Source of the DNA: Rebecca billardiae RCC1528
Lineage: Eukaryota; Protista; Haptophyta
Direction of reading: 5' to 3'
NCBI GenBank assembly: GCA_965240325.2
Contig: OZ251241.1
Coordinates: 372,001 to 436,000, forward strand
DNA length: 64,000 bases
A model generated the notes under the pieces. It saw nothing but the letters and a program-made list of their open reading frames with translations, was not told the origin of the DNA and ran no database searches. This document shows, in pieces, positions 1 to 64,000 of this stretch (within the stretch, counting starts at the first letter, position 1; every line of letters starts with the position of its first letter). Made by a program: the position numbers and the translations under genes.

Positions 1-794
1 CTCCCGCCGCCACGGCCGTCCGCGCCGGCCGTCGAGTGTGCAAAGAGGGAGACGCCGAGCAGCGCGCCATCGCTCGCGCCGGAGGCGCCGCCGCCTGCGC
101 TCGGCGGCGCGACATGCACGCGCAAGACGACGGCCTGCTGGGCTGGCCAGCCCGATACCTCGGCCTCGCGAAGCGCCGCGGCCGACATGAGTGGCGCGTC
201 GGGCTCGGCAGCGCCAGCAGTGCCGACGGAGAGCGCTCGTGGCTTCTTGGGCGCAGGCCCCGCAGAGGGCTGCGAAGCCGGCCTTGCCGCCGCCGCCGCC
301 ATGAGCGCGTCGGTGCACGAGCGCTCGGGCGGGGCAACGGCAGCACGAGTGCCCGCGACCCGCGCCTCGCCGACTGCGCGCTGCGTGTGCTCCGCGGAGC
401 GCTGCGAGGCGCTTGCGCGCGCGTGCTCAGCTTGCGGCGGTGTGCTCGCACACCAGCCGTCCAGCGGTCCGTCGAAGAGCTCCGGCGGACCGGGCGCCGG
501 CAGAAGTGCGTGGTGTGGCGTACATATGCGTGCGTGCGACGCAGCAGCCGGCACCGCGGCGGCACTCCTGTGGCTTGCATCCGCGCTTGCGCACATCGGC
601 GCCGTCGAGGCGTCGGCCGATCGCATCGCATGCAGCCGCGCGCTGGCCGCAGGAAGTGCGGGAGGAGCGCTCTCGTCGACCGGGCGCAGGAAGCGTACGA
701 AGTTGTGGCCGTGGCGGCTGATCAGCTCGAACGGCACGGGCGGCGGCCGTGGCGCGTACCGGAGCAGCGCGCCCTCACCCGTCGCGTGCGTCAT
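1..794 (-). CDS. 5' part of a hypothetical protein running off the window's left edge
   Basis: ATG at 794 (minus) opens a frame with no stop to position 1 (MTHATGEGALLRYAPRPPPVPFELISRHGHNFVRFLRP...PKKPR). It is divergent from the ABC1 gene. No family recognised. Confidence 0.45.
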   Translation of the reverse strand, partial: MTHATGEGALLRYAPRPPPVPFELISRHGHNFVRFLRPVDESAPPALPAASARLHAMRSADASTAPMCASADASHRSAAAVPAAASHARICTPHHALLPAPGPPELFDGPLDGWCASTPPQAEHARASASQRSAEHTQRAVGEARVAGTRAAVAPPERSCTDALMAAAAARPASQPSAGPAPKKPRALSVGTAGAAEPDAPLMSAAALREAEVSGWPAQQAVVLRVHVAPPSAGGGASGASDGALLGVSLFAHSTAGADGRGGG

Positions 795-1024
795 GAGCAC
801 CGGTGGCGCTCGCGTTGGGCCAACCGTGGTTACCGTGCGACCCACGCTCCTGGCGCAGACGCGCAGTCCTTGGTGAACGACTGACTCGTGAGTCGTCAGT
901 CCGGGTGCAGAGCTACCTCGGGCGGTCCGGTGCCTCCGGAACATCAATAACCTTCGCGCGGATTCTCCCGTTCTTGGCCAGCAGATCCATCCCGTCCTTG
1001 CGCGCAGCGCCAACCCCCGGCGAC

Positions 1025-2893
1025 ATGTCGCATCTTCGCGGCCTTCTGCGCGGAGCGGGGCTCGTCGCGGAGCAGCTGCGGCAGCAGGCGGCGCCCGAGC
1101 TACGAAACGCAGCGCTTCTGGCCTCTCAGCGCGCCGTACCGCGCTCGACTCCCGGGTCGGTGCCCAGCGCAGATGCTGACAGCGGCGCGGCTGCCAAGCG
1201 CCGCGCGACGGACTCAGTGCGCGCACCCGCGGCGGAATCGGCGCACGCGCAGCCGTCCGTGGTCGCAGCAGAGGCGCCAGTTGCCGACCCGCAGCCTGCA
1301 CCACCGCCGCCCGCCGCGCCGGCAGCCGACGAGGAGCCGGAGCAGCCGCAGCGGCTGCACACGTCGGCGTCCGACGCTGCAGATTCGCCCAGGCTCGTCG
1401 TGAGCGAGGCGGTGCCCGCGAGCTCGTTCGCGCGGGCGTTCGAGTTTGGAAAGCTGGGCGCCTCGGTGATGTTCTCCGGCGCGCGCGAGGTCACGCGCCG
1501 CCGCCTCGCCAAGCTGACCGGCAGCTCGGACGGCGCGGACGAGGCGACGCGCACCGCGTTTGTGAACGAGGAGAATGCGGAGCGGATGGCGTCGACGCTG
1601 ACCAAGCTGCGCGGCGCGGCGCTGAAGCTGGGGCAGATCCTGTCGCTGCAGGACGACGCGGCCGTTCCGCCGCAGCTCCAGGCCGTCTTCAACCGCGTGC
1701 GCGCCTCCGCGCACATCATGCCCCCCGAGCAGCTGCACAGCACGCTGCACGCGGAGCTGGGCGAGGACTGGCGCTCGCGCGTGCGCTCGTTCGCCGAGGC
1801 GCCGATCGCGTCGGCGTCGATCGGGCAGGTGCACCGCGCGGTGCTGCCGGACGGCCGGCTGTGCGCGCTCAAGGTGCAGTACCCGGGCGTCGCCACCTCC
1901 GTCGAGTCCGACCTGGCCAACCTGAAGCGGCTGGCGACGTACACGGGCGCGCTGCCCAAGCGCATGTTTGTCGACAACATCATCGCGTCTGCGCGCGACG
2001 AGCTGCTCGAGGAGTGCGACTACGAGGCGGAGGCGGCGCACACGCAGCGGTACCGCACGCTGATCGAGGCGACCGAGGCCGACCCCGCCGCCGACCCGCT
2101 GCTGCGCGGCGGCAAGTTCGGCGTGCCCGCCGTGATCCGCCCGCTCTCGTCCGCGCGCGTGCTCACGACCGAGCTGATGCACGGCCAGCCGATCGAGGCG
2201 GTGGCCGAGATGAGCGCGGCGCGGCGCAACGCCGTGGCGGGGCGGATCCTCGCGCTCACGTTCCGCGAGCTCTTCTGCTGGCGCTTCGTGCAGACCGACC
2301 CCAACTGGGGCAACTACCTGTACGACCCGCAGTCGGACGTGATCTCGCTGATCGACTTTGGCGCCGCGCGCACGTACCCCAAGGCGTTTGTGGACGAGTA
2401 CTTGAGGATGGTGGACGCGTGCGCGCGCAAGGACAGGCAGGCGGCGCTGGACGCGTCGATCGCGCTGGGCTTTCTCTCGGGCGAGGAGCCGCGCGAGATG
2501 CTCGACGCGCACGTCGCCGCGGGCTTCGTCCTGGGCGAGCCCTTCGGCGCCTCGGCGCCGTACGACTTTGCCGCGTCTGGCCTCTCGGCGCGCGTGCGCG
2601 AGCACGTGCCGACCATGCTCAAGCTGCGCGAGCGGCCGCCGCCGCGCGAGATCTACTCGCTGCACCGCAAGCTCTCCGGCGCGTACATGCTGTGCATCCG
2701 GCTGCGCGCCACCATCGGCTGCCGCGACGTGTTCGAGCGCGTGCGCGACGCGTATGAGTTCGGCGGGCACGAGGCGGCCGACGAGGCCGATGCCGCCGCG
2801 GCCACCGCCGCGCGCGAAAGCCGCGCGGCGGCGCAGGCGCAGCAGCAGGCTGGGCACGGCCAGGTGGGCGCGGCATCGCTCGCTAGTGAGTAG
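1025..2893 (+). CDS. COQ8: ABC1/UbiB atypical kinase, COQ8/ADCK3-4 type (mitochondrial ubiquinone biosynthesis)
   Basis: Motifs [46 protein letters not shown] and [17 protein letters not shown]-terminus [10 protein letters not shown] is transit-like. Intronless. Confidence 0.92.
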
Positions 2894-2934
2894 CATTCGG
2901 AGCCCAGGCTGCCGTACTACAGCAATGACCCGTG

Positions 2935-4011
<1,077 letters not shown>

Positions 4012-4269
4012 ATAACTGGACGTCATCGCATCCGACGTTGCGGCCGTCGTCCGGGGACCGCGTGGACCGGCGAGTTCTGATCACTCCGATGTCAGCCGTC
4101 CGTCCGCATCAGAGTCACAGTGCATCATCGGCGACATATATAGTACGTATCGTCGCATGTCGGATGCTGCTGCCACTGCTGAAGCCTGCTAGCTGATGAG
4201 ACTGCTGATGATTGTCACATGATGCTGTTTATTTGCTGCGACGTGCAATGTACAGAACGAGCGCGACGA

Positions 4270-5112
4270 TTACGACGCCATCGTAGGATTCGCCGTCCGC
4301 GCCCGCGCGCCAGCCAGAGTCGCAGCAGAGCTCCACGTCCGCAACCACTGAATACAGGTAGCGGCCGCAGGGCTGCTGGTGCTGCCATCCAGACGCTCCT
4401 GGTGCGACTTCTCGGTCGGCGGTGGACGTGTGAGCGATGGCAAAGCTGCCGGAGTGCCCCACGCCTGCACGGCTGCATCGTACAGCGCGCGCAGCTGTGC
4501 CTGAGGCGTGCTCCTGGGGAGGTAAATGGCAACAAGCGGCGCCGTCGCGGCAGCAGTGATCGCACATGCGGCCGCCACCAGTTGCGTGCAGTCCAGTGGC
4601 CCAACTGGACTTGGCAGAGCGCGGACGTCGAAGTGAGCCTTCTTGACGGCAGGGCCTCCCCACGGTGGTGAGAGGAAGACCACATCCGCCCTGAGCGCGG
4701 AGCTGATCGCGCAAAAGTTGGCGTGCAGCCAGTCCACGCGCTGCTGCACGCCATACACGCGCGCGTTGTGACGTGCGAGCTGCAACCGCTCTGTGTTGAT
4801 GTCGATGGCGAGGACACGCGAATCTGCCGACTGTGCAAATTGCACAGTGTTGCCACCCGCCCCCGCGAAAGCATCGACAATCACGCCAGCCCCACAGCAG
4901 AAAGCAATGCGCCTCGCCACCGCCTCCGGTGTGACAGAGTACCAGCTCTCGCCATCCATTCGTATGCCGTCGTCGAATCTCGACCATATCCTGGTGCGCC
5001 GTGCCCACCACTTGCCTGCGGCGGCTTGCTCCGCGCCAAGCGCGAGAGTATTGTCTTCGTCCTCTTTCGCATCGGGCACATCTCTAACGCGACTCGAGAT
5101 GCCCGATCCCAT
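4270..5112 (-). CDS. TGS1: Trimethylguanosine synthase (RNA cap hypermethylase)
   Basis: KWWARRTRIWSRFDDGIRMDGESWYSVTPE, IVDAFAGAGGNTVQFA, IDIN, ARHNARVYGV and VFLSPPWGGP are TGS1 hallmarks. Start codon uncertain. Confidence 0.9.
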   Translation of the reverse strand: MGSGISSRVRDVPDAKEDEDNTLALGAEQAAAGKWWARRTRIWSRFDDGIRMDGESWYSVTPEAVARRIAFCCGAGVIVDAFAGAGGNTVQFAQSADSRVLAIDINTERLQLARHNARVYGVQQRVDWLHANFCAISSALRADVVFLSPPWGGPAVKKAHFDVRALPSPVGPLDCTQLVAAACAITAAATAPLVAIYLPRSTPQAQLRALYDAAVQAWGTPAALPSLTRPPPTEKSHQERLDGSTSSPAAATCIQWLRTWSSAATLAGARARTANPTMAS

Positions 5113-5225
5113 CACCCGGGGACGGCCTGGCCGACGCCAACATGCTCACTCGCCTTTGATTTCGTACCCATGCACTTCCTGGTGGGCCTGACGACGTCCG
5201 GACGACGACAACAACGACATCCGCC

Positions 5226-7290
5226 TTTTTTTTATATTAAATTCCCCTTTATAACGGGCTCCGGGTGATCAGGCTGGCGGCCGAAGCCTCCAGGCTCCCT
5301 ACCCTGGCCAGCCCCCAACCAACCACCACCCTCACCCAACCTCAAACCACTGACCGAGACACCTAGTGTCTTGACACCACTCCACTGTGGACAGCCCGCC
5401 TCCAGAGGGGGCGGGGGTATGCCATTGCCAACAGCATACGAGCCCAACACTGTGGGGTGGTCCCAGGTACAAGCAGTGTACGGCCTTGCAATTCAAGATC
5501 ATCGAGTTTGAGCCGAGTCGGCAGCAGGGGCACCCCCTAGGGTGCCCCAGTGTGGGCAGAGGGCCAGCCACTAGCCGATCCCTGCGCGGGGAAGGGAGCT
5601 GAGGGGACTGTCATCGAGCCCAGTAGCTGGGCAGGGGTCTGGGCCACTGGCCCTGGCAGCGAGGCGCCTGTATTTCACTCGTGCAGCTATGGAGGCAGAG
5701 GGGGTCATGTCAGACATGTGTGCTACATCGGGCATCAAGTCCGGGCGTGGGCCGCTGTAGGAAGCAAGCAAAGTGGTGGCGATGGCTAATACGCCTGGGG
5801 AGGTGTCGTTCGCTCGCCTCTTCCTGCTGCGCTGTGCAGGGGGTAGCGTGCTCCGCTGCGGCACATTTGCCTGGCGGGGTGGGCAGTGTCGTTTGGGCGG
5901 GGGGCTGTCCTGCTGCGCTTGACTAGGAGGAGGCAGCCCGCGCCTGGGGGCTGCCGGTGGCCTGGCAGAGCCAGCAGGCGGCTGTGCGGCCTGCTGTCCA
6001 GTGTCTGACTGTGTAAGGTCGCTGTGAGCTCCGTTACCAGTGTGACTGCCAGCAGCCGGGTCTGCCTCCATCTCAGGGCCCCCATGTGTCAACATATTGT
6101 CCGGCGGACCCACATTGCTGCGAGCCAGCGGGGTGGCATATTGGAGCGGCCATGCCACAAGAGGTGTGGCAGGCTGCAGAGGCCACGCAATCACCATAGG
6201 GAGGGGGCGAGCACGCTGAAGGGGCCACGCCTGCGAGAGTGACTGGGGGCGCACGTGGTGACCGCGCGCTATGGGCTGGTGCAGGTTGGCCTGCCCCGCG
6301 CCTGCCTGCCAGCCCTGGCCAGCCTGGGCAGGGGGTTGCTGCTGGATGACAGGTGGTCCTTGCAACTGATTATTCATGGCAATCGCCCCTCCTGGGCCTG
6401 CCTGTGCCTGTGGGGGTGGGGGCTGCCCCCCTGGGCCGTGCCCAGGCGGCGGCCGAAGCTCCCTGGCATGTCGAAGGAGACGTCCTGCCTTCGACAGCTG
6501 GGAGTCCACGTCCTTGCGGGCCTGCATGATGCCTAGCCCTGCCTTCAGTAAGGCCACGTGCATGGTCCTGCCGAGATGCACGTTGCCCCCCACAGTGGTC
6601 TTCAGTGTGCTGGGCACCCTGCCCATGAGAGCAGCCCCAGAGCACAAGTGACGTGCCAAGTTCCATGCTGCAGCCTGTCCCTGCATGAATGGCTCAATTA
6701 CATGCGATACGCTTCTGGCAGCAGCCATTCGGTAGGCATCGACCTCAGGGCACTCAGAGAAGAGGTGGTGCTCAGTATCTGGCGCTGGATGTAGCAGTGG
6801 AGCATGATCGCAGAGGGGGCAGGCATCGCTAAATGCCGCCCCCGACTGGAATCGCACAGAGAGCAACGTCGGGTCTCGCAAGGCAGCAGGCTGCAGGAAC
6901 TCATATCCGTGGTGGAGTATGTAGTAGGCAGGCACAGTGTTGGCCTGCCAGGTCCGTAGTACGCCAGTGGAGGCCTCTGGCCACACGCCGGTCCATTCAC
7001 CCACCAAGTCACAGCTGGACTTGGTGACTTGCAGGTGGGTTGCCCTTTGTGCCATGGGGACCAACATCAACGCGCTCACACCACTGCCACTGCTGCAAGC
7101 TTCGACCAGTACCACTACAGACGAATCAGGAGAGCTGCGCCCTCGTGCCTGTGTCTTTAAATCATAGAATTAGTGGATGTGTGCACACACGCTTGTCAGC
7201 GGGCTGCGGCTGGCCTGTCGCATGCGATGTGCAGTCGACCTCGACAGTTGGCAATGACGCATGCCTCTGCCTCCAAGGTTTGATCCCCCC
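5226..7290 (-). mobile_element. 5'-truncated non-LTR retrotransposon (LINE) fragment
   Basis: ORF 5571-7115 carries the C-terminal zinc knuckle CPLCDH-x-PDTEHHLFSEC typical of LINE ORF2 ends. The 3' end has an A-rich tail (T-run at 5226-5233 on +). Composition differs from host genes. The terminal 80 bp recurs at 23257-23338. Left-on-minus (5') boundary approximate. Confidence 0.75.
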
Positions 7291-7343
7291 TTTTATTTCT
7301 TTGCTTTGATCGGCGCCCGCGCAGGCCGCCATCGTTGCGGCCG

Positions 7344-8495
7344 ATGAAAGCCGTGGCACGTATCGTGGCGGGCGCGCCGCCGGCGCAGCTGCCGGATGTG
7401 GTCTCTGACGTGCGCACGCTCGCCGGTGGCCACGTGTCGAAGGTCAATGCGGCTCTGCCGGGACTGATCGCCGAGCACGCGGCGCGTGAGTACACGCCCG
7501 TGCAGCTTCCTGGCAATGATGGCCGCCGCGCGCTGCTCACAGCGGAGGGGCTGCGCGAGGGTGAGCCGACGACCTTTTACGAGCCGGCGACGAGGCAGAT
7601 CATGCATGTTGACTTTGGCCTGTCGGGCGATAGGCTCCTCTCGGTGTGCAGCGGGCGCAACACTGCGTGCGCGGCGCCTCGCGAGCGGAGCGCATACGCG
7701 CTGCGCGCGCGCGCTTGTCACGAGTCACGAATCATGGTCTGGTCAACGTCGCCCCGTGCACACGCGTGCGCCGCGCGCAGGTGCCAGTATGCACGTCGCT
7801 GTCTCCGCTCCCGACGGCCGAGGCCGCCGCCCTCGGCCCGGCCGAGCCCGCGCGCGCCGCGCTCGAGTCGGCAATGCGCGCCTATGCGGCCGACGCGTAT
7901 CCGAGCGCCGTGCTCAGCGTGTATGGGCGCGTGGGCGAGGACGGTCGTGTGCGGGTGGTCGCGTGCCTCTCGGCGTGCGCGGCGAACCTGCCCAACTTCC
8001 ACGCCGGCGCGGTGCGCGCGCGCTGGGAGCTCGTCCTCCCGGCGGCCGGCGCCGGCCCCGACGCGCAGCTGAGCGGCGAGGTGAGCGCGCGCGTGCACTA
8101 CTTTGAGGATGGCAACGCGCAGCTCGACGCGCGCGAGAGCTGGAGCGTCGCGCTGCCGCTCGGCGGGGAGGGCGCGGATGCGCTCGACGTGCTCGCGCTA
8201 AACGCAGTCGCGCGCGTGAAGCAGGTGCGCGCGCGCGCTCGCCGCGCCGGCCCCTCGCGAGCCACGGCTGCACGATGCCAGCCCCGACCGCCCAGCACGC
8301 AACGCGCGATCGCAACGCGCGCAGGCGGAGGGCGAGTGGCACGCCTCGCTGCTCGACCGGTTCAGGTCGCTCAGCGACGGCGGTATCAAGGCGCTCCGCC
8401 GGCCGCTGCCCATGACCAAGACCAAGTTTGAGTTCGAGAAGGTGGCGCAGCACAGGCTCTCGGATCAGCTGGCAAACATGCGCGTGTCATCGTGA
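7344..8495 (+). CDS. CAPZA: F-actin capping protein alpha subunit (3 exons: 7344-7643, 7781-8224, 8325-8495)
   Basis: GAPPAQLPDVVSDVRTL, FYEP, NFHAGAVRARW, RVHYFEDGNAQL and KALRRPLPMTKTKFEFEKV match CapZ alpha. GT-AG introns restore frame. Confidence 0.88.
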
Positions 8496-8762
8496 TCGTG
8501 ACCGGCGCGCTTTGATCATTGACATTGTCTCACAATCACATTCTGAGATGTCGTCTCTTAGTAGTCGTCTCTCACACGTTGACGTTGCCAGTGCGAGCGC
8601 ACACACGCATGGATAGTACGGCGGCACGGTTCTGGCTGACACCGTGGCACCGATCGACAGGGCGACAGTCCGACAGCCGTGACGCGGCGCTTCCCGTGCC
8701 CCCACCGCCTACGCGCCGCGGGACGCATTCAATTTCAGGAACTTCGGAGTTCGTGTCGTTAA

Positions 8763-10279
8763 GGTGGCACCTCTGGAAACAGACGGCGGGAGGCAAGATG
8801 GCGAAGAAACAGCCCCGGCGTCGCGCTCGCTCGAGGCTCGGAGGCCCGTGCGAGCCGGCGGGGGCTCGAGCGGCACGGGGCGCACGTCGGGCGGGCAGAC
8901 CATGCACGTGGGCCTTCCGAACCGCTCGCCTGACGGCCTCGCTCCGCCGCTTCTCGCGCTCGCGAGCTGTGTCCGTGCGCGCGCGGTGGGCGGGCGTCGC
9001 GCAGCTCGACGCGAGGCGTCCACGGCGGAGATTGGGCCCAGCTGGGCGCTCGAACGGCTTCGACGTGCGGGGCCGGTCATGTACGTGCGCGCGCGCGCGC
9101 CGGAGCCGTCCGGCAACCTTGTGGTTGTGCTGCGGGAACGACGTCACACCCGGGCGGCACTGCGAGGTTCTGCGCGGGCCCATGTGCATGCATGTGCGCG
9201 AGGCGTGCGTGGGCTCGCGATGGCGGGGCGCGTTGGTCGAAGCTGCGCCATGGTCGTCGACGCCGGCTAGGCGCCGACGGGCGCGCGCGGCGGTCCACTC
9301 GGGGCCACGCGGGCCGCCGGGAGCTCGTGCGCAGCCGCTCGGCCAGATAGGTGGCCCCGGCGGCAGTCTGAACGTTCGAGGTCAGCACTTCACATTTCGA
9401 TGAACTCCGCACCCCCGCTCGTGGTGGGCCACCATGCGGCGCACCAGGGGGTGCAAGCAAGCAGCCGTTTGGAGGGATCTGTACATAGGGTCCGAAAATA
9501 TTATCAGAAAATATCAAAATAAGGGCTTTTTCAAGGATTTTCCGTATTATTTTCGGACCCTATGTACAGATCCCTCCAAACGGCTGCTTGCTTGCACCCC
9601 CTGGTGCGCCGCATGGTGGCCCACCACGAGCGGGGGTGCGGAGTTCATCGAAATGTGAAGTGCTGACCTCGTTCAGACTGCCGCCGGGGCCACCTATCTG
9701 GCCGAGCGGCTGCGCACGAGCTCCCGGCGGCCCGCGTGGCCCCGAGTGGACCGCCGCGCGCGCCCGTCGGCGCCTAGCCGGCGTCGACGACCATGGCGCA
9801 GCTTCGACCAACGCGCCCCGCCATCGCGAGCCCACGCACGCCTCGCGCACATGCATGCACATGGGCCCGCGCAGAACCTCGCAGTGCCGCCCGGGTGTGA
9901 CGTCGTTCCCGCAGCACAACCACAAGGTTGCCGGACGGCTCCGGCGCGCGCGCGCGCACGTACATGACCGGCCCCGCACGTCGAAGCCGTTCGAGCGCCC
10001 AGCTGGGCCCAATCTCCGCCGTGGACGCCTCGCGTCGAGCTGCGCGACGCCCGCCCACCGCGCGCGCACGGACACAGCTCGCGAGCGCGAGAAGCGGCGG
10101 AGCGAGGCCGTCGGCGAGCGGTTCGGAAGGCCCACGTGCATGGTCTGCCCGCCCGACGTGCGCCCCGTGCCGCTCGAGCCCCCGTCGGCTCGCACGGACC
10201 TCCGAGCCTCGAGCGAGCGCGACGCCGGGGCTGTTTCTTCGCCATCTTGCCTCCCGCCGTCTGTTCCGGAGGTGCCACC
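8763..10279. mobile_element. Foldback non-autonomous DNA transposon with ~735-bp inverted arms and TTAA target duplication (Kolobok-like GG..CC ends)
   Basis: TTAA(8759-8762)+GGTGGCACC ... GGTGCCACC+TTAA(10280-10283). Arms about 8763-9500 and 9547-10279 are near-perfect reverse complements around an AT-rich spacer of about 46 bp. Confidence 0.85.
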
Positions 10280-10704
10280 TTAAATCATAGAATGGGTCAG
10301 CAGCGGAGTCGGTCTTTCGACATTCAATTTCGGCGTGGCGCGAAAGTTTTTTGCGGCGGTTGACGAGATGCTATCTGGCTTCTGCCGCTGATCATCCTGT
10401 TGTCCTGATTAATATGGGCTCTATAAACCGCACACAAACGCCAACCCACGCTACCCTCCATCGTATATCGGGGATGGCTCGCTTTTAGCTTGTCCTATGC
10501 TCGAAGTCTCGAAAAAGGCGCGTGCAACGGCCAACGGGACATGAATCTAATATAATGCGTTTGAATTTCTAACGATTCGCTACCGCACTTACGACTGAAA
10601 TACATCATCATCGCTATTTTTGCGCGCGCGCCCTGGCTGCCCAGGGTGGATCTCGCGCCCGCGTTGCCAGCTTGGGGCGTCGCCGCCGAGCAAGGTTGGT
10701 CGCA

Positions 10705-13319
10705 ATGTTCTGCTGCGCGGCGAAGAAGCCGCCTGCGCTCTCGGACCAGGAGAGCACCGACTGGCTCTCAATCCACTCTCGCGGGGGCTCGAACGGCCGT
10801 CGCCTTTCCGTCGGCCTCTTTCGCCTCACGCAAGAGCCGAACGAGGGCGATGGCATCATGGACGTGGTCCGCTACCCGATGTGGGTTATGCCCATCTCGG
10901 CGTTGCTCGAGCTCGACCTCACGCAGAAGCTGCCACCGCACCAGACCCTGCGGGAGCAGGGGCTCCTCCGCGTCTTCACGCCAGACACGGACGCAGGCCG
11001 CGTGCTCTTCGTCTCACACCAGGTTTGCGCACACCCCACGCGGTGCGCCGCCCACCCCGCACCGGCCTGGCAAGGGCTCAGCGCACCGATCCCGCCCCCC
11101 CCGCCCTCCGCCCGCAGTGGTGCGGCGTGAACCACCCGGACCCGTCAGGCGCCCAGTTCGCGCGCCTTCAGCGCGCTCTGGCGAAGCTGAAGACGGGCTC
11201 CATGGCGGTCAAGTCGCACCCGCAGCTGATCATCGGCGGCGGCGCCAAGTCCACTTCGGGCAGTGAGTGGAAGGCGGTGCTCTCCGACCCGACCACGTAC
11301 GTGTGGTACGACTTCTTCTCGGTGCGCGCGCGCCTGGGCCGCCACGGCGGCCCGCGGCGGCCCGCCCACGTCTGCTGCCCGCCCTTGACGCGGCGCTCAC
11401 GACGAGCGCCGCCCCCGCGGCGCGCGCGCGCGCGCGTGCGCTCGCAGGTGCCCCAGCCCTCGCACTCGGCCGACGCGAGCACGATCAAGGACATGAAGCA
11501 CGCCGTGTTCTCGATCCCGTTCTACATCACGCACTCGTGGCGGGTGCTGGTGCTCGCGCCCACCACCAAGCACCACGACGACGACGCGCAGGTGTGCGAC
11601 TACTGGTCGTGGATGGGGCGCGGCTGGTGCAGGCTCGAGGCGATCGTGCACGCGCTCGGCCCGCACGGCGGCGAGCCCTCGCTGCTCGTGCAGGGCGAGT
11701 CGGACGTGTGCTACCGCTCGCACTACGACTGCCTGCACCGGCCGGTGGGGGACGGCCAGTTCAGCGTGCCGGCGGACAAGCGCACGCTCGTTCCGGTCCT
11801 CGTGCGCACGCTCAAGCAGCGGCTGCAGCGGCTGCTGGACGAGGGCAACCTGTTCATGTACCGCTGGACGCGCGCCATGCGCCCCTACTTCCTGCGCGGG
11901 CTGCCCCTCGGCGAGCCCGACGTCGCGCGCCGCTTCCTCCACGCGGAGGAGGCCACGTGGGAGTCGTTCAAGGACGCGTACAAGTTCGAGTCCGCGCTGC
12001 AGGACGACCGGGGCTACACGCCGCTCACGTATGCGGTCATGTCCAACAACGTGGCCGTCGCGCGCGAGCTGCTCGCGCAGCACGGCGCGGACGTGCACGG
12101 CCGCACGCGCATCGTCGAGCGCTCCGACATCGGCAACCTGGGCGGCGACTCGCTGCTGGCCACGTGCATGCAGTCGAACGGCGGCGTGTTCGACCCGGCC
12201 GAGATGATCGCGCTGCTGCTCGAGCACGGCGCAGACCCGCTCGCCCTCTCGCCGCACTCGGGCAACTCGCTGCTGAACGAGGCGGCGATGTGGGGCAACG
12301 CGGAGACTCTGCGCGTGATGATTGAGCTCGAGCCTCGGCTGCTCACGCAGCAGCACTACCCGGCCGAGCTGCACCCGCCCTTCTACCACACGCCCGCGCT
12401 CGCGTGCGCAATCTGGGGGCAGCTCGAGCCTGTGCTCGTGCTGCGCGAGGCGGGCGCGGACTTCAGCGGCCTCGAGTTCATCGGCCACTCTGTCCTCCAC
12501 GCCGCGGCGCACTGGGGTGCGCGCGCGGGCGCGCGAGCGCCGTTGCTCGCCTGCGCGCCGCGCGAGCGCGCGAGCGCGCGCGCGCGCGTGCGTGCCCGTA
12601 CGCACCCTCGCGCGACTTGTCGCCGACGAGCTGTGCGTCGCACGGGCGCTGCCGCCGCGCGCGCCCGCGTGCGCCGCGCGCCGCGCCGTGCGCCGCCGCG
12701 CGCCGCAGGGTACGCGGACGTGCTGCGCGAGTTCCTGCACGAGCCGAGCGCGCTGGCTCACCTGGACGAGGTGGCGACGCCGCCCGTGAACGTGCACGGC
12801 AGGCTGAACGCGTTTGGCAACTTTTTGTACTACGTGCACCGCGGGCTGCACGCGGCCGGGCAGCGTGACAAGATGATCACCTTCATGGCGGACAGCGTGG
12901 GCGGCACGCCGCTGCACGGCGCCGTCTCCGGCGACAACATCCTGTGCGCCTCCCTGCTGCTCAGCGCCAAGGCGGACCCGGCCGTGCGCAACATCCACGG
13001 GGAGACGGCGCTCGAGCTGGCCGAGCGCATGGGGCTGAGCGACATGGCCGAGGTGCTGCGCAGCGAGGGGCGGCGGCGCAGCCTGCCCACGGACGACAAG
13101 CGCGGCGGCACGGACGTCGAGCACAGGCTCTCGCTGCCTGGCGGCGTCGTCGACCTCGACTTTGTGGCGAGGCGCGCGGCGGAGCGCGCGGCCACCAAGC
13201 GCGAGACCCGGGCGAGCACGCGGCGCGCGAGCTCTGGGCGCACGAGCAGTGTCGTCGCGCGGAGCGCGGGTAGGACGTCGACCCCGCGCAATACACGTAC
13301 TGCTAACATGCACACGTAG
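10705..13319 (+). CDS. HET-like-domain plus ankyrin-repeat protein (introns 11023-11117, 11322-11447, 12517-12708)
   Basis: Spliced N-half has LFVSHQW..HPDPSGAQ, VWYDFFSVPQ and WMGRGWCRLE, resembling HET-domain motifs. C-half has ankyrin repeats (GYTPLTYAV, GNSLLNEAA, GGTPLHGAV, GETALELA). Confidence 0.75.
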
Positions 13320-14116
13320 AATTAAACGCGCCACTTTGTGACTTTGTCTGCGCTGTCATCGGTGTGTAACAATCGTCATCATCCCGTGAGCGATAGTACG
13401 GTGATGATTCTGCTGTCAGACCTCCGCGACTACTCGGCCTGGCGGATCACACCGTCAGTCAGTCGGACCGGCGTCCCCGGACGTCGTCGGCCACTGGCCA
13501 GTCTCTGTCTGGCCACGCCCGTACGGCGTGAGCGCGTATTATAAGGCGCCACGACTAACCAGCGCATTATATTGGCGTTGGACAATATGGCTCTGTGCTG
13601 TTCTGAATCTGAGTTCGGCATCCGACGAGGACATGCATATATACAGGTTATCTAATATCTGAGGCGGAGGACGACTCACGGACTCGGATGCTATCAGCTG
13701 CTATGATGCGCGCGATTGCGACGGCCGGGCGCGGCCCGCGCCGCGCGCGGACAGGTGCCGGTCCAGACTGCCGCCTGGGCGGCGGCGGGTAGTACCGTGT
13801 CGGTTAGCACCGTTAGTTAGCAGGCACCTCTGCGGTCCGCCACTGCCGCCCGCGACGGCGCCACCGACACCGTCATCATTGAAGTACATGACTGCTATAG
13901 ACTTTCGTCAACATACGTGCTATGGGGCAAGGGCCTTGCACTGACTACATCACAGGAACTCCCGCTGGCCGCTTATTGATGCTGATGATGAATTGAATTC
14001 AGACGCCAGAATAAGACAGTCCGGAGATCGAACTGAAGGGTCCGGAGTTGTTCAACTACCGGGCCGGGACCGTGGGCCGTGGCCGGGCGCGGGTTCGTCG
14101 CGCGCTCGGCGGCGCG

Positions 14117-16891
14117 ATGAAGTTTGGTGCCAAGCTCGAGGTGGCGATCGAGTCGGAGTGGAAGGAGCACTACATGCGGTACGACACGCTCAAGAAGGCG
14201 CTGAAGCGCGTCGACGACGCGCTCGTCGCCGCCCTCAGTGCGGGCGCCGCAGTCGTCGTCGGCGCGGAATCGGCCGAGGCGGTGTCCGCAATGCTCGCGT
14301 TCGCAGAGTTCGAGGAGGCCTTCTTCAGCGCGCTCGACGCGGACCGCGAGCGGGTCGAGGCGTTCTACCACTCGCAGGTCAACTCGTTCGAGGAGGCGCT
14401 CATCGTCCTCGGCCGCCAGCTCGACGGGCTCGCCGCGGCGCCCGTCGGCAAGGGCAAGAAGGACTCGGCCGGCGCCGGAGGGCTCTCCGAGGCGGGGCGC
14501 GCCGGGCTGCGCGACGCGTCGATCGACACGTACCGGCGGCTGCAGCGGCTGCGCAACTACTGCATCCTCAACTTCACCGGCTTCGCCAAGATCCTCAAGA
14601 AGTACCGCAAGCGCGTGTACACGCCGCGCTGCGAGGCGGCTGACTCGGCGCGGCGCGCGGCGCTCACGCGGCGCATGTCGGCGTCGCCGTGGCGCCGCGC
14701 GTCGGAGACGATGCTCGGCAGCCCGCGCCGGACGGCGGAGTACGACTCCGCCGACGGCGAGCCAACCGCGCTCGCGCTTGCCGCGCCGCTCCTCAAGCAG
14801 CCCTCGGCGGGCATGGCCGGCCGCCGCCAGTCGGTGCCGGCGGAGGCGTCGATGGGGCTCGGAGCGGCGCGCGCCGCGCGCACCGCGGCGGTGGCGCAGG
14901 AGGAGGGCGGCGCGGAGTACCCCACGCCGCCGCGCGGCGCGGCGCACCCCATCACCCGCCCGCGCGCCGCCCCGGGCAGCACGAGCGACGACGCGGCCGG
15001 CGCGCCGCCGCCCATCCCCGATCCCTCGCGCTCGCACGAGCGCGCGGTCAGCCTCTCGAGCTTTGTGGCGATGGCGGAGGTGGAGGCGCTGATCGAGGAG
15101 CTCGAGCTGCGCTTCGCGCGCGCGTTCTGCGACGGCGAGATCCGCCTCGCCCGCGCCGCGCTCCTCGTGCGCAAGTCGGGCCGCGCGGTGAACTGGTTCC
15201 ACTTTGCGCGCGGCTTCAAGCTGGGACTGATGGCGCAGCTGGGCGTGTGGGTGCTGTGGTGCGTCGTGGTCGAGGTGCCCGCGGCGGCGCGCGCGGGGGG
15301 CGCGGCGGCGGCGGCGCTGAGCGCGTGGATGACGTGCGTCATGCCCGTCTACCGCGGCGCCGGCCTCCTCTCGCTCGCGCTCTGGGTGTGCGCGGGCTGC
15401 CTGGCCGCGCTCGAGCGCTCGCGCATCAACTACGCGTACCTCTTCGACCAGCCGAGGCTCTCGGCCAGCTCGGCGCGGATGTACGACGGCGCGGTGACGT
15501 TCACGATCGTCTCGCTGGGCTCGCTGCTGCTCTCGCTCAAGGCGATGGGCGGCACCCTCCCCGCGCTCGCGCGCGGCGGCGTCTTCCCGCTGCTCACCTT
15601 CCTGACCGTGCCGACTCTGCTGCTCTGGCCGCTCGCGCGCGCGCGGCTGCTCAGCCGCACGCTGCTCGCGCAGCTGCTCGCGGCGCCGTGCATGCACACG
15701 ACGTTCTTCGCGGCGTTCGTCGCGGACTGGCTCACCTCGCTCGCCAAGCCGCTCGTCGACCTGGCCTACGCCGGCTGCTACGCGCTCAGCGGCGAGTTCC
15801 TGCTGCCACTCGGCGCGCAGGGCGCGTGCGCTCGCTCGCAGCTGCTCGACCGCCTCGTGTACCCAGTCCTGCTCGTGCTGCCGTCCGCAATCCGGCTGGG
15901 GCAGTGCCTGCGCCAGTACTACGACTCGGGGCAGCGGCACCCGGCGCTGTGGAACGCGCTCAAGTACCTGATGACGCTCTCCGTCACCGGCCTCGGCGTC
16001 TTCCACAAGGAGTTCAGCCACCGCGCCGCGCACGCGTCCATCTCCCGATACCAATTCGCATGGCTGACTGTCTACTTCACGTCCGCGCTCTACTCGTTCG
16101 CGTGGGACGTGGCGATGGACTGGGGGCTGGGCGACTGTGCGCTCGCGCGCGCGCACGCGGCGGCGATCCGGAGCGAGCTGCTGCGCTCGCGCCGCGCGAG
16201 CGCGCTCTCGCGCGCGCCCAGCGACGGCTCGGCCGGCACGGCGAGCCCGGCGCCCGGCGGAAGCCCGCGCGCGCGCGCGCACGAGGCGGAGGGCGACGAG
16301 GTCGAGCGAGGCGGCGCGATCGGCGGCGGGCGCAAGCGCGACTCGCTGTCGTCCACCGCGTCGATCACGGACCTGGAGGAGGTGCGCGAGCGCGTGAAGC
16401 GCCGCTCGCTCCTCCTCGGGCACACGTCGAGCGCCGCCTTTGCCGCCGCCGAGAGCGCGCCGCCGTGCGGGCTGCGCGAGCAGCTGCTCTTCCGCGTGCC
16501 CGCCCTCTACTACCTCGCCATCTCGGCCGACCTGTTCGGCCGCTTTGTCTTCCTGTACACGCTCATCCCCGCCGGCGCGCACTTCGAGGTCGACCCGTGG
16601 TTCATCGCGCTCGGCCCGTTCGTCGCGTCGATCGAGCTGCTCCGCCGCGGCATGTGGTCGCTGCTGCGGCTCGAGAACCAGCAGCTCGGCCACGGCCCCG
16701 AGCGCACCTCCACCTCGGTCGACGCCATCCCGCTGCACTTTGACCAGGCGGACGGCGGCCGCGCGGCCTCGGCAGCGCCGCCGCCGCAGCAGTCGCCGCT
16801 CTCCATGGCGCTCGAGGTGGGCAGCTTCGCCGCGGTGGCGGCCGGCGTGCTCGCGTTCGCGTACTTCACGGGCCAGCGCCAGCAGCAGTAA
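14117..16891 (+). CDS. SPX-EXS domain phosphate exporter (XPR1/PHO1/SYG1 family)
   Basis: SPX motifs MKFGAKL..EWKEHYMRYDTLKK and LNFTGFAKILKKY. EXS motifs RINYAYLF, FVADWLTS, RLGQCLRQYYD, LWNALKY, YSFAWDVAMDWGL and ELLRRGMWSLLRLENQQL. Confidence 0.93.
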   Translation: MKFGAKLEVAIESEWKEHYMRYDTLKKALKRVDDALVAALSAGAAVVVGAESAEAVSAMLAFAEFEEAFFSALDADRERVEAFYHSQVNSFEEALIVLGRQLDGLAAAPVGKGKKDSAGAGGLSEAGRAGLRDASIDTYRRLQRLRNYCILNFTGFAKILKKYRKRVYTPRCEAADSARRAALTRRMSASPWRRASETMLGSPRRTAEYDSADGEPTALALAAPLLKQPSAGMAGRRQSVPAEASMGLGAARAARTAAVAQEEGGAEYPTPPRGAAHPITRPRAAPGSTSDDAAGAPPPIPDPSRSHERAVSLSSFVAMAEVEALIEELELRFARAFCDGEIRLARAALLVRKSGRAVNWFHFARGFKLGLMAQLGVWVLWCVVVEVPAAARAGGAAAAALSAWMTCVMPVYRGAGLLSLALWVCAGCLAALERSRINYAYLFDQPRLSASSARMYDGAVTFTIVSLGSLLLSLKAMGGTLPALARGGVFPLLTFLTVPTLLLWPLARARLLSRTLLAQLLAAPCMHTTFFAAFVADWLTSLAKPLVDLAYAGCYALSGEFLLPLGAQGACARSQLLDRLVYPVLLVLPSAIRLGQCLRQYYDSGQRHPALWNALKYLMTLSVTGLGVFHKEFSHRAAHASISRYQFAWLTVYFTSALYSFAWDVAMDWGLGDCALARAHAAAIRSELLRSRRASALSRAPSDGSAGTASPAPGGSPRARAHEAEGDEVERGGAIGGGRKRDSLSSTASITDLEEVRERVKRRSLLLGHTSSAAFAAAESAPPCGLREQLLFRVPALYYLAISADLFGRFVFLYTLIPAGAHFEVDPWFIALGPFVASIELLRRGMWSLLRLENQQLGHGPERTSTSVDAIPLHFDQADGGRAASAAPPPQQSPLSMALEVGSFAAVAAGVLAFAYFTGQRQQQ

Positions 16892-17041
16892 GCCATAGCT
16901 GGGGCTCCGCCGTGGGATCGTCTTTATCGAGAATTGAGATGACCGTTGATCCGTGACCGGATGATGTGGACGACGAACTGTCGTCGCGTGTATTATACAA
17001 GTAACTGCGTGCTGATATATATGATATATATATATATATAA

Positions 17042-19815
17042 TGTGGACGTTATTGATAGGGAATTCTAGCTATATATAATTATTAAAGTTCTGAGTGTCT
17101 ATGAGCGACGCCATTCGCCAAGAATCCGGCTCGCATGGCATTCCTGTGTTGTCCCGCGCGCACCGTCGCGCGCAGGAGTCGACTGGTCAGTCTGGTGCGC
17201 TGCCAATCTGGCCCACAGCGGCGCACCCGCAGCGGACTCGGTCGGTTACCGCTCATCGTAATTCGGATCGATCAGGCTTCGCTTTCGGGGCGCCATGGGG
17301 TTGCTCACGACGAAGGCGCCGAGCTGGGCGGGGGGATCGCCTGCATCGGGCACTGCCGGGTGCACTCTCCGCTGCAGGAGGTGCACCGCAGTCGCGCAGC
17401 CCCTCTGCTCGGTAAGGTCGCTGGCTGTCTGTGTGGCCCGGCTCCCCGCCTGATCGTTCAGGCGGCGCGACGACATCAGCATCTGTCCTCGCCGCGTCGC
17501 CCCTCATGCAATGGCCTCTTGCTCTCGCCGCTGTCGCGTCAACCCGCACGCTTCATCATCGTTTGCCCGCCCGCCCACCCTCGGCCTCTGGCGGAATATG
17601 GAATGGGTTCCATACGTACGTGCACTGCAGTGAGTCAGCGAGCCATCAGCCTTAATCGACCTTGCTCAGTGACTGACGACTCGCGGGCGCCCTCTCGACC
17701 TCGGGCAGCAGCTCAACCGCCACGCCGCTGCCAGCGCCCGCTGTCGTTCGTTGCTCAAATCCCAACATAGCTAACCTGATCGTTCCATCGGATCATCGTG
17801 GAGACGTGGTCGTCTACTCTCCACGACTAGGTGGGCCCACTGGCCACTGTGGGATTATAGTGACGCAGAGCGCGAGCTCATAGCGCGATGTTTACTTTCG
17901 TCTCGAGCTGGATTCCAGCCCCAGGAGATGGCCCCTGGCCTGCCTGGTTAAAAAACCCGAGTGGTACATGCTGTAAATATAGGGAGTAACGGTGGTCCTG
18001 TTTACTTATTGGAAATGGCCTGTGACCAATGTAACGGCCATGTAACGGGCGTCTTAAACGTGATATATAGGGTCGATAGACGTCACTTTGATATAGCACT
18101 TTGATGAGCTGATCATAGGTCTTCAGCAGCATGCACACCCATTGTCACATATACGGCGTATATGGGCACTGTGAGAATACGGGATAACGGCCGTTACACC
18201 CGTGCGTTACATATACACCGCCATGCTGATCAGCATGGCTGCCATAGTATTTCAGACTGTTTCAGACTGCTCTCGTAGCAGCCGTACGGCGTGCATGTGA
18301 CACCTAAGAATTTTTCCAACCCTTCTACCCTCGAAGGATGAGTCTTAAGGAGCCGTGGGCAAAGATTGAGCCGCACCGAGTCGCGGCGCCAGCCCGCCCG
18401 CCGTGGTCAAGGCAAGCAGGAGTGGTGCACGCGGCGCCGGGCCCATCCAGCAGCCCGCAGCGTAAACACGGCGGACAAGGTTCGTCGAGAGCTCATCTGT
18501 GGCGTTCAAGGCAGGCACTGCTATGCATCGAACGCCTATTCTCATGCCCCGACCTAACCGTTGCTCTACACTGCGACCAAGCTGTGTCCGAGCTGTCCTC
18601 AGCTTGACCGTCCTTTGCCTAACTGTGCGCAACGGCCGCTTCGTCGCAGCGCCGAGCTGGCTCGCCGTGGTGCGCGCGCGCGCGTAGCGATGTGCACTCA
18701 TCACCGCTTCCTGCGTGGCAGCAGGGCGAGACATGGCTCGCAGGTAAGCTGATACGCCTGCTGACCGTGCACCGGCGTCGGCGGCGCCACCAACGTCCTC
18801 GGGCAGGCTCACGAAGGGCTCAAATCACTGGTGAACGCATCAACTGTACTGTCCGCAGCGAGCACGGCGCACAGCGGATGACCAAGCAGAGGCGGGGCGA
18901 CTGCTGTGCGGCCGCGCGGGGGGAGTAGCTGGGCTCTTGAGGTACGCGTAGAGCCACGACAGGGCTCAACAAGCGCATCAGCTGCGATCTACCCGGCTTG
19001 ACGCGCAGCCCGACCTCGTGCAATCGTGTGGCTCGAGGCCCTCCAAGGGGCTCGTAGCTTCCAAACACCTGAGGTGCGTCGGCACTGAGAGTTGAGTCGA
19101 GGCCGGGGAGGTAACAGACGGCACACGCATCCACTTTGACCGCTGTTTGACCATCAGATCCTTCCCCAAGTGCCCACGATCATGTGAATAGCCACAGCGT
19201 TCGGTCACACCGCGCAGACTTCCGGGGACCTGACCGACGAGGCGGGTCTCCGCAGGGCCACAGAAGTAGCTGGGCCTTGCCAGGATACCATGCATATGCT
19301 GTCCGAGTAACGCTCCGGAGTGTCCGAGTTGATTCGAGTGCGTCCCAAGCTCGCGTTGTGCACGCATTACAATCCTCAAAGCTGTTCCGGTGTTTGAACG
19401 CGCGACTGTCGGCGAGAGATGGCGGACCGGGAAGATGACCCAGGGATGAACCGTTCGCATGGCTCGTTTCAGAGGGCTACGCAGTATGCCACGGGCGTGC
19501 GGCGCAGCGTGCCTCGCATGGTAGGCGGGCAAGCGCGGCGGACAACGCGCTGACGACGCGCACAGGTCGATCCCGGTCATCGTTTTCGCGAGCGACCGGC
19601 TTCCCGGACCGGGAGTTTGGCGGCCTGGAAAAAAGGGACTTCAGCGCGAGAAAAAGAGCACGGCTGCGGTCCGAAAAAGCCAGAGAGATTGTGTTTTCAT
19701 TTTTAAATGGCTGTGGGCCCACCTACCACGACGCCGCGCGCCGCGATCATCCAGCTCCAAAGTCCAGTCGTACCCGACGCCTTGTACGAGCCGGGCATGG
19801 CGGAGTGGCTAGACA
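17042..19815. mobile_element. Family A element copy 2 (inverted relative to 3108-3978), in (TA)n, interrupted by a nested insertion
   Basis: 17042-17827 and 19726-19815 are reverse-complement homologous to 3108-3978. Ends TGTGGAC / GCTAGACA, with TA tracts on both sides. Confidence 0.75.
17828..19725. mobile_element. TIR DNA transposon (13-bp TIR TAGGTGGGCCCAC, 7-bp target duplication CCACGAC), no recognisable transposase
   Basis: CCACGAC at 17821-17827 and 19726-19732 flanks perfect inverted ends. The empty site is visible in copy 1 near 3190. Confidence 0.82.
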
Positions 19816-20336
<521 letters not shown>

Positions 20337-21836
20337 TATATATAAATCGTCGCGTCTGCAATAGTGTCGGACTGATGAATGAATGAACCATAGTGACACT
20401 GTCAGTGACATACAGCAGATGACGACACGGGCTGTCAACGGTGGCATCACAGGCTGCGTCGTCACCCGACCGGTAAATATTACGGCCGCGGCCGCGGGCG
20501 CGGTTCATTTGCAGCCGCGCTCGGATCACGATTCACGGTGATCTATAGGCGCCTAACGGCGCAGGCATCAGGCCTGTTTGATTTCTACCAGATTTCATTT
20601 ACTATGTCACGGCGACAAACCCGTGCCCGCCAGTGGGAATCGGTGTCACGCCCCGATCGGGGACGCAAAGGCTCCGGCGGGAAGCCGAGACGCACGACTC
20701 CGAGGGCCACGGTGCACTCAGCGAGGAGTGATGAGTGCACCAATCTAGCTCCAGTGTCGCTGCTCCCAGCCGTTGAGGAGGAGTTGCGTCCCCGAGCAAG
20801 GCACCATGGGTCGCTCCAGGACTCTCCGCGCGCTCGCGCCTGCGCGGCGAGCGCGCTTGCAGGCTTGTTCTCATCATCTTAGCCAAGACTGCAGCCTGCC
20901 AAATGCGCGATGACGCGTGCGTACGCCTTTCGGCGTGTCATGGGTGCGTGTGGCACGCACCGTGTCGTAGTCTACGCCGAGGAGGCTTGACAATCCGGCC
21001 AGCCGACCTGCCGCGATCACGTTTAAATGCAGGCGGCAGGCTGCATGCGAGCGCACGCAACGGAAGCATCTCAAGCTCGACAAGGTAGTGGCGGCGGAGC
21101 GTGTAGAGCTGGTTTCGATGGCAGACTGTCTTTCTATCAACCGGCCTTGGTCGTTACATGGCACGGGCTGGACGCAGCCAACACAGAGTGCTTGCAGCTT
21201 GCAGCAGGCCCGCCGCCGCCGACTTCGCGCCGCGGCTCGTCGCGCACGTGCGCCGCGAGTAACCCCTGTGTCAAGGCGAAACACCTCGGCAAGTCGAAGC
21301 AGCATGTCTTGGTAACGTCTTTCGCCGCAGCTCAGCGTCTTAGTACGAGGATTTGCCAACGACGTGCCGCGGGGCCGCCAAGCTACTCTTGCACTACCGC
21401 CGGCAGCCGCACCAGCGGGCTGAAGCCGCCATTTTAGCATTTTACCGCGCGTTTTCGCTCCTCGTACGTAGAATTAAAAACAGGCCGGCCATCAGTTATT
21501 AATCGAAAAAACCGCGTCGTAGTAGCTAATAAGTACATTACGTCGTCCGGCTGGCTGTCATCGGCGGCGTGGCCACTCGGCCGTCGGGCCTCCGATGATA
21601 GGGCACAGGCACTAGTTAGTCACTCACAGGCTGGGCCCCGCCGACTCGCCGAGCGTCGTTGCGGTTGGACTCCGTCGCAACAGTCACTCGCAGCCGCTCT
21701 TGCGTCACGGAGCCATCGCCGCCCGCGGCCCGCACGAGCAGCGTGCCCGCGCTCCGACGAGACTGCACAGGGCAGCGGGGCCAGGCAATGGCGACAGCTG
21801 AGCTGCACAGGTCACGCCAGCGAGAGCGTTCGCCGT

Positions 21837-22988
21837 CTATGCCTGGCGGTACCACACTGCCGCCTGCGGTGTGTGCTGCTGCGGCTGCATGTCCTGCTGC
21901 TGCCCTTGGTGGACGACGACGTAGCCGGCAGTTCCGCATGTGGGCGCCGGCTGGTTGGCAGGCGGGAGCATGTAGGCTTGCTGCTGCACCTGCACCTGCG
22001 CGCCCGGATGCGGCGGAGCGCCGTGCGGCACGCATGCAAACGCGCCCGGAGGCATGGGCTGGGGCGCCGGCCCCGCGTTGTAGGTCACCCACTGCGGCGC
22101 GGGCTGGAGCTGCACGAGCGACTGCTGCGGCATGGCCTGCTGCAAAGGCGCTGGGCCCGGCGGCGGCGGCGGCGGCTGCGCGACGTGCACGAGCTGCTGC
22201 TGCTGCGGCGGCGGCTGGAGCACGGTCATCTGCGGCTGCTGAGGCGCGCCATATGAGATCATGTACGCCGGGCCTGCGGCTGCGGCATTCTGCTCCGGCT
22301 GCTGGGGGTGGTAGGATGGATACTGGTGCACGAGCATCTGCTGCGGTGGTGGCGGCGGCTGCGACTGCGGCGTGTGCGGCTGCGGCGCGTGCGCGAGTGC
22401 TTGCGCGGGAGGCTGCATGTACCCCTGCGCCTGCGCCTGCACCACCTGCGTGTGCGCCCGCGCGTCCAGCGCAAATGGCGAAGGCTGCGGCGCGGACAGC
22501 TCCATCTCCGTCGTCTGCGGCACGAGCGCTGAGTCGTGGGGACGTGGTCCGCCGAGCATGGCGGGCACGCAGGTGATGGTCTTGGGGCTTCGTGGGGCGG
22601 GTGCCCCCTCGGACGCCACTGCGGCCGATGTCGCCCCGTCACGCTCGCTGCGCAGCGCGTGCTCTGCTGCTGGCTGCGAGGTGCGCACCGGCTCCTTCTT
22701 GGCGGACTTGGGCTTGCGCACGCGCTGACGGCGGTTCTGGAACCAGATCTGGATCTGGCGCTGGCTCACGTCGAACTCGCTCGCGAGCCGCGCCCTCTCC
22801 GCCGCCTTAGGGTATGGATTGGTCGCAAACGAGCGCTCGAGCGCCCGCCGAGTGACGTATGACACGTTCCAGCGGCTGGGCTCGTAGGTGGGCTCGTCGA
22901 TGCCCATGTCGGTAGGACCGTCACGCGCCGTCATCGCCTCGCCACCCCCTCCCCCGTCGGCGGCCGACGGCGTCCCCGGGGAGCTCAT
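21837..22988 (-). CDS. Homeobox transcription factor (non-TALE, Q50) with Q/P-rich C-terminus
   Basis: RRALERSFATNPYPKAAERARLASEFDVSQRQIQIWFQNRRQRVRK. Confidence 0.9.
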   Translation of the reverse strand: MSSPGTPSAADGGGGGEAMTARDGPTDMGIDEPTYEPSRWNVSYVTRRALERSFATNPYPKAAERARLASEFDVSQRQIQIWFQNRRQRVRKPKSAKKEPVRTSQPAAEHALRSERDGATSAAVASEGAPAPRSPKTITCVPAMLGGPRPHDSALVPQTTEMELSAPQPSPFALDARAHTQVVQAQAQGYMQPPAQALAHAPQPHTPQSQPPPPPQQMLVHQYPSYHPQQPEQNAAAAGPAYMISYGAPQQPQMTVLQPPPQQQQLVHVAQPPPPPPGPAPLQQAMPQQSLVQLQPAPQWVTYNAGPAPQPMPPGAFACVPHGAPPHPGAQVQVQQQAYMLPPANQPAPTCGTAGYVVVHQGQQQDMQPQQHTPQAAVWYRQA

Positions 22989-23256
22989 GCCCCTCCTTAC
23001 GTCGAAGAGGTCTGATGGGGATGATCCAGTCTCCTGCGATCGAGAAGAGCGGGCCGAGAAGGGGAACCTTTTCAATCGCCACGGAGCCCCGCGCGCGCCG
23101 GGGGGGCAGCTCAATGTGGGTGCAGTCACGCAGATTCCACGTGTTTGGGCGAGTCGTAGGCACGCAATCGACAATCGTCAATCGTGATGAAGTGATCGAA
23201 CAGAATGATGGGATGAATGATTAAAGAATCGGATGGATTGGACATTATTCGCTTTC

Positions 23257-23338
23257 GGGGCTGGCCAGGGTAGGGCTGGCTGGAGGCTTCGGCCGCCAGT
23301 CTGATCACCCGGAGCCCGTTATAAAGGGGAATTTAAAA
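23257..23338 (+). mobile_element. Extreme 3' end (~80 bp) of the LINE at 5226-7290
   Basis: GGGGCTGGCCAGGGTAGGG...CCCGGAGCCCGTTATAAAGGGGAATTTAA is the reverse complement of about 5237-5315. Confidence 0.75.
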
Positions 23339-25288
23339 GGTACTTCAGGCCTTTAGCCCGTATCCACCCGTACCTGTTAGGAATAGTAAACTGTACTACC
23401 CAGGCGAACCGAAAAAATGATGACGAAGATCGAAGGGTTTCGGCTAGTTCAAATAATTCACCCATTTGACGAGAAAACATCAGGCTCTTGTGCGGTTGGT
23501 TGTGTGAGCGACATATTGTCTATCAGGCTCTCCCGATCAGGGGTTCAGGGTTCTCAACACGATTTTAATTGAGGAGGGTATTGAGAAAGATGGCGATTGT
23601 TGATGAATATTGAAATATTAATTTGGCCCAACAGCTCATTGGCTCGCGAAGTTGGAGGCAAGATGGTTTTGAACCGGGGGTTGAACCCCGGTTCTATTGA
23701 TGAACACCAATCATCAAATATGCAGTGTTCATGCATGAAGGGTTGGAAAGGGGTTGCCGGTACTTTTTGCGTTTTTTCAATTTTGGCCGGACAATCATGT
23801 GACACGTATGGATACATATGACTATCTAGTACTAATTCTAGTACTGGCGAGCGGCGACGTGTCAATTGAAATGTTCAAGCTGCAAACCCGCATTCATAAG
23901 ATTATTCATCGCGCGGGATCCCACGGCGGTGGGAATCCATGGACAGCATGCATTTTCGACCTCGTCGTGCGCGCTTCACAAGGCAGCGCGCCTGTGCGCG
24001 CCAGCCTCAGGCGCGAAGGAGGTGACGAGGGCGGGAAGGCGCGCAGCACAGAGTGGAGTACAGCACGCTTTTGCAGCCACGCGAATACCGCGCCGCCTGC
24101 TCTAGGCAACGTCACCGCCGCAGGTGACCTCCGACGCCGCTGCGGCGAGTGAGGTCGGAAGAGGCTATGAGGGCATCTTCGGCCAGCGCTTCGGGACGGG
24201 CGTGCTCGGCTGCGGCGTGCAACGGTAACACCCTCACACTCTAGTCAGCGCGGCGGTTAGTTTGCCACTGTGTACACTTGCCTCTGACGTTCAGTCGTCG
24301 CGTCATGGCTGGCATGCGCCGCAGCGCACGTAAGGCGCGAGGCTGACGTCGTGGCGGAGGCTAGTGCGAGTAGTAGGGGGCCGCGGCGGTCCGTAAGCCT
24401 CCCGCTGCCGACTACTGTATGCGTATCAAGACGATCATGTGGCTGCGCGGCCCGGACGCGGTGCCGGCCGGGAGTAAAAATAAGCCCGCATCCTGACGAC
24501 CGCGTCTCACACCGCAGTCGCTCAAACGAACTTACGAAGTCTGCAGTAGAGTGCCAATAAGGGAGCTTGCATGATAGGTCATACGTCCGACCCGAATAAG
24601 TGCACTGCGCGATAATCCGGGGACTCGATGACTTGCCACAAAGCCGACTGACTGAGCCAGGTACTGAGTACTGACCGTGCCGCTGAGGCGGCGCGGCAGC
24701 AGTGCAGCACGGCTCGCGGAGCGCGCCCCGGCTGCGCCGGGCTCAGGCTGCGCGCACTGGTCGCCGCCCGGCGGTTCTGCCACGACGTCCAACCATGTGA
24801 ACACATCTACGGTATCATTTTCACATTCATCAGACAGTGACATAAGACACATCAGCGCATCAGATTACTCAGCCAGAAGACGAGAACCGGAGAACGGTGT
24901 AGCAGTTGTGCGGAGATCGAAGTCAAAGTCGTCATCAGTAGTGAGCAGCAGACTCATCAATACCGCAATACGGTGCCCGTCAGTGCCCGCTCAGCTTGAC
25001 TCCGTGCCGCGCGGCGGCCCGGGGTCGTCCGAGTGGGTCACACTATGATGAGTGCGGCGCGGTTCAGCGCGGTGTTAGTCACGGTTTGAGACCGGCGGGA
25101 CTTGCTCCGTACTCGGACGATGAGTCACGATAGTCATCGTCGATCATATCACGCAGACATATCAGCGCAGGCAGCAGCCGGGACGAGCAGCGGAGCAGAT
25201 ACGGACGCGGCCCGCGGCGCCGCGGCCGGGCCCGAGCCCTGGACTCCGGAGCGGCGGCAGCCGCCCGGCGGGGCCTTATTATATTTAA

Positions 25289-26211
25289 CGACGTGGCAGC
25301 AACGAACAAGCGTCAGGCTCAGAGTGCAGCAGACACATAGAATGCGTCCGCGCCTTCCGTCCAGGTCAGGCAGTGCGCCACCCGCAGCCCTGCCCCCCTA
25401 CGGGAGCGGGGCCGGGGTGGAGCACCGCCTCGGCCTGGGGCACGCGGCGGCGACGGCAGATGCCGCCGCGGCAGAGCGCCTTCCGGAGCACAAGTTTGGA
25501 TGAGGGTGAGGTCGTAGTCGATGTAGCCGCCCGCCGACCTAGCGGCGAGTAGCTCCGGCAAGCGGCAGCCGCGGCTGTCGCCCCCGTGCGCCCGCGTGGG
25601 CGCCTGGATGAGGATGAGGTCGTAGTACGCGTCGCCGCCCGCCGGCCAAGCGGCGCGCAGCTGCAGAAGAGGGGCTTGGAGAGTGAGCGCGCCGCCTAGC
25701 GCGCTCTGGGCGATGAAGCAGATGAGGTTGTAGTCGATGTCGCAGCCCGGCCCGCCGGCGGGCTGCTGCAGATGCAGTGCTTGATGCTGGGGAACCTGGC
25801 CCCCGGGCGCGTCACACCCCGCAACCCCTGCCCCACCTAGGGTGGAGCGTGGGGCACGGAGCAGGCCAGCGCCAAGGGCCAGATGGGTGTGACAGCGGCG
25901 TCCACCTGCTGCATCGCCCCCCGAGGCGATGCAGCCGGCGGCCGGCTGGAGAAAGAGGGTGCCAGTGCCAGACTGATGATAAAAATTATTATATATATAA
26001 AGGTGATGGAGAAAGAGGGTGCCAGATGATGGAGAAAGAGGGTGCCAGTCCCTATCCCTTATTAGGCCGAGGCGGTGCTCCACCCCGGCCCCGCTCCCGT
26101 AGGGGGGCAGGGCTGCGGGTGGCGCACTGTCTGACCTGGACGGAAGGCGCGGACGCATTCTATGTGTCTGTTGCACTCTGAGCCTGACGCTTGTCCGATG
26201 CTGCCACGCCG
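25289..26211. mobile_element. Family B structure with ~150-bp inverted ends in AT-rich flanks
   Basis: 25289-25436 is the reverse complement of 26064-26211. TA-rich sequence on both sides and internal degenerate repeats. Confidence 0.7.
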
Positions 26212-26810
26212 TTATTAAATATATATCAGAAATAATAATCAGACTGATGATGATAAAATATTATATATATTATAAGTATTATCACGGATATAGTATATAC
26301 AGGTATACTACTCGGCTAGGTAATTCATCACTTTAATCACCGTAGCCAGAGTAGGAACTCGGTCCGCGCGGCCCGCCTCGTCGGCCAGGCTCCGAATGCC
26401 TGATGCGGTGCGAAGCTCAGTTTCGGCCCGGCTACTAGTACGGTGGACGGCCACCGGGGGTATCATAGTCTCTGAAGTTTACGGTGCTCACGATTCGTAT
26501 TCGAGTCACCGGCGGCCCGGAGGCCGGAAGGGCGCGGCGGCCGAAGCGCATACGGCTGAGACTCTGCGATAGCGACGACGACGGCGACGCCACGCGAGCC
26601 CGCAACCCTCGTCAGAGGGTACGGGCTCGTCACCACAGCACAGTGAACACGCCCCAGCGGCGAAGCGGACAAACAAAATGGCGGACGCCCGCCTCGCGGG
26701 TAGCTCGCGTGAGGCTCGATGGCCGAGCCCACGGAGGGCCTGCGGCGACTGGGACATGTCAGCGGACAGCTAGACACGCATAGCGCCCTGTCAGAAGCGT
26801 CAGAGAGCTC

Positions 26811-28100
26811 TCATGCCAGCGCAGCTGCTCGCCCTGCCCGTCCTCGAGCTCGGCGCCGAACGGCACCGAGACTGGCTGATCCGGAGCTGTCAACACCGCG
26901 TGTGCGCGCGCGGATCGCTGGAGGAAGCGAAGACAGGGTCCAGCTCGCTAGGTGAGGTGTGGAGAGTATATGCCCTGGCAGAGTCACCGCGACTCGAATG
27001 AGCCTCGAATCGCCCGTGCCGCCTCCTCGCGCGCTGCTCGAGCACGATGCGTTTGCTGCCGCAGCTGCACCCTGCGCACTCCCGCGGAAAGACATCGCGC
27101 GCGCTTGCCCACGAAGCTGAAGCAGGCCGGCAGCTGCTCGCGGAAGAAGAGCGCACACGAGCTGCCAAGCTGGCGCCCAGCTGCCGCGACCGCGGCACGT
27201 CAGCTCGACGAGCCAGCGCACTGCCGCGACCGCATCGCCTCCTTTGAGCTGCAAGCTGATGAGCAGTGATCTGCGCGACGGCGCGCGAAGCGCGTGGGCA
27301 GTGGGTCGACGCAGAGAGGGTGACGTGAGCGATGTGAATCGTGGAATGCGAGGCCTTCGCACTCGCCCGGCACCCCAAAGCGCACCCGACTGGGCATGGT
27401 TGTGCCTCGCTGAGCTGCTCGCATTCGTCACGGTCATCCGACTGATGCACACGGCTGTGATGTGCGCCTGAACGAGATGCAACCATCGGCAGAACCGCGA
27501 CCTCGGCAGGTCGTCGAGTGCGCAAGTGCGCAACGAGGTCGTGAAGGTAGTCAAGCTCGCTCAGGTCGCCCTGAGTCAGCGCAAACGAGCTGTTCTGCGC
27601 GCGTGCGCAGACGGGGCCGCGCAGACGGCATCATTGCATGAGCACAAAACTGGGTGGGAATCATGCAGCCCTAGCGTGGGAAGCAGAGGCGCTGGCGGTC
27701 GGGGAGGTGGGCGCTCGAAAGCACGCCCGAAGTGTGCAGGCACACGCACCGTCAGCCATGGTCGGCACCATTCGCCTGGTGTACTGGCCGTCGCTGTCCA
27801 GAGCTCTCGCAGCAGTCCATCACCTGCGTCCGATCCATAAACATCGTAGATGTGAAGGCATGAACCGCCAGGTCGGACAAGAAGCACGCACTCGATGGAC
27901 ATCTGGACACCAGGCGCGTCACAAACAACGCTCAAGTCCGCCTTGATTGCTTGAGGATGTGACCCGACGGGCATGCGCTCGATGTGCCGCTCGAGCCCAC
28001 AAAAGTGCAGCTCTTTTGAGGTGGAGGATATATTGGGGGCGAGACATTTCCAGCCGTCCCGAAGAGGCATGCGGGCAAGTCTTGGCACCCAATCACCCAC
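26811..28100 (-). CDS. Possible intron-containing hypothetical protein
   Basis: Consecutive minus-strand ORFs with protein-like composition (MGDWVPRLARMPLRDGWKCL..., LDDLPRSRFCRWLHLVQ, AVRWLVELTC) separated by intron-like stretches. No family recognised. Confidence 0.3.
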
Positions 28101-28462
28101 TCAGATAGCCACCCAGGCCCGCCATCCATCGGGACGGGTGGGAGCAAGCATCACATGTCGGTCGCGTGCTGCTGCGAGCTCGAACACGCCTGCTTCGGAC
28201 GCGGGCTCTTCTCGTGGCAGAGTCGTGGCGCGACACCCGAGCTAGTGTCCCATATAATGGCCAGCTATACGGTCCGCCCAGTACGGGATAGGCCCACGGA
28301 TGATCGCGCCCGTGGGCCCGGCTAGAGCGGCCGAGCGACGGCGGAAGGCCTCGGGCGGAAGACTGAGATCCCGCCATCGCCCTGCCAAATCGGCCGGTTC
28401 CCAAGCAGTTTTGTTTGTCCGCTCCGCCGCTGGGGCGTGTTTACTGTGAGCCGCACAGCCCG

Positions 28463-29305
28463 TCACCACAGACGGCGTGCCTCAGTGAGCAGCTCGCGCA
28501 GGTCCGTCGTCGGTGGGCCCGCCGGGTCGGACGCAAGATCAAAGCGCAGGTTGCTCGGGGCTCGCGCGTCGAGGGCTGCGACGACGAGCGCGGCGACATC
28601 GGCGCGAGGCACGGTCATCAGGGCACGATTGCGCGCGAGCTCATCGTTACGCCCGACGAGAAGCCGGCGCCGGCCGCCAGGCTCGTCCAGCAGCCCGGCG
28701 GGCTTGACGATCGTGAAGTTGAGCGCGGACGCCGATGACAGCAGGCTCAGCTCGCCCTGTGCCTTGTAGAAGAGCGCGTAGCCACCACCGAGCTTGTCCA
28801 GCGGCGAATCGGGCTGGGTGGTGCCCATCGACGACACCAGCACGACCCTCTGCGCGCCCGCCCGCCGTGCCGCCGCCACCTGGTTGTCCTGCCCGAGCCA
28901 GTCCACCTCGCGCGGCGAGCCGCCCGGCGGGTACGTCCACGAGCCGTTAGCCAGCTTGTACGGCATGGACGAGGTGAGGATCACCGCGGAGGCCACGCCG
29001 GCGAACGGTGCCTCGAGGTCGTCAGCATGCGTCACGTCGCCGACGAACACGCCGTCAGCCTCGTCGCATTCCGTGCAGTCCAGCACCTTGCGGGCCTTGG
29101 CGCGGTGCCGGACGAGCGCGCGCACGCCATGCGGCCCGCGCGCGTTACGGAGCGCGTTGTACACGTGGGAGCCTGTGCGGCCCGTCGCGCCGGTGACGAG
29201 TACCACGCCATCCGCGGCGACGGATCCCGTGCGGCCCGCCGCGCCGGTGGCGAGTTGGTCCGCGGCAACGGCGGCGGCGACGGCCGCGATGGCGACGAGC
29301 ATCAT
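28463..29305 (-). CDS. Atypical SDR / NAD(P)H-binding protein (At5g02240-like) with signal peptide
   Basis: VLVTGATGRTG, FVGDV, REVDWLGQDNQVAAA, VVLVSSMGTT, FTIVKPAGLLDEPGG and VPRADVA. Hydrophobic N-terminus. Confidence 0.88.
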   Translation of the reverse strand: MMLVAIAAVAAAVAADQLATGAAGRTGSVAADGVVLVTGATGRTGSHVYNALRNARGPHGVRALVRHRAKARKVLDCTECDEADGVFVGDVTHADDLEAPFAGVASAVILTSSMPYKLANGSWTYPPGGSPREVDWLGQDNQVAAARRAGAQRVVLVSSMGTTQPDSPLDKLGGGYALFYKAQGELSLLSSASALNFTIVKPAGLLDEPGGRRRLLVGRNDELARNRALMTVPRADVAALVVAALDARAPSNLRFDLASDPAGPPTTDLRELLTEARRLW

Positions 29306-29442
29306 CACGCCACCGGACCACTGCTCTCGAGGCGGACTCGAGCAGGCGTCCGGACCCGTTCGGCGCAGTGCTTGCGCGGCTCTCTGCGGCCCTCGTCGCG
29401 CGAGGGCGGCGCGGCTCCTCGCCTGGCGACCCGCGCCTCACG

Positions 29443-32400
29443 ATGGTGAGGCTGGGCTGGGACGACGACGACGAGGAGGAGGAGGAGGGGGAGGAGGAGG
29501 AGGAGGATGACGCCGATGGCTTCGTCGAGGTGAGTGCGCGCGAGATCGCGGGCGAGCAGGCCGACGACGCGGACGAGGAGGACGACGCCATGGGCCTCGC
29601 CCGCGACGAGGAGGACGACCACGCCATGCCGCCGCTGCTGCTCGAGGCTTCCGCGGCGGAGGATGCGGAGATGGGGGAGACGACGGGCGCGGAAGTTGAC
29701 GGGGGCTCGCTCGCCATGACACCCGCCGTGTCGCGTGACGTCGAGGTGATGCGCTCGGCGCTCCGCCTCCGCTCCGCGTCGGCGCAGCCGGCTTATGACG
29801 ACGCGCTGCTCGCCTCGCTCGGCGCGCCACCGCCGGCGCCACCGAGCGAGCGGCGGACGCCGCGCGGGCCCGCCGGCATGCTCGAGATGGCGCCGCGTGC
29901 CGAAACCCTCGTCTTCGCCGCCGCCCGCCGCGACGCCTTTGCCGAGCCGCTCGTGCCCACGCGCGGCGGCGGCGGCGCCGACGGCTCGGAGCAGACCTCC
30001 TTCTGCGCGTGGCTGCTGCAGGGCGCCGCGTCGGGCGCGCGCGGCTCGGCGGACGCGCTGCGCGTCCTCGCGCACGCGCACCCGCTGTCGTGGGGGCCCG
30101 ACGGCCAGCTGCTCACCGCCGCCCTGCACCCGGCCGGCCCGCGCCGCGGCCGCCCCGAGGTTCGCGTGCACTGGCCGGCCGGGTGGCGCACCGCGGACGG
30201 CGGCGCGCTTCTCGAGGCGGTCGGCGGAGCGGGGGTCGGCGAGGCGCGCGCGGCGATGGCCGAGGGCGCGAACACGGACGCTGCCGACGCCGGCTCGACC
30301 GCGCTCGTGCCCGCCGCCCCCGCCGTGGCCGGCCTCGGCCGGCGGCGCGCGCGCTCGGCCGCGGCGATGCTCGAAGCGCACCGCGTGCACGTGGCTTGCG
30401 CGCGCGCTCCCTCGGACGGGGCGGAGGCAGCGGGGGCGCGCGCGGCGCGCGTGAGCGCGCTGTGCGACGCGTTCGGCGCCGCCGAGGCGCTCGGCGCGCC
30501 GCCCGCGCGCGCCGCCGACGCGCGCACGCCCAGTGCCGCCGAGCGCGCCTGGCAGCTCGTCAGCGCCGTCTGGGGCGTGGGTGGCTGCCACTGCGTCCCG
30601 TCCGAGGAGGCGGTGGCGCGCTGGCTGCGCGCGCTCGCGGCCGACACGGCGCGCGAGGCGATCGCGCGCGCCGAGGCGGAGGCCGTGGCGGCGCGCGGCC
30701 CCGACGCGTGCGCCGACCCGCTGCTCGTCGCCTTCCACCACCTCAGCTGCCTCGACGTCGCCGCCGCCGTCCGAGCGGCGCGCAACGGCGGGTACGCGCG
30801 CGTGGCGTCTCTGCTCGCGCTCGCTGGCAGCGGCTCGGTCGCGGCGGCGGCGGCGGCGGCGCAGCGGCAGCTGTGGGCGTCCGTCGGCGCGCGGCCGCGC
30901 TTCGTGCCCGACGGCGTGTCGCGGCTGCTCGCGCTGCTCGCCGGCGACGTGCGCGGCGCGGACGCGCGCGCGCACGAGCTGAGCTGGCCGCAGGCGCTGG
31001 GGGTGTGCTGGTGGTTCGAGACGGCCGCGCCGCACGGCGGCGGCGACGGCGGCGGCGACGGCGGCGGCGGCGGCGCGCTCGTCTCGGCCGACTGCGTGCC
31101 CAATCGCTCGCTCGCGCACGCGCTGCGTCGGTACGACGAGGGCGTGCACGAGGGTGTGCTGCAGCCGCCACGCCCTCGGCACACGCGCGGCGGCGGCGGC
31201 GGCGGCGGCGGCGGCTTTGGCAACGCAGAGGCCGCGCGGGCGGACGACCTTCTGTTCGGGCTGCTGCGGCTGGCGGTGGAGCCGCTGCAGCCGCTGCCCG
31301 CCGTGCTCTCGCCGTACGGCCTCTCGGCGCACCCGTGCCGCGCGCTCACGCCGTGGTGCCTGCACGAGGTGCTCACGCGCGTGGTCGGACTGCGCCCGCT
31401 CGACGCCGCGACGGCCGCGGCACTGCGCGGCGCGTGCGCTGCCGAGCTGCTCGCGAGCTCAGAGTGGCCGGCGGCGGTGTACGTTGCCGCGCAGCGGCGC
31501 GCGGCGTCGGCCGCGGCGTCGGCCGAGGGCGCGGAGGGCGCGAGCGCCGAGCTCGACGCGCGGCAGCGCGCGGCCGCGCTGCGCATCCTCGCCAGCCACG
31601 CGCGCCCGCCGCCCACCGCGCCCGCCTCCGCCGACGCGGCCGACGCGGCCGGCGCTCCGTCGGGCGCGCCTTACTCGTGGCTGCCCTGGGCGCTGGACGA
31701 GGCGAGCGCGGCGCGCACGCTGTCGTCGTCGGAGGCGCGGCTGCTCGAGATGTTCGACGAGCTGCCCGCCGGCGCGGCCGTGCTCAGCCGTGCGCAAGTG
31801 TGCGCCGCCGTGCACGCCGCGAAGGCGTGCGCGGCGGGCGCGCGCGCCGGCTCGCGCGCCGAGCTGCCCGACATTGAGGCCGACGCGGACGAGTCGCGCG
31901 CGCGCGTGCGCACGCACTGCTACCACCTGCTCGCGGCGCGGCGGTGGGCTGCGGCGCACGCGCTCGTGTGCGCGCAGCTCGCGCCGCGCGCACTCGTCGA
32001 GTACGCCGAGGGCTCGGCGGCGCGCGCCGAGCTGCGCGCACTCCTCGCAGCCCTCGCCGAGCACAGCGCCGAGGTGCGGCCGCCGCGAGGCAGGGGCGCG
32101 CGGCCCGGCCGCCTGGGCCCGGCCGCGTGCGCGCGGCCCGCCCGGCCGCGGCGCACCGCGCGGCCTGCGCGCCGGGCGCACTCACGCGCGCCGCCCGCTC
32201 CCCGCCGCGCGCCCGCCGCCTCGCCCGCGCGCCCGCTCAGGTGGGGCCCGGCTGGAGCGGCGCCGGGCTGGTGTACGCGCGCGCCCTCCAACTGCTTGCG
32301 GACGTGACACCCGCGCCGCCGCCCATGGGTGCGGATCCGGCGGCCGACGCGGCCGCGCTGCGGCTGTCGGCGCAGCACGAGGCGTCGGCGCTCGAGCTGC

Positions 32401-32879
32401 TGCGCGCGCTCGGCGGGTGGAGCGCGCAGCCGCAGCCGCTCATCCAGAGCGCGGGGCCCTGCCCCCTGCCCTCACTCGGAGGCCACGCCGGCCTGGGCGG
32501 ACACGCGCCTTGGTTTGGCCTCGGCCCGTGTCACGAGGTGCGCTGCGCTCGCGCGGCCCGCCCGGCGGCGCGCGCAGCAAACGCCGCGCCGCCCCGTCGA
32601 CGGCCGACTGACCGCGCGCGGCGCCGGTGCGCGTCGCCCTGCGGCGCGCAGGTCGTGCGCGCCAAGCTGTGCGACGCCTTCCTCGTCGCGCGCGAGCGCT
32701 CGCTGGGCGCCGAGGGCTTGGACGGCGCCGAGTCGGAGCACAAGCGCGCGGGCCGCTCTCTCTACCTCACAGAGGCGCTGGCGCGCGCGCGGCTGCCGTC
32801 GGACACGCGGCAGCAGGTGGGCTGGCTCGCGCTCGACGAGTTCCTCGGCCGCGGCTGGCCGCCCTCGGCGAGCGCCTGA
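29443..32879 (+). CDS. NUP96: Nucleoporin Nup96-like protein (introns 32074-32240, 32538-32651)
   Basis: Ordered motifs SWGPDGQL, QRQLW, LLALLAG, LSWPQALGVCWWF, DLLFGLLRL, WCLHEVL, WPAAVYV, WAAAHALV and WSGAGLVY follow the Nup96 pattern. Confidence 0.72.
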
Positions 32880-34139
32880 GCGCGCGGCGGGGCGCGCTGC
32901 CCTTATCGAGCGCGTCGCCAGAGGGCCGCTGCCCGCGCCAAGCAGCTCCGTGCGATCATCAACTCAAGTCGACCCCACTCAGTCAAGTCGCCGGGCCGCC
33001 GCCGGGCGCCCCGTGTAACCCCGGCGGTCGGCCCTCACCGTCACGGAGCGGCCGCGCGGAGAGAGCGGCTCTACTTCGCTGTGCTGCCCCGCACTCGTGA
33101 CTGACGCGCCGCGGTCCGCGTCCCGGCGTCAGTCCGCGCCGGCGCGGCTGGCTCAGGACTCGCTCAGGACCAGCCGGGACCGGCTGCGACAGGTGTCGTC
33201 AGGTCATCAGCCGACTGGCCGCCGTCTCAGTCTGACTAATACGTTCTGAGTAGTGGCTCAGATAATCAGACAGTGGCACGCTGGCTCCGCGCGGGTACTC
33301 TCCGCGGAGCCCACGGCGGAGTTATAGTGCCCGAACTCTCGGTCTCGGACAGTCGGTGGCACCGAACCCGCAGAACTCAGCGCGGCCGCGGGCTCTCCTT
33401 GCCAGCTACTGAGCTAGGCCCAGGCTGCCTGGTCCGACGATGATGATCGGGATCGAGCATGGTCGGGTCCGTGGCCTCCGAGACCGGCGCCGAGGGCGGA
33501 CAATGTCGATCGGTCGGATCCGAACCGGATGACTACTGAGTCTGAGAGGCCAGCGCGGCCCGAACTGCGTTAACTTTAAGTTCTCACTCAGTCAGGCTCA
33601 GCGCCGGCTCAGCGGATATAATTGCCGCGGATCAGACGGCGAGTCAGGTGCAGCACTCCCTCGCCGGGATTGAAGCTGCCGCGGTGGCCGCGCGGCCGCG
33701 GCCCGGCGGCCGGCCCGCTCCCAGACAGCGGATCGAGGCCTCGGTCCGACGGTCCTGCGCGGTCCCGCGTCAGCAGGCGGGCCGGGAGGCGGCCCGGCTG
33801 ACAGTCGGACGCCCCGGCGCGGTCTCGCCTTACAGATTAATTAGGCGCTGTGATTCTCGAGCCGACAGTCGGATCCGCGTGCTGCTGTATCGGCTGGCGC
33901 CTCACAGTCGCCTAAGCCGACGGTCCTGACAGAGCTCGGAGCAGCGGCGTGCATTTCCCAGCTCTGCTTGTCGCCGTCGGCTGCAGCCGTGCGCGGTGCC
34001 ACCGGGAGAGGCGGTGCGGTGCGCAGCACCTTGGTGAGCACTGAGCAGCACATCCACGAAGGCGGGCGTATGGTATTACGCGGGTGCACTTTGGCATCAT
34101 GTTCAAATACCGCTTTTTCAGCCCCTGCTCACACGCTTT

Positions 34140-34211
34140 GGGGCCGTAGCTCATCGGCAGAGCGCCCGCTCAGCATGCGGGAGGTACGGAGTTCGACACC
34201 CCGCGGCTCCA
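34140..34211 (+). tRNA. tRNA-Ala(AGC), possibly atypical or pseudogenic
   Basis: Cloverleaf: acceptor GGGGCCG/CGGCTCC with G3:U70, D stem GCTC/GAGC, anticodon stem CCCGC/GCGGG with loop TCAGCAT, T loop TTCGACA. T-runs downstream. Confidence 0.85.
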
Positions 34212-34599
34212 TACACGAGATGTGTTTTTGCTTCTGGACGACACTCTACGCGCTTTTTTGCGGGCGGCTATTTTGCGCCTCGCTTATTTATTGGGCTCGG
34301 TGCAGTCGCACTGAGTACCATTAGTACTAGTAGCTAATAGTGGGTAGTGGCAACATTGATGATCGCTCGAACGCTCGCGTCTCCCCGGTCTCCGTCGCAG
34401 CAGTCGTCCATCTGCGCCAGCGACGATCGGGCGCCAGCGTCGAGAGCCGCCGTGACGCAGAGCGGACCGGCGGTCAACGCCGGTCCGCGGGCACCGGGAA
34501 CTCAAGAAGTAGAAGGCCCGCGCCGCGGCGTGACTACTTGCACTCCGCTCCAATGAACGGACCGTGACCTCCCAGCGCCAGCGCGGCGGCAACATCGCC

Positions 34600-35367
34600 C
34601 TACGACGAGGGCACCCCGGCCGGGCTCGGCGCGCTGTGCAGGTCAGCCAGGAAGCGGACCAACTCGGCCGAGCCGTGCGACGCGGTCATCGCCCTCTGCA
34701 CGAACGCGTGGTCCTGCCGCAGGCGAACGGCACCGCGGCAGTCGCACGGTGCGCGTGCGCGCGCGTGAGCAAGTCCGCCGCGCGCGCCGCCGCCGCCGCG
34801 GGCCCGTGCGCCGCGCTCACTTGTGCACGCGCGCGCGCGCACCATGAGCCGCAGCGCGCTCGGTCGCCCTGCCGGCTCTTTGCACAGGCAGCGGCCGACA
34901 AAGTCGGCAAAGTCGGGCGAGACGTGCCCGGAGTTGAGCAGGGCGTGCACGGCGGGCGCGGTGGTCGGCACGGGCCCGTCGACGATCGAGCGCACCAAGT
35001 CGAAGTAGTTGGTCGTCGCCTTGTACGGGTACTCGCCGAGGGCGCACTCGAGGGCGATCAGGCCGACGCACCTGCGCGCGCGGCGCGCGGCGGCGTGGGC
35101 GCCGCCGCCCGTCGGACGCCGCCGCGCTGGCGCTGGCGGCCGCGGCGCCACGCCGCGCGCCGCGCGCGGCGGCGGCGGCGGGGCGGCGCGGGTGGGCGGC
35201 GCGGCGCGCACCACACGTCGGCCGGAAAGCTGTAGGTGTGCCCGAGGATGCGCTCGGGGCTCATGTAGTGCGCCGTGCCCACGAACGAGGAGGCGACCTC
35301 CATCGTGTTGGCCAGCTGCCGGGAGATGCCAAAGTCGCTGAGCTTCACCTCGCCGCGCGCGTTGAGC

Positions 35368-35398
<31 letters not shown>

Positions 35399-36002
35399 GC
35401 TGGTGCTTCTCCTTGTGCAGGTAGATGAGCCCCTGCAGCACCTGCACCACCATCTGCCCGAGCACGCGCTCCGGCACCGCCGGCACGTGGCCCATCGGGA
35501 ACGTGCCGCCGTGCGCGGCCGCGACGAGGCCGCGCGCGCGGGACACCACGTCCTCGAGCGAGCCGCGGTCCATGAACTCGAGCGCGAGGTAGATCATGCC
35601 CTCGCGGTAGAAGGCGTCGTACAGCGAGACCAGGAAGTCGCAGCGCACGTTGCACAGCACCTTGAGCTCGTTGATCACCTGCTCGCGCAGCCCAGGCTCC
35701 TCCATCGCGGCGAGCTGCTTGAGCGCGAGGTGCTGGCCCGACGGCGGGTGCAGCACGAGCTTGACGACGGAGGACGCGCCCGAGCCGAGCGGGCGGAGGG
35801 GCTGGAGCTGGTCGAGCAGCTGCGAGCCCTTGTGCACGCCGAACGGCGACGCCTCGATCCCGCCCGCCTTCAGCTTGAAGTCGTCCTTCGTGAACGTGCC
35901 AGAGTCAGAGAGCGTGAACGTCGACTCGCGCCCGCCTGTGCCGGTGATCGAGCCTGCCGACATGTCGAGCTTGGCGAGGTCGGGCGGCTTGCGGATTGGC
36001 AT
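34600..36002 (-). CDS. Mitogen-activated protein kinase kinase (STE7/MKK; introns 35072-35211, 34714-34842)
   Basis: LGSGASSVV, ALK, LEFMDRGSL, HRDLKPANIL, DFG, TMEVASSFVGTAHYMSPERI (plant-style T-x5-S loop), DVW, LECALGEYPY. Confidence 0.93.
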
Positions 36003-36289
36003 GGCGGCGAGAGACGCGCGCCGCTCTGGCCGCCCACCCGCCGCCGCCGCCTGCCCACGAGCGTGCGCGCGGCGCCCACCCGGAGGAAGTGCGCGCGCGC
36101 CACGCAAGGGAGGCGCGGGTGCCCCCGGAGCGGTGGCCTTCGAGTTGAGGAAAAGGAACCGAGCCGCGCTGCGAGCAATAAGGTCCGAATTTGGTTATCG
36201 AGATATTATCCGCTTGACTTGCAACGCCATAACAATCTCGGCGCGATCTTCGCCTTCTACTAAAGTTTATGATAAAGCTATCTATCTGA

Positions 36290-36851
36290 AGGCAGATCCA
36301 GTGTTCGTCGACCTCAGGTGTGCGCGCGCGCGCGTGGCGACGACGCGGCGCCTGCCGCGGCGGGCTCGGGCGCGCGCGCGGCGGCGGGCGGGCGGCGCGG
36401 CCGCGGGGCGCTGTGGCAGCGGCGCGTGCGGCGCGCTCGCGCGTGCTCGGGCGGGCACGCATCGCGCGCGCGCGCTCGACACCCACTCACGCCCGCGTTG
36501 CGCGCCCGCCCCTCCAACCGCGCCTCCAGCAAAAGCGAGATCGGCCCCGCTGGCGCCACTGCCATCGCGGACGCCGTGCGCCACAGCCGCTCCCTGCGGA
36601 CGCTTGGCCTCAAGTACGTGTGCACGCGCGCGGGGGCGGGCGCTGGGGTGGCGCGGAGGGGCGGGGGTGGGTGAGCGGGTGCCAGCTGGGGCATGTGCTG
36701 TTGACGCACGTCGAGCGCTGCGCGCCGCGCGCGCGCGCGCCGCGCGCCCTCGCGCGGTGATGTCCGAGCGTGCGCCGCGCGCGCGGCCCGTCGGCGGGCT
36801 CGGGCGCGCGCGCGGCGGCGGGCGGGCGGCGCGGCCGCGGGGCGCCGTGGC
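36290..36851 (+). CDS. Fragment of a ribonuclease-inhibitor-type (NLRC3-like) LRR gene; 84-nt exon at 36530-36613
   Basis: Exon encodes KSEIGPAGATAIADAVRHSRSLRTLGL, one 28-aa RI-type LRR, between phase-2 GT-AG introns that share a ~50-bp repeat. Confidence 0.65.
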
Positions 36852-36951
36852 NNNNNNNNNNNNNNNNNNNNNNNNNNNNNNNNNNNNNNNNNNNNNNNNN
36901 NNNNNNNNNNNNNNNNNNNNNNNNNNNNNNNNNNNNNNNNNNNNNNNNNNN
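36852..36951. other. Assembly gap (100 N)
   Basis: Run of N. Confidence 1.
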
Positions 36952-37448
36952 GCGGACAGCTCCATCTCCGTCGTCTGCGGCACGAGCGCTGAGTCGTGGG
37001 GACGTGGTCCGCCGAGCATGGCGGGCACGCAGGTGATGGTCTTGGGGCTTCGTGGGGCGGGTGCCCCCTCGGACGCCACTGCGGCCGATGTCGCCCCGTC
37101 ACGCTCGCTGCGCAGCGCGTGCTCTGCTGCTGGCTGCGAGGTGCGCACCGGCTCCTTCTTGGCGGACTTGGGCTTGCGCACGCGCTGACGGCGGTTCTGG
37201 AACCAGATCTGGATCTGGCGCTGGCTCACGTCGAACTCGCTCGCGAGCCGCGCCCTCTCCGCCGCCTTAGGGTATGGATTGGTCGCAAACGAGCGCTCGA
37301 GCGCCCGCCGAGTGACGTATGACACGTTCCAGCGGCTGGGCTCGTAGGTGGGCTCGTCGATGCCCATGTCGGTAGGACCGTCACGCGCCGTCATCGCCTC
37401 GCCACCCCCTCCCCCGTCGGCGGCCGACGGCGTCCCCGGGGAGCTCAT
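36952..37448 (-). CDS. Homeobox gene, duplicate copy truncated by the gap
   Basis: Matches 22492-22988. Confidence 0.85.
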
Positions 37449-39748
37449 GCCCCTCCTTACGTCGAAGAGGTCTGATGGGGATGATCCAGTCTCCTGCGAT
37501 CGAGAAGAGCGGGCCGAGAAGGGGAACCTTTTCAATCGCCACGGAGCCCCGCGCGCGCCGGGGGGGCAGCTCAATGTGGGTGCAGTCACGCAGATTCCAC
37601 GTGTTTGGGCGAGTCGTAGGCACGCAATCGACAATCGTCAATCGTGATGAAGTGATCGAACAGAATGATGGGATGAATGATTAAAGAATCGGATGGATTG
37701 GACATTATTCGCTTTCGGGGCTGGCCAGGGTAGGGCTGGCTGGAGGCTTCGGCCGCCAGTCTGATCACCCGGAGCCCGTTATAAAGGGGAATTTAAAAGG
37801 TACTTCAGGCCTTTAGCCCGTATCCACCCGTACCTGTTAGGAATAGTAAACTGTACTACCCAGGCGAACCGAAAAAATGATGACGAAGATCGAAGGGTTT
37901 CGGCTAGTTCAAATAATTCACCCATTTGACGAGAAAACATCAGGCTCTTGTGCGGTTGGTTGTGTGAGCGACATATTGTCTATCAGGCTCTCCCGATCAG
38001 GGGTTCAGGGTTCTCAACACGATTTTAATTGAGGAGGGTATTGAGAAAGATGGCGATTGTTGATGAATATTGAAATATTAATTTGGCCCAACAGCTCATT
38101 GGCTCGCGAAGTTGGAGGCAAGATGGTTTTGAACCGGGGGTTGAACCCCGGTTCTATTGATGAACACCAATCATCAAATATGCAGTGTTCATGCATGAAG
38201 GGTTGGAAAGGGGTTGCCGGTACTTTTTGCGTTTTTTCAATTTTGGCCGGACAATCATGTGACACGTATGGATACATATGACTATCTAGTACTAATTCTA
38301 GTACTGGCGAGCGGCGACGTGTCAATTGAAATGTTCAAGCTGCAAACCCGCATTCATAAGATTATTCATCGCGCGGGATCCCACGGCGGTGGGAATCCAT
38401 GGACAGCATGCATTTTCGACCTCGTCGTGCGCGCTTCACAAGGCAGCGCGCCTGTGCGCGCCAGCCTCAGGCGCGAAGGAGGTGACGAGGGCGGGAAGGC
38501 GCGCAGCACAGAGTGGAGTACAGCACGCTTTTGCAGCCACGCGAATACCGCGCCGCCTGCTCTAGGCAACGTCACCGCCGCAGGTGACCTCCGACGCCGC
38601 TGCGGCGAGTGAGGTCGGAAGAGGCTATGAGGGCATCTTCGGCCAGCGCTTCGGGACGGGCGTGCTCGGCTGCGGCGTGCAACGGTAACACCCTCACACT
38701 CTAGTCAGCGCGGCGGTTAGTTTGCCACTGTGTACACTTGCCTCTGACGTTCAGTCGTCGCGTCATGGCTGGCATGCGCCGCAGCGCACGTAAGGCGCGA
38801 GGCTGACGTCGTGGCGGAGGCTAGTGCGAGTAGTAGGGGGCCGCGGCGGTCCGTAAGCCTCCCGCTGCCGACTACTGTATGCGTATCAAGACGATCATGT
38901 GGCTGCGCGGCCCGGACGCGGTGCCGGCCGGGAGTAAAAATAAGCCCGCATCCTGACGACCGCGTCTCACACCGCAGTCGCTCAAACGAACTTACGAAGT
39001 CTGCAGTAGAGTGCCAATAAGGGAGCTTGCATGATAGGTCATACGTCCGACCCGAATAAGTGCACTGCGCGATAATCCGGGGACTCGATGACTTGCCACA
39101 AAGCCGACTGACTGAGCCAGGTACTGAGTACTGACCGTGCCGCTGAGGCGGCGCGGCAGCAGTGCAGCACGGCTCGCGGAGCGCGCCCCGGCTGCGCCGG
39201 GCTCAGGCTGCGCGCACTGGTCGCCGCCCGGCGGTTCTGCCACGACGTCCAACCATGTGAACACATCTACGGTATCATTTTCACATTCATCAGACAGTGA
39301 CATAAGACACATCAGCGCATCAGATTACTCAGCCAGAAGACGAGAACCGGAGAACGGTGTAGCAGTTGTGCGGAGATCGAAGTCAAAGTCGTCATCAGTA
39401 GTGAGCAGCAGACTCATCAATACCGCAATACGGTGCCCGTCAGTGCCCGCTCAGCTTGACTCCGTGCCGCGCGGCGGCCCGGGGTCGTCCGAGTGGGTCA
39501 CACTATGATGAGTGCGGCGCGGTTCAGCGCGGTGTTAGTCACGGTTTGAGACCGGCGGGACTTGCTCCGTACTCGGACGATGAGTCACGATAGTCATCGT
39601 CGATCATATCACGCAGACATATCAGCGCAGGCAGCAGCCGGGACGAGCAGCGGAGCAGATACGGACGCGGCCCGCGGCGCCGCGGCCGGGCCCGAGCCCT
39701 GGACTCCGGAGCGGCGGCAGCCGCCCGGCGGGGCCTTATTATATTTAA

Positions 39749-40671
39749 CGACGTGGCAGCAACGAACAAGCGTCAGGCTCAGAGTGCAGCAGACACATAG
39801 AATGCGTCCGCGCCTTCCGTCCAGGTCAGGCAGTGCGCCACCCGCAGCCCTGCCCCCCTACGGGAGCGGGGCCGGGGTGGAGCACCGCCTCGGCCTGGGG
39901 CACGCGGCGGCGACGGCAGATGCCGCCGCGGCAGAGCGCCTTCCGGAGCACAAGTTTGGATGAGGGTGAGGTCGTAGTCGATGTAGCCGCCCGCCGACCT
40001 AGCGGCGAGTAGCTCCGGCAAGCGGCAGCCGCGGCTGTCGCCCCCGTGCGCCCGCGTGGGCGCCTGGATGAGGATGAGGTCGTAGTACGCGTCGCCGCCC
40101 GCCGGCCAAGCGGCGCGCAGCTGCAGAAGAGGGGCTTGGAGAGTGAGCGCGCCGCCTAGCGCGCTCTGGGCGATGAAGCAGATGAGGTTGTAGTCGATGT
40201 CGCAGCCCGGCCCGCCGGCGGGCTGCTGCAGATGCAGTGCTTGATGCTGGGGAACCTGGCCCCCGGGCGCGTCACACCCCGCAACCCCTGCCCCACCTAG
40301 GGTGGAGCGTGGGGCACGGAGCAGGCCAGCGCCAAGGGCCAGATGGGTGTGACAGCGGCGTCCACCTGCTGCATCGCCCCCCGAGGCGATGCAGCCGGCG
40401 GCCGGCTGGAGAAAGAGGGTGCCAGTGCCAGACTGATGATAAAAATTATTATATATATAAAGGTGATGGAGAAAGAGGGTGCCAGATGATGGAGAAAGAG
40501 GGTGCCAGTCCCTATCCCTTATTAGGCCGAGGCGGTGCTCCACCCCGGCCCCGCTCCCGTAGGGGGGCAGGGCTGCGGGTGGCGCACTGTCTGACCTGGA
40601 CGGAAGGCGCGGACGCATTCTATGTGTCTGTTGCACTCTGAGCCTGACGCTTGTCCGATGCTGCCACGCCG
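39749..40671. mobile_element. Duplicate of the family B inverted-end structure
   Basis: Matches 25289-26211. Confidence 0.7.
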
Positions 40672-42922
40672 TTATTAAATATATATCAGAAATAATAATC
40701 AGACTGATGATGATAAAATATTATATATATTATAAGTATTATCACGGATATAGTATATACAGGTATACTACTCGGCTAGGTAATTCATCACTTTAATCAC
40801 CGTAGCCAGAGTAGGAACTCGGTCCGCGCGGCCCGCCTCGTCGGCCAGGCTCCGAATGCCTGATGCGGTGCGAAGCTCAGTTTCGGCCCGGCTACTAGTA
40901 CGGTGGACGGCCACCGGGGGTATCATAGTCTCTGAAGTTTACGGTGCTCACGATTCGTATTCGAGTCACCGGCGGCCCGGAGGCCGGAAGGGCGCGGCGG
41001 CCGAAGCGCATACGGCTGAGACTCTGCGATAGCGACGACGACGGCGACGCCACGCGAGCCCGCAACCCTCGTCAGAGGGTACGGGCTCGTCACCACAGCA
41101 CAGTGAACACGCCCCAGCGGCGAAGCGGACAAACAAAATGGCGGACGCCCGCCTCGCGGGTAGCTCGCGTGAGGCTCGATGGCCGAGCCCACGGAGGGCC
41201 TGCGGCGACTGGGACATGTCAGCGGACAGCTAGACACGCATAGCGCCCTGTCAGAAGCGTCAGAGAGCTCTCATGCCAGCGCAGCTGCTCGCCCTGCCCG
41301 TCCTCGAGCTCGGCGCCGAACGGCACCGAGACTGGCTGATCCGGAGCTGTCAACACCGCGTGTGCGCGCGCGGATCGCTGGAGGAAGCGAAGACAGGGTC
41401 CAGCTCGCTAGGTGAGGTGTGGAGAGTATATGCCCTGGCAGAGTCACCGCGACTCGAATGAGCCTCGAATCGCCCGTGCCGCCTCCTCGCGCGCTGCTCG
41501 AGCACGATGCGTTTGCTGCCGCAGCTGCACCCTGCGCACTCCCGCGGAAAGACATCGCGCGCGCTTGCCCACGAAGCTGAAGCAGGCCGGCAGCTGCTCG
41601 CGGAAGAAGAGCGCACACGAGCTGCCAAGCTGGCGCCCAGCTGCCGCGACCGCGGCACGTCAGCTCGACGAGCCAGCGCACTGCCGCGACCGCATCGCCT
41701 CCTTTGAGCTGCAAGCTGATGAGCAGTGATCTGCGCGACGGCGCGCGAAGCGCGTGGGCAGTGGGTCGACGCAGAGAGGGTGACGTGAGCGATGTGAATC
41801 GTGGAATGCGAGGCCTTCGCACTCGCCCGGCACCCCAAAGCGCACCCGACTGGGCATGGTTGTGCCTCGCTGAGCTGCTCGCATTCGTCACGGTCATCCG
41901 ACTGATGCACACGGCTGTGATGTGCGCCTGAACGAGATGCAACCATCGGCAGAACCGCGACCTCGGCAGGTCGTCGAGTGCGCAAGTGCGCAACGAGGTC
42001 GTGAAGGTAGTCAAGCTCGCTCAGGTCGCCCTGAGTCAGCGCAAACGAGCTGTTCTGCGCGCGTGCGCAGACGGGGCCGCGCAGACGGCATCATTGCATG
42101 AGCACAAAACTGGGTGGGAATCATGCAGCCCTAGCGTGGGAAGCAGAGGCGCTGGCGGTCGGGGAGGTGGGCGCTCGAAAGCACGCCCGAAGTGTGCAGG
42201 CACACGCACCGTCAGCCATGGTCGGCACCATTCGCCTGGTGTACTGGCCGTCGCTGTCCAGAGCTCTCGCAGCAGTCCATCACCTGCGTCCGATCCATAA
42301 ACATCGTAGATGTGAAGGCATGAACCGCCAGGTCGGACAAGAAGCACGCACTCGATGGACATCTGGACACCAGGCGCGTCACAAACAACGCTCAAGTCCG
42401 CCTTGATTGCTTGAGGATGTGACCCGACGGGCATGCGCTCGATGTGCCGCTCGAGCCCACAAAAGTGCAGCTCTTTTGAGGTGGAGGATATATTGGGGGC
42501 GAGACATTTCCAGCCGTCCCGAAGAGGCATGCGGGCAAGTCTTGGCACCCAATCACCCACTCAGATAGCCACCCAGGCCCGCCATCCATCGGGACGGGTG
42601 GGAGCAAGCATCACATGTCGGTCGCGTGCTGCTGCGAGCTCGAACACGCCTGCTTCGGACGCGGGCTCTTCTCGTGGCAGAGTCGTGGCGCGACACCCGA
42701 GCTAGTGTCCCATATAATGGCCAGCTATACGGTCCGCCCAGTACGGGATAGGCCCACGGATGATCGCGCCCGTGGGCCCGGCTAGAGCGGCCGAGCGACG
42801 GCGGAAGGCCTCGGGCGGAAGACTGAGATCCCGCCATCGCCCTGCCAAATCGGCCGGTTCCCAAGCAGTTTTGTTTGTCCGCTCCGCCGCTGGGGCGTGT
42901 TTACTGTGAGCCGCACAGCCCG

Positions 42923-43765
42923 TCACCACAGACGGCGTGCCTCAGTGAGCAGCTCGCGCAGGTCCGTCGTCGGTGGGCCCGCCGGGTCGGACGCAAGATC
43001 AAAGCGCAGGTTGCTCGGGGCTCGCGCGTCGAGGGCTGCGACGACGAGCGCGGCGACATCGGCGCGAGGCACGGTCATCAGGGCACGATTGCGCGCGAGC
43101 TCATCGTTACGCCCGACGAGAAGCCGGCGCCGGCCGCCAGGCTCGTCCAGCAGCCCGGCGGGCTTGACGATCGTGAAGTTGAGCGCGGACGCCGATGACA
43201 GCAGGCTCAGCTCGCCCTGTGCCTTGTAGAAGAGCGCGTAGCCACCACCGAGCTTGTCCAGCGGCGAATCGGGCTGGGTGGTGCCCATCGACGACACCAG
43301 CACGACCCTCTGCGCGCCCGCCCGCCGTGCCGCCGCCACCTGGTTGTCCTGCCCGAGCCAGTCCACCTCGCGCGGCGAGCCGCCCGGCGGGTACGTCCAC
43401 GAGCCGTTAGCCAGCTTGTACGGCATGGACGAGGTGAGGATCACCGCGGAGGCCACGCCGGCGAACGGTGCCTCGAGGTCGTCAGCATGCGTCACGTCGC
43501 CGACGAACACGCCGTCAGCCTCGTCGCATTCCGTGCAGTCCAGCACCTTGCGGGCCTTGGCGCGGTGCCGGACGAGCGCGCGCACGCCATGCGGCCCGCG
43601 CGCGTTACGGAGCGCGTTGTACACGAGGGAGCCTGTGCGGCCCGTCGCGCCGGTGACGAGTACCACGCCATCCGCGGCGACGGATCCCGTGCGGCCCGCC
43701 GCGCCGGTGGCGAGTTGGTCCGCGGCAACGGCGGCGGCGACGGCCGCGATGGCGACGAGCATCAT
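42923..43765 (-). CDS. Atypical SDR, duplicate copy (TGSLV instead of TGSHV)
   Basis: Same as 28463-29305, with one SNP at 43626. Confidence 0.88.
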   Translation of the reverse strand: MMLVAIAAVAAAVAADQLATGAAGRTGSVAADGVVLVTGATGRTGSLVYNALRNARGPHGVRALVRHRAKARKVLDCTECDEADGVFVGDVTHADDLEAPFAGVASAVILTSSMPYKLANGSWTYPPGGSPREVDWLGQDNQVAAARRAGAQRVVLVSSMGTTQPDSPLDKLGGGYALFYKAQGELSLLSSASALNFTIVKPAGLLDEPGGRRRLLVGRNDELARNRALMTVPRADVAALVVAALDARAPSNLRFDLASDPAGPPTTDLRELLTEARRLW

Positions 43766-43902
43766 CACGCCACCGGACCACTGCTCTCGAGGCGGACTCG
43801 AGCAGGCGTCCGGACCCGTTCGGCGCAGTGCTTGCGCGGCTCTCTGCGGCCCTCGTCGCGCGAGGGCGGCGCGGCTCCTCGCCTGGCGACCCGCGCCTCA
43901 CG

Positions 43903-46900
43903 ATGGTGAGGCTGGGCTGGGACGACGACGACGAGGAGGAGGAGGAGGGGGAGGAGGAGGAGGAGGATGACGCCGATGGCTTCGTCGAGGTGAGTGCGCG
44001 CGAGATCGCGGGCGAGCAGGCCGACGACGCGGACGAGGAGGACGACGCCATGGGCCTCGCCCGCGACGAGGAGGACGACCACGCCATGCCGCCGCTGCTG
44101 CTCGAGGCTTCCGCGGCGGAGGATGCGGAGATGGGGGAGACGACGGGCGCGGAAGTTGACGGGGGCTCGCTCGCCATGACACCCGCCGTGTCGCGTGACG
44201 TCGAGGTGATGCGCTCGGCGCTCCGCCTCCGCTCCGCGTCGGCGCAGCCGGCTTATGACGACGCGCTGCTCGCCTCGCTCGGCGCGCCACCGCCGGCGCC
44301 ACCGAGCGAGCGGCGGACGCCGCGCGGGCCCGCCGGCATGCTCGAGATGGCGCCGCGTGCCGAAACCCTCGTCTTCGCCGCCGCCCGCCGCGACGCCTTT
44401 GCCGAGCCGCTCGTGCCCACGCGCGGCGGCGGCGGCGCCGACGGCTCGGAGCAGACCTCCTTCTGCGCGTGGCTGCTGCAGGGCGCCGCGTCGGGCGCGC
44501 GCGGCTCGGCGGACGCGCTGCGCGTCCTCGCGCACGCGCACCCGCTGTCGTGGGGGCCCGACGGCCAGCTGCTCACCGCCGCCCTGCACCCGGCCGGCCC
44601 GCGCCGCGGCCGCCCCGAGGTTCGCGTGCACTGGCCGGCCGGGTGGCGCACCGCGGACGGCGGCGCGCTTCTCGAGGCGGTCGGCGGAGCGGGGGTCGGC
44701 GAGGCGCGCGCGGCGATGGCCGAGGGCGCGAACACGGACGCTGCCGACGCCGGCTCGACCGCGCTCGTGCCCGCCGCCCCCGCCGTGGCCGGCCTCGGCC
44801 GGCGGCGCGCGCGCTCGGCCGCGGCGATGCTCGAAGCGCACCGCGTGCACGTGGCTTGCGCGCGCGCTCCCTCGGACGGGGCGGAGGCAGCGGGGGCGCG
44901 CGCGGCGCGCGTGAGCGCGCTGTGCGACGCGTTCGGCGCCGCCGAGGCGCTCGGCGCGCCGCCCGCGCGCGCCGCCGACGCGCGCACGCCCAGTGCCGCC
45001 GAGCGCGCCTGGCAGCTCGTCAGCGCCGTCTGGGGCGTGGGTGGCTGCCACTGCGTCCCGTCCGAGGAGGCGGTGGCGCGCTGGCTGCGCGCGCTCGCGG
45101 CCGACACGGCGCGCGAGGCGATCGCGCGCGCCGAGGCGGAGGCCGTGGCGGCGCGCGGCCCCGACGCGTGCGCCGACCCGCTGCTCGTCGCCTTCCACCA
45201 CCTCAGCTGCCTCGACGTCGCCGCCGCCGTCCGAGCGGCGCGCAACGGCGGGTACGCGCGCGTGGCGTCTCTGCTCGCGCTCGCTGGCAGCGGCTCGGTC
45301 GCGGCGGCGGCGGCGGCGGCGCAGCGGCAGCTGTGGGCGTCCGTCGGCGCGCGGCCGCGCTTCGTGCCCGACGGCGTGTCGCGGCTGCTCGCGCTGCTCG
45401 CCGGCGACGTGCGCGGCGCGGACGCGCGCGCGCACGAGCTGAGCTGGCCGCAGGCGCTGGGGGTGTGCTGGTGGTTCGAGACGGCCGCGCCGCACGGCGG
45501 CGGCGACGGCGGCGGCGACGGCGGCGGCGGCGGCGCGCTCGTCTCGGCCGACTGCGTGCCCAATCGCTCGCTCGCGCACGCGCTGCGTCGGTACGACGAG
45601 GGCGTGCACGAGGGTGTGCTGCAGCCGCCACGCCCTCGGCACACGCGCGGCGGCGGCGGCGGCGGCGGCGGCGGCTTTGGCAACGCAGAGGCCGCGCGGG
45701 CGGACGACCTTCTGTTCGGGCTGCTGCGGCTGGCGGTGGAGCCGCTGCAGCCGCTGCCCGCCGTGCTCTCGCCGTACGGCCTCTCGGCGCACCCGTGCCG
45801 CGCGCTCACGCCGTGGTGCCTGCACGAGGTGCTCACGCGCGTGGTCGGACTGCGCCCGCTCGACGCCGCGACGGCCGCGGCACTGCGCGGCGCGTGCGCT
45901 GCCGAGCTGCTCGCGAGCTCAGAGTGGCCGGCGGCGGTGTACGTTGCCGCGCAGCGGCGCGCGGCGTCGGCCGCGGCGTCGGCCGAGGGCGCGGAGGGCG
46001 CGAGCGCCGAGCTCGACGCGCGGCAGCGCGCGGCCGCGCTGCGCATCCTCGCCAGCCACGCGCGCCCGCCGCCCACCGCGCCCGCCTCCGCCGACGCGGC
46101 CGACGCGGCCGGCGCTCCGTCGGGCGCGCCTTACTCGTGGCTGCCCTGGGCGCTGGACGAGGCGAGCGCGGCGCGCACGCTGTCGTCGTCGGAGGCGCGG
46201 CTGCTCGAGATGTTCGACGAGCTGCCCGCCGGCGCGGCCGTGCTCAGCCGTGCGCAAGTGTGCGCCGCCGTGCACGCCGCGAAGGCGTGCGCGGCGGGCG
46301 CGCGCGCCGGCTCGCGCGCCGAGCTGCCCGACATTGAGGCCGACGCGGACGAGTCGCGCGCGCGCGTGCGCACGCACTGCTACCACCTGCTCGCGGCGCG
46401 GCGGTGGGCTGCGGCGCACGCGCTCGTGTGCGCGCAGCTCGCGCCGCGCGCACTCGTCGAGTACGCCGAGGGCTCGGCGGCGCGCGCCGAGCTGCGCGCA
46501 CTCCTTGCCGCCCTCGCCGAGCACAGCGCCGAGGTGCGGCCGCCGCGAGGCAGGGGCGCGCGGCCCGGCCGCCTGGGCCCGGCCGCGTGCGCGCGGCCCG
46601 CCCGGCCGCGGCGCACCGCGCGGCCTGCGCGCCGGGCGCACTCACGCGCGCCGCCCGCTCCCCGCCGCGCGCCCGCCGCCTCGCCCGCGCGCCCGCTCAG
46701 GTGGGGCCCGGCTGGAGCGGCGCCGGGCTGGTGTACGCGCGCGCCCTCCAACTGCTTGCGGACGTGACACCCGCGCCGCCGCCCATGGGTGCGGATCCGG
46801 CGGCCGACGCGGCCGCGCTGCGGCTGTCGGCGCAGCACGAGGCGTCGGCGCTCGAGCTGCTGCGCGCGCTCGGCGGGTGGAGCGCGCAGCCGCAGCCGCT

Positions 46901-47339
46901 CATCCAGAGCGCGGGGCCCTGCCCCCTGCCCTCACTCGGAGGCCACGCCGGCCTGGGCGGACACGCGCCTTGGTTTGGCCTCGGCCCGTGTCACGAGGTG
47001 CGCTGCGCTCGCGCGGCCCGCCCGGCGGCGCGCGCAGCAAACGCCGCGCCGCCCCGTCGACGGCCGACTGACCGCGCGCGGCGCCGGTGCGCGTCGCCCT
47101 GCGGCGCGCAGGTCGTGCGCGCCAAGCTGTGCGACGCCTTCCTCGTCGCGCGCGAGCGCTCGCTGGGCGCCGAGGGCTTGGACGGCGCCGAGGCGGAGCA
47201 CGAGCGCGCGGGCCGCTCTCTCTACCTCACAGAGGCGCTGGCGCGCGCGCGGCTGCCGTCGGACACGCGGCAGCAGGTGGGCTGGCTCGCGCTCGACGAG
47301 TTCCTCGGCCGCGGCTGGCCGCCCTCGGCGAGCGCCTGA
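43903..47339 (+). CDS. NUP96: Nup96-like protein, duplicate copy
   Basis: Same as 29443-32879 with a few SNPs (AEAEHER versus AESEHKR). Confidence 0.72.
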
Positions 47340-48245
47340 GCGCGCGGCGGGGCGCGCTGCCCTTATCGAGCGCGTCGCCAGAGGGCCGCTGCCCGCGCCA
47401 AGCAGCTCCGTGCGATCATCAACTCAAGTCGACCCCACTCAGTCAAGTCGCCGGGCCGCCGCCGGGCGCCCCGTGTAACCCCGGCGGTCGGCCCTCACCG
47501 TCACGGAGCGGCCGCGCGGAGAGAGCGGCTCTACTTCGCTGTGCTGCCCCGCACTCGTGACTGACGCGCCGCGGTCCGCGTCCCGGCGTCAGTCCGCGCC
47601 GGCGCGGCTGGCTCAGGACTCGCTCAGGACCAGCCGGGACCGGCTGCGACAGGTGTCGTCAGGTCATCAGCCGACTGGCCGCCGTCTCAGTCTGACTAAT
47701 ACGTTCTGAGTAGTGGCTCAGATAATCAGACAGTGGCACGCTGGCTCCGCGCGGGTACTCTCCGCGGAGCCCACGGCGGAGTTATAGTGCCCGAACTCTC
47801 GGTCTCGGACAGTCGGTGGCACCGAACCCGCAGAACTCAGCGCGGCCGCGGGCTCTCCTTGCCAGCTACTGAGCTAGGCCCAGGCTGCCTGGTCCGACGA
47901 TGATGATCGGGATCGAGCATGGTCGGGTCCGTGGCCTCCGAGACCGGCGCCGAGGGCGGACAATGTCGATCGGTCGGATCCGAACCGGATGACTACTGAG
48001 TCTGAGAGGCCAGCGCGGCCCGAACTGCGTTAACTTTAAGTTCTCACTCAGTCAGGCTCAGCGCCGGCTCAGCGGATATAATTGCCGCGGATCAGACGGC
48101 GAGTCAGGTGCAGCACTCCCTCGCCGGGATTGAAGCTGCCGCGGTGGCCGCGCGGCCGCGGCCCGGCGGCCGGCCCGCTCCCAGACAGCGGATCGAGGCC
48201 TCGGTCCGACGGTCCTGCGCGGTCCCGCGTCAGCAGGCGGGCCGG

Positions 48246-48605
48246 GAGGCGGCCCGGCTGACAGTCGGACGCCCCGGCGCGGTCTCGCCTTACAGATTAG
48301 GCGCTGTGATCTCGAGCCGACAGTGATCCGCGTGCTGCTGTATCTCTCGCCTCACAGTCGCCTAAGCCGACGGTCCTGACTACAGAGCTCGGAGCAGCGG
48401 CGTGCATTTCCCAGCTCTGCTTGTCGAGGCGGCCCGGCTGACAGTCGGACGCCCCGGCGCGGTCTCGCCTTACAGATTAGGCGCTGTGATCTCGAGCCGA
48501 CAGTGATCCGCGTGCTGCTGTATCTCTCGCCTCACAGTCGCCTAAGCCGACGGTCCTGACTACAGAGCTCGGAGCAGCGGCGTGCATTTCCCAGCTCTGC
48601 TTGTC
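48246..48605. repeat. Perfect 180-bp tandem duplication present only in copy 2
   Basis: 48246-48425 equals 48426-48605. Confidence 0.95.
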
Positions 48606-48772
48606 GCCGTCGGCTGCAGCCGTGCGCGGTGCCACCGGGAGAGGCGGTGCGGTGCGCAGCACCTTGGTGAGCACTGAGCAGCACATCCACGAAGGCGGGC
48701 GTATGGTATTACGCGGGTGCACTTTGGCATAATGTTCATATACCGCTTTTTCAGCCCCTGCTCACACGCTTT

Positions 48773-48844
48773 GGGGCCGTAGCTCATCGGCAGAGCGCCC
48801 GCTCAGCATGCGGGAGGTACGGAGTTCGACACCCCGCGGCTCCA
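48773..48844 (+). tRNA. tRNA-Ala(AGC), duplicate copy
   Basis: Identical to 34140-34211. Confidence 0.85.
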
Positions 48845-49234
48845 TACACGAGATGTGTTTTTGCTTCTGGACGACACTCTACGCGCTTTTTTGCGGGCGG
48901 CTATTTTGCGCCTCGCTTATTTATTGGGCTCGGTGCAGTCGCACTGAGTACCATTAGTACTAGTAGCTAGTGGGTAGTGGCAACATTGATGATCGCTCGA
49001 ACGCTCGCGTCTCCCCGGTCTCCGTCGCAGCAGTCGTCCATCTGCGCCAGCGACGATCGGGCGCCAGCGTCGAGAGCCGCCGTGACGCAGAGCGGACCGG
49101 GTCAACGCCGGTCCGCGGGCACCGGTGACCGGGAACTCAAGAAGTAGAAGGCCCGCGCCGCGGCGTGACTACTTGCGCTCCGCTCCAATGAACGGACCGT
49201 TACCTCCCAGCGCCAGCGCGGCGGCAACATCGCC

Positions 49235-50002
49235 CTACGACGAGGGCACCCCGGCCGGGCTCGGCGCGCTGTGCAGGTCAGCCAGGAAGCGGACCAACTC
49301 GGCCGAGCCGTGCGACGCGGTCATCGCCCTCTGCACGAACGCGTGGTCCTGCCGCAGGCGAACGGCACCGCGGCAGTCGCACGGTGCGCGTGCGCGCGCG
49401 TGAGCAAGTCCGCCGCGCGCGCCGCCGCCGCCGCGGGCCCGTGCGCCGCGCTCACTTGTGCACGCGCGCGCGCGCACCATGAGCCGCAGCGCGCTCGGTC
49501 GCCCTGCCGGCTCTTTGCACAGGCAGCGGCCGACAAAGTCGGCAAAGTCGGGCGAGACGTGCCCGGAGTTGAGCAGGGCGTGCACGGCGGGCGCGGTGGT
49601 CGGCACGGGCCCGTCGACGATCGAGCGCACCAAGTCGAAGTAGTTGGTCGTCGCCTTGTACGGGTACTCGCCGAGGGCGCACTCGAGGGCGATCAGGCCG
49701 ACGCACCTGCGCGCGCGGCGCGCGGCGGCGTGGGCGCCGCCGCCCGTCGGACGCCGCCGCGCTGGCGCTGGCGGCCGCGGCGCCACGCCGCGCGCCGCGC
49801 GCGGCGGCGGCGGCGGGGCGGCGCGGGTGGGCGGCGCGGCGCGCACCACACGTCGGCCGGAAAGCTGTAGGTGTGCCCGAGGATGCGCTCGGGGCTCATG
49901 TAGTGCGCCGTGCCCACGAACGAGGAGGCGACCTCCATCGTGTTGGCCAGCTGCCGGGAGATGCCAAAGTCGCTGAGCTTCACCTCGCCGCGCGCGTTGA
50001 GC

Positions 50003-50033
<31 letters not shown>

Positions 50034-50637
50034 GCTGGTGCTTCTCCTTGTGCAGGTAGATGAGCCCCTGCAGCACCTGCACCACCATCTGCCCGAGCAC
50101 GCGCTCCGGCACCGCCGGCACGTGGCCCATCGGGAACGTGCCGCCGTGCGCGGCCGCGACGAGGCCGCGCGCGCGGGACACCACGTCCTCGAGCGAGCCG
50201 CGGTCCATGAACTCGAGCGCGAGGTAGATCATGCCCTCGCGGTAGAAGGCGTCGTACAGCGAGACCAGGAAGTCGCAGCGCACGTTGCACAGCACCTTGA
50301 GCTCGTTGATCACCTGCTCGCGCAGCCCAGGCTCCTCCATCGCGGCGAGCTGCTTGAGCGCGAGGTGCTGGCCCGACGGCGGGTGCAGCACGAGCTTGAC
50401 GACGGAGGACGCGCCCGAGCCGAGCGGGCGGAGGGGCTGGAGCTGGTCGAGCAGCTGCGAGCCCTTGTGCACGCCGAACGGCGACGCCTCGATCCCGCCC
50501 GCCTTCAGCTTGAAGTCGTCCTTCGTGAACGTGCCAGAGTCAGAGAGCGTGAACGTCGACTCGCGCCCGCCTGTGCCGGTGATCGAGCCTGCCGACATGT
50601 CGAGCTTGGCGAGGTCGGGCGGCTTGCGGATTGGCAT
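49235..50637 (-). CDS. MAP kinase kinase, duplicate copy
   Basis: Same as 34600-36002. Confidence 0.93.
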
Positions 50638-51056
50638 GGCGGCGAGAGACGCGCGCCGCTCTGGCCGCCCACCCGCCGCCGCCGCCTGCCCACGAGCGTG
50701 CGCGCGGCGCCCACCCGGAGGAAGTGCGCGCGCGCCACGCAAGGGAGGCGCGGGTGCCCCCGGAGCGGTGGCCTCCGAGTTGAGGAAAAGGCGAGCCGCG
50801 CTGCGAGCAATAAGGTCCGAATTTGGTTATCGAGATATTATCCGCTTGACTTGCAACGCCATAACAATCTCGGCGCGATCTTCGCCTTCTACTAAAGTTT
50901 ATGATAAAGCTATCTATCTGATACCCCCCCGACGGTAGCTATTAGTAGCGATTAGCAAGCTCTTGACGCGCAGGAATGATGATGACGATGGCGACCGCGG
51001 CCGCGTTGTCATACACCGCCCTGGGCGTGACGGAGTAGTATTGGCGACTCGGAGAC

Positions 51057-53845
51057 TCACGCGTCGGCCGAGGGCGGGCGGAAGAGGGCAGTGCCGAGGG
51101 CGCGGAGGCCGGGCACGCCATTTACCTCGGTATCAAAGTAGGGCACGATCGTCAGCTCCGCGCTCGCGCCGGATGCGACCTCGCGCGCGCGCGAGACGCA
51201 CTTGGCGTGGCCTTTCGAGAGGCGCTCGACAAAGCGCGCTCCCGCCTCGCCGTCGGCGGCGTCGTCCTGCAGCAGCCGATTCACGAGCAGGTGGTTCACC
51301 GCGATCCCGTCCGCGCGCAGCGCGCGCAGCAGCCGCTCCGACTCGAGCATCGCCAGCTCGGTCGCGATCGTGACGATGGCAAACTCGGAGCGTGCGTCGT
51401 CGTGCAGAATCTCCGAGAGCTGGCGCATCTGGCGCTGGAAGGTGCGCAGCCGCGCGGCGGCGGAGCTCGACGCGTCCGATGCGGACGCGCTACTCGCCGC
51501 CGCCGCCGCGCCGCCGCCGCCGCCGAACATGGACTGCACCGCCGCCTTGGCGCCGCGGAGCGCGCTCGAGGCGGCTGAGAGGCGCTCGCGCAGCCGCAGC
51601 AGCCGCGTGACGAACTTGTCGAGGAAGTCCGGGAAGCGGAGGAGGCGGAGGGTGTGGCCGGTCGGCGCGGTGTCGATGATGATGCGCTGCAGCGGCTCGC
51701 CCAGCGCCCCGCCCTCCTCGAGCAGCGCAACCACCTGCGCCCGGCGCGCGCGCGCGCGCGCGCGCGGCGCCGCCGCGTGAGCGAGCCGGCCGCGCGCAAA
51801 CAGAGCGCACGTGGGGCGGGACGTGCACGCGCGCGCTGGCGGCGCACCTTGGCGAGGGCGACGAGCTCGTCCACGCCGGGCGGCAGCGTGTCGAGCGCGT
51901 CCGCAAAGTCCGCGAGCCCCAGCTGGTTCGCGATCCCGCCCAGCCCGCCGCCGCCCGCCCCCTCGGCGGGCGCCGCCTCCTCGCCGAGCGCGCGCAGCGT
52001 GCTCTGAAACGCCTGCGCCGCCTCGTCCGGGTCGACCTCGAGCGCGAGCAGCCGGCGGTGAGCCGCGTCCTCGACGACGGTGGGCTTGGAGAGCGAGCCC
52101 GGCGGGAGCGCGAGCGCGTCCGCGAGCGAGTGCGCCGGGTCGGTCGAGACGACCAGCGTGCGCAGCCCCGCGTCGGCGCAGCGCAGCGCGAGCGCCGCTG
52201 ATGCGGATGTCTTGCCCACGCCGCCCTTGCCGCCCACCACCACAAACCGGCACGCGCGCGAGCTCGGGTCGGCGAGCGCGGCGTCGGGGTTGGCGGCGGC
52301 GGCGGGCTCGGCGCCCTCGCCGAGCACGCCCGCCCACGCGGCCTCGTCGAACGCGCGCTCCGCCAGGAAGCGCAGCGGGTACACGCCGCGCAGCTCGACG
52401 TCGTAGTAGCCCACGCGGTGCACCTGGAGCCCGCGCCACACCGCGTCCGAGTCCAGCCTGCGCAGGGAGGAGGCCTGGCCCTTGCGCAGCCGGCCGAGGT
52501 AGGCGGCCTGCGCGTCGGGCGCGGAGGGCGAGACCACCTGGTTCACCACCAGGTGCCGGCACCGGATGCGCGACTCGCGCAGCGAGCCGAGCAGCCGCTC
52601 CGTCTCCGCCATCGCCACCTGCGCCAGACATCATCAGCATCCGAAGCGCGCGCGACGCGACGGGCGCGACAACACAACGGGCGCGCCGCGCGTGGCGCGC
52701 GCCCGCGGCGGAAGGGCTCGGTGAGCGCGCGCCGCGTGGCGGGCGGGCGGGCGGGCGCGGGCGGGCGGGCGACGCACCTCGGTGGGCACGGTGACCACCG
52801 CGAACTCCGTGCGCGACTCGTCCACGAGCAGCGCCTTGAGCGCCTGCACGCGCACGCGCCACTCATCGAGCCGCGCGCTCGCGCCGTCCAGCTTGGCGTC
52901 CACGCCAGGGCCGACCAGCCCGAGCCCGACCGCGGCGGTGAGCACGCCGCGCAGCCGCGTGCGCAGCGCGAGGAGCTTGGAGAGGAGCGAGTCGATGAAC
53001 GTGGGCAGCGAGAGCAGCCGCATCGTGTGCCCCGTCGGCGCCGTGTCCAGCACGATGCGCTCAAACTCGAGCCCAGACCCGCCGCCCGCGCCGCCCGCGC
53101 CGCCCGCGCCGCCCGCGCCGCCCGCGGCCGCGTCCAGCCCGAGCCTCGCGTCAAAGTCGGCGAACGGGTCGTCGGGCCCGTCGGCCGCGGCGGCGGCGGC
53201 GCTCGGGGTCGCGCCGCCCGTGAACTCGAGCACCTCCGCCAGCGAGAGCAGCTCGTCCAGCCCGGGCGGCGGCTCGTCGAGGATATCTGCAAAGTCATCC
53301 AGGCCGAGCTGGCCGAGCAGGTCCTCGGCCACGCCGCCCAGCCCGAGGTCGGCGGGGCGGAAGGCGGTGACGGCGGCGCGGAAGCGCGCGATGGCGTCGG
53401 AGGGGTCGACCTCGAGCGCCGAGAGCCCGTCGCACCCCGGCACGGCCACGGGCTCGCCGCCGCTCAGGTCGAGCTGGAGCGCATCGCCGAGCGAGTGCGC
53501 CGGGTCGGTCGAGACGACGAGCGTGCGCAGCCCCGCGTCGGCGCAGCGCAGCGCGAGCGCGGAGGCGGTGGAGGTCTTGCCCACGCCACCCTTGCCTCCC
53601 ACGAGCACGAGCCGCTGCCGCGCCGCGCCGCCCTCGCCGCGCGTGGCGATCTCATCGAGCGGCGCCGCCGCGGCGCGCGCTGCGGCGCGCCTCGCCGCGG
53701 GCACGCGCGCGCCGCCCGTGCCACCGAGCGCGGCGCGTCGCGGGGGCCGCGCAGCCGAGAGAGCGCGCGCGCCGCCGAGGCCCAGCCAGCACGGCGCAAG
53801 CGCAAGCGCGAGCAGCGCCGCGCGCGCCGCCGACGTCGGCCTCAT
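51057..53845 (-). CDS. Tandem two-domain GET3/ArsA-family ATPase with signal+transit-like presequence (introns 52619-52777, 51735-51847)
   Basis: Two sets of [22 protein letters not shown](L/V)DEL and DTAPTGHT(M/L)RLL. N-terminus [22 protein letters not shown]...[12 protein letters not shown]. Confidence 0.92.
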
Positions 53846-54038
53846 CCGCCGCGCTCTCCGGGATGACGCGTGGCCGTGCGGAGCCAGCGGGTGGCGTCCA
53901 GACTCGGCCTTGCTGGCCTTGCTGTGCATCCGGATTTGGACTGGGCAGACGCCCTGGAGAGTGGAGAGCGAGCGAGCGCAGCGTCGCTGCGCACTCGGCT
54001 GAGATGAAGGGTCACGCCCGCAGCACGCGCCGGCCATC

Positions 54039-54634
54039 ATGGGGGCCGCAGTGTCCAAGCACGTGGACCCGCCGGCGCCGCCCCGAAGCGCGGGGCCGCG
54101 AAGCGCGGGGTACGTGCGGCAGACGGACGAGATCGACGTGCGGCTCCGGAAGATGTCGACCGACGTGCAGCTCCTCCACGACGCGCCCACGCTGCTCAAC
54201 CGCCACCCGTCCGACAAGCTGTCTGGGACCTCGCTCAGCGCGCTCGCGCTCCGCAGCGCGGCGGCGCAGGACTCGCTCTCGGCGGTGCGGCTGGAGCCCG
54301 GCGGGCGGATACGGCGCGTCGAACTCTCCCGCCGCAAGATCTGCCGCGAGCTCCGCATCACGCCCCGCGACCTCCGCGCCGTCGACCCCGACCTCGGGCT
54401 GCCCACCGAGCCGCTCACCGTGATGGCGCGCTCCAACGTCGTGCTCTTCTCGACGTCGGACCCGGGGCTGGCGCTGAAGGCGCTGCTGTGCACCGAGGCG
54501 ATGTACGTGCTCCGCCCCCCGCCGGAGCGCGACCAGGCCGCCGCCTTCGACGCCATCGTCGACGCGGTCGCAGACGACCTCCGCCAGATTGCGGAGGAGG
54601 AGGCGGCCGAGGCGGAGGCGGCGGCCGCTGCGGA

Positions 54635-54676
<42 letters not shown>

Positions 54677-55401
54677 CGCGGCGTCGTCGGCGGCGTCGGT
54701 GGTCGGCTCGGACGGCGTGCAGGACGGCGTCGTCGACCTGCGCGTCGGAGCTGACCGCCCGCGCGCGAGTGCGCCCCCTGTCGCACGCAGGCACTCGTTT
54801 GGCCCGCGCACCGCTGCGGACGACGGCAGCGGGCTCACCCTGCACCCGGTGTGGGAGCTGAACGGCGAGGGGCTCGGGCAGGGGCAGCGCGCGCGCGGCT
54901 GGTGGGGGCGCGAGTCGGTGGGGAGCACGGCGGGCGAGGTGCCGGAGCACCACCCGCTCCCCACGCCCGCGGTGCCGTTCCAGTGCGACGCACTCGAGCT
55001 GATGCTACTGCACACGTGCGCGCGCGTCGACTTGCAGGCGAGCACGCTCGCGCGCACGATCGGCGACGCGCTCAGCAGCCTGCGGCTGTCCGTGACGCAC
55101 CAGACGATCGACGACGTGCGCGCGGTGAAGGGGCAGCTCGCCTCGCTCGACATCCGGATCGAGGACCTGCGCTCCGAGACGCAGCGGCTGCTGGACGACG
55201 AGGGCGCGATCGCCAACGTCGTAAGCGCCGCGCTCGGCGAGGCGTTCGACGCGCACACGCGCCGCGGCTCCAACGACGCGCACGGCGCGATCCCTCGGCG
55301 GCACTCGCACGCGGCCACCACGCCCACGCTGGGCGCGACGCGCTCGCCGCGCTGGGGCCGCTCGCCGAGCTGGGGCGACAACAACGCCGCCAGCTGGGCC
55401 A

Positions 55402-55435
<34 letters not shown>

Positions 55436-55892
55436 GCCGGCGGAAGAGCACTCGCTGCCGCTGCCGCCGCCCTACCTCGGGCAGGACGACGGGTACATGA
55501 GCGCGGGCGGCAGCGGGCGGCGGCGCGGGCTCGGCGTGCGCGCGGCCAGCCGGCTCATGGCGGACATGCTCGAGGTCGTGCTGCGCTCGATCGTCGCGAC
55601 CAAGGCGAAGATCGACAAGCTGGACCGCACGATCGAGGACACGGAGGAGCTGATTCGGCTGCAGCTCGACCTCGCGCGCAACGAGATGCTCAAGCTCGAG
55701 ATGCTGCTGACCATCGGCACGTTCTGCTGCGGCATCGGCGCGGTGATCGTCGGCATCTTCGGCATGAACCTGCTCTCGCACTTTGAGGAGCACGCCTCCA
55801 TGTTCTACATCGTGGTGGTGCTGATGACGCTGCTGCTCGGCGGCACGTTCCTCGCCGTCTGGCGCTACGCGCACCGCCGCGGGCTGCTGTGA
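54039..55892 (+). CDS. MRS2: MRS2/CorA-family magnesium transporter
   Basis: ITPRDLRAVDP, PFQCDALE, IEDTEELIRLQLDLARNEMLKLE, and GIFGMNL followed by a second TM helix. Confidence 0.92.
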
Positions 55893-56337
55893 GGCGGCGC
55901 CCGGACGCACTGCGGGCCGCGCTGCGCACGCTTGGCCGCCCGGGGCATCATCCGACGCGTCGTCGCACTTGCGCAGGCCGCGTTCGACTGTACACTTTTA
56001 CATCTCACCATGGCTGCCCTGTCCTCTACTCGCTCCGACGGGGCTGCCAGCATGATTAAGCAGCACGGGCGCTGTTTATTATTTGGCACTGTTAGACAGT
56101 TAGGACACGACTCACGAGTCGGACGAGTCACGACTCGGCATCACGTGTTATTATTCGTAGTCGTCGGTTATCGTCGCCGCCGCCGTTATATCGCGCGTGA
56201 CGCTGCTAGTACCGGACTGGCGAGATCTCAGCTGACGGTCTCGATTATTCGGCACTCCGAGTCCGGAGTCCGGATTGGACTTCGGCAACTCGGCAAGTGC
56301 CTACGTGATGTGTCGTCTGCTGCTGTGATGTGTAAGT

Positions 56338-56356
56338 TGTGTGTCACGTGTGTGTG

Positions 56357-56393
<37 letters not shown>

Positions 56394-56419
56394 TAGAGAG
56401 AGAGAGACTCAGAGAGAGA
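56338..56419. repeat. (GT)n and (AG)n microsatellites
   Basis: Seen directly. Confidence 0.95.
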
Positions 56420-56643
56420 CTACAGTCGGCGAGTCCGGACGACGACGTTTTGTGGACGACGGTGCGGGGCGAGGACGACGGGCGCTGGCGCGCCGCGAGG
56501 CGGCCGCAGCCCTCGTCCAGGCCTCGCAGGCGGACGGCTGAACGAATTTTTCCGGCGGCGCTACCATCGGCGACGGCTTCATGGGCGGTGACAGTTGGCG
56601 GGCGTCAATCTCGCCTGCCTGAGCTGTGTGCGTCTCTTATTCT

Positions 56644-56833
56644 TAGTAAACTGTACACGTTAAATCATAGTAAACTGTACGACGTACGTTAAATCATAGT
56701 TTTAAAAACTGGGCAACGCGCCACTCACCTGCCTGCGCCGGTCTGTTTTGTGGCGGTGTCTTTGTGCAGTGTTGGATGGCGTTAATCACGCCTTAACCAA
56801 GTGTGCACGTTAAATCATAGTAAACTGTACACA
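56644..56833. repeat. Short AT-rich direct repeats (unit ~TAGTAAACTGTACACGTTAAATCA)
   Basis: About 2.3 tandem units at 56644-56700 and another at 56806-56833. Confidence 0.8.
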
Positions 56834-56836
56834 TCA

Positions 56837-57917
56837 TACTGCAGTCATGTTGTAACCCGGCCACTGTGTCCTTCTGTGGGCCCTTCTGGGTGTGAGCAGG
56901 TTGCACCAACCCCCTCCTGAGCGTCTCGCCGCCCCGAGGCGGTAGCACCCCCCCCCCTGCACCGGAAGTCCGGGGGCGCCAGCCCCCGGACCCACAGCGG
57001 GGGGTCCGGGGGGCCTCCCCCGGGGCCCCGCCGGCCCGAGGCGCAGCAGAATTTTTTTGGCCCTTTTTGGCGCGCTTTCCTACCGGGGAACAGAACAGCA
57101 TCGCCGAAGGCGCGCGCCCAAGACGATGGCGGCGCTGGATTCCGCCCCGCGGCCCCCGGCCGCCCGGCCAAGCCGTGCGTTGTGCGCGTACGTGCAACAG
57201 AGAGCGCTGGTGGGCTGGCAGCGCGCTGGCACGCCATGTGTCTTCGTGCTACGGTCCGTGCTCAATCCAACCGCGACGGCAGGCAGACGCGGTGGCGCGG
57301 CGTCCGCGCCGCTCCCGACCGTTGCGGGCTTGGTCAGCCCAGAGCGCACCGGTTGCGCTCGCCACGCGGTGGCATGGCAGTGGCCGAGCTTGGGCCGGGC
57401 TGGGGCGTCTGCTTGGGTGGGCACTTTGCGAGCAGCGACGCGCCGACCACCCTAGGCAGGGTGCCGCTCATGAATACCGAGTCGGCGGCCGAGTCCCTGG
57501 CAGGGGCGACGATTGCGGTCGCCAGTCCGCGGACGGCACGGTGGGCCGCGCCGACACGAGGCAGGTGCGGTGGCCCCTGGGCAGGCGCATATCGTGAGGT
57601 GGTGGATACGTGATGAAGACTACTATGATATGAAGGTCACTCCCTGCGCCGCAGGCGCGCTCTCCAGAGTTCTGGTACCACTTGCTACACTGTGACAGCC
57701 ACGGCCCGGGCCCGCGGCGCGCGCCTGCGCGAAGCACCCAACCATGGGCCTGCTGAAGTCGGGGTGCCTGCACCCCGCCCCCTGTGGCTGCAGCCTGCCA
57801 GCCTAGAGCTTGAGCAGGTTGCACCCCCCCCCCCTGCAGCCCATCAGCCCTTCGAGCAGGGTGCACCTACCCCCTACAGAAGGACATTGGGGGGGGGGCT
57901 TCAACATGACCGCAGTA
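56837..57917. mobile_element. Non-autonomous TIR element (~45-bp imperfect TIRs)
   Basis: Left TACTGCAGTCATGTTG...TGTCCTTCTGTGGG; right end reverse-complemented TACTGCGGTCATGTTG...TGTCCTTCTGTAGGG. Flanked by TCA/TCA, or TA if the ends are 2 bp further in. G/C-run subterminal hairpins. Confidence 0.7.
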
Positions 57918-58002
57918 TCAGTCTTGAGTCTTCGGTGTGGCGGTAATTCGTCGTCGGTAAAATACGTGCTCTTATTGTGAAGCGGCGACCGAGCCATGCA
58001 CG

Positions 58003-58956
58003 ATGGCTGACGCGCTCGAGGGTGGCGCGTATGATGTCATCGCCTCGTTTCCCGACGGCCTGCCCGAGGACGCGCTGCAAGTGGAGTGCGGTCCTGAGCA
58101 CGACCGCAAGCCTGCTGCGGAGAGCGACGAGTCGCTCCTCGAAGCCACATGGCGCGCGCGTGTGGCCGCCAACCCTGCTCTCTTCAACGGCACCAAATTT
58201 CGCTTTGCGGGCGTGCGTGCGCGCACAGAGGCGGGTGTGGGGCCGACGCTGCTCCTCGGCCTGACCGACTACCGGTCCTTCCTGGGCACGAACTGCGCGC
58301 CCCACTGGGAGCGGCTGCTCGCTGCCTCCGCCGGTCACCTCGCGTCGCCCTTGGGCAACGCGGCGGTGGTGGAGACGGCAGATAGGCGCGTCGTGCTCCT
58401 ACGGCGAGGTGCCGGTGTGGGCGAGGCGCCCAACAGCGTAGTCATGCCCGGTGGCCATCCGGAGCCGGAGATGCTTGGCGTGCGCAGCCTCGGCGACTGG
58501 GGGCAGCACGAGCCCGCAGCCTTCGCCGTGCGGCTCGCCGCCACCGAGGGCGCGGCGGCTGATAGCGCGCCGCCAGCGCCCCTGAGCTGGCCGGCCGCGG
58601 TGCGTCGGGAGCTGTGGGAGGGCATGGCGCGCGAAATCGAGGAGGAGACGGGCGTGCCTCGAGCGGCGCTTGGTCCGCTGCGCTGCATCGGCTTCTGCCG
58701 CCGCGTGCTCAACCACCGGCCGGACATCATCTTCCACGTGCGCTGCGCGCTCACGGCCTCTGAGGTGGCGGCGCACTATGCCGGCAGCCAGGACGGCAGC
58801 GCGCACCGCGACGAGTCCACCGCGCTCTTCACGCTCGAGCGGCACGAGCTCGTGCGCCGGGCGCTCGACGCGAACGACCTGCCCATGCCCGGATGCCATC
58901 GCGGTGGCGTGCACCTCTACCGCGAGCATCTCGCCGCGGCGTCGTCCTCCTCGTGA
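58003..58956 (+). CDS. Nudix hydrolase, NUDT22/AtNUDT9-like (UDP-sugar pyrophosphatase family)
   Basis: LFNGTKFR, LGLTDYRSFLGTN, HLASPLGNAAVVETAD, VLLRR, PGGHPEP and REIEEETG. Confidence 0.88.
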   Translation: MADALEGGAYDVIASFPDGLPEDALQVECGPEHDRKPAAESDESLLEATWRARVAANPALFNGTKFRFAGVRARTEAGVGPTLLLGLTDYRSFLGTNCAPHWERLLAASAGHLASPLGNAAVVETADRRVVLLRRGAGVGEAPNSVVMPGGHPEPEMLGVRSLGDWGQHEPAAFAVRLAATEGAAADSAPPAPLSWPAAVRRELWEGMAREIEEETGVPRAALGPLRCIGFCRRVLNHRPDIIFHVRCALTASEVAAHYAGSQDGSAHRDESTALFTLERHELVRRALDANDLPMPGCHRGGVHLYREHLAAASSSS

Positions 58957-59499
58957 CAGAGGAGGTCTTGGCGGCGGGCGGCCAGGCGCCCGCCAGATCG
59001 CGTCGACTGTTAGCTGCGCGGCTGAAGCGCGCAGGCCGATGCTAAGGCCGAGGCGCGCGACCAGCTCAACCGGGGACACGGCGTTACAGCGTAACCGGGG
59101 ACACGGCGTTACAGTTTGCGGGAGTCGCAGCGCGCACGCGCGGATGCCGGGGCGCAGCACGCGCGACTGCGTGACTATCACTTAATGTCGTCAGGTAACC
59201 TGTTACGCTCCGACCCCTGACGAGGCCCTGGCCCGCTGAGTCGGTTGCCAGGCGGCTCAGGGCTGTCCCGCGCGCCCCTGGCATGTCCGCGTACCAACGG
59301 CCTCAATTAGGTGGGAGGCGCACGTTGACGTCCGGGCGTGAGTGGAACTTCGCGTGGGCCGCCGGACTTCGCTTGTACTGAGATTTGGGGCTGAGCTCAA
59401 CGGCGCCGGCATCGTGCGTGGTCGGCCCTTGCATCAGCGTCGGCGCCGTCTCCCTCGCGCCGCGCGTGCGTGCAGTCGCTCGCGGGCGGGGCGCCACAC

Positions 59500-59623
59500 A
59501 TGTCCAGCAACCTATACAGCCGGAGTGGCGTGCCGGTGCGAGCGATGGACCCGGAGCGTGCGACCATGCTGCCGCACGACGATGAAGACACCAAGCCGCG
59601 CCGCTCGATGTCGGGCGGCGCCA

Positions 59624-59661
<38 letters not shown>

Positions 59662-62600
59662 GGCGGCGGCGGTGGCGCGCGCGCGACATCGTACGTGATC
59701 GTCCTCCTCGTCGGCGTGATCATGGTGCTCGGCTTCTCCCTCGCGCGCCGCAGCCCCGTCGTCGAGATCCGGTCGGCCGCCGAGCCGGCCGCGTGCCACT
59801 GCCCCGAGCCGCCGGCGCCCGTGCTCGCGGCGGTGGCCGATCAGACGCCGACGCCGACTCCGGAGGCGACGAAGCCCCCGCGCATCTTCAAGAAGCGCCC
59901 GCTGCAGCCCAAGACCATCGAGAGCGTGCTCATCACCGGCGCGGCCGGCTTCATCGGCTCGCACTTTGCGCTGCTGCTGCTCGACGCGGGTGGCTACAAG
60001 GTGACGGCGATCGACGACATGTCGCGCTCGTCGTGGGACACGGTGATCCGGCTGCGAGCGCTGGGCGAGCGCGCCGCGGCGAAGGGCAGCAGCCTCGAGT
60101 TCGTCAAGCAGGTGCGCGCCGCCGCGCACGCCGCGCGAGCGGCCGCGCGCCGCCACGCGCGCCGCGCCGGCACTGAGGGGCGGCGCCCTCCCTGGCCCCT
60201 GGCGCGGGCACAGGACCTCGCGGACACGCCGGCGATGGCGACGCTGATGCGCAACCGCGGCATCGACGCGGTGGTGCACTTTGCGGGCAACGCGTACGTC
60301 GGCGAGTCGATGCGCTCGCCGGACAAGTACTACCAGAACATTACTATTGGCACGCTCAGCCTGCTGCAGGTGCGTGCGCGGCGCGCAGCCCGCCGCGAGG
60401 GCGCGCGCTGCGTGCGGCGCGGGGTCCGATGCGCGCGGCGCGGCGCGCTCACGGCCCGCTGCCCCCTTCGCCGCCCCGCGCGCGCAGGCCATGGACCAGG
60501 CGGGCGTGCAGAACCTGATCTTTTCGTCCTCGTGCGCCACATATGGCGAGCCTGAGGAGTTCCCGATCACGGAGGACACGCCGCAGGTGAGGGACGGGGG
60601 CGCGCGGGGGGCGGAGCGCGCGAGGAAGCATCGGGGAGGGGGCGGCGTGGGCAGGCGCGCGGCGCGGGCGGCGTGCGCGCGCGGCGCGGGTGGGGGGCGT
60701 GGCGCCGGGCCGCGGCAGCGACTGCTGCCGTCGTCCCCGTCGTCCCTCAGCGCGGCCTGGCCTGCCCTCGGCTGAGCCCGCGACGCCCGCCCGCCTCGGC
60801 GCGCCGCCGCGGCTTGGACGCACGCCCCGCGCGCGCCCGGCGCCCGCGCGCAGAAACCGACCAACCCGTACGGCCTGTCCAAGCTGCACGCGGAGCAGGC
60901 GATCCTTGCAAAGTCGGGCGTGCGGCGCAAGCAGGGTGGTCGGCTCGCCGTCGCGTCTCTGCGCTACTTCAACGTGATCGGCGCGGACCCGCACGGGCGG
61001 ATGGGCCCGGTGCTCAACCACCGCGAGCAGTGGGAGTACCCGCGCATCGTCGACGCGGCGATGGACGCCGCGCTCGGGCTGCGCGACAAGCTCAAGATCA
61101 TGGGCAACCAGTTCCCCACCTCGGACGGCACCGCCGTGCGCGACTACATTCACGTGTCAGACCTCGTGCAGGCGCACCTCGACGTGCTGCTCCGGCTCGA
61201 CGCGGCCGAGCCGCTCGTGTACAACGTGGGCGTGGGGCGGGGGTACACCGTCAACGTGCGCCGCACCACGCCGCCGCGCGCGCCGCGCGCGCCGCCGCGC
61301 CGCGCTGGGCGCTCGAGGCTGAGTCTCCCGCGCGCTCGCGCTCGCCCGCCCGCGCGCGTGTCGTCGCCGCGCCGCGCCGCGCGTGCGCAGGAGGTGAAGG
61401 CGGTGGTGGAGCAGGTGGCGGGCAAGCGCGTGCCGTCCGAGATCGGCCCTCCGCGCGCGGGAGATCCGCACACGCTGTACGCCGACCCGAGCAAGATCAT
61501 GACCGAGCTCGGCTGGAAGCCCAAGGTGCGGCGGACGAGGCGGCGCGCGGCGCGGCGCGCGGCGCGCGGGCGCGGGGGCGCGGCGCGCGGGCACGACGGC
61601 GGCGCCGCGCCGAGCCGAGCGCGCGGCCACTCCGCCCGACTGAGAGCACCGGCGGCCCCGGCGCGCCGTGCCGCGTGTGCGCCGCCGCGCCGCCCTCCGC
61701 CCGCACCCGCCGCGCAGTTCGCCGACCTCAAGCTCGCGATCGAGACTTCCTGGCGGTGGCGCATCAACCGGTACCCCAGAGGGGGCAGCGTCTCGCGCAT
61801 CGACCCGCTGGCCTACTCGGGTGCGGCGCGCGCGCGCGCGCGTGGGCGCGGATGCGCGCGCGTGGCGGGCGCGCGGGCTCCGCGCCGCGCCCGCGCCGCT
61901 TCGCGCTCACGCGCGGCTGGCCCGCCCTGCGCCTCTCCGCGCGCGCGCACGCCTGCGCGCACGCCTGCACGCGCGCCCGTGCGCGCGCCTCCGCGCGCGC
62001 GCAGGCCCCGCGTATGTGTACGAGACGGACGTCTCGCCGCGGCTGCCCGACGACCCGCGCATCGTGATCGTCGGCGCGGGCCCCACCGGCCTGTGCGCCG
62101 CGTACCGGCTCAAGGAGCTGGGGTACACCAACTGGCAGCTCATCGACAAGGGCAAGAGCGCGGGCGGCCTGGCCACGTCCATCACCGACCCGAAGGGCTT
62201 CACGTGGGACATCGGCGTGCACGTGCTCTTCTCGCACTTCGCCTTCTTCGACGCGCTGCTCGACGAGCACCTCGAGCCGAAGCAGTGGCTGTACCACCAG
62301 CGCTGGTCGCCCGCGTGGATGCGCAACCGGTGCGCGCGCCGCCGCGCGCCGCCGCGCGCGCCGCCGCCCGGCCGCGCGCCGCCGTCGGCGCCGCGGCGCG
62401 CGCTGAGCGCGGTGGTGCCCCGCTGCCATCGGCGCGGCGCTGTGTGTGTGCGCGCGCGCGCGCGCGCGGCACCAGCTGGGTGGGCTACCCGATCCAGGCG
62501 AACGTGTGGCGGCTGCCCGAGGAGGAGGTGGCGGAGATCCTCACTGACCTCTCGCAGCTCAAGCCCGACCCGACGGCACAGCCCCGCAACTTTCTTGAGT

Positions 62601-64000
62601 GGTGCGGCGCGCGCGCTGCGAAGGAGCGTGCGGCGCACGCGCGCGCGCACACACGCGCGAGACGGTGACGCGCGCGCGCGTGCGCGCCCCCCTGCCCCGC
62701 GCGCGGCTGCCAGGCTGCACAACGGCTTCGGCAAGGCGCTGACCAAGACGTTCATGGCGCCATACAACTTCAAGGTGTGGGCACACCCGCCCGAGCAGCT
62801 CAACACGATCTGGGTGGGCGAGCGCGTCGCGACGATCAAGTTCCAGGACATTCTGAGCAACGTGATCGCGCGCAAGGTGCGCGGCGCGGCACGCCCGCGC
62901 GCCGCGCCAACCGCCGCGCCCGCCCGCGCCCTGCTCACGAGCGCGCCGCGCGCGTGCGGCCGCGCCCCGCTCGCTGCTGCGCCCGTGCCTGCGCTGCGCC
63001 CTCGCTCCGTGCGCCGCAGGACGCGCCGGCGTGGGGCCCGAACGCGCAGTTCCGGTACCCGATGAACGGCACAGGCCACATCTGGGAGGCGGTCTTCAAG
63101 ACGCTGCCGTGGGAGAACATCCGGATGGGCGCCGAGATGTCGACGGTGCACGCGCCGCCCGCGGCCGAGGGCGTGGCGACGCCGCGCGCGGGCGAGAAGG
63201 GCGCGCGCCACATCAAGCTGGCCGACGGCTCGTCCATCGAGTTCGACGCGCTCGTGAGCACCGTGCCCGTCGACCGGCTGCTCAAGAGTGGATTCCCCGA
63301 CGACCCCGTCATGCCCAAGCTCGCCGAGGGCGACGACAAGTTCAAGCACCAGGTGAGGCCGCGCGCGCCCTGCCGGGGCCCGGCGCGCTGCGGGCGCCCA
63401 GCGCCGCATGTGTCGCGAGTGCCGCCTGCGCGGTCTCGCGCCTCGCGGCGTGCACGGCTGTGGGCGCGGCCACGCGCCGGGCGAGGCTCGGCTCGCGCCG
63501 CCGCGCGGCGCGCCCCGCGCTCACGCCCCCGGCCCGCGCCCGCCCGTGCGCCCCCTGTGCCGCGCAGACCGTCAACTTGGTGGGCGTGGGCATCGCCGGC
63601 CAGCCGCCCGCCAAGCTGAACGGCGTGCACTGGGTCTACTTCCCCGAGGAGGAGTTCCCCTTCTACCGCGTGACGGTGCTCTCCAACTTCTCACCGCTCG
63701 TCGTGCCCAAGCCGTTCGAGCAGTGGTCGCTGCTCGTCGAGGTCTCCGAGTCCAAGTGCGCGGCGGCTGCGCGCACGGCGCCGCGCGCCGCGCACGGCGC
63801 GCGAGGCCGCGCGCGCCACGCGGCGCGGTAGCGGTGCCGGCCTCACCCCGCGGCCGCCGCCGCCGCCCCGCGCCACCTCGACGGGCGCAGGTACCGCGAG
63901 GTGCCCAAGAGCGCGGCCGAGCTCGAGCAGAAGGTGGTCGACGGGCTGCGCCGCGCGACGATGCTGCCGGCTGACGCGCAGATTGACTCCGTCTGGTAAG
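59500..64000 (+). CDS. Membrane-anchored UDP-sugar 4-epimerase (UXE/MUR4-like) fused to eukaryotic UDP-galactopyranose mutase; 3' end outside the window
   Basis: Introns 60112-60213, 60370-60487, 60587-60853, 61256-61390, 61526-61717, 61821-62004, 62330-62475, 62602-62713, 62877-63019, 63353-63567 and 63756-63890 give one frame. TM YVIVLLVGVIMVLGFSLA. Epimerase: TGAAGFIGSH, HFAGNAYVGES, SSSCATYGEP, YGLSK, LRYFNVIG, DGTAVRDYIHV. Mutase: GAGPTG, GFTWDIGVHVLFSH, PYNFKVWA, WVGERVA, WGPNAQFRYP, WVYFPE..FPFYRVTVLSNFSP, WSLLVEVSES. Confidence 0.9.

Follow-up and report, generated by a model that had tools for sequence, protein, structure and literature searches.

The locus at positions 59500–63995 of the window, the whole 64,000-nucleotide stretch of DNA analyzed here, raises the question of whether two consecutive enzymes of UDP-galactofuranose (UDP-Galf) synthesis are made as one membrane-anchored protein. 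By analysis of this locus, we identified a 12-exon gene on the + strand (69% GC) that encodes, in order from the N to the C terminus, a tail leading into a single hydrophobic helix, a Pro-rich stem, a GalE-type UDP-sugar 4-epimerase, and a eukaryotic-type UDP-galactopyranose mutase (UGM). Our best explanation (probability of ∼0.65) is that its product is an anchored epimerase-UGM protein that would make UDP-Galf from UDP-glucose (UDP-Glc) at a membrane.

Gene structure and the junction between the two domains

All 11 introns have GT and AG borders; nine donors read GTGCG and two read GTGAGG, each acceptor is CAG, and the donor octamer GTGCGGCG is common to introns 5, 6, and 8. Codon periodicity in the exons is strong (GC1/2/3 of 0.66/0.47/0.95), and the introns are 87% GC. 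Exon 1 (59500–60111) contains the start ATG, a poly-Gly N-terminal tail, the transmembrane helix, the Pro-rich stem, and GAAGFIGSH, and it is colinear with P0403, P0400, and P0398. The epimerase continues through exon 2 (60214–60369, ..HFAGNAYVGES.., placed by its GT-AG borders and by alignment to relatives), exon 3 (60488–60586, with the catalytic Ser region FSSSCATYGEP), exon 4 (60854–61255, with PYGLSKL and LRYFNVIG; Pfam Epimerase, 4e-14), and exon 5 (61391–61525, the C-terminal domain of the epimerase), with exons 3 and 5 resting on the gene model and alignment to relatives.

In the gene model, exon 6 (61718–61820) terminates with ..DPLAYS and a G, without a stop codon, and is followed by the donor GT at 61821–22. 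The domain-joining intron 6 (61821–62004, 184 nt, phase 1, GTGCGGCG..GCGCGCAG) has its acceptor AG at 62003–04, exon 7 starts at 62005 (GC CCC GCG TAT..), and the 61820|62005 join is in frame, giving the peptide ..LAYSGPAYVYETDVSPRLPDDPRIVIVGAGPTG, which matches relatives. With intron 6 left unspliced, the epimerase frame would stay open for 316 codons from the start of exon 6, to a stop at ∼62666, and the frame of exon 7 contains no Met within the 120 codons upstream of the GxGxxG motif. Based on these two features of the sequence, the epimerase has no separate stop and the mutase no separate start, as an earlier note on this DNA had proposed from the stopless epimerase exon, its in-frame splice into the mutase, and the missing Met ahead of the FAD-binding motif.

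Exon 7 (62005–62329) encodes a 16-residue linker and then the FAD-binding fold (IVIVGAGPTG; Pfam NAD_binding_8, 6e-13) and the His loop of the UGM. The mutase continues through exon 8 (62476–62601), exon 9 (62714–62876, PYNFKVW and VGERVA), exon 10 (63020–63352, WGPNAQFRYP, with 13 inserted residues compared with relatives), and exon 11 (63568–63755, WVYFPE and FYRVTVLSNFSP); exons 8, 9, and 11 were placed by the gene model and alignment to relatives, with UGM residue conservation also used for exons 9 and 11. Exon 12 (63891–63995) ends in ..IDSV and TG ahead of GTAAG, a donor that would supply a TAA stop if it were translated instead, and relatives go on with W(S/D)KRLEYGYPVPY.. at the same position. 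The gene is incomplete within the window: its last exon there ends at TG|GTAAG (63995|63996), the UGM is ∼100 residues short, and the gene extends past the window. Reads from the only RNA run listed (X1) aligned solely as 20–33-nt chance matches in GC-rich sequence, a codon-degenerate pattern for the spliced junction, LAYSGPAYVY(D/E), had no matches in metagenome and transcript contigs, where the nearest relatives are 71% identical, and the gene's own annotated protein is absent from the protein collections searched.

Fused proteins in relatives

The comparison set comprised Pavlovales sp. CCMP2436, Emiliania huxleyi, Prymnesium parvum, MMETSP transcripts, environmental contigs, and euglenids. 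In Pavlovales sp. CCMP2436, the epimerase-UGM junction lies within one exon, and the epimerase, UGM, and DUF3431-like exons are colinear. The junction peptide is YSGPAY in the window, YAGPAY in the single Pavlovales exon, and HSGPAF in L001, one of three 4.1-kb transcripts (L001–L003) that carry the anchor, the epimerase, the UGM, and a third domain; both the junction and the 16-residue linker are conserved in relatives. The two enzyme domains also occur together on intron-poor transcripts or uninterrupted ORFs of ∼1,150–1,230 amino acids in E. huxleyi, P. parvum, and many environmental contigs. A single ORF holds epimerase and UGM in at least 14 of the 40 related environmental loci tested, and three-domain ORFs run without interruption in L012, L015, and L016. 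When the window model was compared with full-length fused proteins from E. huxleyi, P. parvum, and MMETSP, it was colinear with them at 54–58% identity. We conclude that the fusion is almost certainly real, and the gene is predicted to encode the pavlovophyte form of a conserved haptophyte protein with this length.

The earlier note had suggested that the architecture was perhaps new and had named fused domains in other algal proteins as a check. Such proteins were found in E. huxleyi, P. parvum, and MMETSP, and with full-length fusions in these and in euglenids, the architecture is not unique. Entries for the fused protein exist in databases (an E. huxleyi UniRef entry, P. parvum AB1Y20_001196, MMETSP transcripts, and euglenid sequences) and are filed under uninformative names. 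Orthology of the euglenid fusions was rejected for their SDR part, which is not GalE-type and is closest to 8RDG and to dTDP-glucose dehydratases.

Identity of the epimerase and mutase domains

The N-terminal enzyme is, by its motifs and matches, a putative GalE-family UDP-hexose 4-epimerase of the extended SDR type. The Rossmann NAD-binding GxxGxxG is present as GAAGFIGSH in exon 1, residues 143–192 match Pfam Epimerase/GDP_Man_Dehyd, and the catalytic Ser block FSSSCATYG was identified in exon 3 from the gene model. Exon 4 matches residues 145–268 of Escherichia coli GalE (E of 4e-20), with its YxxxK element PYGLSKL aligned to PYGKSKL, and its top 32 matches in the PDB are all UDP-Glc/Gal 4-epimerases. 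The P. parvum epimerase domain, 55% identical to that of the window protein, matches 8WXK over its whole length (E of 3e-72). Fold, GxxGxxG, Ser, YxxxK, and full-length similarity are shared with GalE (E. coli 1UDC, human 1EK5), whereas the window epimerase adds an N-terminal tail, a transmembrane helix, and a Pro-rich stem, and runs without a stop into the mutase. Moss and fern MUR4-like proteins are 43–45% identical to it and bacterial GalE 42–46%, a Klebsormidium “UDP-glucose 4-epimerase” falls in the same 42–46% range, and plant MUR4-like proteins and bacterial GalE are thus, as judged by identity, equally distant (42–46%). The earlier note had listed AYVGES, CATYGEP, and LRYFNVIG as shared with plant MUR4/UXE; all three are present, but at least the LRYFN-type block also occurs in E. 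coli GalE and so is no signature of plant MUR4.

The visible part of the downstream domain has the features expected of a eukaryotic-type UGM. Its exons match Pfam NAD_binding_8/Amino_oxidase; exon 7 matches residues 10–97 of the Trypanosoma cruzi UGM (E of 9e-25), exon 10 matches residues 201–275 of the Aspergillus fumigatus UGM (E of 2e-8), and the UGM domain of a relative matches T. cruzi 4DSG with an E of 3e-91. The FAD motif IVGAGPTG and the His loop GVHVLFSH are present (134 of 137 homologs have this His), and within the visible part all near-invariant positions of the 137 homologs are kept, as are the consensus residues PYNFKVW, the Arg of GERVA, the Asn of GPN, W.YFPE, and the Arg of FYR. 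Like the family members A. fumigatus 3UKA/3UTE and T. cruzi 4DSG, the window protein has both the FAD motif and the His loop, together with the Arg, Asn, Trp, and Tyr of the substrate positions. Known UGMs are stand-alone and soluble, whereas this one follows an epimerase behind a membrane anchor with no start codon of its own, and relatives of the window protein add a GT-A-like domain after the UGM. Known UGMs mostly have the Tyr of the SNY motif (107 of 137), whereas the window protein and the fused clade have Phe, the residue in 15 of 137. A literature search on this Tyr (Tyr334/Y334) found no relevant paper, so the substitution was not used to judge hexose or pentose preference. The C-terminal substrate-binding segment (EYGYP.., RGRFGSWKYEVGNQDH) is present in relatives; in the window gene it would lie beyond base 64000.

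The third domain of the relatives

All full-length relatives carry a third, C-terminal domain, which in Pavlovales sp. is downstream and colinear; that of the window gene would fall past the window end. The earlier note's joining of epimerase and UGM in one gene is supported, but the note missed this domain. The domain reaches Pfam DUF3431 (PF11913) at the threshold (25.8 bits versus 25), and its AlphaFold2 model (pLDDT of 82) matches GT-A transferases with Foldseek probabilities of up to 1.0 (0.99–1.00 for the best dozen) and Z of up to 11.6, which points to a divergent DUF3431 with a predicted GT-A glycosyltransferase fold. In the six haptophyte-type sequences compared, the canonical PF11913 N, GRE, H, and HY..ER are replaced and the hydrophobic core is kept; because most canonical polar residues are lost, the haptophyte third domain may not be catalytic. 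Outside this family DUF3431 is frequently joined to a UGM, and UGM-DUF3431 fusions are recurrent; a canonical DUF3431 follows the UGM in all eight UGM homologs of 650–750 amino acids tested.

Membrane anchor and orientation

In a Kyte-Doolittle scan, residues 64–82 (59689–59745; SYVIVLLVGVIMVLGFSLA) form a hydrophobic helix (mean of 2.5), the predicted membrane anchor, and a Pro/Thr-rich stem follows, in agreement with the lone helix and Pro-rich stem noted earlier. Plant MUR4/UXE, a Golgi type II UDP-Xyl 4-epimerase, shares this layout of anchor, stem, and GalE-family domain. The anchor is conserved across relatives, with an equivalent N-terminal hydrophobic segment in L001, in six of the eight haptophyte proteins scanned, and in two euglenid relatives. 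In these relatives the N-flank is mostly the more positive one (an R-W-P motif precedes the helix) and the C-flank is neutral or acidic, which predicts the N-in/C-out orientation expected of a type II protein. The flanking charges of the window protein itself (one K/R before the helix versus three after) are ambiguous for topology.

Plant MUR4 is lumenal, and by this analogy and from the relatives' flanking charges a lumenal orientation of the catalytic domains is plausible and slightly favored. Eukaryotic UGMs require reduced FAD, normally obtained via NAD(P)H, so placement in the Golgi lumen is awkward, and how the flavin is reduced is a problem. A smaller but substantial share of the probability goes to a real fusion whose catalytic domains face the cytosol on an endomembrane tether, with UDP-Galf made on that side and brought in through a transporter, as it is in fungi; the excess of K/R after the window protein's helix, the cytosolic location of the reducing equivalents, and the cytosolic location of known eukaryotic UGMs are consistent with such an arrangement, whereas the flanking charges of most relatives, the lumenal MUR4, and a C-terminal GT-A-like domain that would suit a lumenal site of glycosylation argue against it.

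Proposed route to UDP-Galf

Under the preferred reading of an anchored epimerase-UGM protein, one gene would encode a single-pass membrane protein in which an NAD-dependent UDP-hexose 4-epimerase converts UDP-Glc to UDP-galactopyranose (UDP-Galp) and, across the conserved linker, an adjacent flavin-dependent UGM contracts the ring of UDP-Galp to give UDP-Galf. The UGM equilibrium lies strongly toward the pyranose. If both enzymes are tethered at the Galf-consuming membrane, with the third domain or a partner transferase as the possible consumer, the scarce furanose donor would stay local. PMC5745450 places UDP-Galf in the nucleotide-sugar pool of Euglena gracilis, from the group with analogous fusions.

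The equal distance of the epimerase from MUR4-like proteins and GalE, together with its ordinary UGM partner, favors this hexose route over one to UDP-Araf; as judged from sequence, the substrates are probably hexoses, with pentoses improbable and other or both sugars accounting for the rest. It is rather unlikely that the same protein acts on pentoses, converting UDP-Xyl to UDP-L-Arap (the UXE activity) and then to UDP-L-Araf, which was one of the routes in the earlier note. MUR4/UXE has a similar type II-like anchor with a stem, the named near matches include plant “UDP-arabinose 4-epimerase” proteins at 43–45% identity, the Phe of the fused clade could signal changed sugar recognition, and some UGMs weakly interconvert UDP-Ara forms. 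However, the window epimerase is no closer to MUR4/UXE than to bacterial GalE, the Klebsormidium protein is equally near, the best solved-structure matches are all UDP-Glc/Gal 4-epimerases, every other near-invariant UGM residue is kept, and we know of no UGM-family enzyme that is a dedicated UDP-Ara mutase in eukaryotes. Plants make UDP-Araf by means of unrelated RGP mutases. The text of PMC2857367 on prymnesin sugars does not give ring forms.

That the model instead mis-joins two genes, with the epimerase mRNA ending in intron 6 and the mutase transcribed alone, is highly improbable, for although the one listed RNA run gave only chance matches and the NCBI model of the Pavlovales orthologue is divided into two genes, that divided model itself spans the junction, which is located inside one exon, the unspliced frame stays open, no in-frame ATG stands ahead of the FAD motif, and many relatives have the fused form in transcripts and unbroken ORFs.

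Implications and comparison with other fused enzymes

The joining of two consecutive enzymes of UDP-Galf synthesis in one anchored protein, common to other haptophytes, is apparently unstudied; a search on epimerase-UGM fusion, DUF3431 function, and haptophyte or Euglena UGM, which left subscription journals outside its scope, found no paper on the architecture. The fusion is a variant of known enzymes within an uncharacterised family visible in databases. Vertebrates and plants lack galactofuranose, which matters in fungi, trypanosomatids, bacteria, and some algae. To our knowledge, in the eukaryotes studied so far a soluble cytosolic mutase makes UDP-Galf, which is then imported into the Golgi. 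Compared with cytosolic synthesis, an anchored epimerase-mutase, with a GT-A-like domain in relatives, would be a different and more compact organisation, and it offers a direct way into the question of where the glycans of algal scales and surfaces gain furanose sugars. The recurrent UGM-DUF3431 fusion suggests a first testable function for a DUF found in many fungi and protists.

A more speculative and, on balance, doubtful extension is that in haptophytes, and analogously in euglenids, the entire route from UDP-Glc to Galf glycans lies on one type II polypeptide in the Golgi lumen that combines epimerase, mutase, and a GT-A-fold DUF3431 domain, with DUF3431 as a furanosyl-transferase or UDP-Galf-handling family. 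If true, lumenal synthesis would make a UDP-Galf transporter unnecessary, and DUF3431, widespread in fungi and protists, would be an unrecognised family of this kind; the haptophyte branch reaches PF11913 at threshold but without the canonical polar motifs.

Among the GalE matches, yeast Gal10p (PDB 1Z45) likewise joins a GalE domain to another galactose-pathway enzyme, but its partner is an aldose 1-epimerase rather than a flavin mutase, and the protein is soluble and catabolic. The RmlC/D fusion of P. parvum (PMC6556577, which mentions neither a mutase nor furanose sugars) is a haptophyte precedent for fused consecutive nucleotide-sugar enzymes; it differs in belonging to the NDP-rhamnose pathway and in having no membrane anchor.

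A 12-exon model of the epimerase-UGM gene

Based on three-frame translations and splice motifs, the fusion gene was modeled as an intron-rich gene of eukaryotic type with 12 exons on the + strand of the window, which has a G+C content of 69%. Exons 1-6 lie at 59500-60111, 60214-60369, 60488-60586, 60854-61255, 61391-61525, and 61718-61820, and exons 7-12 lie at 62005-62329, 62476-62601, 62714-62876, 63020-63352, 63568-63755, and 63891-63995 (all +). All 11 introns are bounded by GT..AG, with GTGCG (nine) or GTGAGG (two) donors and CAG acceptors. The introns are 84-90% GC compared with 69% for the exons, and the exons, with a GC3 of 0.95 and a GC2 of 0.47, have the composition of a clear coding signature.

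Exon 6 ends in ..DPLAYS plus a G at position 61820, followed by a donor GT from 61821 and an acceptor AG up to 62004. Exon 7 then adds GC, which completes the Gly codon split by intron 6, and the protein runs on as PAYVYETDVSPRLPDDPRIVIVGAGPTG. These positions are exactly those proposed for the junction in an earlier note made by a model from the sequence alone. When intron 6 is not spliced, the epimerase frame runs for 316 codons and then meets a stop near 62666. The earlier note had also held that the mutase exon lacks a start of its own, and the exon-7 frame indeed contains no Met across the 120 codons ahead of the FAD motif.

In Pfam, exons 1 and 4 match Epimerase (PF01370) and exon 7 matches NAD_binding_8/Amino_oxidase. 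Residues 145-268 of E. coli GalE match exon 4 (E 4e-20) with YxxxK in register, T. cruzi UGM matches exon 7 (E 9e-25), and residues 201-275 of A. fumigatus UGM match exon 10. Because the T. cruzi alignment begins at UGM residue 10, the 16 residues ahead of it are read as a linker. When 137 UGM domains are aligned, the window protein agrees with the consensus at the FAD motif, the His-loop His, PYNFKVW, the GERVA Arg, the GPN Asn, W.YFPE, and the FYR Arg; its sole departure from the consensus is Phe for Tyr in the SNY motif, a change common to other epimerase-fused UGMs. The epimerase is preceded, as the sequence-only reading had it, by a single hydrophobic helix, here placed at residues 64-82, and a stem, here found to be rich in Pro and Thr; ahead of the helix lies a 63-residue N-terminal tail with poly-Gly. 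A GGC/GGT repeat at 59615-59678 codes for a 17-Gly run in this tail; the run is missing in the relatives aligned with the window model.

Related proteins and loci argue for a fusion

Comparative evidence from independent sources argues strongly for the fusion, and we consider the window gene a true fusion with a probability of about 0.93. Among named relatives, the best match to the epimerase comes from Pavlovales sp. CCMP2436 (exon 4 is 70% identical), where one exon encodes ..DPLAYAGPAYTTETDDTPAVRDDPR and the next opens with ILIVGAGPTG in frame, so the junction is intronless there. This alga has the epimerase, UGM, and a further domain in colinear order on a single strand; NCBI splits the orthologue into two models, the first of which reads across the junction. 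Public models at 8001-14690 of its contig (L004, MU631435.1) consist of a 433-aa "hypothetical protein" ending in intron sequence and an 89-aa fragment, and the actual gene seems to extend over at least 8133-21366.

Three 4.1-kb, intron-poor contigs from JGI samples (L001-L003), which look like transcript assemblies, each have the anchor, epimerase, UGM, and a C-terminal domain on a single molecule; the only interruption is an apparent retained intron of about 100 nt within the epimerase. This stretch (GTAAGC..CAG, about 760-870) breaks the frame and is kept in all three assemblies, which come from different samples; either the dominant isoform may retain an intron here or the splice may be regulated. 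Of 40 related environmental loci tested, at least 14 encode epimerase and UGM in a single ORF or exon, and three (L012, L015, and L016) contain uninterrupted three-domain ORFs of 1,157-1,220 aa.

A protein search sized to let long proteins through recovered full-length fused proteins of 1,142-1,230 aa, among them a UniRef entry from Emiliania huxleyi, AB1Y20_001196 of Prymnesium parvum, a complete MMETSP ORF, and many environmental clusters. The window model is 54-58% identical to these proteins over ∼790-860 aligned residues, colinear and unbroken at the modeled exon borders. The one small sequencing run listed gave chance matches only, and a codon-degenerate search for the spliced epimerase-UGM junction in metagenome and transcript contigs found none.

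The earlier note was not aware of any description of this architecture. In the literature searched (subscription journals lay outside its scope), no paper on an epimerase-UGM architecture or on DUF3431 function was found, but public databases already contain the fused proteins, with generic names. The fusion is family-wide and not peculiar to this window, and the window gene is therefore a variant of known enzymes and the pavlovophyte member of an uncharacterized family.

In the UGM tree, the window protein groups with two haptophyte-type fused proteins, P0002 and P0121 (SH-aLRT 96), within a fully supported clade that includes euglenid SDR-UGM proteins (Ploeotia vitrea and Euglena longa) and reverse-order UGM-epimerase proteins. 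Among the reverse-order genes, one is a 3.6-kb ORF without introns; its neighbors are kinase, WD40, SH3, and GYF genes, and the 386-kb contig that carries them looks eukaryotic. The euglenid SDR domain is not GalE-type, so these fusions were rejected as orthologues in the SDR part and are analogous there. SDR-UGM fusions occur in both domain orders (P0124, P0126, and P0422 from euglenids; P0127/P0271, P0153, and P0420); with the euglenid SDR part not being GalE-type, this suggests that an SDR sugar enzyme was coupled to UGM repeatedly and independently. Another unusual UGM architecture is that of P0122 (Carpediemonas membranifera KAG9393200.1, 1551 aa), with two near-identical UGM domains either side of DUF707.

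A third domain is expected beyond the window

The gene reaches the window end at ..IDSV-TG|GTAAG. Because relatives read on at this position as W(S/D)KRLEYGYPVPY.., GTAAG is best read as a donor, not as TGG-TAA. Beyond base 64000 we expect exons encoding W(S/D)KRLEYGYP.. and RGRFGSWKYEVGNQDH, followed by a DUF3431-like domain of ∼280 aa. Relatives carry, after the UGM, a further ∼280 residues that the earlier note could not see, scoring 25.8 bits against the Pfam DUF3431 (PF11913) threshold of 25.

An AlphaFold2 model of a relative's third domain (pLDDT 82, pTM 0.81) matches GT-A glycosyltransferases only: ArnC, UGGT, SpsA, B3GalT5, and the A. fumigatus Galf-transferase GfsA. Foldseek probabilities reach 1.0 (0.99-1.00 for the best dozen), and the highest VIA Z-score is 11.6, with matches covering 170-190 residues. 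In each of the eight UGM homologs of about 650-750 aa that were tested, UGM is followed by canonical DUF3431, and UGM-DUF3431 is a recurrent architecture (P0193, P0206, P0212, P0228, P0233, P0236, P0239, P0245, P0147, and P0141, the last being UGM-GT90-DUF3431). These fusions provide a Rosetta-stone link between DUF3431 and UDP-Galf; with the GT-A fold of the haptophyte model, they hint at a function for PF11913. In the haptophyte branch the hydrophobic core is kept but the polar motifs of canonical DUF3431 (N, GRE, H, and HY..ER) are lost, so the third domain there may be non-catalytic.

Predicted chemistry and orientation

The best solved-structure matches of the epimerase are all UDP-Glc/Gal 4-epimerases, and by sequence it is a true GalE. 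Bacterial GalE and plant MUR4-like proteins are equally close to it. Because a true GalE with this evenly shared closeness is joined to an orthodox UGM, the most likely route, and a probable one, would be UDP-Glc to UDP-Galp to UDP-Galf; the pentose route that the earlier note had also proposed, UDP-Xyl to UDP-Arap to UDP-Araf, is considered unlikely. UGM equilibrium lies far toward the pyranose, and in the UDP-Galf route co-localization of UDP-Galf supply and consumption at the membrane would be a sensible reason for the fusion. UDP-Galf is reported in Euglena gracilis (PMC5745450), showing that a group with analogous fusions does have such donors.

Most relatives have the positive N-flank typical of type II proteins, whereas in the window protein K/R residues are more numerous behind the helix than ahead of it. 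A type II, lumenal orientation is a possible one for this protein, and a lumenal UGM would need a means of keeping its flavin reduced.

The neighborhood of the gene

Directly upstream on the same strand, a 317-aa ORF (58003-58956, +) has a weak NUDIX match (23 bits against a cutoff of 21.1). Some NUDIX enzymes hydrolyze nucleotide sugars, and this neighbor may be meaningful for the fusion gene, although the match is marginal. At 59068-59114, about 400 nt ahead of the start codon, a 22-nt sequence (AACCGGGGACACGGCGTTACAG) is directly repeated, its two copies starting 25 nt apart; this could reflect a small duplication or serve as a promoter element. At 36852-36951, 100 N mark an assembly gap.
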